From the NCBI GenBank assembly GCA_963787835.1, contig CAWBEI010000002.1, positions 1,376,001-1,440,000 on the forward strand: a stretch of DNA of 64,000 bases, in the 5' to 3' direction. Positions 1 to 64,000 of the stretch are shown one piece after another (within the stretch, counting starts at the first letter, position 1; each line of letters opens with the position of its first letter). Under the pieces are notes generated by a model. That model did not search any database, was not told the origin of the DNA, and saw only the letters and a program-made list of their open reading frames with translations. The translations under genes were made by a program, and so were the position numbers. Source of the stretch: Ignavibacteriota bacterium (lineage in GTDB: Bacteria > Bacteroidota > Ignavibacteria > Palsa-1295).

Positions 1-1405
1 GCTTCTTGCTTCAACTGCAGCCTTTGGGCAGAGTAATTCTACTGGTCATGCAACGATCGTCGTGCTCGCCGATAGCAGCGTGGGGGAGATGATGTATCTC
101 ATGCGTTTCCATGCACCGGGACTTGACTACGACCACGTTGATTCAGCTATTGTAAAGGATAAGACTGTTTTGTTCACCTTCGATCCCGATCCGATGAAGG
201 AATACCAAATTCGCCTCGGTCAAAATTACATAGCTGAAGGTATCTACCTAGCGAAGTCCGATAGTATCGTTTTCAAATACTCCCCTTCTGATATAGGTAT
301 TATTTTTGATCGAATTGGGGCAATTCAGTTTTTTCATGACAGTTCGAACAGACCTCGAAGTCAATGGGACTTTTATAACGATATGGGAATTCAGGATTGG
401 GATGGAATGTGCGCCTATTCTATGAAGTGTTTGTCAAGAATGGAAAAGTGTGAACCGAAACTTAAGTTACGTTACCCAGAGCATCCAGGATTATTAGATG
501 CTTTACATGATGTCCTATTTCGATGGTACTATGAGCCACGTTTGAGCTACTTCGATAAATATATGATGTCAGACACGGCTATTGATGCTATCGATACTAG
601 CCATCTTGCTTTCTTAAATTCCATTCCCTGGAGGGATACTTCTTTAATGCGTGGTTCTGAATTGGAGAATTTGGTTTCAAGTTGGCTTCAGATTGAAACC
701 TGGCGATGGTGGAAGGATGGAAGAGATACTGCTGGTAAAACTTTTTATGATCGTGAAATTGAATTTGGTTTCAGTCTTCCCGCACCAGCACGAGATGTAG
801 CAATACTTAATGTCATTAAAAATCTTGGAATGCAATCACCTGAAATGGCGGTGAGATTGGCAGAAAAGGTGTTGGCGAAATATAGGGCACTAGCGACAGC
901 CTCTGACTATACATTTGCATGTGAGAAGAAATTGGCTGAATTTAGATCAAGGCTTCCTGGCAAAGTCGCACCTACTTTTTCTCTACCCGATACGTCCCAC
1001 AAAATCGTTTCACTCTCGGATTTTCATGGTAAAATTGTTTATCTTGATTTCTGGGGAACTTGGTGTGAGCCCTGTTTAGAAGAGTTGACAGCGCTTATAG
1101 ATCTGCAGAAAAAATTCGAGCATGACACATCCGTTGCGTTCGTGGGGATTGCGCTTGAAGGAGGCGTTGATGACCAGTCGGTAAAGGAATGGTCGAAGTT
1201 CGTGCTGTCCAAGGAACTTCATGGTACCCAGCTTTACGCCGCAAACCAATTCCAGAATGAAGCCGCAGTTCGTTATGGCATTCAAGGTGTTCCCACCTTC
1301 ATGCTCATCGACCGCAAAGGTAATTTCATCGATGCTGCCGCGCCGCGCCCAAGCAGCGGCAAAGCGGAGGATGCCATACGCGCTGCACTCTCAAAATCGG
1401 ATTAG
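1..1405 (+). CDS. TlpA/redoxin-family disulfide reductase with long N-terminal extension (5' end outside window)
   Basis: C-terminal thioredoxin-like domain 'GKIVYLDFWGTWCEPCLEE'; frame is open from base 2 (LLASTAAFGQ..., tail of a signal peptide). Confidence 0.85.
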   Translation, partial: LLASTAAFGQSNSTGHATIVVLADSSVGEMMYLMRFHAPGLDYDHVDSAIVKDKTVLFTFDPDPMKEYQIRLGQNYIAEGIYLAKSDSIVFKYSPSDIGIIFDRIGAIQFFHDSSNRPRSQWDFYNDMGIQDWDGMCAYSMKCLSRMEKCEPKLKLRYPEHPGLLDALHDVLFRWYYEPRLSYFDKYMMSDTAIDAIDTSHLAFLNSIPWRDTSLMRGSELENLVSSWLQIETWRWWKDGRDTAGKTFYDREIEFGFSLPAPARDVAILNVIKNLGMQSPEMAVRLAEKVLAKYRALATASDYTFACEKKLAEFRSRLPGKVAPTFSLPDTSHKIVSLSDFHGKIVYLDFWGTWCEPCLEELTALIDLQKKFEHDTSVAFVGIALEGGVDDQSVKEWSKFVLSKELHGTQLYAANQFQNEAAVRYGIQGVPTFMLIDRKGNFIDAAAPRPSSGKAEDAIRAALSKSD

Positions 1406-1412
1406 TGACACT

Positions 1413-2861
1413 ATGAAAACACGAAAATTCCTTATGTTCGGTTTGATGTTTATTTCATCGGCAGCTTTTGGGCAATCGAAGCAACTTTCCCAAGCCGCGA
1501 TTACGATCAAGCTTGACAGTAGAGATGTGAAGATGCTGCATCTTGTTTGTGCCCGAGGTGCTGCACTCGATCCGGATGTGATAGATTCATCCATAGCAGA
1601 CCACGATCATCTCTTCCGATTCAATGTTTTCCCAGACCCTTCGACTTCATACGGTGTTATACTCGGAAACGATGGTATCGCGTATCAGATCTATTTGACG
1701 GCAGGGGATAGCCTATATTTTTCTTATTCTTCAATAACTGGAGACACACTGCTGTTTGATCGAATCGGTGCAAACCGAGCCCTGAGATCGGCTCCATGGC
1801 CGTGGAGTCGAAATCGGGAATATTACCACTTTTTCGATTCCCTCAAATTGGACGGATGGCGGGATTACCTTGCCACCATGAGAGACTCGCTTGAAAGACG
1901 AGCAGTTTGGTTCCATACGCATTATCCCGGTCATTTAGGCATTCGTGCGATGCTGGAGAATGAGAGCATCGAAGCATACTATTTTGGAATAATGCATTTT
2001 CTCAGTGAGAATTATTGGGATTCGACTGGTAAGCCTGTGTTGAATGATCCAAAATTATTCAACATTATCGATTCCATCCCGTGGAGGTTGGCATCATTCG
2101 CCAGGAGTCAAGAGGTGTGGGCTGTTGTCGATGCATGGATGAACCTTAAGTGGAAACGATTTAGGCGCGCTGCAGTCGATACAGCCGGAAGTAAGATGTT
2201 CGACAAAGAATTCTCATATGTTCGAGAATTGCCCTCGCCGGCCCGAGATGTGGCTGAGCTTGTCGTTCTATCAGACTGCTCAGATGAGACAACCCCCGCA
2301 GAAGAAGTCCCACTGCTTGAAAGTGAACTCGAATCCTTCCGCGCGCTCTTACCTGATTCGGCCTACCTTACAACATTCGAACGCAAACTTGATGCTTTGC
2401 GCGCAAAACTGCCAGGAAAAGCGGCTCCAGAATTCAGACTTCCTGACACTGCTGATAAACTGCGATCCCTTCAGAATTTTCGAGGGAAAATAGTTTATCT
2501 CGATTTTTGGGGAACATGGTGTCCTCCATGTCTGGAGGAATTGGACTCACTGGTTGCATTGGAGAAGCATTTTGCCGGCGATACCAATGTTGCCTTTGTG
2601 AGCATTGCGCTTGAAGCCCAAAATTTTGCGGACCAGCGAAAGCCGACGTGGCTCAAACTTATATCGGAGAAGAGGTTGTTGGGTACACAGCTCTATGCAG
2701 AGAAGCAATTCAATAATGAATCCGCAATTGCATATGGCATCTCAATTGTCCCCTCATTCATAATCATCGATCGGAACGGAAACTTCATCGACGCCTCGGC
2801 CCCTCGCCCAAGTAGTGGAAAAGCGGAAGCTGCCATCCGTAGCGCGCTTGCTCAACCTTGA
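1413..2861 (+). CDS. TlpA/redoxin-family disulfide reductase, tandem paralog of upstream gene
   Basis: ATG 1413 gives signal peptide MKTRKFL...AAFGQ; WCPPC motif; C-terminus closely similar to the upstream paralog. Confidence 0.85.
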   Translation: MKTRKFLMFGLMFISSAAFGQSKQLSQAAITIKLDSRDVKMLHLVCARGAALDPDVIDSSIADHDHLFRFNVFPDPSTSYGVILGNDGIAYQIYLTAGDSLYFSYSSITGDTLLFDRIGANRALRSAPWPWSRNREYYHFFDSLKLDGWRDYLATMRDSLERRAVWFHTHYPGHLGIRAMLENESIEAYYFGIMHFLSENYWDSTGKPVLNDPKLFNIIDSIPWRLASFARSQEVWAVVDAWMNLKWKRFRRAAVDTAGSKMFDKEFSYVRELPSPARDVAELVVLSDCSDETTPAEEVPLLESELESFRALLPDSAYLTTFERKLDALRAKLPGKAAPEFRLPDTADKLRSLQNFRGKIVYLDFWGTWCPPCLEELDSLVALEKHFAGDTNVAFVSIALEAQNFADQRKPTWLKLISEKRLLGTQLYAEKQFNNESAIAYGISIVPSFIIIDRNGNFIDASAPRPSSGKAEAAIRSALAQP

Positions 2862-2910
2862 TTTCTGAGATTTCGTGATCTATACTTCTTAATCTCAATA
2901 ATCTCCATAA

Positions 2911-3756
2911 TCACGGTTCAGACAATTCCCAGGTATCTTTCCACACCACTTGCCGTGCTTCGGGCATTTCTCGGCCTAAAAAGCGCTCGCCGACGGCTTG
3001 AAATTTTCGTGGAATATCACTTACAAGCAGGGTGTAATGTGGAGAATCATTCCGAGCGACATTGTCTGCGATCTGTTCTAATCTCAGCATCTCTGCCACC
3101 AGCTTTGCGGCCATTGCCCCGGAATTAATTAGTGTAACGCGTGGCCCCATCGTGCGCTGAATGACCTCAGCAAGTACCGGATAGTGGGTGCAGCCGAGGA
3201 TCAATGTATCGATCTCCTTCACTTTCAGATCGCGTAGATATTCCTCGGCGATCACTTCCGTTGCAACATGATTCGTCCAGCCTTCTTCCGCAAGCGGTAC
3301 GAATAGTGGGCACGCTTTGCTGAACGTCTCGCAAATCTTTCCCTGTATCGAAGCTTCCTCGCCAATAGCGCGTTCGTAGGCTCCGCTTGCGATCGTGGCA
3401 TCGGTGCCAATGATCCCAATTCTGCCATTGTTCGTGACGCGCACCGCCTCCTTTGCGCAGGGGCCGATCATACCGATGACAGGAATTCCATCCGCGACTC
3501 GATCGACCTCCTCAAGCGCCGTCGCGCTTACGGTGTTGCATGCCACGACGATCATTTTTACATCGTAAGCAAGAAGAAGCTCGGTGTCTTCGCGGGCATA
3601 ACGCTTGACCGTCTCGACCGATTTCGTTCCATACGGCAGACGAGCCGTGTCGCCGAAATAAACGATGCTTTCGTTTGGAACCGTCTCGAACAGTTCCTTG
3701 ACGACGGTCATTCCGCCAATGCCGGAATCGAAGATACCGATGGGGCGAACCAGCAT
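2911..3756 (-). CDS. murI: glutamate racemase
   Basis: PIGIFDSGIGG, YFGDTARLPYG, VACNT and LGCTHYP motifs; start placed at MLVRPIG. Confidence 0.95.
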   Translation of the reverse strand: MLVRPIGIFDSGIGGMTVVKELFETVPNESIVYFGDTARLPYGTKSVETVKRYAREDTELLLAYDVKMIVVACNTVSATALEEVDRVADGIPVIGMIGPCAKEAVRVTNNGRIGIIGTDATIASGAYERAIGEEASIQGKICETFSKACPLFVPLAEEGWTNHVATEVIAEEYLRDLKVKEIDTLILGCTHYPVLAEVIQRTMGPRVTLINSGAMAAKLVAEMLRLEQIADNVARNDSPHYTLLVSDIPRKFQAVGERFLGREMPEARQVVWKDTWELSEP

Positions 3757-3757
3757 G

Positions 3758-4384
3758 TTAATGCTGTACCGGCGGCGGGGGGGGCGGCGGCATTCCCATG
3801 CTGCCAGGAGCGCCTCCTCGCATGGATGGCGGCGTTTCTGGTTGTTTGCCCATTGGCATGACGGTTCTGTTGACCGTCTTATTGACATATTGATCGATCT
3901 CGCCATTACGTGCCGCGATAAGGTGCGGTTCGACCTCAAGATAATGCTTCCCAGTCGGTGTTTTGAAGAACGGGATCATCGTCTTCAACTCTTCGGCAGT
4001 GAACTGTGCGCGGTACGCGTTGAAAAGGATCTTCTCATCCATATTGTGATCGAGGACCTTCATGACACTATCGTACGCTTTGACGGAGTCGATCTGGCGA
4101 ACCTGAAACAAGTGTCCCATGCGCCCAAGCATTGCTTCGGCGCGTTCCTTGATCGAGGGGGTAGGCTTGATGATCTGGAAAAGTTCTTTGAATTCCGCGT
4201 TGAATGCGGTGCTGTCCGGATAGGACGATTTCAGCATCGGGGTTGGCGGTTCTCCCATGTGTCCGCCGGGGGGTGGCATTCCAGGCGGTGGCATGGGTGG
4301 GGTTCCGGGAGGCGGAGTCTTTATTTGTGCGGACGCCGTTGATACGATAAAAAGAAAACTGAGAAAGGTAACGATGTTTTTCAT
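3758..4384 (-). CDS. secreted DUF2059-like protein with Pro-rich termini
   Basis: Signal peptide MKNIVTF...ASAQ; 'YRAQFTAEELKTMIPFFKTPTGK' resembles the DUF2059 motif. Confidence 0.7.
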   Translation of the reverse strand: MKNIVTFLSFLFIVSTASAQIKTPPPGTPPMPPPGMPPPGGHMGEPPTPMLKSSYPDSTAFNAEFKELFQIIKPTPSIKERAEAMLGRMGHLFQVRQIDSVKAYDSVMKVLDHNMDEKILFNAYRAQFTAEELKTMIPFFKTPTGKHYLEVEPHLIAARNGEIDQYVNKTVNRTVMPMGKQPETPPSMRGGAPGSMGMPPPPPPPVQH

Positions 4385-4491
4385 GTTCATTTGACCGACA
4401 TAATTGGAAAAGTTCGTGCCGCGATCATAGCGACGAAGCCTGTTAATTACTTTCATGTAAAAAAAGTTTTGACTTTCTTTATATTCTATCC

Positions 4492-5202
4492 TTATTCTAT
4501 GCTTCTGGAAGCATCCATCGGCTCCCATTTCTGGCCTGAAAAAACCTCGAAATTCGTCACAGGATGAACTTCCCATTGCGAGCCTCGTGACTTCCCGACC
4601 TCCTCCGGATGCTCCTCATCCCACAGGATCCAGCCCGTCACCCGGACTTTTGCATGGCGCTCTGAAAGCCGCTCCAGATCTCGCAACTGCCATTCCGGAT
4701 GAATGGATTTCCAGCGGGGCGTCATTTCGACGATCATCGCTTCGGCCTTTGTAGCTGTGGGGCTGTCCGCGATCCAGATATGGAAATCGACGAACGAATC
4801 GGAATACCCGTTACAGCTTTCCGGGCCGGATTGTTTCACGCTAATAAGATAACCCGTGACCCGAACCCCGAGCGATTCTTCGGAAGCAACAACATTTCGC
4901 TCTGCCGCCGACCACCGCTCCCTATGCTCTCGTCCTGCCTCCGATGGAAGCGTTGTAGAAATACCAATAATATCGCCAACGGTTTCATCGGTAATATTTT
5001 TTGGCGCAGCGAACCGATTCTTTTCCCGGTTGAGTTCAGGATCGCCGCCGGTGCCATCGATGCCAACGCCGCCGATCGTTTCCGGTGCCACGCCGGATTC
5101 CTGAACGGCAGGTGAAATCTTTGCCGGCTGATTCGCGTACCATACTATTACGATCACCGCAAAAATGAGAACGATCAGCCCGTAGGTATGTTGCTTTTTC
5201 AA
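4492..5202 (-). CDS. membrane-anchored hypothetical protein (possible OB-fold; WEVHPVT motif)
   Basis: 236-aa ORF with N-terminal TM segment; conserved-looking motifs DFHIWI, IVEMTPR, RVTGW, WEVHPV. Confidence 0.65.
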   Translation of the reverse strand: MKKQHTYGLIVLIFAVIVIVWYANQPAKISPAVQESGVAPETIGGVGIDGTGGDPELNREKNRFAAPKNITDETVGDIIGISTTLPSEAGREHRERWSAAERNVVASEESLGVRVTGYLISVKQSGPESCNGYSDSFVDFHIWIADSPTATKAEAMIVEMTPRWKSIHPEWQLRDLERLSERHAKVRVTGWILWDEEHPEEVGKSRGSQWEVHPVTNFEVFSGQKWEPMDASRSIE

Positions 5203-5244
5203 TGACTATCTAAAATAATGACTAAAATAAGGAGGGAATATTAT

Positions 5245-5442
5245 ATGGAAAGATACCCTAACATTCCGGATGTACGAGATGGTCTCACCGAAGTGGAGCG
5301 GACCATCCTGTTCGTCCTGCATGAAGCCCGAAAGGAATATGGCGACCGCATGATCCCCGCCGCGCTCATTTATGGCCGTGTCGTCGAACGCCTCGATATG
5401 AGCTGGGAAGAATTTCAGCGGGCGCTCGTCAGGGTAAGCTAA
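5245..5442 (+). CDS. 65-aa protein resembling the GyrA/ParC N-terminal winged-helix segment
   Basis: GGAGG at 5231 before ATG 5245; IPDVRDGLTEVERTIL matches gyrase A LPDVRDGLKPVHRRVL. Confidence 0.75.
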   Translation: MERYPNIPDVRDGLTEVERTILFVLHEARKEYGDRMIPAALIYGRVVERLDMSWEEFQRALVRVS

Positions 5443-5462
5443 TTCTCTCAGAAATAGGTGCC
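5443..5462 (+). repeat. 20-bp dispersed site, copy 1 (TTCTCTCAGAAATAGGTGCC)
   Basis: Ungapped match to 6494-6513, 35408-35427, 36437-36456 and reverse complement of 23060-23079. Confidence 0.8.
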
Positions 5463-5573
5463 TGTCAAACACAATTGAATTGTCATTTAATGAAGATTTT
5501 TTCGCTTTATGTCGATTGTTCATTAACTTCTTCGAGAAACGTAGTGTCGTTTTCATATACATAGTCCCTTCCC

Positions 5574-6383
5574 TCATACTGCCGGCCTCGAATTTTCATG
5601 CGTGATTCCCAGCCTGCGTTTTCGATCCCACTCGTTGCGTTCGTAGTCTGACATCACCTTCCACACCGCCGGGCAGTTCGCGGATAGTACCCCGATCGGG
5701 CCGCGCGCTTTGCGAAACGGGATCACGTCCGAGCGCATTTCCTGCGAGAACACGATGATCGAAAGCCCGTGCTTTTGCTGAAGTTCCAGCAGACCCTCCG
5801 CCAGCACCGACCGGTGCCAGTGGTTCAGCGCGCCGAACTCGAACGAGTTAACGATGAGTATCTGCGAGGGCGTGATCGCAAGTTCCGCTTCCATACGCCA
5901 CGAGGTACACGTTGAGACCGGGCAATCTAACACACGGACGTTCTTCATGCCTGGTGCGGCATCCTCCGCAAACCACGAGTCCTGCGGAGCATCCGGGCTC
6001 GGACCCGTATAGCCGGATGCATGACGAATAAACTCGGGCGACCCCGTAAAATAGCGACGGAACGCGGGCGGCATCGGAACATTGCACTCCCGCATACCAT
6101 ACGCAAGCGTGCGCTGCATCATGTCCGAGCCGGCGTAGGTATTGACGAGCATCACATTCCGCTCCGGATATTTCTTCGCAAGGAACACCGCCATCTCGCT
6201 TGCCATCTCTACCGAGGCGCGGACATCGCGGTTCAGCACCAGCGTAAAGCTTTCCGACATCGCCGGGATGTTCTCGCTCATGCCCACGAACGTAAACAAC
6301 GTCTCCCGCTCGCGCTCCGGCGGCATCGAAAACATCTCCTCCATATCGAACCCACGCACCTCTCTCAGTTTGATTGCTTCCAT
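5574..6383 (-). CDS. RecA/DnaB (AAA_25)-fold protein with degenerate Walker A, paralog 1
   Basis: Walker-B-like ILIVNS, GLSIIVFSQ and RGPIGVLS follow the RecA-fold order; P-loop replaced by TLVLNRDVRAS; clear paralog at 35540-36325. Confidence 0.6.
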   Translation of the reverse strand: MEAIKLREVRGFDMEEMFSMPPERERETLFTFVGMSENIPAMSESFTLVLNRDVRASVEMASEMAVFLAKKYPERNVMLVNTYAGSDMMQRTLAYGMRECNVPMPPAFRRYFTGSPEFIRHASGYTGPSPDAPQDSWFAEDAAPGMKNVRVLDCPVSTCTSWRMEAELAITPSQILIVNSFEFGALNHWHRSVLAEGLLELQQKHGLSIIVFSQEMRSDVIPFRKARGPIGVLSANCPAVWKVMSDYERNEWDRKRRLGITHENSRPAV

Positions 6384-6401
6384 AGTAATGTATTGTTATG
6401 T

Positions 6402-6493
6402 ATGTGTAAAAAATGGTGCTATTTATTGCACCCGAGCGCATAAAAGCACCATATAACTCAAATCGTTCGCACGAATATCAAAAATATCAAAAT
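6402..6493 (-). promoter_or_regulatory. conserved upstream/leader element with hairpin plus U-tract, copy 1
   Basis: Highly similar to 36345-36436; minus strand reads TGGTGCTTTTATGCGC-TCGG-GTGCAATAAATAGCACCA-TTTTTT. Confidence 0.75.
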
Positions 6494-6513
6494 TTCTTTA
6501 GGACATTGGTGCC
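6494..6513 (+). repeat. 20-bp dispersed site, copy 2 (TTCTTTAGGACATTGGTGCC)
   Basis: Direct repeat of 5443-5462, 1051 bp away. Confidence 0.8.
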
Positions 6514-6560
6514 TATGGCGAATTGCTGGAGATCTAGGTATTCTCCGTATTTTTGTATTC

Positions 6561-6869
6561 ATGGGACTCATAGATCATTATGACGGTTTCGACTGGGATG
6601 CAGGCAATGTTCGCAAAAACTGGGAGAGCCATCGTGTTTCTCGGGATGAGATCGAGCAGGTCTTTTCTAACCGTCCCTGGTATGATTATGAGGCTGAACG
6701 ATACGTTGGGACCGAAAAACGGAGGATCGTTCTTGGCAAAACCGATCAGGGCCGATCGTTGTTCATCGCTTACACGGAGCGAAACAATCGCGTGAGGCCG
6801 ATCTGCGCGCGCGACATGCACAAAACTGAACGAAAACGATTCGATGAAAAAGTTAAAAGCGATTCCTGA
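6561..6869 (+). CDS. brnT: BrnT-family toxin
   Basis: FDWDAGNVRKNWESH, EKRRIVLGKT and RVRPICAR are typical BrnT motifs. Confidence 0.85.
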   Translation: MGLIDHYDGFDWDAGNVRKNWESHRVSRDEIEQVFSNRPWYDYEAERYVGTEKRRIVLGKTDQGRSLFIAYTERNNRVRPICARDMHKTERKRFDEKVKSDS

Positions 6870-7119
6870 GTTCAAGACGGAAGACGAAGAATTTGAGTTC
6901 TGGTCATCGGTCGAGAATATATTCGATTACCTTGACGCGGATAAGTTCGTCCAAAAAGATCCTCCGATGGTCCCTAAAACGCTCAGCTTTAGCGCTCCCG
7001 CGGAAATGGAACTGGAAGTGAAACGGCTTTCAAAGGAACGAAAAGTAGATGTCCCGGAAATGGTCCGCCAGCTCGTCGCCGCGGGGCTGAAGCAGCAACG
7101 CATTCAGCCGGGAGCGTAA
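6844..7119 (+). CDS. BrnA/CopG-type antitoxin
   Basis: Overlaps brnT; IPEFKTEDEEFEFW N-terminus and RHH-like C-terminus. Confidence 0.8.
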   Translation: MKKLKAIPEFKTEDEEFEFWSSVENIFDYLDADKFVQKDPPMVPKTLSFSAPAEMELEVKRLSKERKVDVPEMVRQLVAAGLKQQRIQPGA

Positions 7120-7346
7120 AGAGTGCAGCAAATCACCGCACTAATGTTGCGGATGATAGGGACTATTCGAAGCTAATGGAATTTGTGAGGAGTTGAAGAG
7201 GGAAAAGCCCCAAGTGGGGGCGGTCACAAGCGCGGAACGGAAAACAGGCGAAGTCTGGTGGCAGGAATTAAAAGTGGTCATAAATCCCCTACATTAGTGT
7301 ACTTTCAAAAACGAGAGAAGAATCGTGCGCACCTGAAATAATCTTA

Positions 7347-8597
7347 TTATTGCTGCACTCCTATCGGCAAGAGGAAGTCAGAGTTGCCGAATTTATGCTT
7401 GAAAACATTCTTGGGAAAATAGGGTGATTGCGTTTGGTACCAACCGCTGTCAGTCGCTTGTGCTTGCATGATTGCTCTGTCACCTGTGCCTAAGAAAGGC
7501 ATTGTATCAATAAGCATTTTCCCCTCCGTTGGTGAAGACAAATATTCGAAGTCCTTATTAAAAGGTTCGTGTGTGAAATCTCGGTTTTGCAAAATGAGTT
7601 GGTGCTTGGCCATTGTTTTCCAGTTGATTTCCACACCAATACTATCAACATGTAGAGTCGGTTCATCGAGTAAAGGGAAAAGGAGTAGTTCGGAACCATT
7701 TAAGTCGTTAAGCCCGATTAATTTGCCCTGATCGAATGAATACTGAAAGTCGCTAAGATGCATAAGTACTGCGGCGTCATTCTTGAAAATTGTCGCAGTC
7801 CTAAATTCGACTTTTGCAGAAACATCAAAGAGTGTCTTAGTGCCTTTTATAAATCGGGCGCCCGCCCTCTTGCCCGTGAAATGGCTCCAAAGTTCTCGGC
7901 TCACAAAATTAGAAGAGTGGCTATTGTTTGGAAGCAGATTCAGCACCCAACCTGCCTCTGGACCCTCCTGTAAATGACCGATGACCCCATTAAAATTAGT
8001 ATCGATCGCTGAAAATATGTTATCTCTCAATTCGTTGCGTCTGTCATAAGCATTGACCGAATCGATGATTGTCATTAACCATAGGGTATTCTTTGGATAG
8101 AAGTTAAGTGTAATATCGATACCCAAACTGCGAATAGGATTAGCAATTCGCTCAGCTCCATTTAATACCGTGGAAATCAGTCCAAGTTGAACTTTAGTGC
8201 GCATTGTGGCTGTATCATCCTCCGTATGTAGAAAACGGAGTGAGTCAAGAGTGAGTCTCTGGTTCGAATCTATCACAACCTCTGATTCACGAAGAGATTC
8301 AGCATCTTTGAGTACGTTGGCTAAATAACCAATTGTTTGCCTCGATTTACTTTCCGCAACAGCCTCGGAATTTCTTTTGAGGTAGTCGCCAATTCCTTCG
8401 GCAAGAAGGCTTAAAAACAAGCCTATCAAAATATATGTTCGCACCCGCTTCCCCTGTCGTGTGAGTTTTCTTGACGTCTCATCGATTAACTGCGCCTTCT
8501 GCATTTGAGTGATCGCAACCAAGGCTGGCACAGCAATTGCGAGCAGCTTAATTGCTAAAAGCAAATAACCGATGATAATTGAAGTAGAATAGTTCAC
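7347..8597 (-). CDS. AT-rich hypothetical protein with two N-terminal TM helices (island cargo)
   Basis: 416-aa ORF, GTG start, lower GC than flanking genes, no recognised motif. Confidence 0.65.
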   Translation of the reverse strand: MNYSTSIIIGYLLLAIKLLAIAVPALVAITQMQKAQLIDETSRKLTRQGKRVRTYILIGLFLSLLAEGIGDYLKRNSEAVAESKSRQTIGYLANVLKDAESLRESEVVIDSNQRLTLDSLRFLHTEDDTATMRTKVQLGLISTVLNGAERIANPIRSLGIDITLNFYPKNTLWLMTIIDSVNAYDRRNELRDNIFSAIDTNFNGVIGHLQEGPEAGWVLNLLPNNSHSSNFVSRELWSHFTGKRAGARFIKGTKTLFDVSAKVEFRTATIFKNDAAVLMHLSDFQYSFDQGKLIGLNDLNGSELLLFPLLDEPTLHVDSIGVEINWKTMAKHQLILQNRDFTHEPFNKDFEYLSSPTEGKMLIDTMPFLGTGDRAIMQAQATDSGWYQTQSPYFPKNVFKHKFGNSDFLLPIGVQQ

Positions 8598-8674
8598 AAT
8601 AATTTCCCAAGCTCAGCGCCCATATTCCCAATCTCCTCATGCTTAGATGTAAATCGGCGAGTATAGAGTAATCC

Positions 8675-8756
8675 GCTAACACTCCCAGCACCTATTATCG
8701 GTTCCGTGCATTCCTAAATGGAGCTTGTTTATAAATCCTCCTGCAAGGGTGCCCGC
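8675..8756. repeat. 83-bp island-boundary element, copy 1
   Basis: About 68/83 identical by manual alignment to 39539-39621. Confidence 0.85.
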
Positions 8757-8760
8757 AGTC

Positions 8761-9294
8761 CTACAAACTATACCGCACCCCAACTGCGCCATCGAGATCG
8801 AGATCGAAAATGCGTTTGAAGGCAATGAGCGGTCCGGCCTCCACAAAATATTGAATGCGTGAGCTTTGGGGATTGATGTTCAATCCGAAGATGGTGCGTC
8901 CGCCGAACCCGAAACCGTTATCTTCCTGATTCGCAAAGCTTTCAAGGTGTGGTTCGCGGCTGAAGAACATTTTCGCACCTTTGCCTAAGGCCACCGCTAA
9001 CCCCGGCCCGGCATATTCGCTTGTGACTGCCGAATGGAACAGATTAAATTCCCACACATAATCGATCTGCAATCGAGGGGAACCGAAATAATCGGGACCG
9101 AAACCGACATCGAGGGCATTGGCTCCAGCAAACTGATATTTCATCGTCACGCCCAAGGGGTCGCCGATGATGAACCCGGCGCTGAGTCCGCTGGAGGCCA
9201 GAGTTTGTGCGCTTACCGGTACCGTTATGAAAAGGACGCTCAGGAGAACAAGCAGGATGGATTCGGCTCTATTTATCTTCTTTGGGATATTCAT
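8761..9294 (-). CDS. small outer-membrane beta-barrel-like protein (DUF3996-like)
   Basis: Signal peptide, GFIIGDPLGVTMK, C-terminal GAVGVRYSL. Confidence 0.6.
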   Translation of the reverse strand: MNIPKKINRAESILLVLLSVLFITVPVSAQTLASSGLSAGFIIGDPLGVTMKYQFAGANALDVGFGPDYFGSPRLQIDYVWEFNLFHSAVTSEYAGPGLAVALGKGAKMFFSREPHLESFANQEDNGFGFGGRTIFGLNINPQSSRIQYFVEAGPLIAFKRIFDLDLDGAVGVRYSL

Positions 9295-9450
9295 GTTGAA
9301 GTATAACTCCCCGGAAAGCAGGAAATAACAGGACTGAACGATCGCGGGACATAAGAAGTAGGGTGTCGCGGAGTCCGAGAAAGTCTCATCATCCGGCGCA
9401 ACATTTCCATGTTCTTCTATTGTTTACCTCGCCAGACTCCTGTAACCCTA

Positions 9451-9858
9451 ATGGCATACATACCCGAACGCAAACCGTTTAGCTCCTGGAATCAGCTTTT
9501 TCTGAAGTACCGGCGATACTCCGGATCGTGGGCGTACCTGCTTCAGCGCCTTACGGGCATTGGGCTGGTTACGTACCTCTTTATCCATATTTGGGCGCTT
9601 AGCTCGCTTACAAAGGGCCGCGCCGCGTTCGCCGAGGAGATGAAGACGTTCACCACCCCTCCATTCAAAGTAGCCGAGTGGCTGTTGGGCGCTCTTGTGA
9701 TGTTCCACGCTTTCAATGGCATCCGCATTGCGCTTGTCGATCTGGCAAATGGCGCGAAGTATCACAAAAAGTTGCTTGGCGCGGTGTGGGTCACGGGTAT
9801 TGCTGTAGTGGTAATGATGTTTTTTCTCATTTTTTCCAGCGAGATCTTCGCAAAGTAA
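9451..9858 (+). CDS. sdhC: succinate dehydrogenase cytochrome b556 subunit
   Basis: LQRLTG...HI and FHAFNGIRI motifs, three TM helices. Confidence 0.9.
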   Translation: MAYIPERKPFSSWNQLFLKYRRYSGSWAYLLQRLTGIGLVTYLFIHIWALSSLTKGRAAFAEEMKTFTTPPFKVAEWLLGALVMFHAFNGIRIALVDLANGAKYHKKLLGAVWVTGIAVVVMMFFLIFSSEIFAK

Positions 9859-10296
9859 ATGGCTGATACTAAGAATACCACCCCCCAGCCCCCTCCTGTT
9901 CCGCTCCGCTCCATAGGAGGGGGAGCTTTATTACGCAGCTATTCGCGCCCGCGCAAGAGCGGCGCTCCGGCGTGGTGGTTGCAGCGCGTGACGGGGCTTG
10001 CGCTTGTGGTGCTGACCGTCGGGCATTATATTCTGATGCACTATAATCCCGTCAGCGGGCATGATTATGGCGAGACGGCCTCGCGGCTCGTATCGCCGTG
10101 GTTCAAGGGAATTTATCTTGGCTTTATCACGATCGGAATGTACCACGGTTTGCAGGGCATTTGGAATATCGTTCGCGATTACAAGTTGAAGCCAGCCGTC
10201 GGCCTCACCATTTTTGGAGTGATCTTTATCGCGGGTGTCATTTTTGTCGCAGTGGGATGGAATACCATTCTCACCTTCGATCCGTTGAAGCCTTGA
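9859..10296 (+). CDS. sdhD: succinate dehydrogenase hydrophobic anchor subunit
   Basis: WWLQRVTG and YHGLQGIWNIVRDY motifs; directly follows sdhC. Confidence 0.9.
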   Translation: MADTKNTTPQPPPVPLRSIGGGALLRSYSRPRKSGAPAWWLQRVTGLALVVLTVGHYILMHYNPVSGHDYGETASRLVSPWFKGIYLGFITIGMYHGLQGIWNIVRDYKLKPAVGLTIFGVIFIAGVIFVAVGWNTILTFDPLKP

Positions 10297-10299
10297 TTC

Positions 10300-10357
10300 G
10301 TAGCCGTGACCTTTAGGTCACGAGTGATTATGACCGTGACCTGAAGGTCACGGCTAC
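10300..10357. repeat. GTAG-type REP doublet (GTAGCCGTGACCTTTAGGTCACG...CGTGACCTGAAGGTCACGGCTAC)
   Basis: Inverted pair of palindromes; relatives at 54027-54118 and 63236-63252. Confidence 0.85.
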
Positions 10358-10364
10358 CACAACC

Positions 10365-11147
10365 ATGACACCTCTCACCGAACTCCGAGCCAACCACATA
10401 CGCGGCCTATTGCGCGATGCCCGCGCGCGCCGCGGCGATTCGGAATTCGTGCTCGAAGGCCCGCATTTGCTCGAAGCAGCGATGGAGAAAGCGCTCAAGT
10501 TGATCGAGTATGTTGCATTCACGCAGGATGCCATCGTTCGCCATCCCGATCTGTTGGATCAGGCGGAAAAGCTGGATATTCCCGTCTATTCGCTGTCTGC
10601 AAAGCTTGCAGCCCGCACTTCGGATACGCAGGAACCGCAGGGAATCTTTGCGGTCGCTCGGATGCCGCGGCCATCGCCGGTTCGCGGGAATGTTATCCTC
10701 GCGCTCGATGGTGTGAAAGATCCGGGAAATGCCGGCACCATTATCCGGACTGCGGCGTGGTTCGGCGTTCAGAATATCCTTCTTGCCGATGGATCGGCCG
10801 ATCCGTTCGCTCCCAAAGTAGTGCGCGGCACTCAAGGGGCGATCTTCGATGTAAGCCTCGAAACCAATGCCGATCTGATGAAACGCCTGACCGATCTGCG
10901 CAATACCGGTTGGACGATCCTTGCAGCATCGGTTTCCGAAACAGCAAAGCCCGTCTATGATATTAGCTTTCCGGAGCGCGTCGTATTCTTGTTCGGCACC
11001 GAAGCGCGTGGCATTCGCCCTGAATTGTTAACACTGGCTGCTGAAGAGATCGTGATCCCGAAACATGGTGCGGGCGAATCCCTGAACGTGGCGGTTAGTG
11101 CGGCGATCATTCTCGGCGAGTTTCGCCGCAGAAACCCAGCGACCTAA
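10365..11147 (+). CDS. TrmH/SpoU-family RNA methyltransferase
   Basis: LDGVKDPGNAGTIIRTA, FGTEARG and ESLNVAVS SPOUT motifs. Confidence 0.9.
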   Translation: MTPLTELRANHIRGLLRDARARRGDSEFVLEGPHLLEAAMEKALKLIEYVAFTQDAIVRHPDLLDQAEKLDIPVYSLSAKLAARTSDTQEPQGIFAVARMPRPSPVRGNVILALDGVKDPGNAGTIIRTAAWFGVQNILLADGSADPFAPKVVRGTQGAIFDVSLETNADLMKRLTDLRNTGWTILAASVSETAKPVYDISFPERVVFLFGTEARGIRPELLTLAAEEIVIPKHGAGESLNVAVSAAIILGEFRRRNPAT

Positions 11148-11195
11148 AGTTCTCGGTGAACTGTTTAGCGTTCTTCAAGTGAAATAAAAGCTCTA

Positions 11196-12038
11196 TTGAC
11201 CCACAATATCACCATACCATCCCCCTCCGGCAAGTGCAGCGTGACGTTCGGCGCTGCCGAACGCTTCGCCATCATTGCCGGGCCGTGCGTTGTGGAAAAT
11301 GAAAGCGTGCTGCGGGAGGTCGCGGACAGGTTGGTTGATATTGGGTCGCAGTATCCCGTCGATTTTGTATTTAAATCCTCTTACACCAAAGCAAACCGCA
11401 CCAGCACTACCAGTTTCACCGGAATTGGCATGGATGCCGCCCTTATGCTCCTCGCAAAGATTAGGAACGATTACGATCTGCCTATTCTTACGGATGTTCA
11501 CTCGCCGGAAGAATGCGCCATTGCCGCCGAAACGTGCGATGTTCTGCAAATTCCCGCATTTCTTTCCCGCCAAACAGAATTACTTCACGCTGCCGGAAGA
11601 ACAGGCCGAGTTGTTCAGATCAAGAAAGGACAGTTCATGTCGCCGGAAGATATGAAGTTCGCCAAGGCAAAAGTTGCCGAAACTGGGAACGGGAACGTAT
11701 TGCTGTGCGAACGCGGTACGTTCTTTGGTTATGGCGATCTCGTCGTGGATTTTCGCTCGCTTGTAAAAATGAGGGAGTTTGCATCGCCGGTGATCTATGA
11801 TGCCACGCATTCTGTACAGCGCCCAAGCCAGAACGGCATGAGCGGGGGAAACCGGGAATTTATCGCGCCGCTTGCGCGAGCAGCGATGGCCGTTGGCGTG
11901 GATGGTCTTTTCCTCGAAAGCCATCCCAACCCGGCGGATGCATTGAGCGATAAAGAATCCCAACTACCGCTCGTCGATCTGGAGCGATTGATCGAAAGCC
12001 TTCTCGAAGTGCGAAATGCTGTGAAAGGAGTTCAGTAA
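11196..12038 (+). CDS. kdsA: KDO-8-phosphate synthase
   Basis: IIAGPCVVE, KANRTS, QIPAFLSRQT, KKGQF, DATHSVQ. Confidence 0.95.
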   Translation: MTHNITIPSPSGKCSVTFGAAERFAIIAGPCVVENESVLREVADRLVDIGSQYPVDFVFKSSYTKANRTSTTSFTGIGMDAALMLLAKIRNDYDLPILTDVHSPEECAIAAETCDVLQIPAFLSRQTELLHAAGRTGRVVQIKKGQFMSPEDMKFAKAKVAETGNGNVLLCERGTFFGYGDLVVDFRSLVKMREFASPVIYDATHSVQRPSQNGMSGGNREFIAPLARAAMAVGVDGLFLESHPNPADALSDKESQLPLVDLERLIESLLEVRNAVKGVQ

Positions 12039-12039
12039 G

Positions 12040-13030
12040 GTGGGATCATTTATCAAGAGCGCACATCGAACATTCGAGATCGAATCCAAAGCCATTCGAT
12101 CGAGCTTGGATAAGCTCGATGAAAAGGCATTCGATAAGACATGCACACTGGTAATGAACTCCTCAGGTCGCGTGATCGTGACGGGCGTCGGTAAATCCGG
12201 TCATATCGCAAACAAGATGGCCTCTACGCTGGCATCGACGGGAACTCCGGCGTTCTTTCTCCATCCAGCCGAGGCTGCCCATGGCGATGTTGGCATGGTG
12301 CAGAAGGAGGATGTCATTATCGTGCCTTAGCAAAAGTGGTGCATCGGATGAACTGCTGGTGCTCGTTCCATCCCTTCGCAGAATTGGCGTTCCCATTGTC
12401 GCTATCACCTTCGCAAATGAATCGAAGCTTGCCATAGAAGCGCGTGAGAGTGGCGGGGTAGTCCTTCTGCTTCACGTAGATGAGGAAGCCTGTCCGCACG
12501 ATCTCGCACCGACGGCTTCGACAACGGCCATGCTTGTCTTAGGCGATGCGCTGGCTGTGGCGCTATTGGAAGCGCGAGAATTTTCAAGCGCGGATTTTGC
12601 GCGGCTGCATCCTGCCGGTGCGTTGGGGAGGAAGCTTACGTTCTCCGTTCACGATCTTATGGCGAGCGGGAGCGCCGTTCCACGCGTCAAGGAGAATGCA
12701 ACGCTGAACGAAGTCATGATGGAAATGTCGCGCAAACGGTTTGGCGCAACGGCCGTGACGGTTGGCGAACAGCTTGTGGGAATCATAACGGACGGCGATC
12801 TCCGCAGATTTTTCGAGTCCCATGCCACGATCGATACCAGCGTGGTGATCGCGAAAGATCTGATGTCGCCAAATCCGCGCACGGTTTCCTCTTCTGCGCT
12901 TGCTATCGAGGCGCTTCATGCGATGGAGGACCGCGTGCCGAAGGTGATGCAGCTCCTCGTGCGAGGCGAGCATGGTAAGCTCGAAGGCATCATTCATATT
13001 CACGACATCGTAAAGGCAGGAATTTCGTGA
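12040..13030 (+). pseudogene. kdsD: arabinose-5-phosphate isomerase (SIS + CBS), split by a +1 frameshift near 12322
   Basis: GVGKSG and HPAEAAHGD in 12040-12330; LSKSG, APTASTT, HPAGALG and CBS pair in the other frame; could be an assembly error. Confidence 0.85.
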
Positions 13031-13044
13031 AATATTTTCTTTTA

Positions 13045-13190
13045 TGTCATCCTGAGCGAAGCAATTCGACCGAAGGGAGAATTGCGGAGTCGAAGGATCT
13101 CCGAACATTCACCGCTTAGCCAAACTGCATGAGATCCTTCGACTCCGTTCGGTTCCGCTATCGCTCCACCGAACTACGCTCAGGATGACA
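13045..13190. repeat. REP-like palindromic element, GTCATCCTGAGC...GCTCAGGATGAC family
   Basis: Terminal inverted repeats plus internal GTCGAAGGATCTC/GAGATCCTTCGAC; second copy at 13892-14055. Confidence 0.9.
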
Positions 13191-13196
13191 CTTTTT

Positions 13197-13883
13197 ATGA
13201 ATAGAAAAATAAGTTACTGCTGGGTACTGATGTTTAGCTTTATGCTAAGCTACGCTCTTCTCGGTTGCGATGAAGGCCCTAAAGTAATGCCAAGCACGGC
13301 GAACGCTCCTATCACCGGCGCGGATAAACCGGGGCAGGTCAGCTACAATACATCCATGAATTTTTCTGCGAGCGGGATTCTGCGTGCCATTCTTCATGCG
13401 GGCCGCGTGGAAACATTCGAAACGAAACACTACACATGGCTCGATAGCAACGTCCGCGTGGATTTTTACAATAAGGAAGGCGTGCATTCGAGCGTGCTGA
13501 CTTCACGAAGCGCGAGGGTCAACACGTTGAACAATAATATGACGGCCTACGACCATGTGCATATCCTGAGCGATTCGGGAACTACGGTCGATACCGATTC
13601 CCTTGAATGGGAGAACCAGGCGCAACTTATTCATTCCGATGCGCCAGTTCATATCGTGGAAAAAAGTGGGCGTGTTACGGATGGCATTGGTTTCGAAAGC
13701 GATCAGAATTTGGAACATTATCACATTTTGCATCCCACCATTGTTGCTCCGGCTGGTACGTTCGAATCGCACAAACCCTCGGAGAATTCGCTAAAACCAC
13801 CATCGCCCGAAGTTCCCGGCGCACATGCCATGCAAGCAGCCCCGTTAGGCGTGCCATTCGATTCGCTACACAAAGCGCGATAA
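13197..13883 (+). CDS. lptC: LPS export protein LptC
   Basis: Lipoprotein-like signal (LLGC), VRVDFY, TDSLEW, GIGFESDQNL; follows kdsA-kdsD. Confidence 0.8.
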   Translation: MNRKISYCWVLMFSFMLSYALLGCDEGPKVMPSTANAPITGADKPGQVSYNTSMNFSASGILRAILHAGRVETFETKHYTWLDSNVRVDFYNKEGVHSSVLTSRSARVNTLNNNMTAYDHVHILSDSGTTVDTDSLEWENQAQLIHSDAPVHIVEKSGRVTDGIGFESDQNLEHYHILHPTIVAPAGTFESHKPSENSLKPPSPEVPGAHAMQAAPLGVPFDSLHKAR

Positions 13884-13891
13884 TCTAACCA

Positions 13892-14055
13892 TGTCATCCT
13901 GAGCGGAGCAAGACGCAGCGACAGCGTCGGATTGCGCAGTCGAAGGATCTCCGGACATTCACCACCAAGCCAAACTACACGAGATCCTTCGACTCCGTTT
14001 TTCTCTCCCAGCATCGTGGGCGATGCGGTCGAGAAAAACTCCGCTTAGGATGACA
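13892..14055. repeat. REP-like palindromic element, second copy
   Basis: Same scaffold as 13045-13190 with different internal hairpins. Confidence 0.9.
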
Positions 14056-14066
14056 CCTAATACTAA

Positions 14067-14387
14067 TCAGAGATACATTTTGGACGAGGCATAAAGCGGC
14101 TTTATATCCTGAAGTACAAATTTGCGAACGAGGGGTTTTAAACCGTTCTTCGTAACAAGGTCAACTCTTTTCCCAAAAATATTCTGTAGCTCACGCTGTA
14201 ATTTTGAATAACCAATGAGGCCGATGGAAGCATTTGGCAAAAATTCCACGAGCAAGTCAATGTCGCTATCCATGCGCTCATCCCCGCGAGCCTGAGAGCC
14301 GAACAGTGAAAGTTCCTTCACTTCATATTGCTTGCAGAGCAATTCGAGCTTCTCGGAGGAGACATTCAGGCCTGCGATTTGTGTCAT
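14067..14387 (-). CDS. minimal nucleotidyltransferase (MNT/MntA-type antitoxin), no HEPN partner
   Basis: LFGSQARGD...DSDIDLLVEF and FGKRVDLVT. Confidence 0.85.
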   Translation of the reverse strand: MTQIAGLNVSSEKLELLCKQYEVKELSLFGSQARGDERMDSDIDLLVEFLPNASIGLIGYSKLQRELQNIFGKRVDLVTKNGLKPLVRKFVLQDIKPLYASSKMYL

Positions 14388-14425
14388 GACTCTATAACGG
14401 ATTCCAGCACGGGCGGGTTCAGGAG

Positions 14426-15706
14426 CTAATTCAGTTCCATTGCCGTTCGCTGCAGATGCCCATTCACTTGCACGATGCACTCATACATTCCGGCTGGCAA
14501 ACCGTTCGCATCCCAGGTGAAGATATGCGTTCCCGCATCCAACTCACCCCAAAAAATGTGCGCAACAGTAGCGCCGAGGATATTCACGATCGCCACGGTC
14601 GCCACGCCGCTTTCGGGTGTGGTGAAGCTAATTGTTGTGGATTGGGTGAATGGGTTGGGATAACTTGTTAGGGAATTTTCTGTTGAAGCGACGTTTGAGA
14701 CGGCGCTGATGCCGAAATCGGAAAGAGGGCGGCGCCAAACACCACTATCGGTTCCAGCAAATAAATAACCATCGGCTACAGTGAGCGAATAAACATTTGT
14801 ATCCGTCAGCCCTGAATTTTCGGCAGACCAGCTCTTGCCATTGTTAGCCAGCAAATATACACCTCCGCCGAGAACACCAGCAAAAAGATTCGATCCGCTT
14901 ACAGCAACTGATGAAACTGGCCCACTGTTAGTTGGAAAGCCATTATCTTCACTCTTCCAGCTTTTCCCGCTATCAGTTGATTGAAAAATTCTACCCTCAT
15001 TCACTTCTGGGTTACTGACTCCAGCAAAGAGATTGGATCTGGTCACTGCAAATGGAGTGACGGCAGTGTTTGGTAATCCGTTGCTTGCCGCAGTCCAACT
15101 TGTACCATTGTCTGTGGAGAGAAAAACGCCTCCGTCATCGACATTGCCGGTTCCTGCAAAAAAATCATTACCATTTACGGCAAGGGCATACACAAACTGG
15201 TTGGTTGGTAAACCGTTCTCAACCTGTTCCCAGCTTGCGCCTTCGTTGGTTGAGAGAAATAAACCGGCTCCAGTGGCTGCGAAGAGATTGGTGTCGATGA
15301 CTGCGAACGCAATGACACCATTCAGTACATTGTTAGTCGAGAAGCCTTTACTCATCTCCTTCCAGCTTATGCCATTATTGGTGGAACGAAAAACACCACC
15401 GCTGTCACTGCTTAATCCAGCAAAGAGATTGGTGCCACTTACTGCAAAGGCTTGAATTAGGCAAAGGTTGGGAGAGTAAGGTAATTCGAATCGCAAGCCA
15501 TTACTCTCCGCAGACCAGTTTGTGCCACTATCGGTCGAGAGAAAAACGCCGCTATCCGTTCCAACAAACAGATTCACTCCATTTGGTAGAAAAGCATAGA
15601 CATAATGATTCACTAAACCCACCTGCACCCACTGCCCACTCGCATTCTGCGCAGCACAGAGTGCAAGCATAAGAACCGCAACGATAAGCGCGAATCTCTT
15701 TTTCAT
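14426..15706 (-). CDS. BNR-repeat beta-propeller protein with T9SS C-terminal domain
   Basis: Signal peptide; repeated GVFLSTDxGxxW; YPNPF...LPAGMY sorting domain. Confidence 0.85.
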   Translation of the reverse strand: MKKRFALIVAVLMLALCAAQNASGQWVQVGLVNHYVYAFLPNGVNLFVGTDSGVFLSTDSGTNWSAESNGLRFELPYSPNLCLIQAFAVSGTNLFAGLSSDSGGVFRSTNNGISWKEMSKGFSTNNVLNGVIAFAVIDTNLFAATGAGLFLSTNEGASWEQVENGLPTNQFVYALAVNGNDFFAGTGNVDDGGVFLSTDNGTSWTAASNGLPNTAVTPFAVTRSNLFAGVSNPEVNEGRIFQSTDSGKSWKSEDNGFPTNSGPVSSVAVSGSNLFAGVLGGGVYLLANNGKSWSAENSGLTDTNVYSLTVADGYLFAGTDSGVWRRPLSDFGISAVSNVASTENSLTSYPNPFTQSTTISFTTPESGVATVAIVNILGATVAHIFWGELDAGTHIFTWDANGLPAGMYECIVQVNGHLQRTAMELN

Positions 15707-15769
15707 GCCACAAACTTACGGCGGGAAATGGGGTGGGCGGTGAAATTTTGAGTGGGGGTGGCACTTGCG

Positions 15770-15903
15770 GTCGTTGCGAGAAGGAATCACGGAGCGAAGC
15801 GGAGTGATTCCTTCGAAGCAATCCGTCGCGATTTAGCGTAAACTCAACGGATTGCTTCGTCGAATCACACTCCCTTCGGTCGTGAGATTCTCCTCGCAAT
15901 GAC
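15770..15903. repeat. REP-like palindromic element, GTCxTTGCGAG...CTCGCAATGAC family
   Basis: Terminal IRs plus CGAAGCAATCC/GGATTGCTTCG. Confidence 0.85.
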
Positions 15904-15966
15904 GTGATTAAAAACGTAATGAAAGATGCAATATTAATCTTTCATGATACGAAGTACGATTAATCG

Positions 15967-15974
15967 TATATTTG
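15967..15974 (+). promoter_or_regulatory. Bacteroidota-type TAnnTTTG -7 promoter element
   Basis: TATATTTG ending 55 bp upstream of the pcrA start. Confidence 0.55.
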
Positions 15975-16028
15975 TGTTCGTGCGTTTGAATTTATAATAA
16001 CTCAGCACTTTCTAACTTTCCCCAACCC

Positions 16029-18359
16029 ATGTCGAAAATACTGGCCGGTCTGAATCCGGCGCAGCGAGAAGCCGTCTCGAACGTGAGCGGCCCGGTGATG
16101 ATCGTGGCCGGCGCCGGCTCGGGCAAGACGCGTGTGCTCACGCACCGGATCGCGCTCCTGCTCGAACGCGGCGTGCGCCCGTGGGAAGTGCTCGCGCTGA
16201 CCTTCACCAACAAGGCCGCGAACGAGATGAAGGTGCGCATCGCGACCCTGCTCGATGAAATGAGCGATACCGCGCTGCCGGAAATGGGCCCCGATCTTGC
16301 GCGCGATCTCTGGATGGGAACGTTTCATTCCATCTTTGCGCGCATTCTTCGCAAGAATGCTGTCGCGCTCGGCTATACTTCCAGCTTCACCATTTACGAC
16401 AGCAACGATTCCCTCGGCACGATCAAACAGGCGATGAACTCGCTGAGTATTTCGAAGGATCAGTTCAATCCGAGCGCGGTTCGATCTCGTATTTCGAGTG
16501 CGAAGAATCAGATGGTCTCGCCGGAAGAATACGAGCGTATGGCGCGCGATGTTTTTTCCGAGCAGGTTGCAAAAATTTATCCGGAATACACGCGTGCGCT
16601 CAAAATGTCGAACGCGATGGATTTCGACGATCTTTTGCTCAAGACCGTCGAACTCTTCGATCGCAATCCGGACATTCTCGCGCAATATCAGCATAAGTTC
16701 CATTATATCCTGGTCGATGAATATCAGGATACGAACCGCGTGCAATATGCGATCATCAAACGCTTGGCGGGAAAGCATGGTAATCTTACCGTGGTAGGTG
16801 ACGATGCCCAGTCCATCTACGCCTTCCGTGGCGCGGAGATCGGCAACATCCTCGATTTTGAACGGGATTTCCCCGGCGCGCTCACGTTCCGATTGGAGCA
16901 AAATTATCGTTCCACGAAATCTATTCTTGCCGTCGCGGATGAACTGATAAAGAACAATAAGGGGCAGATCCCAAAAACGCTCTTCACCGAAAACGTGCGA
17001 GGCGAGCCGGTTCGCATCACGCAATGTTTGGATGAACGCGACGAGGCAAGTTCCGTCGTTCGCGCTATCGAAGATGAAATTCGGAAATCCAAGCTCGATC
17101 TGAAAGATTTCGCCGTGCTTTTTCGCACCAATGCTCAGAGTCGCGCGATTGAAGACGGTTTGCGTCGTCAAGGCATTCCTTATACCATCGTTGGTGGCAC
17201 GGCATTTTACAAGCGCAAAGAAATCAAGGATGTGCTGGGGTACGTGCGTTTGCTTGTTAATCCGAACGATACGGAAAGCCTTGCGCGCGTGATCAACAAC
17301 CCTCCGCGCGGCATTGGCGCAACAACGATGGAGCACGTTGCGCTTCATGCGCGCAATCACGATCAAAGCATGATGCAGGCGCTCTCAGCTATCGAATTCG
17401 TAGGCGGCGTGCAAAGTCGCGCAGTGCAGCGCATTCGTGAATTCACACGGCTCATTCGGAAATATACGGAGTTGAGAGATAAAATGTCGGTGAGTGAACT
17501 CTTGCGCGCGCTTATCGATGAAACCGGAATGCTGCAAGAGCTGAAGCTCGAAAACACCATCGAGGCGATGACGCGGCGGGAGAATATCCAGGAATTCCTC
17601 TCTGCCGTCACCGATTATTTCCATGAACAGCCGGATGCAACATTGGAATCATTCCTTGAAGAAGTTGCGCTTTTGAGCGAGGTCGATCAGACGGATGGAA
17701 CGAAAAATGTCGTTACACTAATGACGCTTCATGCCGCAAAAGGATTGGAATATCCCGTGGTGTGCATCACGGGGCTGGAGGACGGTCTGTTCCCAAGCGT
17801 GCCCGTTGGCGTGAGTCGCGAGCCAAGCGAGATCGAGGAAGAACGCCGTTTGTTTTACGTTGGCATCACGCGTGCGATGCGCCGGTGCTTCATATTCTAC
17901 GCGCAGGAACGGCTGCGGTTTGGAGAAACGACGCGCGCCTTGCAATCGCGATTTATCGAGGAGATCGAAAAATCCGGTTCGACGGAACACGTTACCAGCT
18001 TTGGAACGAAACCTCAAACACGTAAGCCCTTTGACGATGGTTACGAAAGCGACCGCCCATCGACTTCGCACCTCTTCTCGGGCTCGCCTGTTGTGAATGG
18101 CCGCACGTTCACCCGTAAGCGCCGCGAACATGCTGCGAAAGATAGAACGTCCTACGAAGATCAGACCAGTTATTCGCAGATCGAGAGCGATCACACGTCG
18201 CCGATCGCGCGCGGGTCTCGTGTGTATCATGAAACGTTCGGGGAGGGCCGAATCATCGAAGTGCGCGGCGCAGGCGATAAAGCCAAAGCGACGGTAGAAT
18301 TCCAAAAATTCGGCAGAAAGAATCTGATGCTCAAATTTGCGAATTTGAAGGCGATGTAA
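16029..18359 (+). CDS. pcrA: ATP-dependent DNA helicase PcrA/UvrD
   Basis: AGAGSGKT, VDEYQD, GDDAQSIY, QNYRST, TLHAAKGLE, EERRLFYVGITRA; C-terminal Tudor-like domain. Confidence 0.95.
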   Translation: MSKILAGLNPAQREAVSNVSGPVMIVAGAGSGKTRVLTHRIALLLERGVRPWEVLALTFTNKAANEMKVRIATLLDEMSDTALPEMGPDLARDLWMGTFHSIFARILRKNAVALGYTSSFTIYDSNDSLGTIKQAMNSLSISKDQFNPSAVRSRISSAKNQMVSPEEYERMARDVFSEQVAKIYPEYTRALKMSNAMDFDDLLLKTVELFDRNPDILAQYQHKFHYILVDEYQDTNRVQYAIIKRLAGKHGNLTVVGDDAQSIYAFRGAEIGNILDFERDFPGALTFRLEQNYRSTKSILAVADELIKNNKGQIPKTLFTENVRGEPVRITQCLDERDEASSVVRAIEDEIRKSKLDLKDFAVLFRTNAQSRAIEDGLRRQGIPYTIVGGTAFYKRKEIKDVLGYVRLLVNPNDTESLARVINNPPRGIGATTMEHVALHARNHDQSMMQALSAIEFVGGVQSRAVQRIREFTRLIRKYTELRDKMSVSELLRALIDETGMLQELKLENTIEAMTRRENIQEFLSAVTDYFHEQPDATLESFLEEVALLSEVDQTDGTKNVVTLMTLHAAKGLEYPVVCITGLEDGLFPSVPVGVSREPSEIEEERRLFYVGITRAMRRCFIFYAQERLRFGETTRALQSRFIEEIEKSGSTEHVTSFGTKPQTRKPFDDGYESDRPSTSHLFSGSPVVNGRTFTRKRREHAAKDRTSYEDQTSYSQIESDHTSPIARGSRVYHETFGEGRIIEVRGAGDKAKATVEFQKFGRKNLMLKFANLKAM

Positions 18360-18421
18360 CCGCCGAACGTTTATCGCTTTCTACTGTTAACAATAAGGTG
18401 GGAAATCCCACCTTATTAAAC

Positions 18422-18739
18422 ATGAAGACCAAACGATACCGAACAGCAGAAAAACCAGCGAAAATAAAACGCAGTCCCAAGCGCGCGCCAGTGCGTACCT
18501 ACGAAGGCAAGCTCGATGAAAAGAAACGTCTTGTCATACGAGGCGCACGGCATAAATATTACCACGTTCGTGAGGAGCCGAACGGCATGATCGTACTGAC
18601 GCCACAGACTCTTGTGGATGTCGGTATCTCACCCAGAGCATTGGCGATGCTTGACTCATCGGTCGCAAATTTTAAGAAAGGAATCGTATCTGAAGTGATC
18701 GATCTTTCAAAATACCGAAAAAGGTTTTCATCTAAATGA
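18422..18739 (+). CDS. putative AbrB/MraZ-like antitoxin
   Basis: KLDEKKRLVI...NGMIVLTP; ATGA overlap with the downstream toxin-like gene. Confidence 0.55.
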   Translation: MKTKRYRTAEKPAKIKRSPKRAPVRTYEGKLDEKKRLVIRGARHKYYHVREEPNGMIVLTPQTLVDVGISPRALAMLDSSVANFKKGIVSEVIDLSKYRKRFSSK

Positions 18740-19110
18740 AATTTAACATTCGAATGGGCATACCGGAAGTCAAAACTCTTTGGGATGACCTTACGAATCG
18801 TGAGATGGTCGGACTGCTGGACTCCAAAGAATTGAAGTTTTTCAAGAAGCTGGCGAAGGCATTATTGCTAATTGAGGAAAATCCACGCCACAATAGTTTG
18901 CAGTCCCACGAGATTGTGCCTCTTTCAAGAAGAGTGGGATTTAAAGTATTTCAATCCTATTTAGAGAACAACACTCCCGCGGCAGGAAGAATATTTTGGG
19001 CGTATGGGCCGGGTAAGGGTGAAATTAGTATCTTATCGATTCAATCGCATCCAGAAGATAAAAAGTCTCTCGGATATGACGCGGTAAAACTATCGGCATT
19101 TCCCTCATAA
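18736..19110 (+). CDS. putative RelE/ParE-fold toxin
   Basis: NPRHNSLQSH, GRIFWAY and ISILSI..HP pattern. Confidence 0.55.
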   Translation: MKFNIRMGIPEVKTLWDDLTNREMVGLLDSKELKFFKKLAKALLLIEENPRHNSLQSHEIVPLSRRVGFKVFQSYLENNTPAAGRIFWAYGPGKGEISILSIQSHPEDKKSLGYDAVKLSAFPS

Positions 19111-19193
19111 TTCGCTCCCAAATTTTTCCGGCATTCATGCCGTGATCTTGATGTTCTATTAGTCGAAAACATTTTTTTGAACCCCATTACATA

Positions 19194-20234
19194 GTGGCAG
19201 CAGAAACCCGTTCCGGCTGGCGGAACACACAGCCGATCCAGCGCGAATCCATTACCGTGCAGCATCTGTACGATTCCATTCGGGATCGTTTTCGCCTTAC
19301 GCTGCTGGCCGGCAAGGAGGGGCTTTCGAATCTCATCACCGATAAAAGCCTGCACCGTCCGGGGCTGGCGCTGGCAGGATATGTGGGGCTTTTCACGTAT
19401 CACCGCATTCAGGTTTTTGGCAATACGGAGATCTTTTATTTGCGGTCTTTGCCGATGGAGGAGCGCATCAGGGCATTCTCCACCCTTGCTTCGTTCGCTA
19501 TTCCGTGCATTGTTATTACCAGCGGCAGCCAGCTCGATCGCGAACTGCTTGATATTTGCAACGAGCGTAAAATTCCCGTCTTTGTTTCGACGTTCGAGAC
19601 AACAAAGGCGATCTTTTTCCTCAGTGATTTTCTCGAGGATCAGTTCAATCCGCAGGCGGTGATTCACGGTGCGTTCGTGGATGTGTATGGCGTAGGGTTG
19701 CTCTTTGTTGGCAGAAGCGGCATCGGAAAATCGGAAGTAGCGCTGGACTTAATAGAACGCGGGCACCGGCTGGTGGCCGACGATGTGGTGATGGTCACGC
19801 AAAAAGGCGAGAACATCCTCATGGGTGCGGGAACCGATCTGGTGCGGCATTTCATGGAGATAAGGGGATTGGGCCTTATCAATGTGCGGGAGATGTTCGG
19901 TATTCGCGCAATTAGGTTCCAAAAGCGCGTCGAAGTGGTTGTGGAACTCGAAGAATGGCACGCCGATGGCGATTACACCCGCACGGGACTCGATGAATCC
20001 TCCGCGCAAATTCTGGGAGTTGAAGTTCCCCATGTGCGCTTGCCGATCATCACCGGAAAGAATATCACGGTGATCGCGGAAGTCATCGCGCTCAATTATT
20101 TGCTGAAGCATTATGGCTACGACGCCAGCCGCGAGTTCGCCGCGAAGCTCGAACAAGTCCTTGCCGAGCGCGGCGCGAAAAGCGCCCCCAAAGGCGATAG
20201 GGTGATCCCGTATTTCGAGCATGATTTCGAATAG
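19194..20234 (+). CDS. hprK: HPr kinase/phosphorylase
   Basis: HRPGLALAG, HGAFVDVYGVG, GRSGIGKSE, LVADD, MEIRGLG. Confidence 0.95.
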   Translation: MAAETRSGWRNTQPIQRESITVQHLYDSIRDRFRLTLLAGKEGLSNLITDKSLHRPGLALAGYVGLFTYHRIQVFGNTEIFYLRSLPMEERIRAFSTLASFAIPCIVITSGSQLDRELLDICNERKIPVFVSTFETTKAIFFLSDFLEDQFNPQAVIHGAFVDVYGVGLLFVGRSGIGKSEVALDLIERGHRLVADDVVMVTQKGENILMGAGTDLVRHFMEIRGLGLINVREMFGIRAIRFQKRVEVVVELEEWHADGDYTRTGLDESSAQILGVEVPHVRLPIITGKNITVIAEVIALNYLLKHYGYDASREFAAKLEQVLAERGAKSAPKGDRVIPYFEHDFE

Positions 20235-20301
20235 GGGGCAGAACCGGGATTACGCGGATTGAGTAGGATTACACGGACGATTTTGGGGATTTTCCAGCGT
20301 A

Positions 20302-20325
20302 GAGCCTGCCCTGAGCTTGCCGAAG
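20302..20325 (+). repeat. 24-bp micro-element GAGCCTGCCCTGAGCTTGCCGAAG
   Basis: Identical reverse complement at 54079-54102; variant at 39708-39731. Confidence 0.85.
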
Positions 20326-20369
20326 GGTCGGTGCTTCCATCGTGGGCGATTGAGCCAGCCCGACTCCCC

Positions 20370-20587
20370 AGCCACGGAGTGGCGATGTACCCAATAGCCC
20401 AGGGTGTAGGCGAAGCCGGAACCCTGGGTCGTGATTAGATTTTGTATTCCCTAGCCCTGAAAGGGCGATGTTTGGCCGCCGGGATTTTACAACGCCCTTT
20501 CAGGGCTTGGGAATTATTGTGGCCTCGTTAACCCAGGGTTACGCTGCGCTGCACCCTGGGCTGCGGGTACTCCATCGCTCCGCGACT
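20370..20587. repeat. compound palindromic REP-like element (AGCCCTGAAAGGGCG / CCCAGGGT arms)
   Basis: Nested inverted repeats, including AGCCCTGAAAGGGCG...CGCCCTTTCAGGGCT. Confidence 0.8.
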
Positions 20588-21320
20588 AAGATGCTTCGAC
20601 GGGATTTGGCCGATATACCGTCAATTCGCTACATTCTTTGGTGAAGCAATCCATGACAAAAGCTTTTGAGAAGTGAGTTTCAAATGCTACATCGGGTGGG
20701 AAATTCAGAACGCTCTCCATCGGGGACCACCATAAGCCGCTATGATGTATCAGAAGCCAACACTCGTCACAATTTTGTATGTAGTCAGAATACTTCTGAT
20801 TTTTGTTGCTGATGATCTGCTTTATCGTCTCTACTTCGTCCTTCCAATATCTTCCGTGGAAACCATGCGTGCTTCCTACGAATGGTGTCAAACCTTCATA
20901 AATATTTATAGCATAGAAGTACTGATCTAGGCCGTATTTGTTCATCAGAACCCATTCGTTAAATTTATTCTGAGTTGGCCATCCTGCGTCAGATAGGTCG
21001 CCCACATAGTTCCCGATATTTTCGGCTACCTCATTGAACATGCTTCTCGGAATATTGCGTTGCCCGAATATAGGCGAAATTGTCACATGAAATTTCTGAG
21101 CGATAGGTTTCAATAGTTCACGAAGAACGGCTTCGTGACTTTCCTTCTCCCTTATCTCAGAGAGCATAAACTCGGTGAGCTCAATGCCGATTTTTTTCGA
21201 GCCGACTTCAAGAATGAAGTCAGGATGCTCACATTTGGTTGCTTCTTCACTTAGTCCGATTTGTTGCAGAAAAAGCTTGACAACGTCTCTTTCTTCCATC
21301 TGCTGGTTTTCTCGATTCAT
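20586..21320 (-). CDS. putative PD-(D/E)xK nuclease-like protein (island cargo)
   Basis: EHPDFIL...IGIELT motif; AT-rich. Confidence 0.55.
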   Translation of the reverse strand: MNRENQQMEERDVVKLFLQQIGLSEEATKCEHPDFILEVGSKKIGIELTEFMLSEIREKESHEAVLRELLKPIAQKFHVTISPIFGQRNIPRSMFNEVAENIGNYVGDLSDAGWPTQNKFNEWVLMNKYGLDQYFYAINIYEGLTPFVGSTHGFHGRYWKDEVETIKQIISNKNQKYSDYIQNCDECWLLIHHSGLWWSPMESVLNFPPDVAFETHFSKAFVMDCFTKECSELTVYRPNPVEAS

Positions 21321-21326
21321 TCCCCT

Positions 21327-21383
21327 CTCCACAATCTTAATTTCTTCTTCCGTTAAACCGTAAAGCTCATAAACTAATTTATC
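21327..21383 (-). pseudogene. remnant of a type IIG (Eco57I-like) restriction-modification enzyme C-terminus
   Basis: Encodes DKLVYELYGLTEEEIKIVE, the characteristic extreme C-terminus of these enzymes. Confidence 0.7.
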
Positions 21384-21408
21384 ACATGCAGCCGATTTCA
21401 ATACATCC

Positions 21409-22830
21409 TCACATTTGAAATACTCGTTTGCCTACGGTATAGACATACGTACTTGCCGGGGTAAACGTAAGGTTCACACCGTCTATCGTTTTGTAGTCTG
21501 ACTTATCGATCGTTGTTACCAGTGCGGAGTTGAGCCCGTTCAGAGTGCAGAACTTGAGCAAGGCGGTAAGCTGATGAGGGTTTTCAAAATAGCGGTTACT
21601 CCATTTTACTTCCACTGCCCAGTCGGGCTTCATAGTAGCGGCATTTACTCCGACCATATCCACTTCCCCCTTTTGCCATCTGGCATAATGAAGCTGCCGT
21701 TCCGGACGGTGTAACCATTGATCGAAGATCGCAGTCTCTACAAGATTCCCAAATGCGTCATCGTCGGACGTGACGGGTGAAAACAGCGCAGCACGCAGCG
21801 AGGTATTCGTGAGATAGACCTTAAACTGCTTTACTCGCTCGAAGCGCTTCGCCGTTTCGCTTATAGGCCGAACTCTCGTTATCAGGAATGCAGCCTCTAA
21901 GTATTCGATATATCGCTTTAGTGTTGCCTTTTCAACTCCTGATTTTTGACTGAGACTTTCGAGCGAAAGCTCGCGACCGGAGTTGAACGCAAGCATGGTA
22001 AAGAGTGCGTTTAATTCCTGCACGTCCCGTATTCCGTACAAACTTGGAAGATCTCTGAGGAGCACTTTGTCGATAATATCGTTCCTCACATAGCGAGCGG
22101 TGTCGGAAGCGATGGCCGCGCTCAACGTCACTTCCGGATAGCCTCCGAAGTTGACGTAATCGACGAAGTGTCTGTTCAGCTCCGCGATGTTATTTGTCTG
22201 ATAATAGCCTGTTCTGGATTTCCCATACTGTATTTTCGTTTCAAGAATGAGGTGGTTCAGGCCTTTTAGTTCCACGAACTCACTGAAGGTGAGTGGTGGT
22301 AAAATGAAATCTGTGAATCGGCCAGCACCGCTTTCGTTGCTCTTCATTCGAAGCGCTGCTGCCGCTGAACCAGAAGCGATGAAATGGGTTTCGGGATAAT
22401 CATCCACTAAGCGCTTTAGATGGACTTCCCATTCTTTCAGATACTGGATCTCATCGAAAAGGACATACCATCCCTTCGCATCGAGTTTACCGGTCGCTTT
22501 TCTCGAAAGTTTGAAGAGTTGATCGAGATCTTGTCCAAGGTAGATCGGGGTCTCGATCGAAAAGAATACGATCTTGAGCGGATCCACGCCGGAGTGAATG
22601 AGTCTTTGTATGGCATGGAATAGCATCACGGTCTTTCCAACCCTTCTCGGCCCCATCAGTACCAACGCCCGCCTTACGGATGGTTCGGCAAGGAGCCTCC
22701 AGAAAAGCTCCAGATAGGGCCGTGGATGCATATTTCCGTAAAAATCCTCGATTTTTAACGTTCTCCACCAAGGATTCTCAAATTGGAGTCTTTCCAGTAT
22801 TTGATCCTCAGAGTAATCTAAAAGTGCCAT
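21409..22830 (-). CDS. AAA_14 + DUF4143 ATP-binding protein
   Basis: NPWW, GPRRVGKT, DEIQY, SGS, GGYPE, GNLVE, EVD...EVKW. Confidence 0.9.
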   Translation of the reverse strand: MALLDYSEDQILERLQFENPWWRTLKIEDFYGNMHPRPYLELFWRLLAEPSVRRALVLMGPRRVGKTVMLFHAIQRLIHSGVDPLKIVFFSIETPIYLGQDLDQLFKLSRKATGKLDAKGWYVLFDEIQYLKEWEVHLKRLVDDYPETHFIASGSAAAALRMKSNESGAGRFTDFILPPLTFSEFVELKGLNHLILETKIQYGKSRTGYYQTNNIAELNRHFVDYVNFGGYPEVTLSAAIASDTARYVRNDIIDKVLLRDLPSLYGIRDVQELNALFTMLAFNSGRELSLESLSQKSGVEKATLKRYIEYLEAAFLITRVRPISETAKRFERVKQFKVYLTNTSLRAALFSPVTSDDDAFGNLVETAIFDQWLHRPERQLHYARWQKGEVDMVGVNAATMKPDWAVEVKWSNRYFENPHQLTALLKFCTLNGLNSALVTTIDKSDYKTIDGVNLTFTPASTYVYTVGKRVFQM

Positions 22831-23059
22831 AATGATATAAATAAGATAATTATACTACGCTTAAAAATGCTACTTAGTTCTATTTAAGTATTATTTGCTA
22901 AAAATTTTTTCCTTAAATGGAACCGAGAGGAATCGGGCAGGAGGGAGCATCGTAGGCGATGCGTCCGTCCTACAATGGTGTAGCAAATCTATGCGAAATG
23001 AAAATTTCGAATTTCGTGGCGGGTACGAAAAGTGTCGTATATTGGAGAGTGATATTAAG

Positions 23060-23079
23060 GGCACCAATGTCTGGGGGAA
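23060..23079 (-). repeat. 20-bp dispersed site, inverted copy (TTCCCCCAGACATTGGTGCC on minus strand)
   Basis: Matches the four plus-strand copies without gaps; GACATTGGTGCC identical to copy 2. Confidence 0.75.
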
Positions 23080-23310
23080 ATTATGAATTATGAAAGGGAC
23101 ATGGATTCATTAAGGAATTAATGAAAAATAGACACGATATTGCATAAGTTCATTAAATGAATATGTAAAAAAAATATTTCGAGAAGTCGAGTGGCTAAAT
23201 TGGCTTGGAATCGTAGGTGATTATGAATTCCAAATGAACAAACACAACCACGTTTAACAGGGTGGGGAGGATTAGGCTTACAGGATTAAGGAATATACAG
23301 GCTCATTTAT

Positions 23311-23342
23311 TGAACCAAAGTCCTCTAAAAATTGCTTACGAG
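23311..23342 (+). promoter_or_regulatory. conserved motif upstream of rplK (TGAACCAAAGT-N6-AAAATTGCTTNCGAG)
   Basis: 26/32 identical to the minus-strand motif upstream of rplY (35197-35228). Confidence 0.65.
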
Positions 23343-23394
23343 CCGCTTCGAAGCGAAATGCTTCGTAATAGGCGAACATTGAAAATTAATCACC

Positions 23395-23484
23395 GTGGGA
23401 GTTGCGGGAAAAGATGAAAGATGAAAGATGAATTTTGATTCTTCTTCTTGTTTTTTATTCGATTCTGACCAGCAACGGGACCAC
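23395..23484 (+). promoter_or_regulatory. probable L1-binding leader of the rplK-rplA mRNA
   Basis: GTGGGAG-TTGC...GCAAC-GGG-ACCAC, the GUGGGAG/ACCAC internal-loop architecture of L1 operators. Confidence 0.65.
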
Positions 23485-23500
23485 TAAACCATAAACTACA

Positions 23501-23926
23501 ATGGCGAAAAAAGTCACAGGATTCATAAAACTGCAGATACCGGCCGGAAAGGCCAATCCGGCACCGCCGGTGGGTCCGGCGCTCGGACAAAAGGGCGTCA
23601 ACATCATGGAGTTCTGCAAGCAGTTCAACGCAAAGACCCAAAAAGAAGGCGATTCGATCATTCCGGTCGTGATCACCGTCTATTCTGATAAGAGCTTCAC
23701 CTTTATCACGAAGACTCCGCCGGCGGCATCGCTGCTTTTGAAGGCGGCGAGCGTCGCCAAAGGCTCGAAGGAGCCGAACCGGTTGAAGGTCGCGAAAGTC
23801 TCGAAATCGGATGTCGAGGCGATCGCAAAGATGAAAATGGCTGACCTGAACGCTGCTTCCGTCGAAGCGGCGATGAGCATGGTCGCTGGAACCGCCCGAT
23901 CGATGGGCATAACCGTGGAGGGATAA
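23501..23926 (+). CDS. rplK: 50S ribosomal protein L11
   Basis: [21 protein letters not shown]. Confidence 0.98.
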
Positions 23927-23929
23927 ACA

Positions 23930-24634
23930 ATGATCAAGCACGGTAAACGCTATACAAATATTTCAAAGAAACTTGGCGCCGACCGCAAGCCTGTTTCCAT
24001 CACGGATGCAGTTGGTAAGGTCAAGCAGACGGCCTCGGCTAAGTTCGATGAGTCGGTCGATATCGCTATCAATCTCGGAGTCGATCCTCGCAAAGCCGAT
24101 CAGGCTATTCGCGGGACGGTTTCGTTGCCGCATGGTATCGGCAAAACGGTTCGCGTAACGGTCGTTACACGTAATCAGGAGGCGGCAGCTCTCGCAGCCG
24201 GCGCCGATGAAGCAGGTTTCGAACCGATCTTGGAAAAGATCAAAGGCGGCTGGACGGATACCGATGTTATCATTGCCACGCCGGAAGTAATGGGCGAGCT
24301 TGGTAAGCTTGGCCGTATCCTGGGACCGCGCGGCCTCATGCCCAACCCCAAATCGGGAACCGTGACACAGGATGTCGCGACGGCCGTGAAGGAAGTCAAG
24401 GCCGGTAAGATCGAATACCGCGTCGATAAGGGCGGGAATGTTCATGCTTCGGTCGGTAAGGCTTCGTTCGAGGCACCAAAATTGGTGGATAACATCAATA
24501 TGTTCCTGAGCACGATCATCCGCGCCAAGCCGGCGACGGCAAAAGGCCAGTTCGTGAAATCGGTCGCGATCAGCTCGACGATGGGCCCAAGCGTGAAGAT
24601 CGATGCGGCGGAAGCGATCAAAGCTCACGGCTGA
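23930..24634 (+). CDS. rplA: 50S ribosomal protein L1
   Basis: [29 protein letters not shown]. Confidence 0.98.
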
Positions 24635-24802
24635 TCAATTTCGAATTAAGAATTATGAATGACGAATTTGGGAAAGGATCTATTTCCTGTATTTGTCATT
24701 CGTGATTTTTAATGATGGCATAATATGAAGATGGAGTTTCCTTGTTATAATGAGGGTTAATAGTACACAAGTGTCATCATTGTTTATAGTTTTATTAACG
24801 CC

Positions 24803-25957
24803 ATGAGGGAGGAGGTCTCCGCTCGATCGGAATCGCACGTCCCACAAGAGGTCATGTTCGGCGCGATCGGTTCATCGAAGCTCCGAACGGTGCTCGGCCT
24901 TCTCGGTATAGCGATAGGGCTCGGTTTTCTCGTACATCTCGGATATACGGTAAGCTTTGCCGGAGTTCCCGCAACCCTTTCGAAAGTTGGGATCCTGGGC
25001 GGGGTTGCTGTTTTAATTCCCTATTGTATCTCTGCCCTAAGCGACACCGAAGCGTGGCGCAGGCTTCTTTCTTCGAAAGAGCGGCATTTGGTTTTCAGCA
25101 AGATATTTCGCGTTCGAACCGCTACGGAAGCATTAGTGATAACCATTCCGCTTGGATCGATCATTTCCGATCCGGCCAAGGCATGGATGCTCAAGCGTCA
25201 GTTCGGATTCCCAATATCGTCCACCGCTGCAAGTATCGTCTATCGCAAGACCATGCTTGGGTTCTCGCAGGGGATTGTAGCCTCCAGTGTTGCATTGATA
25301 GCGATCCTGTTTCCCAGTGTCTTTCGTTCAGGCAATCTTGGGCCAGGGTTAGCATGGACGCTCTTTGCCTTTGCTTCCGGCGGCGTTGTCCTGTATAGTG
25401 TGATATTGGGACTCCTGTGCAACCGGCGTTTCATAGACCGATTTCACATTTGGCTTACCCGGCTTCCGTTTGTCCGGCTCAGTAAATGGTTCGAAACAAA
25501 GGAACCCGAATTTCAGGAGTTCAATGCGCACCTTCAGGCGTTCAGGGATATCTGGTCGATCGTTCGGTTTTCCGGATCGTATATCGTGGTGTGGGCGAGC
25601 GAGAATATAGAGACTCTCATCATTCTTGCTTTGCTTGGAGCTAATCTTACGGTTCCACAAGCCGTGCTCATGGAAGTCACTTGTGTATTCATGCGCGCAT
25701 CCACTCCGATGATCCCAGGAGGGATCGGCATTCAGGATACCGGGTACGTAAGTATGCTGATGGCCAGCGGGAATTCGCCCGAAATTGCCGCATCCTTTGT
25801 ACTGATAAAACGGACGCGCGAAGTGATATGGGCCGCTATCGGGTATATACTTTTACTGAGCGCTCGTCGAAAGGAGCCGGTCGTTGCGCCCACGGAATTG
25901 ATCGTAACCCCAGCGGAAATGAATGGTGTTGAAGCATCGGTTCAAACTCAATCGTGA
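24803..25957 (+). CDS. lysylphosphatidylglycerol synthase TM / UPF0104 flippase-like membrane protein
   Basis: Polytopic; W-R-R-L motif, IPGGIGIQD. Confidence 0.7.
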   Translation: MREEVSARSESHVPQEVMFGAIGSSKLRTVLGLLGIAIGLGFLVHLGYTVSFAGVPATLSKVGILGGVAVLIPYCISALSDTEAWRRLLSSKERHLVFSKIFRVRTATEALVITIPLGSIISDPAKAWMLKRQFGFPISSTAASIVYRKTMLGFSQGIVASSVALIAILFPSVFRSGNLGPGLAWTLFAFASGGVVLYSVILGLLCNRRFIDRFHIWLTRLPFVRLSKWFETKEPEFQEFNAHLQAFRDIWSIVRFSGSYIVVWASENIETLIILALLGANLTVPQAVLMEVTCVFMRASTPMIPGGIGIQDTGYVSMLMASGNSPEIAASFVLIKRTREVIWAAIGYILLLSARRKEPVVAPTELIVTPAEMNGVEASVQTQS

Positions 25958-26469
25958 AAAAGTTAACAGAAAAAGAAATTCGCCGTAGGGCACGCCACAT
26001 AAAATTGGTTCTGACCGATGTCGATGGTGTACTGACGGATACGGGTGTGTATTACTCCGCCGACGGTGAAGAACTAAAGCGATTCAGCATTCGAGATGGA
26101 ATGGGCATGGAGCTTTTGCGCGAGATGGGCATCGCAACTGCTATGATGACGCGGGAAGACTCCCCTCGGGTGGCATCGCGTTCGAAAAAGCTGGGGTTAC
26201 CCTATTATTTTGCCGGTGTTCTCGATAAGCAGAAGAAATTGCCGGAAGTCCTGGAGAGAACAGGGCTTGAACTCAGAGAGCTTGCCTACATCGGCGATGA
26301 CGTGAACGATGTGGAAGTCATGCGGGAGATCGCGCGGGAAGGATTAACAGCCTGCCCGAAAGATGCAATGCCCACGGCCAGAAGCGTTGCCCATTATGCG
26401 GCAAAAGCTCCCGGCGGCCACGGAGCGTTTCGTGATTTTGCAGAATGGATCATGAAAAATCGCGGCTAA
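25954..26469 (+). CDS. kdsC: KDO-8-phosphate phosphatase (YrbI HAD family)
   Basis: DVDGVLTD, RDGMG, YIGDDVND, GGHGAFR. Confidence 0.9.
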   Translation: MKKLTEKEIRRRARHIKLVLTDVDGVLTDTGVYYSADGEELKRFSIRDGMGMELLREMGIATAMMTREDSPRVASRSKKLGLPYYFAGVLDKQKKLPEVLERTGLELRELAYIGDDVNDVEVMREIAREGLTACPKDAMPTARSVAHYAAKAPGGHGAFRDFAEWIMKNRG

Positions 26470-26882
26470 TAATTTGCGATCACTCGGATGGTGTCGTACA
26501 AATGATAAATAGAGTTATGAAGGTAGTACAGCGCGATCCACGAAGTGTCACTACCGGAACCAACGATCGAGGTTGGGGAGATCGATGCGATGATCGTGTG
26601 TATATTGACATTGCCATCGGATAGCGGCTCATTGAATCGAAAATGGATCTTGGAGGTATCGCCATAGCCCGTCACGACCAAAGGCCCGAAATTGCAGCCG
26701 CAGGTTAATGCTACGGAGAACGATCCCGATGAATCCGTTCGGGTAAGTGTCCCGGTGGAAGGCGCAGAAATAAGTTTTGTCGTATCGACTTCGTTGGGTG
26801 AGGTGGGAGCACAGGAATTGCAGTTTGCTCCAACAACCGCCGCGATCATGGCGAAAAGTGCTATAATGACTAATTTTTTCAT
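26466..26882 (-). CDS. secreted/lipoprotein-like hypothetical protein
   Basis: Signal MKKLVIIALF...GANC; 138 aa. Confidence 0.65.
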   Translation of the reverse strand: MKKLVIIALFAMIAAVVGANCNSCAPTSPNEVDTTKLISAPSTGTLTRTDSSGSFSVALTCGCNFGPLVVTGYGDTSKIHFRFNEPLSDGNVNIHTIIASISPTSIVGSGSDTSWIALYYLHNSIYHLYDTIRVIANY

Positions 26883-27064
26883 GAGGGTACGAATATTGTT
26901 GTTGAATCCCATAAGCACAAGATCCTCCTAATAGTAAAACGCACAGAGTGCCACGGGTTACAAAAAAATTTTAAGAAAAATGAACGTGCCCCGCGAAAAC
27001 GGATGATTCTTGCAAAGAACAGGTTTGAATAATGAACAATTAGCGCCCGCAAGGGTTCTTGCCA

Positions 27065-27367
27065 ATGGAAAATGCATCTAATAATAGACTCACAAAAGAA
27101 CAGATAGAGGGGGAAATCCGGGATATTTCGGGGTGGTCTTATAATTCGGAGTCTGAGAGAATTGAGCGAACGTTCATCCGAAAGAGCTTTCTGGAGGCCG
27201 TCGCCTTCATTCAGCGGATCGCAGAGGTGGCCGAAGTGCACGATCATCATCCCGATATCCTTTTATCGGGATACAAGAACGTTTTAGTCATGCTTTCGAC
27301 GCATTCTGCTGGTGGCGTGACCTTAAAAGATTTCGAGATGGCAAGGGCCATCCAACTTTCAGAGTAG
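27065..27367 (+). CDS. phhB: pterin-4a-carbinolamine dehydratase
   Basis: AEVHDHHPDI and LSTHSAGGVT.KD. Confidence 0.9.
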   Translation: MENASNNRLTKEQIEGEIRDISGWSYNSESERIERTFIRKSFLEAVAFIQRIAEVAEVHDHHPDILLSGYKNVLVMLSTHSAGGVTLKDFEMARAIQLSE

Positions 27368-27369
27368 AT

Positions 27370-28800
27370 ATGCAAAAAGCAATTCTTTTTACATTCCTTT
27401 TCATCACGGTCCTTCTAAAGCCGTCCATCCTTTTTTCGCAGGAATTAGCCAACAAGGTGCCACTCGATACACTCACCAAGTATGGGATCTACGATAAAGA
27501 CCGTCTGCCTCCCTCATTCCATGCAAGCCGCTGCAAGCTTTTGCTTGATTCTATGCAGAACAGATCGATCGCACTCTTTCTTGCCGCCGAGGAAAAGAAC
27601 CGTTCGAATGATAATAACTACGAATACCATCAGGATCCAAATTTTTACTATCTGACTGGTTGTTTGGAACCGGGTAGTGCGCTTGTTCTCAGCAAAGATG
27701 GCATCACTCTTTCGGACGGAAGGACTGTGCATGAAATTCTTTTTGTCAGGAACCGTAACTTGGCACAGGAAACATGGACTGGCCGCAGGCTCGGTCCCCA
27801 GGGAGCGATTTCTGTCTTAAAAGTAGATGCAGCGTTATCCATCGATAGTCTTCCATCCTTACTTCGATCGGTTCTTCCAAAGTCACAATACTGTTATTAT
27901 GATCCTCACGTAACAAGCCAGCGTGAGCCGGCGCTTAATGATACCACACTGCTGACTAATCTTGACGATCGTGCATTGATCAAGCGGACGTATCCGAATT
28001 TGGAGATAACTACAACGCTTTCTCATGTGCTCGCGGAATTACGTCAGGTCAAGACTCCCGAAGAGTTACGGCTCATGCGCAAAGCCATCTCAATATCTAA
28101 TGAGGCGCACAACGCCGTTATTCATGATGCGCGTCCCGGCTGGTTTGAGTATCAAATTCAGGCAGAAGCCGAAGATATATTTACAAAAAATGGTGCGGAA
28201 TATATCGCCTATCCCTGCATTGTCGGAAGCGGCCCAAACTCGACCATTCTGCACTACGAGACGAATCGGCGCCAAACCCAGTCCGGCGATTTTATCGAGA
28301 TGGATATGGGAGCGGAATATCATGGCTATTGCGCGGACATTACGCGCAGCTTTCCCATTTCAGGCACGTTCACTCCCGAACAACGCGCCATCTACGCGTT
28401 GGTGCTGGCCGCTCAGGATAGTGGCATCAAGGCATGCGTTGCGGGTGCCCCATTCAGGTCTGCGCACGCGGCGGCCCTTCGTGTGATACAATCCGGACTT
28501 GTGAAGCTTGGGATCCTTCAAGATTCCAGCCAATATAAAATGTACTTCATGCACGGCACGTCCCATTATTTGGGGCTTGATGTTCACGATGCCGGAACGT
28601 ATGGCCCGTTAACTCCGGGGAATGTACTGACGGTCGAACCTGGAATTTATATTCCGACTGGTAGTCCATGCGATCCCAAATGGTGGAATATTGGATGCAG
28701 GATCGAGGATGATATTTTGGTTACCGAGCGTGGCCCGGAGATCCTCTCCGTCCATTCTCCCCGTGAGATCGGCTCCCTTGAAAAAGTAATGGCAAGATAA
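27370..28800 (+). CDS. pepP: Xaa-Pro aminopeptidase with signal peptide
   Basis: FYYLTG, LHY, D.G.EY.GY.ADITR, HGTSHYLGLDVHD, TVEPGIY, RIEDD. Confidence 0.9.
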   Translation: MQKAILFTFLFITVLLKPSILFSQELANKVPLDTLTKYGIYDKDRLPPSFHASRCKLLLDSMQNRSIALFLAAEEKNRSNDNNYEYHQDPNFYYLTGCLEPGSALVLSKDGITLSDGRTVHEILFVRNRNLAQETWTGRRLGPQGAISVLKVDAALSIDSLPSLLRSVLPKSQYCYYDPHVTSQREPALNDTTLLTNLDDRALIKRTYPNLEITTTLSHVLAELRQVKTPEELRLMRKAISISNEAHNAVIHDARPGWFEYQIQAEAEDIFTKNGAEYIAYPCIVGSGPNSTILHYETNRRQTQSGDFIEMDMGAEYHGYCADITRSFPISGTFTPEQRAIYALVLAAQDSGIKACVAGAPFRSAHAAALRVIQSGLVKLGILQDSSQYKMYFMHGTSHYLGLDVHDAGTYGPLTPGNVLTVEPGIYIPTGSPCDPKWWNIGCRIEDDILVTERGPEILSVHSPREIGSLEKVMAR

Positions 28801-28804
28801 GTTC

Positions 28805-30274
28805 ATGTCGAAATCGATCATCGTTACAATTGTACTTTTAGTGCTTGCCTGCTCCGTTCGGGCACAGGATGAGGTTGAGCATCTCTCACCCTTTGCTCAT
28901 GGAGCAGGCCGCACCTATGCGATCACATCTCGCGGGCTCGATGCCGTTGGTTTAAATCCATCGCTCCTTGCATTCGGAACGCCGCAGCCATTCGAGATAA
29001 CACTTGCACCCATTTCCTCGCTTGGGATCAATGCGGGGCCGAGCCTGGCGCAGATCAATAGTATCTCTCATGGTTTTCAGGGCAAAGGGCTTTCTTCCGA
29101 CTCCTTATCCAAATCTCCGGATAGTTTGCAAGTGGGGGATTCCACGCGGCTCTCTATCGCAAATCTCTTAAGCAATAACGGGCTTTCCAGTTCTATCGAT
29201 ATGAGGGTGTTCGGTATGTCTTATTTCGATCCCGATCTGGGAGCTTTTGCACTGACATGGACGATGCACGCAGCGTTGCAAGCATCCATTCCGAACGAAC
29301 TGTTGGATTACATCGGAGTGGGTGCGGTATCGAAAATGGCAGAAGGATATACGCTGTCACCCCAGACACTCGATATTCAGGCCTTATGGTATAGCGAATA
29401 TACGCTTTCGTACGCTCGCACATTGTTCGGAAAACCATGTTCCGGTGATCTGCAATTGCTCTCGGGAGTTGGGATTAAATATGTCTCTGGCATTGCGGTT
29501 CTGCAGATGAATCCGGGAGTGTTTTCTATCAACTCACCACCAAGTCCGCTCGGCGCGCATTATGTAGTTGGTGTGAACTATCAGATACGCTCAGCCTATC
29601 CGAGCGAGATCAATTTTAATAATTTGCCGAGCACATTTTCTCTGAATCTTATCGAAAATGCGACGGCAGGAAACGGCCTTGGAGCGGATATTGGCTTTAC
29701 CCTCGGCGCGTTCGACAGTACCCACAACGCCCCGTGGGAACTTGCTGTCAGCATTACGGATATTGGTAGTATTCGATGGAATAGCAATGCCAACGTACGC
29801 AGCGCCGATACAACGGTAAGCCCCTCCTCGCAAGACATTAGTCAGGACTCCATTAATGCACAGCTCAAAGCTCTTGGCGGAAAAGTAGATACGACCGCGG
29901 GCTCTTTTACCACGCCACTTCCGACCACCTTGCACATAGCTGGCGCGATCGACCTTGCGGAGATCGGGTTGAGAATGGATGGATTGGCCTTTGGCGCAGT
30001 CGCGGAATACGCTCTTGGCCTGACAAACACCGTTGGATCTCCCACAAATGGACGCTTCGGTTTTGCCCTGACACTCGAACACCCAAGCATGTCGCTTGGC
30101 ATACATGCCGCGATCGGGATGACGATGCAGGATGGGACAAATGACCTGACGGTCGCTTTCGGAATAGGATTATGGAATAGTATTCTGATCGATGTTGGAA
30201 CCGATGGCTTAACGGGCCTTTTTTCTGCCAACGGCCATACCGATGCAGTTTTTGGGTTGAAGGTTCTGTTTTAA
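28805..30274 (+). CDS. outer-membrane beta-barrel protein (DUF5723-like)
   Basis: Signal peptide, NPSLL, GADIG, SITDIGSIRW, C-terminal F. Confidence 0.6.
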   Translation: MSKSIIVTIVLLVLACSVRAQDEVEHLSPFAHGAGRTYAITSRGLDAVGLNPSLLAFGTPQPFEITLAPISSLGINAGPSLAQINSISHGFQGKGLSSDSLSKSPDSLQVGDSTRLSIANLLSNNGLSSSIDMRVFGMSYFDPDLGAFALTWTMHAALQASIPNELLDYIGVGAVSKMAEGYTLSPQTLDIQALWYSEYTLSYARTLFGKPCSGDLQLLSGVGIKYVSGIAVLQMNPGVFSINSPPSPLGAHYVVGVNYQIRSAYPSEINFNNLPSTFSLNLIENATAGNGLGADIGFTLGAFDSTHNAPWELAVSITDIGSIRWNSNANVRSADTTVSPSSQDISQDSINAQLKALGGKVDTTAGSFTTPLPTTLHIAGAIDLAEIGLRMDGLAFGAVAEYALGLTNTVGSPTNGRFGFALTLEHPSMSLGIHAAIGMTMQDGTNDLTVAFGIGLWNSILIDVGTDGLTGLFSANGHTDAVFGLKVLF

Positions 30275-32187
30275 TTACTCAGAATAAAATGCGTGGTAGC
30301 ATTCTGCCCATCTCCGACCATTGTGCAGAAATATGCTCCGGAACTTAACCCAACAGGCTGCCAGGGGATCGAGTGCGATCCAGAAGCTTGCACGCCTTCC
30401 GGCAGGGATGCAACAATTCTTCCGAGCAAGTCATATATTTCGAACGTAACATTGCCGGGCCGATCAAGGGAAAAGTCAATAGTGTAGGAATTTAGTTGGC
30501 GGTGAATTGCGAGCTCAGTAGAGAGTGATGACGGCGGTTGCACCGCAAGAGTTCGTGGCAGCGATCCATCCAGCAGCCAATTATGAGGATCGAAGATCAT
30601 CTGCGTGACAGGGCTGGCAAAAGAAAAGCCGAAGGATTTTAGAGGCTGGTCATCCCAAACCTGAACGAACGTATCGATGGCAGTGCCTCGGAATTCGAGT
30701 TCGATCGGCATCGTAAAAAAGGGACTTGTTGAAGACGACCCTGTTTGTTCGATTGCAACAGAAGGATGCAGCCCATCCGCTCCATCCCAGGAAATGGAAT
30801 AGATCGGGTAGCCAATTCCATACACCCATTGATTGAAAAACCAACCCATATCTTTTCCCACGGATTTCTCAACGGAGGCCTGAAGATCGGAGGTGCCCGC
30901 CACACCGTAGCGCAACGGACCAGTTACATACTCACGCAGCGCTCGGAAATACGTAGAATCACTACCAAGCACAAACCTGAGCATGTGCAACACCCATGGC
31001 CCTTTGACATAGAGCAATGCGCCCACCGCCTGGGTCTCCAGCAAGCTATCCGGCGTATAAACCGAGCCGGTTGGATCCGATACCGCATCCTGCTCCTGCT
31101 GGCTAATCATGGTATCAAAGACCGATTCTCCGTCACAATAGCGCCAGAATAGATCGGCGGTATAGACCGCAAACCCTTCGTTAAGCCAGCAATCGTTCCA
31201 TGTTTTACAGGTGACGGCGTCTCCGAACCATTGGTGCGCCGTTTCGTGAGCAACAACCCCGGTATCGGCGTCGTTACAGAACGAGAGCGTCTCATTTTCC
31301 ATCCCGCCGCCATGCCATTGGGCGATGCCATATTTCTCGTTCCGGAAGGCATAAGGGCCGAACCAATTTTCATAAACATTGAGGATCGTATCGAGGACAA
31401 TAAGCGATGCCGCCATAGTATCCGCCGAGCCTGGGAAAACATAGCTGGTCATCCGCATGCTGTCACCATCAGCCCAATGGTGCCAGTGTGCGAGGGTATC
31501 ATACTCTGAGCATGCAAAGGCAACGAGATAGTGATCGATGGGATGAGATTCATGCCAGTAAAACGTTTGACTCGTATCGTGATCGACGACATGAGTCAGG
31601 AGTCCATTCGATGCAACCATGTATGGTTTGTCACATGTGAAGTTAAGATCGGCCGAGTCGAGTTTATCGGCAGGATTATCCTTACAGGGCCACCAGTCTT
31701 TCGCGCGGAATGGTTCACTCCACGTCCAGCTGATGGGAATTCCTGTTCGTTCCCAATTTTGCCAGGTGTGCTCGATGCCCCCTGCATCCGTGTAACCATG
31801 ATAGTAAATGACAAGGTCGAATGGTGCAGCGGGAGCGTATTTCTTATTCAGTGTAACATAAAGCTTGTCCCAGGATCGAGTGAAGGCCACCGAATCGCCA
31901 TTCACAAAAAGGGAATCGATCGGAAGCAGTGGGTTAAGACTTAGCTGGATGGTCGAGTCGGGCCGGAGCACATTGGTATGAGCTTTCAGTTTTGCCGATC
32001 CAACTAGGTATCCCGTATCGGGTTCAACCCAAAGATCCAGCTTCAGGTAATCGACATCAAAAGAGGAGTCTATATCGATCAATACCGTGTCAGGTTGGGA
32101 CTGGGCACGGCAGGCGCTCTCGAAAAGCATAGCTGTCGAGGCAAGATGCACTAGAAGGATTAAAATAACAAGACGAACCAGACGCAT
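30271..32187 (-). CDS. M1-family zinc aminopeptidase with T9SS C-terminal domain
   Basis: GGMEN, HETAHQWFG, WLNEGFA, YVKG; IYDLLGR...LSSGAYF; start at MRLVRL. Confidence 0.9.
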   Translation of the reverse strand: MRLVRLVILILLVHLASTAMLFESACRAQSQPDTVLIDIDSSFDVDYLKLDLWVEPDTGYLVGSAKLKAHTNVLRPDSTIQLSLNPLLPIDSLFVNGDSVAFTRSWDKLYVTLNKKYAPAAPFDLVIYYHGYTDAGGIEHTWQNWERTGIPISWTWSEPFRAKDWWPCKDNPADKLDSADLNFTCDKPYMVASNGLLTHVVDHDTSQTFYWHESHPIDHYLVAFACSEYDTLAHWHHWADGDSMRMTSYVFPGSADTMAASLIVLDTILNVYENWFGPYAFRNEKYGIAQWHGGGMENETLSFCNDADTGVVAHETAHQWFGDAVTCKTWNDCWLNEGFAVYTADLFWRYCDGESVFDTMISQQEQDAVSDPTGSVYTPDSLLETQAVGALLYVKGPWVLHMLRFVLGSDSTYFRALREYVTGPLRYGVAGTSDLQASVEKSVGKDMGWFFNQWVYGIGYPIYSISWDGADGLHPSVAIEQTGSSSTSPFFTMPIELEFRGTAIDTFVQVWDDQPLKSFGFSFASPVTQMIFDPHNWLLDGSLPRTLAVQPPSSLSTELAIHRQLNSYTIDFSLDRPGNVTFEIYDLLGRIVASLPEGVQASGSHSIPWQPVGLSSGAYFCTMVGDGQNATTHFILSN

Positions 32188-32277
32188 GTGTATTTCAAAT
32201 GCTCTATGCTTCAAAATAATTCTCTTGGGGTGAATCTCTCGCAGTGCACTCCTGTTTCCGTGCTCTTCATGATAAAG

Positions 32278-33309
32278 ATGACTCTCGATTTCTTGCCCAT
32301 TATTCACCTGATTCGCGAACATGATTCGTTTGCGATCACCACCCACGTCAATCCCGATGGAGATGCGCTCGGATCGGAGATCGGTCTCGCGGAATGGCTG
32401 CTCTCGATTGGAAAAGGGGTTAGAGTCATCAATCACTCGGCCACGCCCTATAATTATACCTTTCTTGACACGCTCCATCCGATCGTTGTGCAATTCGATG
32501 AAAAGAAACACCCTGCTATCATTGAGGACGTTGACGTTATTGTGGTGCTCGATGTCAACGATCCCGAACGGACTCGCTCGCTCGGTGCATTTCTTGTTAA
32601 TGCAAAAAAGCCGGTAGTGGTCATAGATCATCACCTGAATCCAAAGGAATTCGCTACGGAATATTATATCGACTCCGAAGCTTGCTCCACGGGGGAACTG
32701 ATCATGCGGCTTATTGCTGAAGCGGAGCCACTGCTTGGTGGTCGGGTCACGCCAAAAGCTGCACAGGCTCTCTACGCCGCCATTATGACCGATACCGGCA
32801 GCTTCAAGTTCCCACGCACGACATCCGCCATTTTCCGCATGTGCGCCGACCTTCTCGATCTCGGAGCCGATCCCGTGAGCATTTACAACGAGATCTATAA
32901 TACTTCTCCGCCCGGTCGTTTGGAGATCATTCGCGATGCTCTGAATTCGCTGGAATATCATTACGATGGCCGGATGGCATTCCAGTGCATTCTTCAATCG
33001 CAATTGCATGCTGCGAACGCCGATGAGGAGGATGTCGATGGCCTGGTGCAGTTCCCATTTCAGGTTAGGGGCATCGTGCTTTCCGTATTTTTACTCGAAT
33101 TAAAGCAAGGATGGAAAGTCTCCACGCGATCGAAGAATAATGTTTCGGCTGCAAATTTTGCCCAAACCTTTGGGGGTAATGGTCATTTCCATGCCGCTGG
33201 CGCGCGAGTGCCGGAAGCGCATTCTCTCGAAGAAATGAAACGATCCATTATAAAGAATGCCGGTACCATCCTCGCGGAGGCCGGTGTGCTAAACTCATCC
33301 CAGCCATGA
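32278..33309 (+). CDS. nrnA: DHH-family nanoRNase/pAp phosphatase
   Basis: HVNPDGDALGS, IDHH, TDTGSF, GGNGH..AAG. Confidence 0.9.
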   Translation: MTLDFLPIIHLIREHDSFAITTHVNPDGDALGSEIGLAEWLLSIGKGVRVINHSATPYNYTFLDTLHPIVVQFDEKKHPAIIEDVDVIVVLDVNDPERTRSLGAFLVNAKKPVVVIDHHLNPKEFATEYYIDSEACSTGELIMRLIAEAEPLLGGRVTPKAAQALYAAIMTDTGSFKFPRTTSAIFRMCADLLDLGADPVSIYNEIYNTSPPGRLEIIRDALNSLEYHYDGRMAFQCILQSQLHAANADEEDVDGLVQFPFQVRGIVLSVFLLELKQGWKVSTRSKNNVSAANFAQTFGGNGHFHAAGARVPEAHSLEEMKRSIIKNAGTILAEAGVLNSSQP

Positions 33310-33393
33310 GCATCAGAACCGCTGTTCGCGAACTATTTTAGGGCATTGTCGGTATAGGGGTTTCCATTTTCAAAGAATTGATCCTGACTCGTT

Positions 33394-33807
33394 TTGGCTA
33401 AATCTCTCAAACTTCAATTAGTAACGCCCGACCGCTCCATCTTCGAAGGTGACGTCGATGAATTTACTGTTCCTGGCGCCGTTGGGCCATTTACCGTACT
33501 CTTCAATCACAGTCCGATCGTATCTGCGCTTGTTGCTGGACTCTTTCACTGGAAAGAAAACGGGAAAGAGTCAAAACTCCTGCTTGGTGGCGGATTTCTC
33601 GAATTTCACGAAAATACCGGTGTCGTACTGGCCAGTTCCGCCGAGCGTATCGAAGATATCGATGAAGCCCGGGCCGAGCGATCATTAGCCAGAGCTGAAG
33701 AGCGTCTTCAGCATGCCGTCGATGGTACCATCGACTACGACCGTGCCCGCGCCTCCCGCGACCGAGCTAAAGCTCGTATCGCAGCGAAGCACCCGATCCG
33801 AGGATAA
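33394..33807 (+). CDS. atpC: F1 ATP synthase epsilon subunit
   Basis: LQLVTPD, VPG..G...VL.NH.P, GGFLE; TTG start. Confidence 0.9.
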   Translation: MAKSLKLQLVTPDRSIFEGDVDEFTVPGAVGPFTVLFNHSPIVSALVAGLFHWKENGKESKLLLGGGFLEFHENTGVVLASSAERIEDIDEARAERSLARAEERLQHAVDGTIDYDRARASRDRAKARIAAKHPIRG

Positions 33808-33812
33808 TATTT

Positions 33813-34394
33813 CTACTGCTTTTCAGCAGTAACATTGACGAGGTTCATCGCCTTCTGAATTCCCGAATCTGCAATTTCGAAGCAAGCTACCGCTGCGCGC
33901 TCGATCATCTCTTCTGCTGTTTTGATCTCATCCGGCTTAAAGCGCGATAGCACATAATTCACCTGATCTCCTCGCCGAAAATTCGAGCCGATCCCGCATC
34001 GCAGTCTCGCAAAATCTTCGGTTCCCAATTCGTAGATAATAGAGGCCAATCCATTATGGCCGCCATCGGAGCCTGATAGCCGAAGTCGTAAGGCGCCCAT
34101 CGGTATAGCAAGATCATCGGCGATGACCACCACATTACGGATGGGAACCTTGTAAAACTGCATCGCATCCCGCACGGCCCGGCCTGACAGATTCATGTAG
34201 GTCGTGGGCTTTATCAGCAGAACCTCCTCGGAACCGCGCCAGCCCTTGGCAAAATAATATTCACCTTTGCCGGCGCGCCACCCGGAGGAGCGTTCCATTT
34301 TTTGCTCGACACGTTCCAGGACCTCGAATCCGACATTATGCCGTGTTCCGGCATATTCTCGGCCAATATTACCAAGGCCAGCAAATAGCCACAT
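33813..34394 (-). CDS. pth: peptidyl-tRNA hydrolase
   Basis: GLGN, TRHNVGF, KPTTYMNLSG, GGHNGL. Confidence 0.97.
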   Translation of the reverse strand: MWLFAGLGNIGREYAGTRHNVGFEVLERVEQKMERSSGWRAGKGEYYFAKGWRGSEEVLLIKPTTYMNLSGRAVRDAMQFYKVPIRNVVVIADDLAIPMGALRLRLSGSDGGHNGLASIIYELGTEDFARLRCGIGSNFRRGDQVNYVLSRFKPDEIKTAEEMIERAAVACFEIADSGIQKAMNLVNVTAEKQ

Positions 34395-34400
34395 GCGTTA

Positions 34401-35069
34401 TCACTTCTTGTCGCTTTTTCCCTTTTCAGCAGGAGCTTCTTCCTCTTCCTTCTTACCCTTGGCCTTGATCTGCTCTGGTTCGGTGATCGCAGCTTCCGTT
34501 GCGGTCGTCGTTTCTTCAGCAGATTTCGGCGGAGCGATCGTCACGATAACGGAATGGGAATCGGTGGTGACCGTATAGTTCGGATTTACCGGAAGATCGC
34601 TCACATGTAGCGAGTGGTTGATCTTCAAATTGCTGACATCCAGATCGATATGCGAGGGGATCGAAGCCGGCAACACTTCGATCGAAAGCTTATGAAGCAC
34701 AAAATCGAGCACACCGCCATCTTTCACGCCGGGTGCGCTTCCAATGATCTTCACCGGTACATCGATGCGGATCTTCTCATCGGCATGAAGCAGGATGAGG
34801 TCGATATGGCTCACCCGGTCCGTCACGGGATGAAACTGCACCTCGCGGAGGACGCAGCTATTCGGTTTGCCATCGAGCACAAGGTTGACGGTATGCGTAT
34901 CCGGAGTGAAGATGAGCGGACGCAGATCCAGCTCTTTCACATGAAACGGAATGCTGGCCTCGCCGTGGCCATAAAGAATGCCTGGTACTCGGCCATTTTG
35001 CCGAAGCTGAAGTGCGGTCGAGCCGCCTAATTTGGTACGCGGTTCCGCGTTGATCGTTAATTGTGCCAT
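34401..35069 (-). CDS. rplY: 50S ribosomal protein L25/Ctc
   Basis: LRQNGRVPGILYG, EVQFHPV...HID, GVKDGG. Confidence 0.95.
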   Translation of the reverse strand: MAQLTINAEPRTKLGGSTALQLRQNGRVPGILYGHGEASIPFHVKELDLRPLIFTPDTHTVNLVLDGKPNSCVLREVQFHPVTDRVSHIDLILLHADEKIRIDVPVKIIGSAPGVKDGGVLDFVLHKLSIEVLPASIPSHIDLDVSNLKINHSLHVSDLPVNPNYTVTTDSHSVIVTIAPPKSAEETTTATEAAITEPEQIKAKGKKEEEEAPAEKGKSDKK

Positions 35070-35196
35070 TGTGATCTATCAGCCGCTGCACACTTACGTC
35101 CCAGGAGCAACCTCACGATTGATCCGATAAGGAGCAGTGCCCAACAGCGCTGGTGGAAAATATCCAAAGGCGAAGCCTCTGGCGTTAAAAGTGAGC

Positions 35197-35228
35197 CTCG
35201 AAAGCAATTTTAACCCTACTTTGGTTCA
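35197..35228 (-). promoter_or_regulatory. conserved motif upstream of rplY
   Basis: TGAACCAAAGTAGGGTTAAAATTGCTTTCGAG, matching 23311-23342. Confidence 0.65.
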
Positions 35229-35234
35229 CCACTC

Positions 35235-35395
35235 CCCATCCTTTCCTGAATCCTCTTAATCCTGCGAATCCTTGTCAAAATCCTCACCCCGTCCCCATCC
35301 TTCCCTAATCCTGAAAATCCTGAAAATCGTGGTCAATCCGGTGAATCGTGGTCCATTTTCCCCATCCCATAAATCCCAAAAATCTCATAAATCAT
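35235..35395. repeat. degenerate 9-mer tandem repeat array (AATCCnnnn)
   Basis: AATCCTGAA AATCCTGAA AATCGTGGT..., AATCCCAAA AATCTCATA. Confidence 0.75.
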
Positions 35396-35407
35396 GGTTC
35401 AGACTAT

Positions 35408-35427
35408 TTCCCTCGGAAACAGGTGCC
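35408..35427 (+). repeat. 20-bp dispersed site, copy 3 (TTCCCTCGGAAACAGGTGCC)
   Basis: 17/20 identical to 5443-5462; same position relative to the paralogous gene. Confidence 0.8.
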
Positions 35428-35539
35428 ATTTCTTTTTCTTGCGAGTTCCCGATGAACCCTCGTTTCCGAGCTGTTTTCGCCATTCGTTCTATATGAAAAT
35501 CAAAATCCATTTTCTCAAAGGACTGGTTCATAATGAAAG

Positions 35540-36325
35540 CTATAATAATTCGTTCATCTCTACCTCCATAAGCCTCTTGACCCACGACCGGTGTTCCCAA
35601 TCCTCCGTGATGTGCCAGATCGACCGTGCATACGCCGAGAGCATCCCAAGTGCTCCGCGGCCGCCGCTGTAAGGCAAGATCGGACGAAGCTCGTGCGAGA
35701 ACACAAATACCGATAATCCCAGGCGGTGCCTAAGGTCCAGCAGCGAACCCGCAAGCTGTTTTTTCTGAAGGTCGGAATACGCAGCGAACTCCAGCGAGTT
35801 CACCAGCACGATGCTCGCGTTATTTCGGACGATCTCCAGTTCCAGAGATTCCGGCGTCAGCGTCGAGCTCGGGCAATCGACGATGCTAAGGTTTTCCGGC
35901 GAGGGAAGATCGACGGAATCGTCGAAATGCTCTTTGGTAACCTTCGGAAGGTATCGCTCGAACGACGTCGGCGATTTCATGCCAAGGTAATAGAGTGCGC
36001 GCGCAAAACCTGCCGTCATAAGGTCCGCGCTGGCGTAGGTATTGAAGAGCACCACGTTCCGGTCCGGATATTTTTGTGCCAGGAACAGCGCGACCGTTCC
36101 CGCGATCTCCGCCGAACGCTGGATGGATCGGCCCAGCACCAGCGTAACCTCGCCCGAATAAGCGTGGTACTGCTGCATATCTCGGTTATATGTAATAAGC
36201 CGTTCCGGCTTATGCTCTGCCTTCGCGATCGCCGCTTCGAAAACTTGCATAAGCCGCAGCGGCAGTGGCCGATGACCAACAGTTGCTGCATCTGATCCGA
36301 TTGTGGTAGCTGGTTCGAGTATCAT
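35540..36325 (-). CDS. RecA/DnaB (AAA_25)-fold protein with degenerate Walker A, paralog 2
   Basis: Shares FLA.KYP.RNV, NTYA, DCP.ST, VNS.EF, GLS..VFS.E.R and RG..G.LSA with 5574-6383. Confidence 0.6.
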   Translation of the reverse strand: MILEPATTIGSDAATVGHRPLPLRLMQVFEAAIAKAEHKPERLITYNRDMQQYHAYSGEVTLVLGRSIQRSAEIAGTVALFLAQKYPDRNVVLFNTYASADLMTAGFARALYYLGMKSPTSFERYLPKVTKEHFDDSVDLPSPENLSIVDCPSSTLTPESLELEIVRNNASIVLVNSLEFAAYSDLQKKQLAGSLLDLRHRLGLSVFVFSHELRPILPYSGGRGALGMLSAYARSIWHITEDWEHRSWVKRLMEVEMNELL

Positions 36326-36344
36326 GGTGTTGTCCTATCTAAAA

Positions 36345-36436
36345 ATGTGTTAAAAAATAGTGCTTTTTACCGCACCTAGCACATAAAAGCACCATATAAC
36401 TCAAAACGTTCGCACAAATATCAAAAATATCAAAAT
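36345..36436 (-). promoter_or_regulatory. conserved upstream/leader element with hairpin plus U-tract, copy 2
   Basis: Minus strand TGGTGCTTTTATGTGC-TAG-GTGCGGTAAAAAGCACTA-TTTTTT; remainder near-identical to copy 1. Confidence 0.75.
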
Positions 36437-36456
36437 TTCTTTGGGAAATAGGTGCC
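36437..36456 (+). repeat. 20-bp dispersed site, copy 4 (TTCTTTGGGAAATAGGTGCC)
   Basis: Direct repeat of 35408-35427, 1029 bp away. Confidence 0.8.
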
Positions 36457-36515
36457 CATGGGGAAAATTGGGCAGGGACACAAACCATGCGACGGGAAGC
36501 ATACAAAAGCAGGCT

Positions 36516-37382
36516 TCAAACAACCACCGGTGAATTAAGAAGCTTCATCGATCGTGAATATTGCAATTTATCAGAAAAAATTAGCACTTCTTTACCAATC
36601 CTATTAGATGCACACTGAGACAGATTATGCGCAACTGTTTTGTATTCAGAATATAAGTTTAGGATAAATGGCTGATTGTCATAAGAGACGAGCCATCGTT
36701 TTTTGAGCTTTGACACATGCCTGGATAACGCTTTGTGGTCCTTTTCAGTATAGAAGTTCATATATAGATCTGCACCCTTGCAAAAATACGGAGGATCGAG
36801 GAAAATCAGAATTTGTTCATTCATCTTATCTAAGCGCCTCAAAAAATCAATACCATCATTATCCGAAAGCACGATTCGATCTTTAAGATTCGCAATTTTT
36901 TGGATGCGATGAATAAGGTCTTGTTTATTAAACCGTGCATCGATCTTGTAGCTCCCGTGCTGATCGAGGCCTCCAATAATTCCACCCTTAATAATTCCCG
37001 AAACGTTCGTGCGATTTAGAAAAAAAAATGCCTGTGCTACTTCGAATTCGGATGCGCTTTCATTGTAGATTAGCTCCTTGTAGTATTTCCATCGCTTCAC
37101 GTCAACTTTAACATTTTTAATCCATTTACAAAAATCATCCGGCTCGCTAAGGATGCTCTTCCAAAAAGAATGCACGGATCTGTCGATGTCGTTGAGATAA
37201 ATTTTTTCAACGTAACCCTCGAACAATAGCCTCAGAGCTAAACCAGAACCACCTGCGTATGGCTCAGCGTAGCTCAGGCCAATCAGATCGTTTTCATAAA
37301 ACAATTTAGCCACAAAAGGGAAAATGCATCCCTTCCCGCCCGGATATCGCAAAGGCGAATAAATATGCCTATTGTTTGCCAT
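36516..37382 (-). CDS. DNA adenine methyltransferase (Dam/D12 class)
   Basis: SPLRYPGGK, EPYAGG, FFLNRT, FLDPPY, SYD. Confidence 0.92.
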   Translation of the reverse strand: MANNRHIYSPLRYPGGKGCIFPFVAKLFYENDLIGLSYAEPYAGGSGLALRLLFEGYVEKIYLNDIDRSVHSFWKSILSEPDDFCKWIKNVKVDVKRWKYYKELIYNESASEFEVAQAFFFLNRTNVSGIIKGGIIGGLDQHGSYKIDARFNKQDLIHRIQKIANLKDRIVLSDNDGIDFLRRLDKMNEQILIFLDPPYFCKGADLYMNFYTEKDHKALSRHVSKLKKRWLVSYDNQPFILNLYSEYKTVAHNLSQCASNRIGKEVLIFSDKLQYSRSMKLLNSPVVV

Positions 37383-38618
37383 GACTTATCGTCAGCATTT
37401 CACCAAGGATGATCGAAATTGCAAGTGTTTGTTGAATGTTCCTAGATGTCGAGTAACTATGTGCTCCTATATGAAGTAAGCGCACCAAACTCGAATCACT
37501 AACAATTTGAGTGGATAAAAATGTCCTATCTTCTTTGGATAATTCAGATTTTCCTTCACTGAAATACTTTTTTACATAGGCATCGATTCCTTCGCTACCG
37601 GCCGCTACTTCAGAGAGTAGCCGAAGCGACATTCTAATTAGGCCAGGAAATGCTGGTGAGAAATTCTTCTTTGGGGCATTTATGTCAGCTTCATAGTAAC
37701 TGTATAATTTTGTGATATCACAATATAAATCGTTGATATCGCCGTACTTCAATTGCAATTTTTTACCAAAGAAAATACGGCCGCTTTCTTTTGTTCGTTT
37801 CGTTAGTCGTAAACTGGCTTTCATTTGCTCATCTTTTTTTTGTTTGAAAAATAGATTAGCAAGTTTTGGTTTTTTACTTTTATTTTCTTCAATAATTCTT
37901 TTTGATTCCGGTTCTAAGACAGCTAAAATATCACCTCTCTTTTCTCTTGTCGAAATCTCCTCATCTTCAATTTTCTTTGAAAGATCACTGAGTATAGTCT
38001 TCGCTTGGAGGCTATTATGTACTGTAAGCAGCTTATCTCCCTCAACGCTGAATCCAATCTTGGCCAGGTTCTCCTTTTAAATATTTCGTCTTTGACGAAT
38101 CCTTTATTAAGGTGTTTATTAGCGCCAATTAAGCCCGTACTCTCCTCAATTAAAAGAAAAGGGCTTTTGGGATGACCCATGAATTTATGAAGGAACATAT
38201 CGCGCTCTAAGGGATCCCAAGAGCCCGTTCCAGCATGTTTACGATAAACATTCTCCAATGCAATTTCTTTGACGCAAACATTGCATGGAATATCTGCGGG
38301 AAAAAAGTCAGGAATGAGTCCTGGATTAAAACCGCTCGCTTTTACTAAACCATGCTTAATTTTTCCTAAAATAACACGTCGGTTGCCGTCATAGACAATC
38401 GGCTTTCCGGTGTGATAGACAACTGTTGGCAATTCGCTGAAATCGTAGCGCTTTCCCATAGCGCGTGCGAGCTTAGAGATGTTCCACTTCGTTGCCTCTG
38501 CTCCCAAAGCTCTGTCCACGATATCTTGGTCACTTGCGTTGACATCAATCGGGTCACGCGGATTTTCAGTCCACAGAACCAAATCTTTGATTTTTATTGA
38601 TTTTACTTCTTGATCCAT
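37369..38618 (-). pseudogene. ParB/Srx-like N-domain plus helical (HEPN-like) C-domain protein, split by a 1-base frameshift near 38077
   Basis: ENPR and VYDGNRR motifs; adding one A at TTTAAAAGG joins the 38618 ORF to an open frame running into 37824-37369 (SLRLL, RLLHIGAH). Confidence 0.7.
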
Positions 38619-38687
38619 AATCGTTTGGGTTTTTCAGCCAATAATAATTTTCCTCGCCATTATCTTCAAGCACATAAGAACAACAAA

Positions 38688-39455
38688 TTAGATGTCATTC
38701 TCGATTTGTTCGTAAGTTAGTATCCTGCTTGAAAGAAGAGCCATCTCGTCCGGATGATAACCAAACATTAGCATCTTTTTGTCTCTAATAAATTTGATGA
38801 GTTTCTTCACATCATCATCATCTTCAACTATTAGGTACCTTACGTCATCTGGGTCGTAGCCCAACTTAAATTTACTTGGAATCATTTTATTATACTTCTC
38901 TTTCCAATCACCTTCAATTATTTTCGAACTGAGATGCGACAACTGATAAAGTGAGTCTGGGAACTCTGGGACATATCTCCATTCTCTTTCATCGGCGAAT
39001 AGGTAATTATTTTGAATTAATTTCCCTTTACGCATCAACTTGCCCTGATAATGTTTTAAAAAAGACTGAAGCCGAAAGAACTTTTTGTATTCTTCATAAT
39101 CGTCCATATTAGTACTAAGGTTCGTTCTGAAAGAATGTGTCTCAAGACCGTCGAGGTAATCAGGAATTAACCTATTCTTCTCATTAATGTAAAAAACGGG
39201 GTGCAATCCTTTTTCTGTGGCCCAACTTTTTCTTAATCCAATCCCATAATGACCATAGTTATCCATGTGCTTTTCTAGCTCTGAAACTCTGAGATCACAA
39301 AATGAAACCATCGGCACAGCAAACTCATTGTCATTCCTGCCCGATCTCCTAATTGTTTCCTTAGCATAAGACGGTTTGAACCCCTCTGTCAAAATTTTCT
39401 TCAGGCTCCCAAATTTGCGTGTAAAGTGAAATACGATGCTGGGGTAGAGTGCCAT
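38688..39455 (-). CDS. AbiGi-family abortive-infection protein
   Basis: FHFT, VPMVSFCDL, H...YG.YGIGL.K.W, EREWRY motifs. Confidence 0.85.
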   Translation of the reverse strand: MALYPSIVFHFTRKFGSLKKILTEGFKPSYAKETIRRSGRNDNEFAVPMVSFCDLRVSELEKHMDNYGHYGIGLRKSWATEKGLHPVFYINEKNRLIPDYLDGLETHSFRTNLSTNMDDYEEYKKFFRLQSFLKHYQGKLMRKGKLIQNNYLFADEREWRYVPEFPDSLYQLSHLSSKIIEGDWKEKYNKMIPSKFKLGYDPDDVRYLIVEDDDDVKKLIKFIRDKKMLMFGYHPDEMALLSSRILTYEQIENDI

Positions 39456-39538
39456 TTTCTGGTAACTTTATTTTGTATTAGTCTTCGAATCACAGCTACA
39501 GGGTGTCGAAACCTTATGGGGTATTGCTTCGAAATTCT

Positions 39539-39621
39539 GCTAACACCCTGTGCACCTATTGTGGGTTCCGTGCAACCCTAAATGGCGCTTGTTTATGAAT
39601 CCTCCTGCTGTGGCCGCCCGC
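39539..39621. repeat. 83-bp island-boundary element, copy 2
   Basis: About 82% identical to 8675-8756 by manual alignment. Confidence 0.85.
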
Positions 39622-39628
39622 GTTTCTT

Positions 39629-39849
39629 AGCTCCGTAGGAGCGTAATATTTGTAGCCCCCGGTTTCAACCGGGGGTTAAGAAACGCAAATCGAATTAAAG
39701 CTCCGTAGAGCCTGTCCTGAGCCTGTCGAAGGAAGCGGCATATTTTTCATCAGAGCATATTTCGCTCCTAACGGAGCTTGATATGCGTTGTTGTCACCAT
39801 ACCGTGGGTTGAAACCCACGGCTACAAATATTACGCTCCTAACGGAGCT
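39629..39849. repeat. compound REP-like element (AGCTCCGTAGGAGCG arms) containing the 24-bp micro-element at 39708-39731
   Basis: Terminal IRs AGCTCCGT(T)AGGAGCGTAATATTTGTAGCC plus internal hairpins. Confidence 0.85.
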
Positions 39850-39932
39850 TCCATCCAAGGTAGCTAAAATCGGTTCAAAATCGTCATTTCTTTAAATTCC
39901 TATAAAATTATGGTCAAAAAGCAGTGACCAGG

Positions 39933-39959
39933 TGTAACCTTTTGGCTTTTCGCGGGTCT
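39933..39959 (+). promoter_or_regulatory. candidate ECF autoregulatory promoter (TGTAAC-N16-GGTC)
   Basis: AAC/GTC ECF-type pattern ending 10 bp before the sigma-factor ATG. Confidence 0.6.
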
Positions 39960-39968
39960 TCCTTATAG

Positions 39969-40685
39969 ATGCACAGAGCTTCAAGGATAGGTTATGGCGT
40001 TTCCGAGGTTGGCAGAGCGAAAAGCGTTCCTGCCGCCGGTTCGCCGTTGCCCGGTGCATACTCAGATGAAGCGCCTCTCTCGGCGAATTCAAAATCGGAT
40101 CCGGATGAGGTCAAGAAGCAGGCATTCCTTGCAGGAAGCGATGAGGCGTTCCTCGAACTGTATGCAAAGTACGAGCACTCGCTATTCTACTACTGCAAGC
40201 GCATGATGCATAACGAGGCCGCCGCTGAGGATGCATTTCAGGAGATCTGGACTCGTATCTTCGAGCTTCGCAAGAAGAAGAATGGTACGATCACGCATTT
40301 CCGCGGCTTGCTTTTTCATAGCGCCCGGAATCTCTGCCTGAACAACCTGCACACCGAACTCCACGAGGATAGCATCGAGGATAAAATGTTCGAAGGTGAG
40401 GAACAGGCGGAGTTCGTGCTCACGGAGCCAATGACCCGCGCAGCCTCCGGCCGCGAGATCCAGGCGCTGATGGTGCGGGCGCTCGCAAAGCTGCCGTTCG
40501 ATCAGCGCGAGACGTTCGTGCTGCATGAGTATTCCGGCTTCACCTTCGGCGAGATCGCAGAAATGATGTCGGTACCGGAAGCGAATGTGAAGGTTCGCGC
40601 ACATCGCGCACGCGCACGTTTACGAAAGTTTATTCAAGGTTGGCTCGGCCTCGGTGAGGACGACGATCCGTCAAATTATATTTAG
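39969..40685 (+). CDS. ECF RNA polymerase sigma factor
   Basis: AEDAFQEIW, ARNLCLN, ALAKLP..QRE.F, EIAE, VKVRAHRAR. Confidence 0.92.
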   Translation: MHRASRIGYGVSEVGRAKSVPAAGSPLPGAYSDEAPLSANSKSDPDEVKKQAFLAGSDEAFLELYAKYEHSLFYYCKRMMHNEAAAEDAFQEIWTRIFELRKKKNGTITHFRGLLFHSARNLCLNNLHTELHEDSIEDKMFEGEEQAEFVLTEPMTRAASGREIQALMVRALAKLPFDQRETFVLHEYSGFTFGEIAEMMSVPEANVKVRAHRARARLRKFIQGWLGLGEDDDPSNYI

Positions 40686-40705
40686 CAGTTTGCCCACTAA
40701 CATTA

Positions 40706-41464
40706 ATGATTATGGTCACGAAACAGGAAGAACAGTTGAATCGGTATTTCGAGCATACGATGTCCTCATCGGAGGAGCAGAATTTTCTCATTACCGTCGC
40801 CGCCAGCGATGAAATGCGCATCGCGTTCAGGTCACAGCTCGAGCTCATGAAAGCCGTCCGGTCAGATAAGGATGCGCTGCACGCAGGGATGAGTGGTCAT
40901 CCTGTTGCGCACGTCCGCTACCGGACCCTCGCTGCGTTGGGACTCTCGGCCACCGCCGCGATGCCGCTCATGGATCAAGAGCTGGAACGCGAACCTGCCG
41001 TGCAAGCAGGAGCATCGTCGTCGATGCTAACATCGCAGGCGGCGGCGGTGGGATCGGGCTTATCCTGGCTCGGCAACATCCTCCGCGCGCCAAAGTTAGC
41101 TCTCACGGCCGGGCTTGCGCTCGGTATTCTCTCGACGACAGCGGTCGTACGGCTCACTTCGAATGAAGCCTCGCCAGTTCCGGTAGTTCAAAATGTTACG
41201 ACGACCCCATCGGTTGTTCCCATGAAAACTGCTACGAACGTCCCGCCGGAAACAATACCTGCCCCAAATGGCTTGAATAATAGCAGCCATTCCGAACGGA
41301 CGGCTGTGCATCATGCTAATACTTCTTCGGTAGGAATTTCGACACTGCCGGCATCAACAAATGCCGCTCAGAACGACATTCCTGAAGTTTCGAAGAGTAA
41401 TGTTGGCTCGATGCATACCAAGACACGTATTAATCGACAAAACGATTCGGCGGCAGCGAAATAA
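40706..41464 (+). CDS. putative membrane anti-sigma factor
   Basis: Follows ECF gene; helical N-domain, single TM, low-complexity C-terminus. Confidence 0.6.
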   Translation: MIMVTKQEEQLNRYFEHTMSSSEEQNFLITVAASDEMRIAFRSQLELMKAVRSDKDALHAGMSGHPVAHVRYRTLAALGLSATAAMPLMDQELEREPAVQAGASSSMLTSQAAAVGSGLSWLGNILRAPKLALTAGLALGILSTTAVVRLTSNEASPVPVVQNVTTTPSVVPMKTATNVPPETIPAPNGLNNSSHSERTAVHHANTSSVGISTLPASTNAAQNDIPEVSKSNVGSMHTKTRINRQNDSAAAK

Positions 41465-41642
41465 GAATTCCCACCGGGTGATCCGGTAGAAATAACCATA
41501 CGTAGATCTCTCGCGGAATTCCCGCGAGAGTTGCCCGTTGCATTCCGAATCCTGCTTCTAAGGGATGAGAAGGGTTGGGAAAAACGCAAGGATAAGCAAT
41601 TATCCGCTCTCTTGCCGCGCCTCGATATTTCGCGCGCGGGTG

Positions 41643-43718
41643 ATGTGTGCGTTCCTTTTTGCCACAGTCTGCCTTTTCTCCAAGGGAGCATGTTTTGCAC
41701 AGGATCTGCAGCCCTCGATCTTTATCGGAGCTTCGTTCCAAAATAATCTCAGTTCCGCCTCCATCGAAGCCTATGATGGATCGGTGCTATGCGGAGTCTT
41801 CACAAGCGGCGCAAAACCTGCGGTAAGCTTCGATGGCGGTGTTATGATCCCATGGAGCAAGGAGTGGTCGCTTGTCGGGGAACTCCAATATGGCAATCTC
41901 TCGACATCATTCACGACTCCCGCACAGTCCAGCAACGCCCCTCAGATTTTCAATCCTTCTGGTGGAACTTATACTTCCGTCTATCGGGATCGGTACTATG
42001 ATGCAAGCTTGGGTATGGCATCATTATCAGCGATGGTTTCGTATGGTCTGTTCTCACACGTTCGTCTATCCGCCGGACCGTTCGTGGGATTGTTCTTGCA
42101 ACACTCGTATAACGAGACCGAGTCATTGGTTTCTCCAACACCTACGAACGCAGTTTATACCAATGGCCAGCAAACACGCACGATCTCCAGCGGCGAGATC
42201 GATCCCTTCAATACCGTTCAGTTCGGTTTGAATATCGGAGCGAGTTACGAAATGCTGTTCGAGCCACATCTCGGATTGCGTCCATCGGTAAGTGCAATGA
42301 TCCCGCTTACGGCAGTACAGAGTAGTACGTCGTGGCGCGTGTTCCCTGTCGGTGGCTCGTTAGAATTGGTCTATCATCTCTCAGAACCTCCGTCACAAGA
42401 AGTTCCTCCGCAGGAACCCTCGGCTCCTGCGCCCGCAATAGTGAGCACAAGTCCAAAGCCCCCAACACCGCCAAAACGGGCCATGCTCAGCGTTTCGGTA
42501 AAGGCATTAGGCGTGGGGGACGATGGGAAGGAAGTTTCGGAGCCGGTCATTTCCATCGAGCGAACGCATGTGACCGAAGTCTATCCCATGCTGCACTACG
42601 TCTTTTTCGACGATGGTTCTTCGGTGATACCCGAACGCTATCATCGCGAGACGGCCGCAACGCGAGGTGAATTCCACGAAAAGGATCTGTTCACAGCCAA
42701 TGCTCTTGAAATTCATCATCATGTATTGGATATTCTTGGCGAGCGCCTTTCGAACAATCCGGATGCGAGCATAACGCTCGTCGGCACACGAAGCGAGCAT
42801 TCCCCGGATGATTCCTTGCTGTGGAGCGTGATCTCGATGAACCGTGCAAAAAGCGTTCAGGATTATCTGGCTAACGTGTGGGGCATCTCTCGAGATCGGA
42901 TCCGTTTGCGCGACCGTGCATTGCCGGATGCGGCTTCGGACGACCATAATCCGTTCGGGCAAGCCGAGAACCGGAGGGTTGAAATAATTCCATCATCACC
43001 GGAGATCACCGCGCCGCTCTGGACCGAACGTATCGAGCGTGTTGCTACGCCACCCCGTATCGATTTCGAGCCGGAGATCACCGCAAGTTCCGGCATTCGC
43101 ACCGCGACGATCACCGTGTATCAGCATGGCCGTATCCTGAGAACGATCGATGCGCTTACCGATAGTTCCGGAAGCGATTATCTCTGGACGATCGACGACC
43201 GCTCCATGCCAGATGACGTTCCGAATGCGCAGGACTCACTCCTCTATGTTTTTTCCGCGATCGATAGCTCGGGCGATACCGCGCAAGCTTCTGGCGTGAT
43301 CCGTTTGCGTAAACAGACGAGCGATGTCACGCGCCATGCCGGAGATACCGTGCTCGATAAACAACTCGAGCGGTTCAGCCTCATACTATTTGATTATAGT
43401 TCTTCGCAGCTCGATAAAAAAGAATCGGAGACCATCGTGAAGGATATGGCCTCTGCGATCAAAGATCACGCACATGTGATGCTCACCGGACATACCGATA
43501 AAACCGGTGACGATGCCTTCAACGACCGCCTTGCGAGAGACCGTGTTACACGAGCAGCCCAAATGCTGGACGCCGAATTGAAGAAGCTTGGACAGAAACC
43601 ACCCCCACTCGCGATCGAGTCTCGTGGTTCGCGTGACGATCTCTTCGATAATTCGATTCCCGAAGGGCGCGTGCTTTCGCGCACGGTTCGCGCATCGGTT
43701 GAAAATGAAATGAAGTAA
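41643..43718 (+). CDS. OmpA-family outer-membrane protein
   Basis: N-terminal barrel, Pro linker, two OmpA-like domains (RAKSV...ENRRVEI; GHTD...SRTV); start uncertain. Confidence 0.8.
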   Translation: MCAFLFATVCLFSKGACFAQDLQPSIFIGASFQNNLSSASIEAYDGSVLCGVFTSGAKPAVSFDGGVMIPWSKEWSLVGELQYGNLSTSFTTPAQSSNAPQIFNPSGGTYTSVYRDRYYDASLGMASLSAMVSYGLFSHVRLSAGPFVGLFLQHSYNETESLVSPTPTNAVYTNGQQTRTISSGEIDPFNTVQFGLNIGASYEMLFEPHLGLRPSVSAMIPLTAVQSSTSWRVFPVGGSLELVYHLSEPPSQEVPPQEPSAPAPAIVSTSPKPPTPPKRAMLSVSVKALGVGDDGKEVSEPVISIERTHVTEVYPMLHYVFFDDGSSVIPERYHRETAATRGEFHEKDLFTANALEIHHHVLDILGERLSNNPDASITLVGTRSEHSPDDSLLWSVISMNRAKSVQDYLANVWGISRDRIRLRDRALPDAASDDHNPFGQAENRRVEIIPSSPEITAPLWTERIERVATPPRIDFEPEITASSGIRTATITVYQHGRILRTIDALTDSSGSDYLWTIDDRSMPDDVPNAQDSLLYVFSAIDSSGDTAQASGVIRLRKQTSDVTRHAGDTVLDKQLERFSLILFDYSSSQLDKKESETIVKDMASAIKDHAHVMLTGHTDKTGDDAFNDRLARDRVTRAAQMLDAELKKLGQKPPPLAIESRGSRDDLFDNSIPEGRVLSRTVRASVENEMK

Positions 43719-43720
43719 CA

Positions 43721-46700
43721 GTGGCACGCATAATAAGATACGGCCCATTCGTTCGTGCGATCATATTGATCGCCGTCGGTGCATGCTGTGCACCCGCGTT
43801 GCGGGCGCAGGATTGCTCGCGAAACATGCTCACGATCAACGGCCCTAATTCTTATGTTGCAACGCCAGGTGTTGCGGCGCTCAACCTGACCAAAGGCTTT
43901 ACCATCGAGTGCTGGGCAAATGTTAGCTCCGTAACGGCTGGCGCTGCACTTGTCGATAAAGCAAGCTATGGAATTTTCCTGGAGAACGATTCGACGATCT
44001 ATGGGATGGTTCGCCACTCGACGCCGCTTGTGGATTCTGCTCCAACTATTGATTCCCCGGCAGACTGGCATCATTTTGCATTTACATTCACTCCCGGAGA
44101 CAGTATAAGATTCTATATTGACACGATGGAAGTCTCGAGTGCGCCCGCGCCCATGCCTCTTCTCGATTCCAATACGGATAGCCTGCGCATTGGAATGAGC
44201 ATATCCGGAAGCAGTTTTATAGGTTCCATCGACGAACTACGGATCTGGAACACTCCACGAACGAATGCGGCAATTGTGCAGACCCTCACGCACACAATTC
44301 CTGGCACAGATTCAGGGCTGGTACTCTATTATTCTTTTGACGATCCGGCGGGCACTACGCGCATTCATGATTTTTCCGGTCACGGGCACGATGGTTTCAT
44401 TCGCGGAACGAATGCCGAGATCGTTCCATCGAGTTCACCAATGTTGAATGCATCTCCGGGATACCAACTTGCAACGGTGGAAAAAAGTATTTCCATCGCC
44501 ACACTCCGCTGTTTTCCCTCGTTCGACACAGTGCTTCATATTAGAAATCTTGGTCCGGTGCCGATCTATGTCGATACGGTCGGCTTCCACCTTGGTATTG
44601 CTTTTTCCGTCGTTCCCAATGTTCCGTTTTGGCTCCCGGCCGATTCAAGCGTCACCGAGCCTCTGCAGTTGCATTTTGAACCCAATGCGGGCGGGGTGTT
44701 TGATGACTCCCTGTATGTGGCAAGTTCGAGCATCTGTGGTGGAAGGCTGGTGATCGGCCTGCACGCCGTCTATGATAGCGTTGGATTACTATGCTCCCCC
44801 GACACGCTTAACTTTGGGAGTTTTACACAGTGCCAACTGCCCACCACGCGAAAAATAACGCTGACGAATACCAGTGTTACCGATTCCGTGACTATTCTGG
44901 AGCTGCTTCCACCTGGCGATACGGGGTTGCATGTGTTTGCGACGTTCCCGATCCTGTTAGGGCCTGCGCAGGATACCTCACTCACGGTGGAGCTATCGAA
45001 TGGGAACCGCGGTCAACTAACGGCCGCAGTCGGGTTCCAACTCGATAAGTGCTCGCGCCAGGCAATAGTATCGATAGCAGCAATTCGCTCCCTTGCAGCA
45101 CTATCGATGCCGGACAGCATAAACTTTGGCAGCTTCCCGAGTACGGTCCAAGGCTTTTCACGCGATACCACAATCATCGTTACGAACATCGGCGATGTGC
45201 CGAATGCCATTTCGGCGATCGGCGTTGCGCCCGATAGTTTATTGGACATCCTCGATAATCGAATCGGAGTTTTTAAGTTACCAGGTGATACGCTTCAGGT
45301 GCGTGTTCGCATGCACGACACCGCCTGCGGGTTGGTGGTTGCGGGATTGAAGATTAAGAGCTATGAATGCCGCGTCGATACTGCAACTACACTTTTTCTG
45401 ACACTTACGCCGCCGCCCGTGCTTACAGCGGCTGCGGTGAACATGGGTGTTTCGTGTGCGCGGAGAGATACCACGATCGTTGTCTCCAATCCGGGCGATT
45501 ATGCTGCCCACTTGGACACAATCGTTTTTTCACAGAATTTCATTTTTAAGAATGAGGCACCCTTTCCGATGACGATTCCGGCGCACGATAGTATTCCGGT
45601 GCAAGTGCGTTTCGATCCTGTGGCCGACACGACTTTTTCGGACACCGCATATCTGGCGATGTCACCGTGTGGAACAGGGATCGCAATTTTGAAAGGTCAA
45701 TTGGGGTTCCACGGCCTTGCTTTCAATGAGCCACAACTATTATTCGGTCGCGGTTGCAAGACGGATTCCATTACCGAGCAGGATACGCTTACGAATCTTA
45801 CATCTGAAACGGTCATCTTCGGAGCCAATACCTATGCAGGGTCGCCGCGTTTTTCTGTTGTACCGCTCTCATTCCCAGTGGTTCTGCCTCCCGGCGGATC
45901 GAAGGCGATCGCGGTAACGTATGCACCGACACTTGGCGCGCTGGATACTGGGACGTTCAGTTTTCTTTCCCTCGATGGGTGTACCGCGGCATCGTTTCAC
46001 CTTCGGGGGTCGCGTGAGATCGGGCAGGCGATATGGGTAAATGATTCCGGAGAGTTTGACACCCTCTGCCCCGGAGCTTCTGTTAGCCGGACATTCATTT
46101 TGAAAGATGTTGGTTTTGATTCGATCGATGTGATGAGCGTCTCCACCAGCGGTGCCGGATTTACCGTGATGCCGCATCCGGCCACATTTGCGAATAACGG
46201 GAGCTTTACGGTAGGGTTTAGTCCAACGCATTATGGCGATCATTTTGGAATACTAACCATAGTGGTCGATAGCTGTGGTACTTCATTCTCGCTGCCACTT
46301 CATGGAATTGGTGGTCCTGAACCATCGATCGCACTGAGTGATACAGCCATCACATTCGATAGCCTGCGTGTCGGCGATTCCGCATCTTACTGCATCTCGA
46401 TCGCAAACCCAAGCTGCCAGCCGATCTCGGTTCATATTGATCTGACAGGTCCTGCTGGAACTCCCTATAAAATCAGTCAGCTTCCCAATACCAATCCGCT
46501 TGTCAATGGCGATACCGCACATCTTTGCGTACAATTCACGCCTGTGAAGCATGGAATATTCACTGCATTTATTTATATTGCTGGCGACAGCATTTCAACC
46601 AGGAAAATTGCATTGACGGGTGTCGGGCTTGCGCCGGATGTGCAATTCTCTCCATCGGTTCGGGATTTTGGATATGTTCTCACGAATAGCAGTAAAACGA

Positions 46701-48256
46701 TGATGATTTATGATTCCAACGCTGGCAATCTGGGTACGGCTATTGCTGCGTTTCATGACCAGGCGGTATTTGTGGTGCAGCCGCCGGATGCACTTGCGCC
46801 GCTCATGGCCGATTCCATCGCAGTCACGTTTAATCCTATGGCAGGAACCGGGCTTGTCTATGATACGCTGCGATTATTGTGGGATGGTCATGCCGACACG
46901 GTCATCCTCCGTGGCTATGGAACGCAAAAGGGGTTACAGTTGAGCGCTGTAGGACTTGATTTCGGGAACGTGCATGTGGGAACCGATTCCACGCTTCCAC
47001 TCTATTTGTTTGCAACAAATGATTTCCCCACGATCGATAGTATTAGTGTGATCTATGCTACTCCTGTTCCAAACGATACATTTGCAGACATGGCAAGCAG
47101 GCTTCTTCCCTATGCCATCCAAAATGACCGGGATACGCTAACGGTGGAGGTAACGTATCATGCACGACATCTACAGCTCGATACGGATTATCTCGTGATC
47201 CATTTTGGTGCAAATTTCGCAGTTGTATCTTTAACGGCAACCGGCGTGGAGGCGCTTCCGTCGAGCAATCCCGACACCCTTGAATTTTTAGGTATCATAC
47301 TTGACTCTACGGAATTTCAACAGGTTCGCATCAAGAATTCAGGTGGTTATCCGCTCTATATTAATAGCATTTCGGTTTCCGATCCTGCCTTCGTCGCAAG
47401 CCCAATTTTACCGACCGAACCCATTGCGCCCGGCGAGACACGCTATGATACCGTGACCTTCACTCCGATCCGTACACGACAGGTTATCGCTAACCTTGGT
47501 TTTCATACGTCCTATCACGATAGTGTATTAAATGTTCTGCTTATCGGTTCGGGAACATATTCTCCGAAGACAGGCCCAAGTTTTTCCTATAGCATTCCCG
47601 ATCGTGTCGAGGAACCGGGACAGAATGATTCCATTCCCGTTACCATGAACGGTATTCGGCTTTCCATGATAACCGATGACAGCCTCGTGCTCGATATTCG
47701 ATTCGATCCTTTGATGGTCATGATGTATGGAGCGGATGCCGGTACCAACGCCCAGCCCGTTTCACGATTTACGCATATTGATGATAGCACCGTCGAAGCA
47801 AGCCTTCCGATGACCACCTATAACGGTGGAACTGTGATGCGGATCTATACACAGGCTTTGCTTGGGCCGCATCCGATCTCGTATATCCATGTCGTCAATT
47901 CGGCTCCTGCTGCGGATCAACCAGAGTCTTCAACCGATGGAAGGTTCACCGTCGAGGATTGCGGCGGCCTTATCAATGGCGTCGAGTATGCCGGACCCTA
48001 TTCCACGAACGCGATCGTTCCCAATCCTGCCGGAGATAATATCTCACTCACATTCGAGATAGGATGGGAAGCTCCGGTCATGCTCGATATCTATAATGCG
48101 ATCGGGCAGACTGTGAGGCATATCGACATGGGAACTCTGAATACGGGACAGCACACCCGCGCTCTGGATATTTCAGACCTGCCACAAGGCCGGTACGTCT
48201 ATCGCCTTAAAAGCCTCGATTATCACGCCGAAGGCGCGCTGGTGGTTTTGCGGTAA
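43721..48256 (+). CDS. large T9SS surface protein: LamG + multiple Ig-like (ASH/choice-of-anchor D) repeats + sorting domain
   Basis: FTIECW/WHHFA/GSIDELRIW LamG motifs; repeated LNFG..TLTN..F.P; PNPA...LPQGRY. Confidence 0.85.
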   Translation: MARIIRYGPFVRAIILIAVGACCAPALRAQDCSRNMLTINGPNSYVATPGVAALNLTKGFTIECWANVSSVTAGAALVDKASYGIFLENDSTIYGMVRHSTPLVDSAPTIDSPADWHHFAFTFTPGDSIRFYIDTMEVSSAPAPMPLLDSNTDSLRIGMSISGSSFIGSIDELRIWNTPRTNAAIVQTLTHTIPGTDSGLVLYYSFDDPAGTTRIHDFSGHGHDGFIRGTNAEIVPSSSPMLNASPGYQLATVEKSISIATLRCFPSFDTVLHIRNLGPVPIYVDTVGFHLGIAFSVVPNVPFWLPADSSVTEPLQLHFEPNAGGVFDDSLYVASSSICGGRLVIGLHAVYDSVGLLCSPDTLNFGSFTQCQLPTTRKITLTNTSVTDSVTILELLPPGDTGLHVFATFPILLGPAQDTSLTVELSNGNRGQLTAAVGFQLDKCSRQAIVSIAAIRSLAALSMPDSINFGSFPSTVQGFSRDTTIIVTNIGDVPNAISAIGVAPDSLLDILDNRIGVFKLPGDTLQVRVRMHDTACGLVVAGLKIKSYECRVDTATTLFLTLTPPPVLTAAAVNMGVSCARRDTTIVVSNPGDYAAHLDTIVFSQNFIFKNEAPFPMTIPAHDSIPVQVRFDPVADTTFSDTAYLAMSPCGTGIAILKGQLGFHGLAFNEPQLLFGRGCKTDSITEQDTLTNLTSETVIFGANTYAGSPRFSVVPLSFPVVLPPGGSKAIAVTYAPTLGALDTGTFSFLSLDGCTAASFHLRGSREIGQAIWVNDSGEFDTLCPGASVSRTFILKDVGFDSIDVMSVSTSGAGFTVMPHPATFANNGSFTVGFSPTHYGDHFGILTIVVDSCGTSFSLPLHGIGGPEPSIALSDTAITFDSLRVGDSASYCISIANPSCQPISVHIDLTGPAGTPYKISQLPNTNPLVNGDTAHLCVQFTPVKHGIFTAFIYIAGDSISTRKIALTGVGLAPDVQFSPSVRDFGYVLTNSSKTMMIYDSNAGNLGTAIAAFHDQAVFVVQPPDALAPLMADSIAVTFNPMAGTGLVYDTLRLLWDGHADTVILRGYGTQKGLQLSAVGLDFGNVHVGTDSTLPLYLFATNDFPTIDSISVIYATPVPNDTFADMASRLLPYAIQNDRDTLTVEVTYHARHLQLDTDYLVIHFGANFAVVSLTATGVEALPSSNPDTLEFLGIILDSTEFQQVRIKNSGGYPLYINSISVSDPAFVASPILPTEPIAPGETRYDTVTFTPIRTRQVIANLGFHTSYHDSVLNVLLIGSGTYSPKTGPSFSYSIPDRVEEPGQNDSIPVTMNGIRLSMITDDSLVLDIRFDPLMVMMYGADAGTNAQPVSRFTHIDDSTVEASLPMTTYNGGTVMRIYTQALLGPHPISYIHVVNSAPAADQPESSTDGRFTVEDCGGLINGVEYAGPYSTNAIVPNPAGDNISLTFEIGWEAPVMLDIYNAIGQTVRHIDMGTLNTGQHTRALDISDLPQGRYVYRLKSLDYHAEGALVVLR

Positions 48257-48280
48257 GTATAGTGAGGGTCTCATAACATT

Positions 48281-49393
48281 TCAGATCTCAATACTTAGCA
48301 GTGTAGGTTTTTCCTGTAATTCCGCCAGTGCCAATTGTCCGCAGGCTGCTTCAATGTCCTTCCCGGAACTGGTGCGCACGAGCGCGGTAACGCCGGCATC
48401 TTTTAGTAAAGAGATGAAGCGTCCGAATGCCGCTTGGCTGGCCGGACGTAGTTCTGCCGCAAATCCGGTTGGATGTGTGAAGTCTATCGGATGAAAGGGA
48501 ATGATGTTCACGCGGCTGGGAACGCGGCGCGCGATCTTCGCCAAACGTGCGGCATCGGCAGGGGAGTCATTTAGGCCATCGAAGAGAATATATTCGTATG
48601 TTACCGGACGGCCAGTGATCTTGTAATATTCCTCCATCGCGGAAAGCACCTCTTCCAATGGGTACCGTTTGTTGATGGGCATGAGGCGTGTACGGAGCGC
48701 ATTCGTTGTTGCATGAAGGCTGAGAGCGAGCTTTACATTGAGTCCTTCATTGGCGAAATTTCTGATGGCCTCCGGAATGCCGCTGGTGGAAACCGTTACG
48801 CGTCGGGAGACGAGCATCTCCGTTTTGGGATCTGTAATGATGCGAAGCGCTCGAACGAGATTCTCATAATTCAACATCGGTTCGCCCATCCCCATGAAGA
48901 CCAAATTGGTAATAGATTCGCTTGTAATTTTTTCGACCTCGAAAATCTGTAACAGAATTTCGGCTGTCGTCAGATTTCGCTTGAGTTTCAGTGAGGCCGT
49001 TGCGCAAAATTTGCAATCGAGCGGGCATCCGACTTGCGTAGAAACGCAAAGGGTCCGCCGGGGATCGCGCTCGCCACGCATTTCGCTTGGAATAAGCACC
49101 GTTTCGATCGACCGGCCATCTTCCAGACCGAACAGAAATTTTCTCGTTCCATCCGAACTTTCGGACACATGCTGTAAGATGAGCGAAGGAATGCTGAATC
49201 GCGCCTCAAGCTCGATTCGCAGGTTTTTCGGGAGATTGGTCATCTCCGAAAAGGCCCGGGCACGGCTTGCGTAGAGCCAATCATAGAGCTGATCTGCGCG
49301 AAATTGCTCAGAAACGCCGAGTTCTTCGCGCAGAAGCCCCCTTAGCTCCTCGCGTGAACGGCCAAAAAAGCCCGGTACAGATTCCTTGCGCAT
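48281..49393 (-). CDS. rlmN: dual-specificity RNA methyltransferase RlmN
   Basis: CPLDCKFC, MGMGEP, SLHA, AACGQL. Confidence 0.95.
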   Translation of the reverse strand: MRKESVPGFFGRSREELRGLLREELGVSEQFRADQLYDWLYASRARAFSEMTNLPKNLRIELEARFSIPSLILQHVSESSDGTRKFLFGLEDGRSIETVLIPSEMRGERDPRRTLCVSTQVGCPLDCKFCATASLKLKRNLTTAEILLQIFEVEKITSESITNLVFMGMGEPMLNYENLVRALRIITDPKTEMLVSRRVTVSTSGIPEAIRNFANEGLNVKLALSLHATTNALRTRLMPINKRYPLEEVLSAMEEYYKITGRPVTYEYILFDGLNDSPADAARLAKIARRVPSRVNIIPFHPIDFTHPTGFAAELRPASQAAFGRFISLLKDAGVTALVRTSSGKDIEAACGQLALAELQEKPTLLSIEI

Positions 49394-49594
49394 AAAGGCA
49401 CAACAGAGATTCCATCTGGCAATTCCCGGCAATGTACCAGGGTCAGGCCAATAGGGTGCAACAACTCAGATATTTTGTCATTCATGAATATTTGGCACTT
49501 TTTATGATTTCGAACTCATTTGGAGGTATATTGTGTATATTATAGACTGAAAATATGCCGGTCAACTTCCGGTTAGACGAGGGCAGGTGTCAGA

Positions 49595-50605
49595 ATGGCA
49601 ATGGCATTTGAAAAAGATCCACACACGATGAGCGATCATGGCATGGGCACTCATGCCGGCATGAGTGCTCATCCACAGACGCTGGATCGAGCGGAAGCTG
49701 CGGGGATTGATTCCGTTGCCGGAGGGCCGCTTGCCCCTCATCCAATTTCGGAACCGTCGGAAACCCGAACGGCTCGTGTTATCACCACGAGGCCACACGT
49801 TGCCCTCAGCGATCAGGAACTGCGCGCACGTGTGCAATGGGGTCACCGCGCAAGCCCGCACTTTCAACTTGATTACGACCGAACCGCCTTTAACGACGAC
49901 CGCGTCGCGACGCTGATCGAATCCCTCGAGATCGCCTACACGCTGATCTTTCATTTCACGCACGAATCGTTTGCAGACCGGTTCCATGTCTATGCCATCG
50001 ATCAACGGGCAACCGGTTTGCTTGGGCGCAGCGTGTGTCCACATTTCAATCTTGAGGAGCGCGCCTTCTATCTGGTCGAGAGCGGCGCGAGAAATATCCA
50101 CTCTGAATTAGGAGGGCTTCTGACCCATGCGATGCGCCTTTCGCGGTACGCACGGCATTATAATTCCACACCAGGCTGGGCAGTGCTGGAAGAAGGCTTC
50201 GGGATCTTTTTAAGCGAGCGTCTTTCGACGCAGCCGGATATTTTCCCATTCTATGGCGCCGAGCCGGACCTTATCGCGCATCACCTCTATCATAAGCATG
50301 TCTGGAAATTACCGGAGATATGGAACACTGCGCCCGGTATGCTTCGCACCGAGCAGCGTATTCTTGCGGGAGCGTTTATGCTCTATCTTGGCGATACCTT
50401 CAGTGACGACCGCGTGGTTACGTTCTCCAAGAGTAACGATGAGATCACCGATGAAACGTTTCGTACCTTTTTCGGCGGGTCGCTGACGAGTCTTGAAGCT
50501 GCGTGGGTGCAGCATCTTCCGCTTTCACTGGTGGCACTTACCGAAGAGGAGCGAAACGCCACGCTCCAGCATTGGGACCGCGCGATCGAATCGCACGGAC
50601 ATTGA
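49595..50605 (+). CDS. hypothetical protein with degenerate gluzincin (peptidase MA-like) signature
   Basis: LEEGFG-type third-ligand motif present, but IHSELGGLLTH replaces HExxH. Confidence 0.5.
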   Translation: MAMAFEKDPHTMSDHGMGTHAGMSAHPQTLDRAEAAGIDSVAGGPLAPHPISEPSETRTARVITTRPHVALSDQELRARVQWGHRASPHFQLDYDRTAFNDDRVATLIESLEIAYTLIFHFTHESFADRFHVYAIDQRATGLLGRSVCPHFNLEERAFYLVESGARNIHSELGGLLTHAMRLSRYARHYNSTPGWAVLEEGFGIFLSERLSTQPDIFPFYGAEPDLIAHHLYHKHVWKLPEIWNTAPGMLRTEQRILAGAFMLYLGDTFSDDRVVTFSKSNDEITDETFRTFFGGSLTSLEAAWVQHLPLSLVALTEEERNATLQHWDRAIESHGH

Positions 50606-50606
50606 T

Positions 50607-50966
50607 TTACAGAAGATCTTCGAATTCGTCATCGTCCTCCACGGATGGAACTGCGGTGATTTTTACTTCTGTTGCCAGCACTTTGGGAACGAGGAAATAA
50701 CCGTCAGCGGCCTTAGGTGCGTTACGCAGCGCATCCTCGACGGGAAGGCAATCCCGCTCTACATCGGCACGTAACCCAGGTGAGCCATGCTCGAACGCCT
50801 CGTTCAAATTTGCCAGTGGCTCGACGTTCGTTACATCCAGCTCCTTAAGCTGATCGATATATCCTAAAATAGAATTTAATTCGCCGGTAAGCGATTCCAG
50901 TTCGCTCGGAGCGAATTCCAGCTTTGCAAGATCGGCAACTTTTTGTACTTCTTCTTTGGTAACCAT
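50607..50966 (-). CDS. gatC: Asp/Glu-tRNA amidotransferase subunit C
   Basis: VADLAKL, IL.YIDQL.ELD..VEP, NAP...GYF.VPKV. Confidence 0.93.
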   Translation of the reverse strand: MVTKEEVQKVADLAKLEFAPSELESLTGELNSILGYIDQLKELDVTNVEPLANLNEAFEHGSPGLRADVERDCLPVEDALRNAPKAADGYFLVPKVLATEVKITAVPSVEDDDEFEDLL

Positions 50967-50967
50967 A

Positions 50968-51891
50968 TTAATCTTCGTGAAATGCTGGGCGATTAACTTC
51001 GATCGGGCGCATCACAATAATACCTGTTTGAACGCTCGTGTGGGTAAGGTATTCTGCCAGTGGATCTTCGCTGATAATAACGTTACCCTTCACACTCGAA
51101 GCATGCATGAAATGTATTCGCCCATCTGGCATTCGAATTGCGATCCCGGTGTGTGAGCAATCTAGGCCTGCAACATTGGTTGTGATCCCGAGAATATCGC
51201 CTGTTTTGATTCCTGATTCGATTGCCGCAACATCGGATTTTGGGATATAGTAGAAATTCTTTCGAGTATTGATCTCTTTTTCGATCTGAAGCATTCCGCG
51301 ATATTCTGAACCCTTTGGAGTCAATTGATCGTAGTAGTCAGGATGCGTGGTCATAAAATCGATCGTGCGATCGTCCAGCGTTGCACAGTGTTTGCCCACT
51401 TCACGGGTAACGTCATGCAGCACTCCTTTTTGCCCGTTGTTATAAAAATAATCGATGGTATAATGCAGCCGGGAGTGGAAGCCATTAATTTTTCCATCCC
51501 GGTAGCGCAGGAAGGTTAGCTCATCCCTGAAATGCTGTAAGGTAGGATCGGCGTATTCTTTTATGATACGCGCGAAGGCAAGCGTGTTCTCATAAAACGT
51601 TACGCAATCGAAACCCTGAAGATCGATCACTAACTGTTCATTCGTGGAGTCGGTATTTAAGGTTCCTCCCACATATGGAGTTCCAAGAAACAGCTTACCC
51701 ATTGCGGCAACCCGTTCGCCGATGGGGAGCCTATCCAGATGTTCCACCTTTGCTTGCTTGATCTTCGCAGCAAAAATGGAATCGTCAACGCTGGTTTGTG
51801 CGAGAAGCATAGTGGACGGGGCGGACGCAATGAACACTATGGACACGACCACGACGAGCACATTTTTTAGAATGCGCTGGCTATTTTCCAC
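50968..51891 (-). CDS. DUF1460 / AmiA-like NlpC/P60 peptidoglycan amidase
   Basis: FLGTPY, FDCVTF, RLHY, HTGIA, HASS; start uncertain. Confidence 0.85.
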   Translation of the reverse strand: MENSQRILKNVLVVVVSIVFIASAPSTMLLAQTSVDDSIFAAKIKQAKVEHLDRLPIGERVAAMGKLFLGTPYVGGTLNTDSTNEQLVIDLQGFDCVTFYENTLAFARIIKEYADPTLQHFRDELTFLRYRDGKINGFHSRLHYTIDYFYNNGQKGVLHDVTREVGKHCATLDDRTIDFMTTHPDYYDQLTPKGSEYRGMLQIEKEINTRKNFYYIPKSDVAAIESGIKTGDILGITTNVAGLDCSHTGIAIRMPDGRIHFMHASSVKGNVIISEDPLAEYLTHTSVQTGIIVMRPIEVNRPAFHED

Positions 51892-51928
51892 TATCCACTT
51901 TCCACTATCCACTGTTCGATATCCACTA

Positions 51929-52831
51929 CTATTCAATATTTTGTATCTGTTCGCGCATTTTCTCAAGCTCTTCCTTAATGGCGACCACATGATGCGCTAC
52001 TTCGGCGGAGTTCGTTTTCGATCCCATCGTATTGACCTCGCGGTTCATTTCCTGCATAATGAAATTGAGCTTTCGTCCTGCGGATTCCGCTCCGTCCATG
52101 GCTTCCAAGAAGAATTTTACATGGGAACGGAAGCGAACCAGCTCTTCCGTAATGTCTAGATGTTCCGCAATAAGCGCGATCTCGAGTTCCAGCCGTTGTT
52201 CGGCAAGGACTTGCATATCTTTCGTAAGCTCTAAAATTCTTTCCTTCAGTTTATTATACTCGTCCTGTGCAGCAAGTTTCGATAGCCGCTCGATGTCATT
52301 CGTGCGTGTTTCCATCGTCGCAAGGCGCGCACGGATGTCCCGTTCCAGTTCGCCGCCTTCGGAACGGCGCATGGCGTTTAGCTGCTCGATGGCTTCGTCG
52401 ATCGCAGTTTGCGTGAGTTCCCATTCGAGGTTCGCAGCGCCGGAGCCTGCTTCTTCCGCTGTGAAAATGTCGCCGAACGCCGTGAGGTCGCGAAGCTGAA
52501 TTTCTGCAGTAAGCCCTGTTGCCGTTCGAAGCTGATCGAGCAGTTTGAAGTAGGCTTTTGCCACGGGCTCATTGACGTGCAGAGGAATATCCTCCGACCC
52601 TTGCCGGTCGATGGAGATATTGAGCGATATTTTGCCACGTTCAAGGCGCTTGCGAAGCAGTTCACGGCATTCCAGCTCGCGTTCGGCTAGGGTGCGCGGC
52701 AGGCGGACGGCGATCTCGATAAAGCGGGAATTCACGCTGCGCGCTTCTACGCTCACCGTGATCGTTGCGCCGCTGCCTTCGATAGTTTTCGTTCGTTCGC
52801 TCCGGCCAAAGCCGGTCATGGAAATTAGCAT
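51929..52831 (-). CDS. yicC: YicC/YloC-family endoribonuclease
   Basis: SMTGFG, SVNSRF, RGK, DITEELVR, GRKLNF..QEMNREVNT.GSK, REQIQNIE. Confidence 0.95.
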   Translation of the reverse strand: MLISMTGFGRSERTKTIEGSGATITVSVEARSVNSRFIEIAVRLPRTLAERELECRELLRKRLERGKISLNISIDRQGSEDIPLHVNEPVAKAYFKLLDQLRTATGLTAEIQLRDLTAFGDIFTAEEAGSGAANLEWELTQTAIDEAIEQLNAMRRSEGGELERDIRARLATMETRTNDIERLSKLAAQDEYNKLKERILELTKDMQVLAEQRLELEIALIAEHLDITEELVRFRSHVKFFLEAMDGAESAGRKLNFIMQEMNREVNTMGSKTNSAEVAHHVVAIKEELEKMREQIQNIE

Positions 52832-52873
52832 GGTGCGTAAACCGTACATAACCCAACTTTAGTTGGGTGAATG

Positions 52874-53986
52874 TTAATGCCGGAGGCGAAGAAGCACATC
52901 CTCTGACCCTTCAACACGCTCAACGGCGTGAAGCGTGAGCTTGCGAGCGTTCTCGATCGAGAGCAGGCCCATCGGCCCGACCGAAGGCCGGGCGTCGCCG
53001 CCAAAGATCATCGGCCCATAAAAAATATCGAGTTCATCGAAAAGATCTTGTTGAAGGATGCTTGCCGCAAGAGTCTGGCCCGGCTCGATAAGCAGGCTGG
53101 AGATGCCCTTTTTGCCAAGCTGGTGAAGCATCTGCTGAAGATCGATCCTGTCGTTGCTTCCTTCGACGGGCAGAAGTTCAAATCCCATTGGCACGAAATC
53201 ATCGCCACGTTCTGCAAGCGCTTCGGGAGTCGTAACGATGATGGTATCCGATTTGCGCTTGTCGGTAAAAAGCTTCAGCGTATTCGGAAGCTCAAGCCGG
53301 GCGTCAAGCACAATTCTTCGAGGCTGCCGCCCCGATGTATAGCGCACCGTGAGTTCAGGATCATCAAGCATCGCCGTTCGCGCGCCGATAAGCACCGCAT
53401 CGTGCGAGGCGCGCAGTTGGTGAACGATCGTTCGAGAAGCCAGCGATGTGATCCATCGGGATTCACCGGACGCAAGCGCGCTCCTGCCATCGAGCGTGGA
53501 GGCGAGTTTCATCGTAACGTACGGCAGACCTGTTGTGATATGTTTAATGAAAAAGCGATTCAACTCCCGCGCCTCATCTTCGAGCAAGCCAACCTGCACT
53601 TCCATTCCTGCATCCTGTAACTCACGGATCCCCATGCCACTCACTTTCGGGTTGGGATCTTCCATTGCGATAATGCATCGCGCGATCCCTTTTTCTAGCA
53701 GCAGCTTTGTGCAGGGCGGAGTTTTACCGGTATGGGCATGAGGTTCAAGCGTGACGTAGGCTGTAGCGCCTCGCACGGAATGGCCGTTAGCTTCCGCATC
53801 CAGAATGGCATTCACCTCGGCGTGAGGGCCTCCGAACACCAGATGCGCGCCTTCACCGAGTATCGCGCCGCTATCATCGCAAATAACACAACCGACCAAC
53901 GGGTTGGGGCTGACATATCCCACCCCCGCGAGCGCACGTGAAAGCGCGCGCTGCATCATGTGCTCATCAAATTCCGTAAACGGCAT
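52874..53986 (-). CDS. ribD: riboflavin biosynthesis deaminase/reductase
   Basis: PNPLVG, HAE, TLEP...TPPC, SRWIT, DDPELTVR. Confidence 0.95.
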   Translation of the reverse strand: MPFTEFDEHMMQRALSRALAGVGYVSPNPLVGCVICDDSGAILGEGAHLVFGGPHAEVNAILDAEANGHSVRGATAYVTLEPHAHTGKTPPCTKLLLEKGIARCIIAMEDPNPKVSGMGIRELQDAGMEVQVGLLEDEARELNRFFIKHITTGLPYVTMKLASTLDGRSALASGESRWITSLASRTIVHQLRASHDAVLIGARTAMLDDPELTVRYTSGRQPRRIVLDARLELPNTLKLFTDKRKSDTIIVTTPEALAERGDDFVPMGFELLPVEGSNDRIDLQQMLHQLGKKGISSLLIEPGQTLAASILQQDLFDELDIFYGPMIFGGDARPSVGPMGLLSIENARKLTLHAVERVEGSEDVLLRLRH

Positions 53987-54026
53987 GATACTCTAACAAT
54001 CAATCCTCCGAATCCTTCCTATCCTC

Positions 54027-54118
54027 GTAGCCGTGTCCTTCAGGCCACGGTTGCGGAGCGGTCACACACACCGTGACCCTTCGGCAAGCTCAGGGCAGGC
54101 TCTGAAGGTCACGGCTAC
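54027..54118. repeat. GTAG-type REP doublet interrupted by the 24-bp micro-element (54079-54102)
   Basis: Removing 24 bp restores CGTGACCTGAAGGTCACGGCTAC exactly as at 10335-10357. Confidence 0.85.
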
Positions 54119-54123
54119 AAAAC

Positions 54124-54158
54124 AAAAGAGCCCTTCTCTTACGAGAAGGTTTTTTTTT
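54124..54158. terminator. intrinsic terminator-like hairpin downstream of T9SS gene
   Basis: CCTTCTC-TTAC-GAGAAGG with flanking A/T runs; duplicate of 56654-56685. Confidence 0.6.
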
Positions 54159-54175
54159 GAAAAACCAGGGATGGA

Positions 54176-56539
54176 TTATTTTAGAATGACCATCTGTCGC
54201 GTAAGCGTTACACCGCCTGCGGTCATTTGGTAATAATAGGTACCGCTTGCAAGGCCATCAGCCTTGAGGGTTACGCCGAAGGTACCGGCATCGAAATGCT
54301 GATTGAGCACGGTCTGAACAACCTGGCCATCCACATTAATGATGCTCAAGTTAACCATTCCGCCGACCGGAAGCGTGATCTCCACCTGGCTCGAAGCACC
54401 GAACGGATTCGGGTAATTCTGATCGAGGCTGTAACCGTTGGACTCTGCAACAATCGGCACACTTGCCGTCGTCGCATTACCGGTGAGCACTACATTTGCA
54501 GCCGGAAGCGAAGTTCCAATTGCGGTTGGGAATTGAACCGTTTGCGTCGCCGTGGCTGCAGAGGTTGGACTAAATGTGAACATCAGTTCTGCGCTGTCTC
54601 CAGCAGCGATCGTTGTGTCACCGCTGACGTAGGTGAATGGCGGTGTGACCACTGGCGTACCCGTTGCCCAATCACACGTTCCGGTGTTCTTGACCTTTGC
54701 GGCAAATGGCGCGGAGGTAGATCCAACAGTTGTGAGTTGGGAACTTCCGTTTCCAGCGATCTTGGGTGCGCCGCCAGAGGGATCAAGCCAAATGCCACCT
54801 GATATTATCCCATCGTCCCTGTTCATAGTCAAGAGCTGTGTCTCTTCAATACCGACTTTTGTAGGAATGAATCGAATGCCAAAAGAATATGTCCCGCCTG
54901 GCGGAACCGTGGGTGACGTGGTCGGAGTAACAAATTTAAAATCGGCAGAATCGCGCTGGGCGAGCGAGGCTGAATAAACATCAGACACGTTCCCAACATT
55001 GTTTACATAGACGATGCCAAGACTCGAATCACCTAGACATGTCACCGGTGAAAATCCTGTTTCGAGATCAATATAATAGCTGATTAACGTCCCATAGACG
55101 GAGAGCTTATGCAGAGCGACTCCTTCAACGCCGCTACCATAGTTCGCAGTCACGTCTAAGAATCCTGTGTACAGTCCCGTATCCCCAGGATCTGCGCAGA
55201 CAGTAATAATCCTACTTGAATCTGGTTCAAGAACGAACGGTACCGAAGGGTATTTAGGAATGCTAAATGCCGACGTGAGCCCGTTAGTACCTACAAGAAT
55301 GTATGTGATCGTAATAGGACCCTGACCTACATTCCGAATGGTGTCGGTCAGACAGGATTCAGTGCCTACAGGAACGGAGTCATACGATGTTGGCCCAGTG
55401 ACTTCCAGCGCACCCGTTACTGAATCGCCTATTCCCACAATATCGACCACGAATGAACTCGTATCTTTTGGCGGAGTGGTCTCGGTCAGCGGGATGTCTG
55501 TGAGGATACGTAAGGTGGCAACGCGGGTGCCGGCCTTGATGGGAGTAAAGCACACCTGGATATTCGCGGTGCCACCCGGCGGGATCAATGTGTCCCTGCT
55601 GGTAAGCGGCGTAAATGTAAAATCGCGGTCCGCATCCTCGAAATAATTCTTCGTGATCGCCACCGTATCCGAGCCGGGATTCCAAAGCTGGAACTGCAAA
55701 CAGGAGCTTGCCCCAAGTCCAATGGAATCGAAATTCAGCGTCAAAGGAAGCGGATAGGTTTTACCGCTATCGATCGACAAATGTGGAAGGATTCCCACAC
55801 CCTCCATGATGATGGTGTCGGAGGGTATATTCACGGCGTTGCTGGAGATCACAATTCGAGCGTCGGGAATGCCTTCGAAATCAGGAGTGAATCTCACGCC
55901 GATCGAATCCTTATCCCCCGCCGGAATGGTGCCAGCGGGCATACGCGTGATAAAGCACGCGCGCGAGCCATCCCGCCCGATAATACTGACCCCTGTGATC
56001 GCAAGCGGCCCAACGCCTGTCGAGTTGACGTACAAATATTGCACATTCGAAGTATCGGTAACCCTCACTTTGGTGCCGGCAAACATTGTGGATGCGCTAT
56101 AGGAAACGGAAGGAATCGCACTGATGCCGGTTAGACTTGTGGCCTGCGTTCCTGAATCCACACCGGTCGTCGTGACGGTCAGCGTACCAGTTTCCGTTCC
56201 ATAAGCAAAAGGAAGAAATTGAATGCCGATCAACTCGTAGTTCCCGGCCGGAATGCTGTCTCCCACTTGTGCGCCGCTAATTTGCGAATAATAGATGGAT
56301 CCGGTAAAGGCAATGTTAGTGATGCCAAGCTTCGTCCCGGCCGCGCCGACGTTCTTGATGGTGTCATAAAGCGTATCGGGTGAATTCGATGTGGCTGTCC
56401 CGAAATTTAGGAGCTTGGGGTTCGGCGCGAGTGAAAGCTCGGCAGATTGAGCGTGTGCGCTCGTTGAAACCAAGAGAGCAACACATAGCACCATCATCAG
56501 ATGGATACCTGTGACCAATGATCTATTCAGGGTTTTCAT
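54176..56539 (-). CDS. T9SS surface protein with Ig-like (choice-of-anchor D/ASH) repeats, paralog B
   Basis: Signal peptide, LNFG/F.P repeats, LDQNYPNPF...LASGTYYY. Confidence 0.85.
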   Translation of the reverse strand: MKTLNRSLVTGIHLMMVLCVALLVSTSAHAQSAELSLAPNPKLLNFGTATSNSPDTLYDTIKNVGAAGTKLGITNIAFTGSIYYSQISGAQVGDSIPAGNYELIGIQFLPFAYGTETGTLTVTTTGVDSGTQATSLTGISAIPSVSYSASTMFAGTKVRVTDTSNVQYLYVNSTGVGPLAITGVSIIGRDGSRACFITRMPAGTIPAGDKDSIGVRFTPDFEGIPDARIVISSNAVNIPSDTIIMEGVGILPHLSIDSGKTYPLPLTLNFDSIGLGASSCLQFQLWNPGSDTVAITKNYFEDADRDFTFTPLTSRDTLIPPGGTANIQVCFTPIKAGTRVATLRILTDIPLTETTPPKDTSSFVVDIVGIGDSVTGALEVTGPTSYDSVPVGTESCLTDTIRNVGQGPITITYILVGTNGLTSAFSIPKYPSVPFVLEPDSSRIITVCADPGDTGLYTGFLDVTANYGSGVEGVALHKLSVYGTLISYYIDLETGFSPVTCLGDSSLGIVYVNNVGNVSDVYSASLAQRDSADFKFVTPTTSPTVPPGGTYSFGIRFIPTKVGIEETQLLTMNRDDGIISGGIWLDPSGGAPKIAGNGSSQLTTVGSTSAPFAAKVKNTGTCDWATGTPVVTPPFTYVSGDTTIAAGDSAELMFTFSPTSAATATQTVQFPTAIGTSLPAANVVLTGNATTASVPIVAESNGYSLDQNYPNPFGASSQVEITLPVGGMVNLSIINVDGQVVQTVLNQHFDAGTFGVTLKADGLASGTYYYQMTAGGVTLTRQMVILK

Positions 56540-56653
56540 ATCAATCTCCTAAAAAATATTGAACATTTGAAAGGACGAAACACAGACGAACGTCGATATT
56601 ACAGGGAAATGGAACCCAAAAATAAGTGGTCAGGTTCGCTGAAAAATTTCAAT

Positions 56654-56685
56654 AAAAAAGCCCTTCTCTTTCGAGAAGGGCTTTT
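56654..56685 (-). terminator. intrinsic terminator
   Basis: AAAAGCCCTTCTC-TTTC-GAGAAGGGCTTTT, with U-run on the minus strand. Confidence 0.8.
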
Positions 56686-56705
56686 CTTGAAAAACCAGGA
56701 ATGGG

Positions 56706-59597
56706 CTATTTTAGAATGACCATCTGCCGGGTGAGCGTAACGCCGCCAGCAGTCATCTGATAATAATAGGTACCGCTTGCAAGGCCATCTGCCTTAAGCG
56801 TCACGCCGAACGTACCGGCATCGAAATGCTGATTGAGCACCGTCTGAACGACCTGCCCTTCGACATTGATGATGCTCAGGTTCACCATTCCACCAACCGG
56901 CAGCGAGATCGAAAGCTCACTCGATCCACTGAACGGATTCGGGTAATTCTGATCGAGGCTATAGCCATTCGACTCTGCAACCGTGGATACGCCCGCCGTT
57001 GTGCTGGAGCCCGATAAGCTCACGATCGGTGTGGGCGATACAACCCCAGCTTGGTTCGGGAAGTTCACGGTCGCAGTATCGATGCCTGCTTTGGTTGGGC
57101 TATAGGTGAAGTACTCGTTCGCACTTCCGCCGCCCGCAATGGGGGTTGTGCCACCACTTGAGTAAGTGAATACAGAGTTCGTTGCGGTCTGTCCCGGTCC
57201 TGGCGTCCACGGGCAGGTTCCGGTATTGTTGATGACCACAAGGAAGGAATCGGAGGTCATGCCAACCGTGGTGAGCGGTGCGGTTCCCGAGCCACCAACG
57301 ACTGCGCTGCCGCCGGTCGTCGTGAATGGGAACGTTACTGTGGCACCGCCCGTGATATTCAGAGTTCCGGCAGCCGGACCGATACCACTAAAGGCAACTT
57401 TGAACGTCGCTACGCCGCCCGTATTTTCAAGAGGCGAGCTTGACGAGCCAACGAGCGTATAACCGGCACCCGTCACAATGGCGGTATAGGTTTCCGGAAC
57501 GTTACCCGTATTCATGACGGTAAATACCGCGGTATCCGGCCCGCATTGTTCGGTAAGGAATGGTTGTGTATTGACTCCAGTATCATTAACCAACAATCCA
57601 TACACGGAAAGCGCAAGCGATGCGGAATCCGAAACGCCTTCACCGGAAGAGCCATACAATGTCATGAGGGCCGTTCGTATGCCAGAGTCATCGGGCGAGG
57701 CACACTCGGTAAACGTCTGATGCGAATAGGGCGCCAAAACGATCGGCCATTGGAGTTGGAGATATCCGGCGTCAAAATTATTGACATTCGCACCCGAAAT
57801 GACTCCCTTTGTAATGGTGATGGTAGTCGCACCGCTATTCCAGATGGTGTCCGTTACGCAGCCTTGTACATCACCAACCATCACGTTCCCATTGGTAGCC
57901 GGTCCTGTGATATAAAACCCGCCCGTTGGTACACCCGTGCCAATAAAGTTAACCACGAAGGAACTGGTATCCTGCGGCGGTTTCGTTTGGGTGAGCGGGA
58001 TATTGGTGGTGATACGCAGCGATGCCAAGCGATAACCCGGCTTCAGCGGAGTGAAGCAAACCTGAATGTTCTGCGAGCCACCTGGTGGAATCAGCGTGTC
58101 CGGGCCCGTCAGCGGCGTAAGGCTGAAATCGTAATCTGCGCTTTGGAAGTAATTGTGCGTGATCGCGATCGTGTCAGAACCCGGGTTGGTCAACAGGATC
58201 GTCATGCAGGAATCCACGCCGACCGGAACCGAATCGAAATTAATCGTGATGGGGTTCGGATAGGAATTATTGATCGTCAGGTGTGGCAGGATACCAACAC
58301 CATCCATAGTAACGGTGTCGGTCGGGTTGTTGAGGCCTGTGGAACCGATCACCATGTGTGCATCCGGCAGGCCTTCGAAATCCGGTGTGAAAATAACGCC
58401 GATAGAATCGACTCCGCCCGGTGGAATCGCGCCCGCAGGCAAGTGCGTGACAGAATAATCCGTGGAATTTAGTCCGTAGAAATAGACACTATTTACGACC
58501 AGAGGTCCCAGCCCTACGGAATTGACATAAAGATACTTTACACTGGATGTCTTGGTTAACTCAACGTTCACACCGCGGAACATATTAGTTGCGCTGTACG
58601 AAACGGCTGGAACCGCGCCAATCCCCATCAAGTTAACTTGCTGGGTTCCAGAGTCCAGGCCATTGGTTGCGACGTAAAAGGTTCCGAGGAGCGAGCCATT
58701 CGAAAGCGGCAGAAATTGAATGCCATATTGAACGGTGCTGCCCGGCGCAACGACGCTGCCATTTTCAGGGCCACTGACGAGCGAGTATGCAGAAGAGCCT
58801 GAAAAACTAGTGCTGTTAATAATGAGCGGTGCAGAACCGACATTTTGTACATAGGCGTACAGTGTGACCGGTGCATTCGGCGTAGCGGTTCCAAAGTTTA
58901 GAGTTTTTGGTGTCAGCGCAAGCTCCGGCATCGGAGGCGGTGGGTACGCGGTGATCGTCACATTCGTGATCGCGGCATCAGACAAACCCGGACCCGGATA
59001 TTCATCGTAATTCCCCAAGAAATTGATCTGCAGATCCGAAGTCCGATCCTCGACGGGAATGAGAATGTGATAGTGCTGCCAGTTTGAAGAAGAGGAAGAT
59101 GCTACATCGTAGTTATAATCGTCGGGGTTGTAATACGTGTATAACTGGTCGGTTGTACCGCTTACAAGCACATCCGAGTTAGCGTCGATCTCGAATTCAT
59201 CGAGCGTATAGCCAAAATCATATTGATATTCATAGTCGTACCCATTATACTCCCAGAACATATCGAAATCAACCCATACCGAATCGCCTTCGGCCGTATA
59301 AGAACTCGCGTCCACCGACGGCGTGGTCAACGGTTGGTCGTTATAGTCCCAAATGTCATCCATGGCAGATCCGCCGGACCCATTCGGATTCACCGAGTTC
59401 CAGAACCATTGTCCCGGGTATTGATTGTCGGAGCCCCAATTTGCAGACCAACCGTCGGGCAGGCTATTCGAAGTAAACGACTGCTCCGTAAGAAGTCTTG
59501 CATATTGCGCCGAGGCGTTCGATGCACAAAGCGTGGCAAATAGTAACACAGCCAGCAGGCGGAAGCCTGTCGGCAAGAATCTGTTCCAAGTTTTCAT
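56706..59597 (-). CDS. T9SS surface protein with acidic/aromatic N-domain and Ig-like repeats, paralog A
   Basis: Signal peptide; Tyr/Asp/Trp-rich N-domain; sorting domain nearly identical to paralog B. Confidence 0.85.
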   Translation of the reverse strand: MKTWNRFLPTGFRLLAVLLFATLCASNASAQYARLLTEQSFTSNSLPDGWSANWGSDNQYPGQWFWNSVNPNGSGGSAMDDIWDYNDQPLTTPSVDASSYTAEGDSVWVDFDMFWEYNGYDYEYQYDFGYTLDEFEIDANSDVLVSGTTDQLYTYYNPDDYNYDVASSSSSNWQHYHILIPVEDRTSDLQINFLGNYDEYPGPGLSDAAITNVTITAYPPPPMPELALTPKTLNFGTATPNAPVTLYAYVQNVGSAPLIINSTSFSGSSAYSLVSGPENGSVVAPGSTVQYGIQFLPLSNGSLLGTFYVATNGLDSGTQQVNLMGIGAVPAVSYSATNMFRGVNVELTKTSSVKYLYVNSVGLGPLVVNSVYFYGLNSTDYSVTHLPAGAIPPGGVDSIGVIFTPDFEGLPDAHMVIGSTGLNNPTDTVTMDGVGILPHLTINNSYPNPITINFDSVPVGVDSCMTILLTNPGSDTIAITHNYFQSADYDFSLTPLTGPDTLIPPGGSQNIQVCFTPLKPGYRLASLRITTNIPLTQTKPPQDTSSFVVNFIGTGVPTGGFYITGPATNGNVMVGDVQGCVTDTIWNSGATTITITKGVISGANVNNFDAGYLQLQWPIVLAPYSHQTFTECASPDDSGIRTALMTLYGSSGEGVSDSASLALSVYGLLVNDTGVNTQPFLTEQCGPDTAVFTVMNTGNVPETYTAIVTGAGYTLVGSSSSPLENTGGVATFKVAFSGIGPAAGTLNITGGATVTFPFTTTGGSAVVGGSGTAPLTTVGMTSDSFLVVINNTGTCPWTPGPGQTATNSVFTYSSGGTTPIAGGGSANEYFTYSPTKAGIDTATVNFPNQAGVVSPTPIVSLSGSSTTAGVSTVAESNGYSLDQNYPNPFSGSSELSISLPVGGMVNLSIINVEGQVVQTVLNQHFDAGTFGVTLKADGLASGTYYYQMTAGGVTLTRQMVILK

Positions 59598-59631
59598 AAG
59601 AATTTCCGAAATGTAATGATGAGTAAATATT

Positions 59632-59732
59632 GACGAAGAACAAGGATCGACCGTTGAACAAAGATTGACCGAAGAACAAAAGGTTTAAAACAGACCGAAA
59701 AACAAAGGATCGAAAGAAGAACAAAAGAAACC
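59632..59732 (-). repeat. five imperfect ~18-25 nt tandem units (TTTGTTCTTCGGTCRATC) in the 5' region of T9SS gene
   Basis: GAAGAACAA(A)-type core repeated on the plus strand. Confidence 0.7.
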
Positions 59733-59836
59733 CTGACACGCATACGACACGGGAATCACCTCAAAAGTTACATCATTTTTTCAGATTATTCATTATTTTT
59801 CAATAATTTAAACCACGGTTAATGGGGCAGGTCTGT

Positions 59837-60715
59837 TTAGATCGGGCTTTGTTGGACCACAGTATATCCCAGCTTTCGCAGCCCCTCAACAATACCTTTC
59901 TCACCGGCAAGATGCCCTGCTCCCACGGCAATAAATGCATGGTGATGATCGAGTATGGCGGGCAGCGCTTGCAGCCATTTCTTATTGCGGTCGTATAGCA
60001 TCGATGCCATTTCATCTGGGGAGAACGCACCCAGCGAAGGGTCATCCAAAATTTCCGTGATCTTACCGGCACGGTATTCATTAAGCATGGTATCCATCTG
60101 CAACATGGCTGATTTGGGATGCTGCACCAGATCGACAAGCTCGCTCACTTGCTCATCGATCGGGATCGAGTCGAGGACCTGTTCCTGATCGTCCGCGCTT
60201 TCCAGGCCGATCACCTTTGCACCGTTTTTCGCCGCTTCCTGTTCGAAAAAAAGATCCATCGGAATGCCCGAAACATGATTTTCCGGATGAGCCTTTTCAT
60301 ACATTCCTTCCAGGATCATCGAATAAATAACGATGGGTTCGGCATGATTCAAAAGCATCAGCGGAGCGGGTGAGTACTCTTTTACAGCTTCGGAGACAAG
60401 GTGATATTGCTTCTTCGAGAGCAAGCTATCGAGCGGCGGAGCATCGAGCAGGCCTTCGAGCACATCGGTTGTCATCATGCTGTCCAATGCCAATTCACCG
60501 ACGACGATATCGGCCCGTTTCAGCGCAGCCATAAGATGCGGCATGGTATCGACGTAGCCGCCTTCGAGCAAATGCATAGTTCCGAACAAATAGGTGGTAT
60601 CCGCGGAGCCAGGCCGCGTGACCTGGTAAAATGGCAGTTTGGATGCCACGCTGGTGGTAGCACCATGATGGAGCGGCGAACAAAAAAGCAGGGCAGATAA
60701 AAAAGTAAGATACAT
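59837..60715 (-). CDS. TraB/GumN-family protein
   Basis: YLFGTMH, GLES, RNKKW, FIAVGAGHL.G. Confidence 0.9.
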   Translation of the reverse strand: MYLTFLSALLFCSPLHHGATTSVASKLPFYQVTRPGSADTTYLFGTMHLLEGGYVDTMPHLMAALKRADIVVGELALDSMMTTDVLEGLLDAPPLDSLLSKKQYHLVSEAVKEYSPAPLMLLNHAEPIVIYSMILEGMYEKAHPENHVSGIPMDLFFEQEAAKNGAKVIGLESADDQEQVLDSIPIDEQVSELVDLVQHPKSAMLQMDTMLNEYRAGKITEILDDPSLGAFSPDEMASMLYDRNKKWLQALPAILDHHHAFIAVGAGHLAGEKGIVEGLRKLGYTVVQQSPI

Positions 60716-60786
60716 ACTGATGATTAAACACTCATTACCTGAGTTCCGTCCGCTTCCGATCCCAATCTCAATCATAATATGAAGTT

Positions 60787-60869
60787 TGTCATTCCCGCGA
60801 AAGCGGGAATCCAGACCCACAATTTGCGGCCAATCTCGAACTTGGATTCCCGCTTTCGCGGGAATGACA
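60787..60869. repeat. REP-like palindrome with ATTCCC-N8-GGGAAT arms (dRS3-like)
   Basis: TGTCATTCCCGCGAAAGCGGGAATCCA and its perfect inverted copy. Confidence 0.9.
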
Positions 60870-60980
60870 GATGGCTCATGCACAACGCGACTTTTTGCCC
60901 GCAAAGGAATTCTTTCGCGCCTGCATTGTTCATAAGCCCTCCTCAAAAAACGGAGCTATCCTCAAAACAAAGAGTTATAA

Positions 60981-61391
60981 ATGTTTACTTTACTCGTACT
61001 TCTGATCCTTCTTGTTTGCGTCGCAATGACGCTTGTGGTGCTGGCACAATCCTCAAAAGGGGATGGACTTTCGGGCGCGCTGGGCGCTCCGGGGTCGGTT
61101 GGTGCTGTGTTCGGCGTACGCCGCGCATCGGATTTTCTCCAAAAAACCACCATCTGGATGGGAGCAACCTTCGTGGTGCTCTGCATTTTTGCCAATTTAT
61201 TCTTCCTCCCGACAGACAACAAACTTCCGAACGTGGTTTCTGGGGGCAAAGTACCAACGACACAACAATCTCAGCCACAGCCGCAACAGGCTCCGCCACA
61301 GCAATCGGCTCCTGCCGCAGGGGCATCAGGCCCGCCTCCGGGCGCGGGGCCGCAGGGCGCAGGTCAGGGCAACCGTCCGATGGCTAAGTAA
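60981..61391 (+). CDS. secG: preprotein translocase subunit SecG
   Basis: VLAQSSKGDGLSG, FG.R...DFL.KTT; two TM helices. Confidence 0.93.
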   Translation: MFTLLVLLILLVCVAMTLVVLAQSSKGDGLSGALGAPGSVGAVFGVRRASDFLQKTTIWMGATFVVLCIFANLFFLPTDNKLPNVVSGGKVPTTQQSQPQPQQAPPQQSAPAAGASGPPPGAGPQGAGQGNRPMAK

Positions 61392-61392
61392 A

Positions 61393-61463
<71 letters not shown>

Positions 61464-61467
61464 TGCC

Positions 61468-62607
61468 ATGAAGGTAGAATTTTATAAGCATCCGCTCGGT
61501 GATCAGGAAATTGCGAGCCTCGCCGCCGTTATCCATTCCACATTCCTGACTACCGGTCCGAAAACCAGGGAATTCGAAGCAGCTTTTGCAGAGATGATGT
61601 CTGCACAGTATTGTGTCGGCGTCACAAGCTGGACGATGGGCGGATTCATTGCTCTAAAAGCACTCGGCATCGGTGAGGGCGATGAGGTTATCACCACTCC
61701 GATGACCTTCATGGCGACCGGTAACATTATAATCGAAGCCGGCGCAACCCCAGTCTTCGTGGATGTGGAACCCGAAACGGGGAATATCTCCTGCGATGCC
61801 ATCGAGCAGGCGATCACGCCACGCACCAAAGCCATACTTCCCGTTCATCTCTACGGCCAAATGTGCGATATGCGCCGCATGAGAGAGATCGCAATAAAGC
61901 ACAACATTGCTATTATTGAGGATTCCGCGCATTGCGTTGAAGGCGTGCGCGATGGAATTAAACCGGGCGGTGCATCCGATATGAGCGCCTTCAGTTTTTA
62001 CGCCACGAAAAATCTTGCATCCGGCGAAGGCGGCGCGATCATCACCAATGACCACACCCTATACGAAAAGTTGATGGTACTTCGTCAGCACGGCATGAAT
62101 AAATCTGCTGCCGACCGTTACTCTGCCCGTTTCAAGCATTACGATATGGAGATGCTTGGCTACAAATGCAATATGTTCGATGTGCAGGCAGCTATGCTTC
62201 TGCCGCAGCTTACCATGCTGAACGAACGCCTTGCACGACGCGAATATATCTGTCAAAGATATGAAGCCGGGTTCCGTGGCGCGGAAGGAATATCATTCCC
62301 GGTCGTATTACCCAACTCTGTTTCTGCGCGGCACTTGTTTACGATCTGGGTCGATCCCACCATACGCGATTCCGTTCTCAGCGATCTTCAGGATCGGGGC
62401 ATTGGCGTTGCCGTTAATTTCCGTTCCATCAACCGGCTTTCCTATTACCGCGAGCATTTCAACATGCCCGAAGGTACGTTCCCAATCGCCGAGCGCATCG
62501 GCGATTCCACGATCACGCTTCCGCTCTATACCAAGCTCACCGAAGAAGAAATTGATTATGTGATCGCGCAGACGAAGGAGTCGGTGCAGAAGCTTTCCGC
62601 GGTCTGA
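61468..62607 (+). CDS. DegT/DnrJ/EryC1/StrS PLP-dependent sugar aminotransferase
   Basis: GDEVIT, PVHLYG, EDSAH, FSFYATKNL..GEGG. Confidence 0.93.
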   Translation: MKVEFYKHPLGDQEIASLAAVIHSTFLTTGPKTREFEAAFAEMMSAQYCVGVTSWTMGGFIALKALGIGEGDEVITTPMTFMATGNIIIEAGATPVFVDVEPETGNISCDAIEQAITPRTKAILPVHLYGQMCDMRRMREIAIKHNIAIIEDSAHCVEGVRDGIKPGGASDMSAFSFYATKNLASGEGGAIITNDHTLYEKLMVLRQHGMNKSAADRYSARFKHYDMEMLGYKCNMFDVQAAMLLPQLTMLNERLARREYICQRYEAGFRGAEGISFPVVLPNSVSARHLFTIWVDPTIRDSVLSDLQDRGIGVAVNFRSINRLSYYREHFNMPEGTFPIAERIGDSTITLPLYTKLTEEEIDYVIAQTKESVQKLSAV

Positions 62608-62688
62608 ATCCTTCGCCCCATCGAGTTTGGCCATGGGAAACGGCACTGAACGGATGTCCGTTATGGGATAAACAACATTACTCACGAT

Positions 62689-62892
62689 ATGCTGGCCAAG
62701 TCTTTGACACCAAAGCCCAAACAGACTGCGCTCAAGGCGATTAAGCACTTGAAGGATTCCGCCTCGTACGAAGAGATGATGTATGAGCTGTACGTGCTCC
62801 AGAAAATCGATAAAGGCCGTGAAGAACTGCGGACGGGGCGCTCCGTGAGCCACGCAGAAGCACGCGAACGATTAGGAAAGTGGCTGCAATAA
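62689..62892 (+). CDS. small antitoxin of addiction module
   Basis: YEEMMYELYVLQKID.G...G..VSH.EA; overlaps the toxin gene. Confidence 0.75.
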   Translation: MLAKSLTPKPKQTALKAIKHLKDSASYEEMMYELYVLQKIDKGREELRTGRSVSHAEARERLGKWLQ

Positions 62893-63170
62893 CATGGTCG
62901 CTTCTGGCACTGGCCGATATTTCCGAGATCGGGCTTTTTATCGAGCGCGACTCGGCCCATTATGCCGAAGTGATCGTAACCCGGTTGTATTCGAGCATTG
63001 ATCGGTTAATTGAGTTCCCACTATCCGGCCGCATCGTTCCTGAGCTTGAGACCAAATCTATCCGCGAACTTGTCATCGAAGGCTACCGGATTATCTACGA
63101 GATCGATTCGATAGGGATCGTGACGGTCATAAGCGGTCGCCAGGATCTTCGCCGAAAGCTCGCAAAATAA
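62880..63170 (+). CDS. RelE/ParE-family toxin
   Basis: WS..A..D, FPLSGRIVPE, IREL...YRIIY. Confidence 0.88.
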   Translation: MAAITWSLLALADISEIGLFIERDSAHYAEVIVTRLYSSIDRLIEFPLSGRIVPELETKSIRELVIEGYRIIYEIDSIGIVTVISGRQDLRRKLAK

Positions 63171-63228
63171 GTTTTTATGCCCGACAGTTTCATCCCTTAT
63201 GCATCCAATGACCCAGCACAGACTTGTT

Positions 63229-63236
63229 TATATTTG
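63229..63236 (+). promoter_or_regulatory. TAnnTTTG -7 promoter element
   Basis: TATATTTG ending 45 bp upstream of ATG 63281. Confidence 0.5.
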
Positions 63237-63280
63237 TGACCTTTAGGTCACGATGAAGGTTCAGATAAGCAACCATTACA

Positions 63281-64000
63281 ATGTCCGGTAAAACCATCGT
63301 CATTTCTGTTGTACTCGGCCTGATTGCTGCGGGAATGTTCCTCGCGGAGTGTGCGCTGTTCCATTTTCCCTTTGAGACGGGGCTTGATGTGCTCTATCTG
63401 TCATGGATGACGATCGCTCCGGGTGTACTTGTTGTGCTTTTGTTACGTCAAAAATTTTTACTTGATCTTGCTGCATATGAAATTATTTCGATAGGCTGTG
63501 CTGTAAGTTTTGGAATTGCACCGATCTTGCTTGGGATAGGAGATAAGCTCGGTTTTGGTCATGGAATTCAACATCCATACGTCATTATTTACTTGATGAC
63601 TATTCCCGTAGTCTCTTTCTCACAGCGAATACCATGGAATGAATTTAAGAAGCTTCTTCCATCATTCAATAATATATGCATCTTTGCTATCGGCGCACTT
63701 CTTCTTTTTGCGGTATATAATCTCCAGCAATTTCATTATGGCGCAGATGGCTCTATCATTACTCATGGATTATTTGGAGTTGATATTCCCTTTCTGGCCG
63801 GGGAAGTACATGGCATCCGCGATTTCGGCACACTGCGCGATCTGCACCAAATGGGCCAGCCGTGGCAATATCACGATTGGACGTACCAACTCCTCGCGCT
63901 GCTCCCACGCGAGCGAACGCTACCTGATCTCGCCCTTGCAGCGCCGCTTGTTGGTTATGTGATGCTCGCGCTCTCGATCTTCACGCTTTCGCTTCGTTTG
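63281..64000 (+). CDS. polytopic membrane protein, runs off the window end (not in ORF track)
   Basis: Manual translation MSGKTIVISVVLGL... is open for 240 codons, with multiple hydrophobic helices. Confidence 0.75.
   Translation, partial: MSGKTIVISVVLGLIAAGMFLAECALFHFPFETGLDVLYLSWMTIAPGVLVVLLLRQKFLLDLAAYEIISIGCAVSFGIAPILLGIGDKLGFGHGIQHPYVIIYLMTIPVVSFSQRIPWNEFKKLLPSFNNICIFAIGALLLFAVYNLQQFHYGADGSIITHGLFGVDIPFLAGEVHGIRDFGTLRDLHQMGQPWQYHDWTYQLLALLPRERTLPDLALAAPLVGYVMLALSIFTLSLRL

Follow-up and report, generated by a model that had tools for sequence, protein, structure and literature searches.

The DNA that separates rplY from an ECF sigma factor gene in an uncultured Kapabacteria-type soil bacterium raises the question of whether it is one copy of a fixed seven-part island, as the original prediction proposed, and of how the genes that it carries are replaced. 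In the window, i.e., the whole stretch of 64,000 nucleotides analysed, the predicted parts of this copy (copy 2: site, trailer, pseudo-ATPase, leader, site, cargo and 83-bp element) were all found between 35408 and 39621. The features of the locus, of copy 1 and of a third module are listed below; LexA boxes were scored with a profile built from the lexA/recA promoters found in other genomes.

5443–8756, plus strand: copy 1, with a type-B module, a pseudo-ATPase paralog, predicted boxes at 6412 and 6430, site G, BrnT/BrnA, a 416-aa gene and E
22997–23072, minus strand: third module of the window (P, degenerate body), with a predicted box at 23045–23068
34401–35069, minus strand: rplY (ribosomal L25/TL5; Pfam PF01386, PF14693), left core flank, adjoining the ECF gene in the related genome G006
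35230–35407: low-complexity heptamer-type repeats before the module, recognised in the sequence; missing at the empty locus and affected by indels in X5
35408–35427, plus strand: site 1, left edge of the type-A module, with half of a predicted LexA box at 35419–35427
35428–35539: type-A body ("trailer"), 112 bp, a dispersed non-coding repeat with 55 profile matches in the genome
35540–36325, minus strand: pseudo-ATPase, 261 aa (model pLDDT 89.7; predicted RecA/DnaB/KaiC-type fold; no Pfam match)
36326–36436, minus strand: leader, 111 bp, by sequence comparison a diverged P (lexA-type promoter) module
36356–36379: full predicted LexA box in the leader (GTGC-N8-GCAC core), 12.6 bits
36373–36396: second, weaker predicted LexA box in the leader, 2.0 bits
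36437–36456, plus strand: site 2 ("G"), a half box bordering the cargo on the left, which stays when the cargo is swapped (−0.8 bits as a full box)
36516–37382, minus strand: adenine methylase, PD-Lambda-5 B-like (PADLOC PD-Lambda-5_B 1e-108; Pfam PF02086)
37369–38618, minus strand: PD-Lambda-5 A-like gene (PADLOC PD-Lambda-5_A 4e-7, N-terminal part only)
38688–39455, minus strand: AbiGi-like gene (Pfam PF10899 4e-27; PADLOC AbiGi 8e-50)
about 39536–39621, plus strand: 83-bp element ("E"), an inverted half box with a conserved tail, found at the far end of some slots
39629–39845: REP/MITE-type inverted repeat (Acido-Lenti-1-like) behind E, with arms at 39636–39670 and 39807–39841 (Rfam RF01687 36.7 bits, cut-off 37)
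39969–40685, plus strand: right core flank, an ECF sigma factor gene; from near 39860 the sequence is again homologous to the empty locus

Copies 1 and 2 are 90% alike over 91 nt of leader and site and 85% alike over 73 nt of the right element; their pseudo-ATPases are 33% identical, and their site-to-site distances are 1051 and 1029, respectively. The trailers had been described as unlike in sequence and equal in length; the former proved correct, and the lengths agree to 1 bp, not exactly (111 bp in copy 1 vs. 112 bp, with leaders of 110 and 111 bp, respectively). They are two types, A and B, of a genome-wide repeat and are not island-specific. Site 1 is a half box and not a full one (0.2 bits when scored as a full LexA box); other module copies begin matching at 35406, and the homology of the left flank to G006 stops near 35229. 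A promoter scan of the copy 2 leader revealed no consensus sigma-70 promoter. The third module has its cargo on the left, namely an AAA_14-DUF4143 gene and a 271-aa gene, and at the same locus G006 contains an A-P module with other cargo.

The cargo of copy 2 has a GC content of 0.35–0.45, compared to about 0.52 in the flanks, and consists, as anticipated, of three co-oriented AT-rich genes, all on the minus strand and without a match to the cargo of copy 1. Profile searches identify it as AbiGi-like plus PD-Lambda-5. The A and B genes are adjacent and co-oriented, as in the PD-Lambda-5 layout (A gene, then methylase B), but the A match is weak, and a frameshift divides the gene into two open frames (231 and 235 codons). 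The frameshift may be an assembly error; a contig of run X1 has a one-base gap within 37993–38277. Other slots carry PD-T4-10, Shedu, restriction systems and many unnamed genes, and secreted beta-propeller proteins and enzymes are also common there, so the suggestion of purely defensive cargo does not hold.

Comparison with relatives supports the view of a conserved platform with exchangeable cargo. The expected adjacency of rplY and the ECF gene at an empty site was found in G006, where about 350 bp lie between them; in another related genome, G002, the two genes are apart owing to rearrangement, and no module was detected there. In run X5, which is about 94% alike, one contig has 3593 different letters between the counterparts of 36428 and 39543; the exchange spans exactly site 2 to the 83-bp element (3114 vs. 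3593 bp), and a copy-1-like site is retained at the position of site 2. The copy 1 locus has been refilled in both X5 and G002, where it holds different cargo and a short gene-less module in place of the ATPase.

The pattern of the site occurs 71 times on contig C2 vs. 15 times in shuffled sequences, and 54 homologs of the type-A trailer are among the genome BLAST matches listed; the site and trailer of copy 2 are not a chance combination. In total, the genome contains 71 dispersed non-coding modules headed by A or B, 69 of them in A/B+P tandems, which, as judged from sequence comparison, are relatives of the lexA promoter-leader. Module copies are about 70–90% alike over 130–250 bp, and tandem bodies are separated by a half box. 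The type-A body shows no conserved frame expected of a small ORF, and reading it as a structured RNA was likewise rejected (no Rfam family; folding z about −0.5; 86 copies without a consensus fold). REP/REPIN-RAYT systems and MITEs are dispersed non-coding repeats with gene-less and gene-bearing forms; the modules resemble them in both respects, but they are not hairpins, they carry a promoter and a predicted operator, and their gene-bearing form has no transposase.

A low-GC slot of 2.8–6.3 kb adjoins each module, which sets one of its edges. The GC content is 0.516 in the preceding 500 bp, 0.459 at +1 to +1.5 kb and 0.506 at +4.5 kb; repeats cover 13–20% of cargo zones up to 3 kb vs. 1–7% of the left flanks, and one REP-type family is present in 32/71 cargo zones. 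The right ends are ragged: the eight slots inspected share no common right-end motif, the search for a universal motif yielded only a related short family after a half box in a few slots, and no inverted site is enriched at the ends of the 71 slots. The same polarity is seen in relatives, where the left flanks of 40 modules of G002 and G006 are 89% covered by this genome (38/40 over half) and the right flanks 17% (3/40 over half), with 16 of the 17 right-flank matches falling in its cargo zones, which make up 9% of its DNA. When 20 of these modules were extended by 20 kb, non-cargo cover was 0.02, 0.01 and 0.06 in kb 2–4 and 0.66–0.82 in kb 6–7; same-locus synteny resumes in 15/20 after 2.8–6.3 kb (median 4.6). 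In the other five cases, and also behind lexA, synteny is lost at the module and taken up again at another place, as expected from ectopic recombination. Six of the 20 slots match cargo of another locus, only one of ten doubly occupied loci has cargo common to both genomes, and body types A and B swap directly after the shared half box at orthologous loci.

The sequence that recurs in the modules is the palindrome GGTGC-N8-GCACC, which is likely to be a new LexA box and which presumably resembles the Fibrobacter box. An SOS box is a conserved palindrome that overlaps the −10 element of the lexA and recA promoters or follows it directly. In the family of the host, the palindrome was found upstream of lexA in 29/30 and of recA in 21/30 cases (in-gene controls, 4/30 and 0/30), and it is restricted to that family (31/34 genomes inside, 0/26 outside). 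At least 10 bits are reached by 57/71 modules vs. 1.3% of random windows; the right half of the box profile was selected by the training pattern, and the left half, which was not selected for, is 63–93% conserved per position. Genome-wide, the profile gives 140 matches at 10 bits vs. 128 and 152 in shuffles, and 41 at 14 bits vs. 21 and 19. The host LexA is canonical, with DNA-binding and S24 domains, and its own gene lies under a B-P module; P modules are also present at recQ/ruvA (box of only 4.2 bits), a radical SAM gene and a Y-family polymerase. The 20-bp sites look less like att sites than like LexA half-boxes, i.e., halves of this palindrome.

LexA would bind at the modules and SOS induction would act there, judging by these motifs. 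Canonical −35 hexamers are present in only 26/60 P modules, and most boxes have no evident SOS target, since only one of 26 annotated neighbours of 40 modules is a repair gene. A role of the modules as SOS promoters of their neighbours, which are mostly housekeeping genes, was rejected; neighbour-orientation counts by ORF length, which include antisense shadows, were left out. An accumulation of cargo behind every real SOS promoter is not supported either: recA has variable DNA on either side, 5/8 genomes conserve what lies behind lexA, and variation behind the recA/lexA promoters is no higher than downstream. Literature searches, with supplements that could hold LexA motif lists outside their scope, did not reveal a Kapabacteria SOS box. 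The regulons described in the texts searched for Balneolaeota (PMC7739468) and Bacteroidetes (PMC8565304) are similar in having a canonical LexA and a motif in front of lexA and recA as well as of a radical SAM gene and a Y-family polymerase gene, but the Balneolaeota LexA binds a direct repeat, while the box predicted here is a palindrome; the searched text of both papers contains no mention of Kapabacteria or Ignavibacteria.

The model of the pseudo-ATPase shows a RecA/DnaB/KaiC-type fold with decayed Walker A and B motifs; DnaB, T7 gp4, KaiC and RadA are tied as structural neighbours (Z 13.5–13.7). Active ATPases of the RecA/DnaB family have a Walker A motif GxxxxGK[ST] and an acidic Walker B. 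Across 34 aligned sequences, the loop after strand 60–65 is LGRSIQRS or LNRDIRKS, with NS[FL]E at the position of Walker B. Paralogs number 2–7 per genome and were found only in the family of the host; 17/20 homologs have a LexA-type box of their own, and the protein is predicted to be LexA-regulated. The view of the seven-part scaffold as one unit is not supported: the pseudo-ATPase is an optional passenger, lacking in 69 modules of this genome, and around 20 of its loci in relatives, site 2 is present at six, the 83-bp element at one and an adjacent trailer at one. Whether other paralogs lack the sites, cargo and 83-bp element has a mixed answer in the third paralog of this genome (C2, about 9700–10470), which carries the promoter together with BrnT/BrnA and a sequence resembling site 2, but no trailer site; an assembly fold-back truncates its right side. 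This artefact also makes a single locus at the start of C2 look like a pair of paralogs. SulA and ImuA are SOS-controlled RecA-fold proteins without working ATPase motifs; the likeness is one of concept. Neither is among the structural matches listed, an absence that is not decisive, and the nearest structures are of the DnaB/KaiC/RadA type. The pseudo-ATPase may be a DNA-damage-induced, catalytically dead RecA-fold regulator riding in some modules, and would not be the mobilising enzyme.

For the exchange itself, repeat-anchored homologous replacement is the leading reading, put forward tentatively, at slightly less than an even chance: slots would be refilled by RecA-type recombination anchored on one side by the module and on the other by the far core flank or by repeats in common (E, REP-type hairpins). 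In this view, the modules would be landing pads at which ordinary recombination exchanges genes. The polarity would follow from second anchors common only on the cargo side, and the slot length limit from the size of incoming fragments. Foreign DNA would be taken up from outside (comEC and recA are present in the genome) and presumably enter by this recombination route. Against it, the first arrival of a module at a new locus is left unexplained (a profile-detected A/B module is missing from this genome at 10/20 loci, and the inspected empty sites contain no GGTGCC), and repeats of the length and similarity given above are a weak RecA substrate. The A/B switch after the half box and the orientation of E, which lies downstream of the platform and in the same orientation in 15/17 cases (14 judged by the nearest module, and the third E of locus L069), fit site-specific exchange equally.

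Integrons have an intI tyrosine recombinase at the platform and cassettes in an array, with a repeated site, attC, at the end of each; attC has R''/R' boxes and a bottom-strand hairpin; Xer/dif-type modules (pdif, IMEX) have a 28-bp site with XerC and XerD arms and a 6-bp spacer. It is possible, though rather unlikely, that XerC/XerD or the single phage-type integrase on C4, acting in trans, uses the half-box sites (A/B, G, E) for crossover or as arm sites, with E in the role of attC, cassettes added at G and the LexA-controlled promoter facing away from them. Such a promoter with a predicted box is found in the 57 modules mentioned, including copy 2 (36356–36379); E is repeated between unrelated cargo blocks, with four copies in L031 of G006 and three in L069 of G002, each in the orientation of the platform; X5 retains G and E around the exchanged DNA, and the half box marks both the change of body types and the border of tandem bodies. 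However, E has only three copies here (3/71 slots), the R-box pair is absent from 8/8 copies, no consistent hairpin was predicted (z +1.0 to −4.8), and inverted sites are not enriched at slot ends. On the R-box and folding results, E was rejected as an attC. The genome encodes few site-specific recombinases, namely three tyrosine recombinases (PF00589) and one split resolvase, none beside a module in the regions inspected; no integrase or attC was found at the slots examined, and a scan of 80 cargo proteins gave no tyrosine or serine recombinase. With a dif consensus that may not be that of this lineage, the best dif site in the genome has three mismatches and no two-armed dif-like site was found at modules; the P spacer varies from 9 to 11 bp, unlike a rigid core. 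The expected circle joint of about 1.03 kb was not found in four runs per locus, in contigs that cannot show absence. The layout equals that of SOS-controlled integrons as described in the text of Cambray et al. 2011 (PMC3108266), down to toxin-antitoxin and defence cassettes and repeated spacers in some loci; differences from that description are the lack of intI and attC structure, a dead RecA-fold gene or none at the intI position, and the number of platforms per genome, about 70 here vs. one or a few.

Two further explanations appear improbable, to a similar degree. A nicking enzyme or packaging machine might start at the A/B end and carry the 3–5 kb or so behind it, the module being a non-autonomous origin, which would account for the fixed left edge, the ragged right edge, the narrow length range and new insertions at empty loci; one-ended transfer is known from rolling-circle elements and small transducing particles, and Y1 HUH transposases occur in 2/20 slots. 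Against this, the cargo is mosaic and not colinear with a single donor locus, no Terminase_6N match was found, and the A and E patterns and the pseudo-ATPase were not found in viral contigs; a Y2 transposase search gave no match, with a control also silent, so that absence is not demonstrated. Two P-pattern matches in viral contigs, considered as a phage-borne or autonomous form, are chance hits inside RNA-virus-like coding sequence. Alternatively, the modules might be promoter-bearing miniature repeats behind which the DNA passively tolerates small mobile insertions, with deletion limiting size and no exchange system. The abundance of REP-type repeats, toxin-antitoxin pairs and gene fragments in cargo zones and the lack of a common right-end motif agree with such a sink, but the one-sided accumulation, the rarity of same-locus cargo in common and the X5 swap of whole cargo for one of similar length, with G and E retained, speak against it.

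Homologous replacement finds its closest counterpart in the hotspots of horizontal transfer free of mobile elements described in the text of Oliveira et al. 2017 (PMC5635113), with fast gene turnover in set positions between core genes, rich in defence genes and many of them integrase-free, for which double homologous recombination, stronger in transformable species, was proposed as the driver. The slots likewise combine high turnover between conserved core flanks with no integrase. As described there, the anchors are the core genes of each locus, whereas here about 70 slots share a dispersed module that sets one edge, their size varies within narrow bounds and cargo moves from one locus to another. 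Literature searches revealed no description of this module and slot system.

Integrase-free hotspots are many, and their origin and refilling are an open question in that text; the present ones have a visible, shared and oriented anchor, a narrow size and swap alleles in near relatives, and because of this homologous and site-specific exchange can be decided between from breakpoints. By-products are a candidate LexA box for a lineage for which literature searches found none and a family of dead RecA-fold proteins in the predicted LexA regulon. Defence genes could also be sought in the slots, of which there are about 70 per genome. A bolder and doubtful reading is a distributed SOS-switched exchange system, with about 70 integrase-free platforms per chromosome derived from the lexA promoter, LexA half-sites at which a trans-acting host enzyme would also carry out the exchange, and the dead DnaB-like protein as an accessory; if true, DNA damage would open all slots simultaneously and shuffle about 8–9% of the genome from a shared pool of 3–5 kb defence and surface cargo.

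All parts noted for copy 2 of the island, which lies between rplY and an ECF sigma factor gene, were found at their expected positions, including the cargo of three co-oriented AT-rich genes, all on the minus strand:

35408–35427, site 1 (20 bp)
Trailer, 112 bp
Minus strand, pseudo-ATPase ORF, 261 aa
Leader, 111 bp
36437–36456, site 2, at the left edge of the cargo
~39536–39621, 83-bp element E

Equal trailer lengths had been noted for both copies; the trailer and leader of copy 1 (window 5443–8756) match within 1 bp, but are not exactly equal. The copy-2 cargo comprises an AbiGi-like gene and a PD-Lambda-5 pair, the A gene of which is frameshifted into two parts; a contig of sequencing run X1 has a one-base gap there, and the frameshift may be an assembly error. 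The trailer, or body, is of type A in copy 2 and of type B in copy 1, and the pseudo-ATPase sits in both between the body and a diverged copy of P, a lexA-type promoter module. A 65-aa ORF at window 5245–5442, similar to the N-terminal part of gyrase/topoisomerase IV subunit A, stops exactly at the site of copy 1; the related genome G002 has a conserved counterpart of 72 aa.

Searched by BLAST and with profiles, the 3.57-Mb genome yielded 55 type-A, 21 type-B and 82 P matches; A or B is followed by P within about 90–300 bp in 69 clusters, and the A- or B-headed modules number 71. The copy-2 trailer is a repeat dispersed over the whole genome; coding and folding checks ruled out the body as a coding sequence or a structured RNA. 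The P motif was found in 31 of the 34 genomes of the family (1–53 exact matches per genome) and in 0 of 26 outside it; the reversed-motif control gave zero everywhere. Type A is abundant in this genome, G002 and G006 (38–40 among the matches listed per genome), occurs also in G009 and G014, and was not found in 10 further genomes of the same genus. Labels of homologous proteins and of motif-bearing records mark the organism as Kapabacteria-like. In more distant genomes (loci L254–L257 of G003 and L261–L267 of G009), other body types stand behind the same P promoter, and some of these modules are tandem, with half boxes between them and cargo again on the far side.

The window contains a further module, with an AAA_14-DUF4143 gene and a 271-aa gene as cargo to its left:

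22997–23300, third module, degenerate (cargo 20586–22830; full box 23045–23068), adjoining rplK-rplA

In G006, this locus is occupied by an A-P module and an Eco57I-like system. A 32-nt element (81%) common to window 23311–23342 and 35197–35228, upstream of the rplK and rplY operons, is kept in G006 and G002 and is probably a motif of a native promoter or leader. Two large paralogous genes share a 300-nt stretch (window 54121–54420 and 56651–56950, 85%).

Each module heads a slot, a cargo zone extending to one side only. From 0.516 directly upstream of the modules, the mean GC content falls to 0.459 between +1 and +1.5 kb and has recovered to 0.506 by +4.5 kb. When 40 modules were compared from best matches (20 of the 38 listed for G006 and 20 of the 40 listed for G002), this genome covered 89% of the left flanks versus 17% of the right flanks; 17 right flanks had a match, and for 16 of these it lay in the cargo zones of this genome, which represent 9% of its DNA. 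For 20 of the 40 modules, extended to 20 kb, non-cargo cover drops to 0.01–0.06 over three kb and then rises again; same-locus synteny returns in 15 after 2.8–6.3 kb (median 4.6), and in five it returns at another place in this genome. Ten loci are doubly occupied, with cargo common to both genomes at one of them; at the other 10 loci no A/B module was detected in this genome (one holds the degenerate third module). Cargo of a different locus was matched by 6 of the 20 slots, and the eight slot right ends inspected revealed no common motif. The cargo proteins scanned (63 of the 86 ORFs in 20 slots, and 17 from the relatives' loci L031 and L069 and the window) include restriction-modification, Shedu, Schlafen helicase and toxin-antitoxin proteins, secreted beta-propellers, two Y1 transposases and many unnamed proteins; PD-T4-10 was detected in L069.

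The original prediction of a conserved platform with exchangeable cargo holds for the cargo, which is swapped in X5, a peat sequencing run, and in G002, but the ATPase module is itself replaceable. An X5 contig, ~94% alike, matches 35504–36428 and 39543–39674, retains site 2 and carries 3593 different letters where the window has 3114; that it represents the same locus is inferred, since the rplY and ECF sides are tiled by adjoining contigs and no single contig spans them. At the copy-1 locus, an X5 contig replaces the 1001-bp B+ATPase module by 280 letters, with site 2 and different cargo behind them; in G002, this locus combines an A-P module and site 2 with different cargo and three copies of E. 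These alleles indicate that cargo and ATPase module exchange separately. The expected empty site exists in G006, where rplY and the ECF gene lie ~350 bp apart with no GGTGCC site between them; homology to the window ends near 35229 and restarts near 39860. In G002 (L089, L090), a rearrangement parts rplY from the ECF gene, with toxin-antitoxin genes and repeats at both breakpoints. The remaining parts accompany the pseudo-ATPase at some of the relatives' loci (n = 20): site 2 at six, E at one and an adjacent body at one, which partly refutes the first reading of these parts as a conserved platform.

Of the 17 copies of E collected, 15 follow a platform and share its orientation; the distance from the platform to the first E is 2.2–3.6 kb. 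E separates unrelated cargo blocks (four copies in L031, three in L069) and is present in 3 of the 71 slots of this genome. The attC test on eight copies ruled out E as attC. A second short E-related family, a half box followed by GGTTCC/GTTCC, occurs, in oriented coordinates, at C5:200760 and C2:534340 of this genome and at L134:2960, L135:4830 and L149:943; the element at C5:200760 lies 3.2 kb behind a module, where G006 synteny returns.

A B-P module immediately precedes the lexA gene of this genome (C6:57595–58272), which encodes DNA-binding and S24 domains. GGTGC/GCACC half sites precede 29/30 lexA and 21/30 recA genes of the family (within the genes, 4/30 and 0/30), and 46 aligned sites from other genomes gave the palindrome GGTGC-N8-GCACC directly behind a TATATT-type -10 element; its left half, outside the selection criterion, is 63–93% conserved per position. 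The profile built from these 46 sites scores at least 10 bits in 57 of the 71 modules versus 1.3% of random windows, and at least 9 bits in 17 of 20 pseudo-ATPase homologs versus 1.9%; genome-wide, it exceeds shuffles only at 14 bits (41 versus 21 and 19). The leader boxes score 12.6 bits in copy 2 (36356–36379) and 10.0 and 9.7 bits in copy 1. Sites 1 and 2 and E hold a single half box and score about zero as full boxes. P is also found at recQ/ruvA, a radical SAM gene and a Y-family polymerase; of the 26 annotated genes next to 40 modules, one is a repair gene. The promoter scan called no sigma-70 promoter in the copy-2 leader, and 26 of 60 P modules have a canonical -35 hexamer. Judged by its sequence, the full box is very probably a LexA operator; it differs from the Balneolaeota LexA motif, as far as the available part of PMC7739468 describes it.

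The pseudo-ATPase structure predicted from 34 aligned sequences (pLDDT 89.7) matches DnaB, T7 gp4, KaiC and RadA equally (Z 13.5–13.7, rmsd 3.6–5.6, 179–196 residues), and Walker A and B are decayed in the whole alignment. The protein family is small, with 59 clusters at 50% identity, and its detected members are confined to this genome family (17/24). Three real paralogs exist in this genome; two apparent copies at the beginning of contig C2 are one locus doubled by a fold-back, C2:1–15200 being a mirror-image assembly artefact (~7.5 kb per side) that repeats typA, a pseudo-ATPase and BrnT/BrnA. The protein is best read as a predicted damage-induced, catalytically dead regulator, which may be comparable to SulA and ImuA. 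The closest homolog (L031 6079–9500, G006) abuts a CRISPR array with cas1/cas2; after the array come four E-closed cargo blocks, including SDR and F420 oxidoreductase, HicA/B and DUF1801-OmdA genes. Longer pseudo-ATPases (open frames of ~390–495 aa; L047–L050 and L046 in G010, G004, G009, G005 and G006) carry a large insertion between the fold halves, and the box is also present.

The available part of PMC10121019 describes defence islands that are usually accompanied by an integrase; the portion of PMC11551731 at hand describes pipolins. No enzyme travelling with the slots was found: the recombinases of this genome are XerC and XerD, a single phage-type integrase on C4 and a split resolvase, of which none was seen beside a module in the regions inspected, the 63 and 17 scanned cargo proteins include no tyrosine or serine recombinase, and a terminase search of this genome gave no match. 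An integron-like system, in which a host recombinase would act on the half sites, is rather unlikely; the layout resembles that of the SOS-controlled integron, as the accessible text of PMC3108266 presents it, but the slot system fails the intI and attC tests.

Refilling of the slots by homologous replacement is tentatively favoured, and comEC and recA are present. The module would serve as one recombination anchor and repeats on the cargo side as the other. Such replacement would explain the cross-locus sharing of cargo, the ragged right ends and the breakpoints at modules, and also the one-sided pattern, given the several-fold higher repeat density of the cargo side. However, it leaves the first insertion at empty loci unexplained, and module copies are merely 70–90% alike. 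One-ended mobilisation of a fixed length appears improbable, as does a passive sink, in which cargo would simply accumulate.

The observation on copy 2 is real, larger than first noted and in part reinterpreted. The literature searched held no published description of this module family, and the available part of PMC8565304 makes no mention of this lineage; that the slots constitute a new exchange system is rather unlikely, and, to the extent covered by the accessible part of PMC5635113, they work like MGE-free hotspots.
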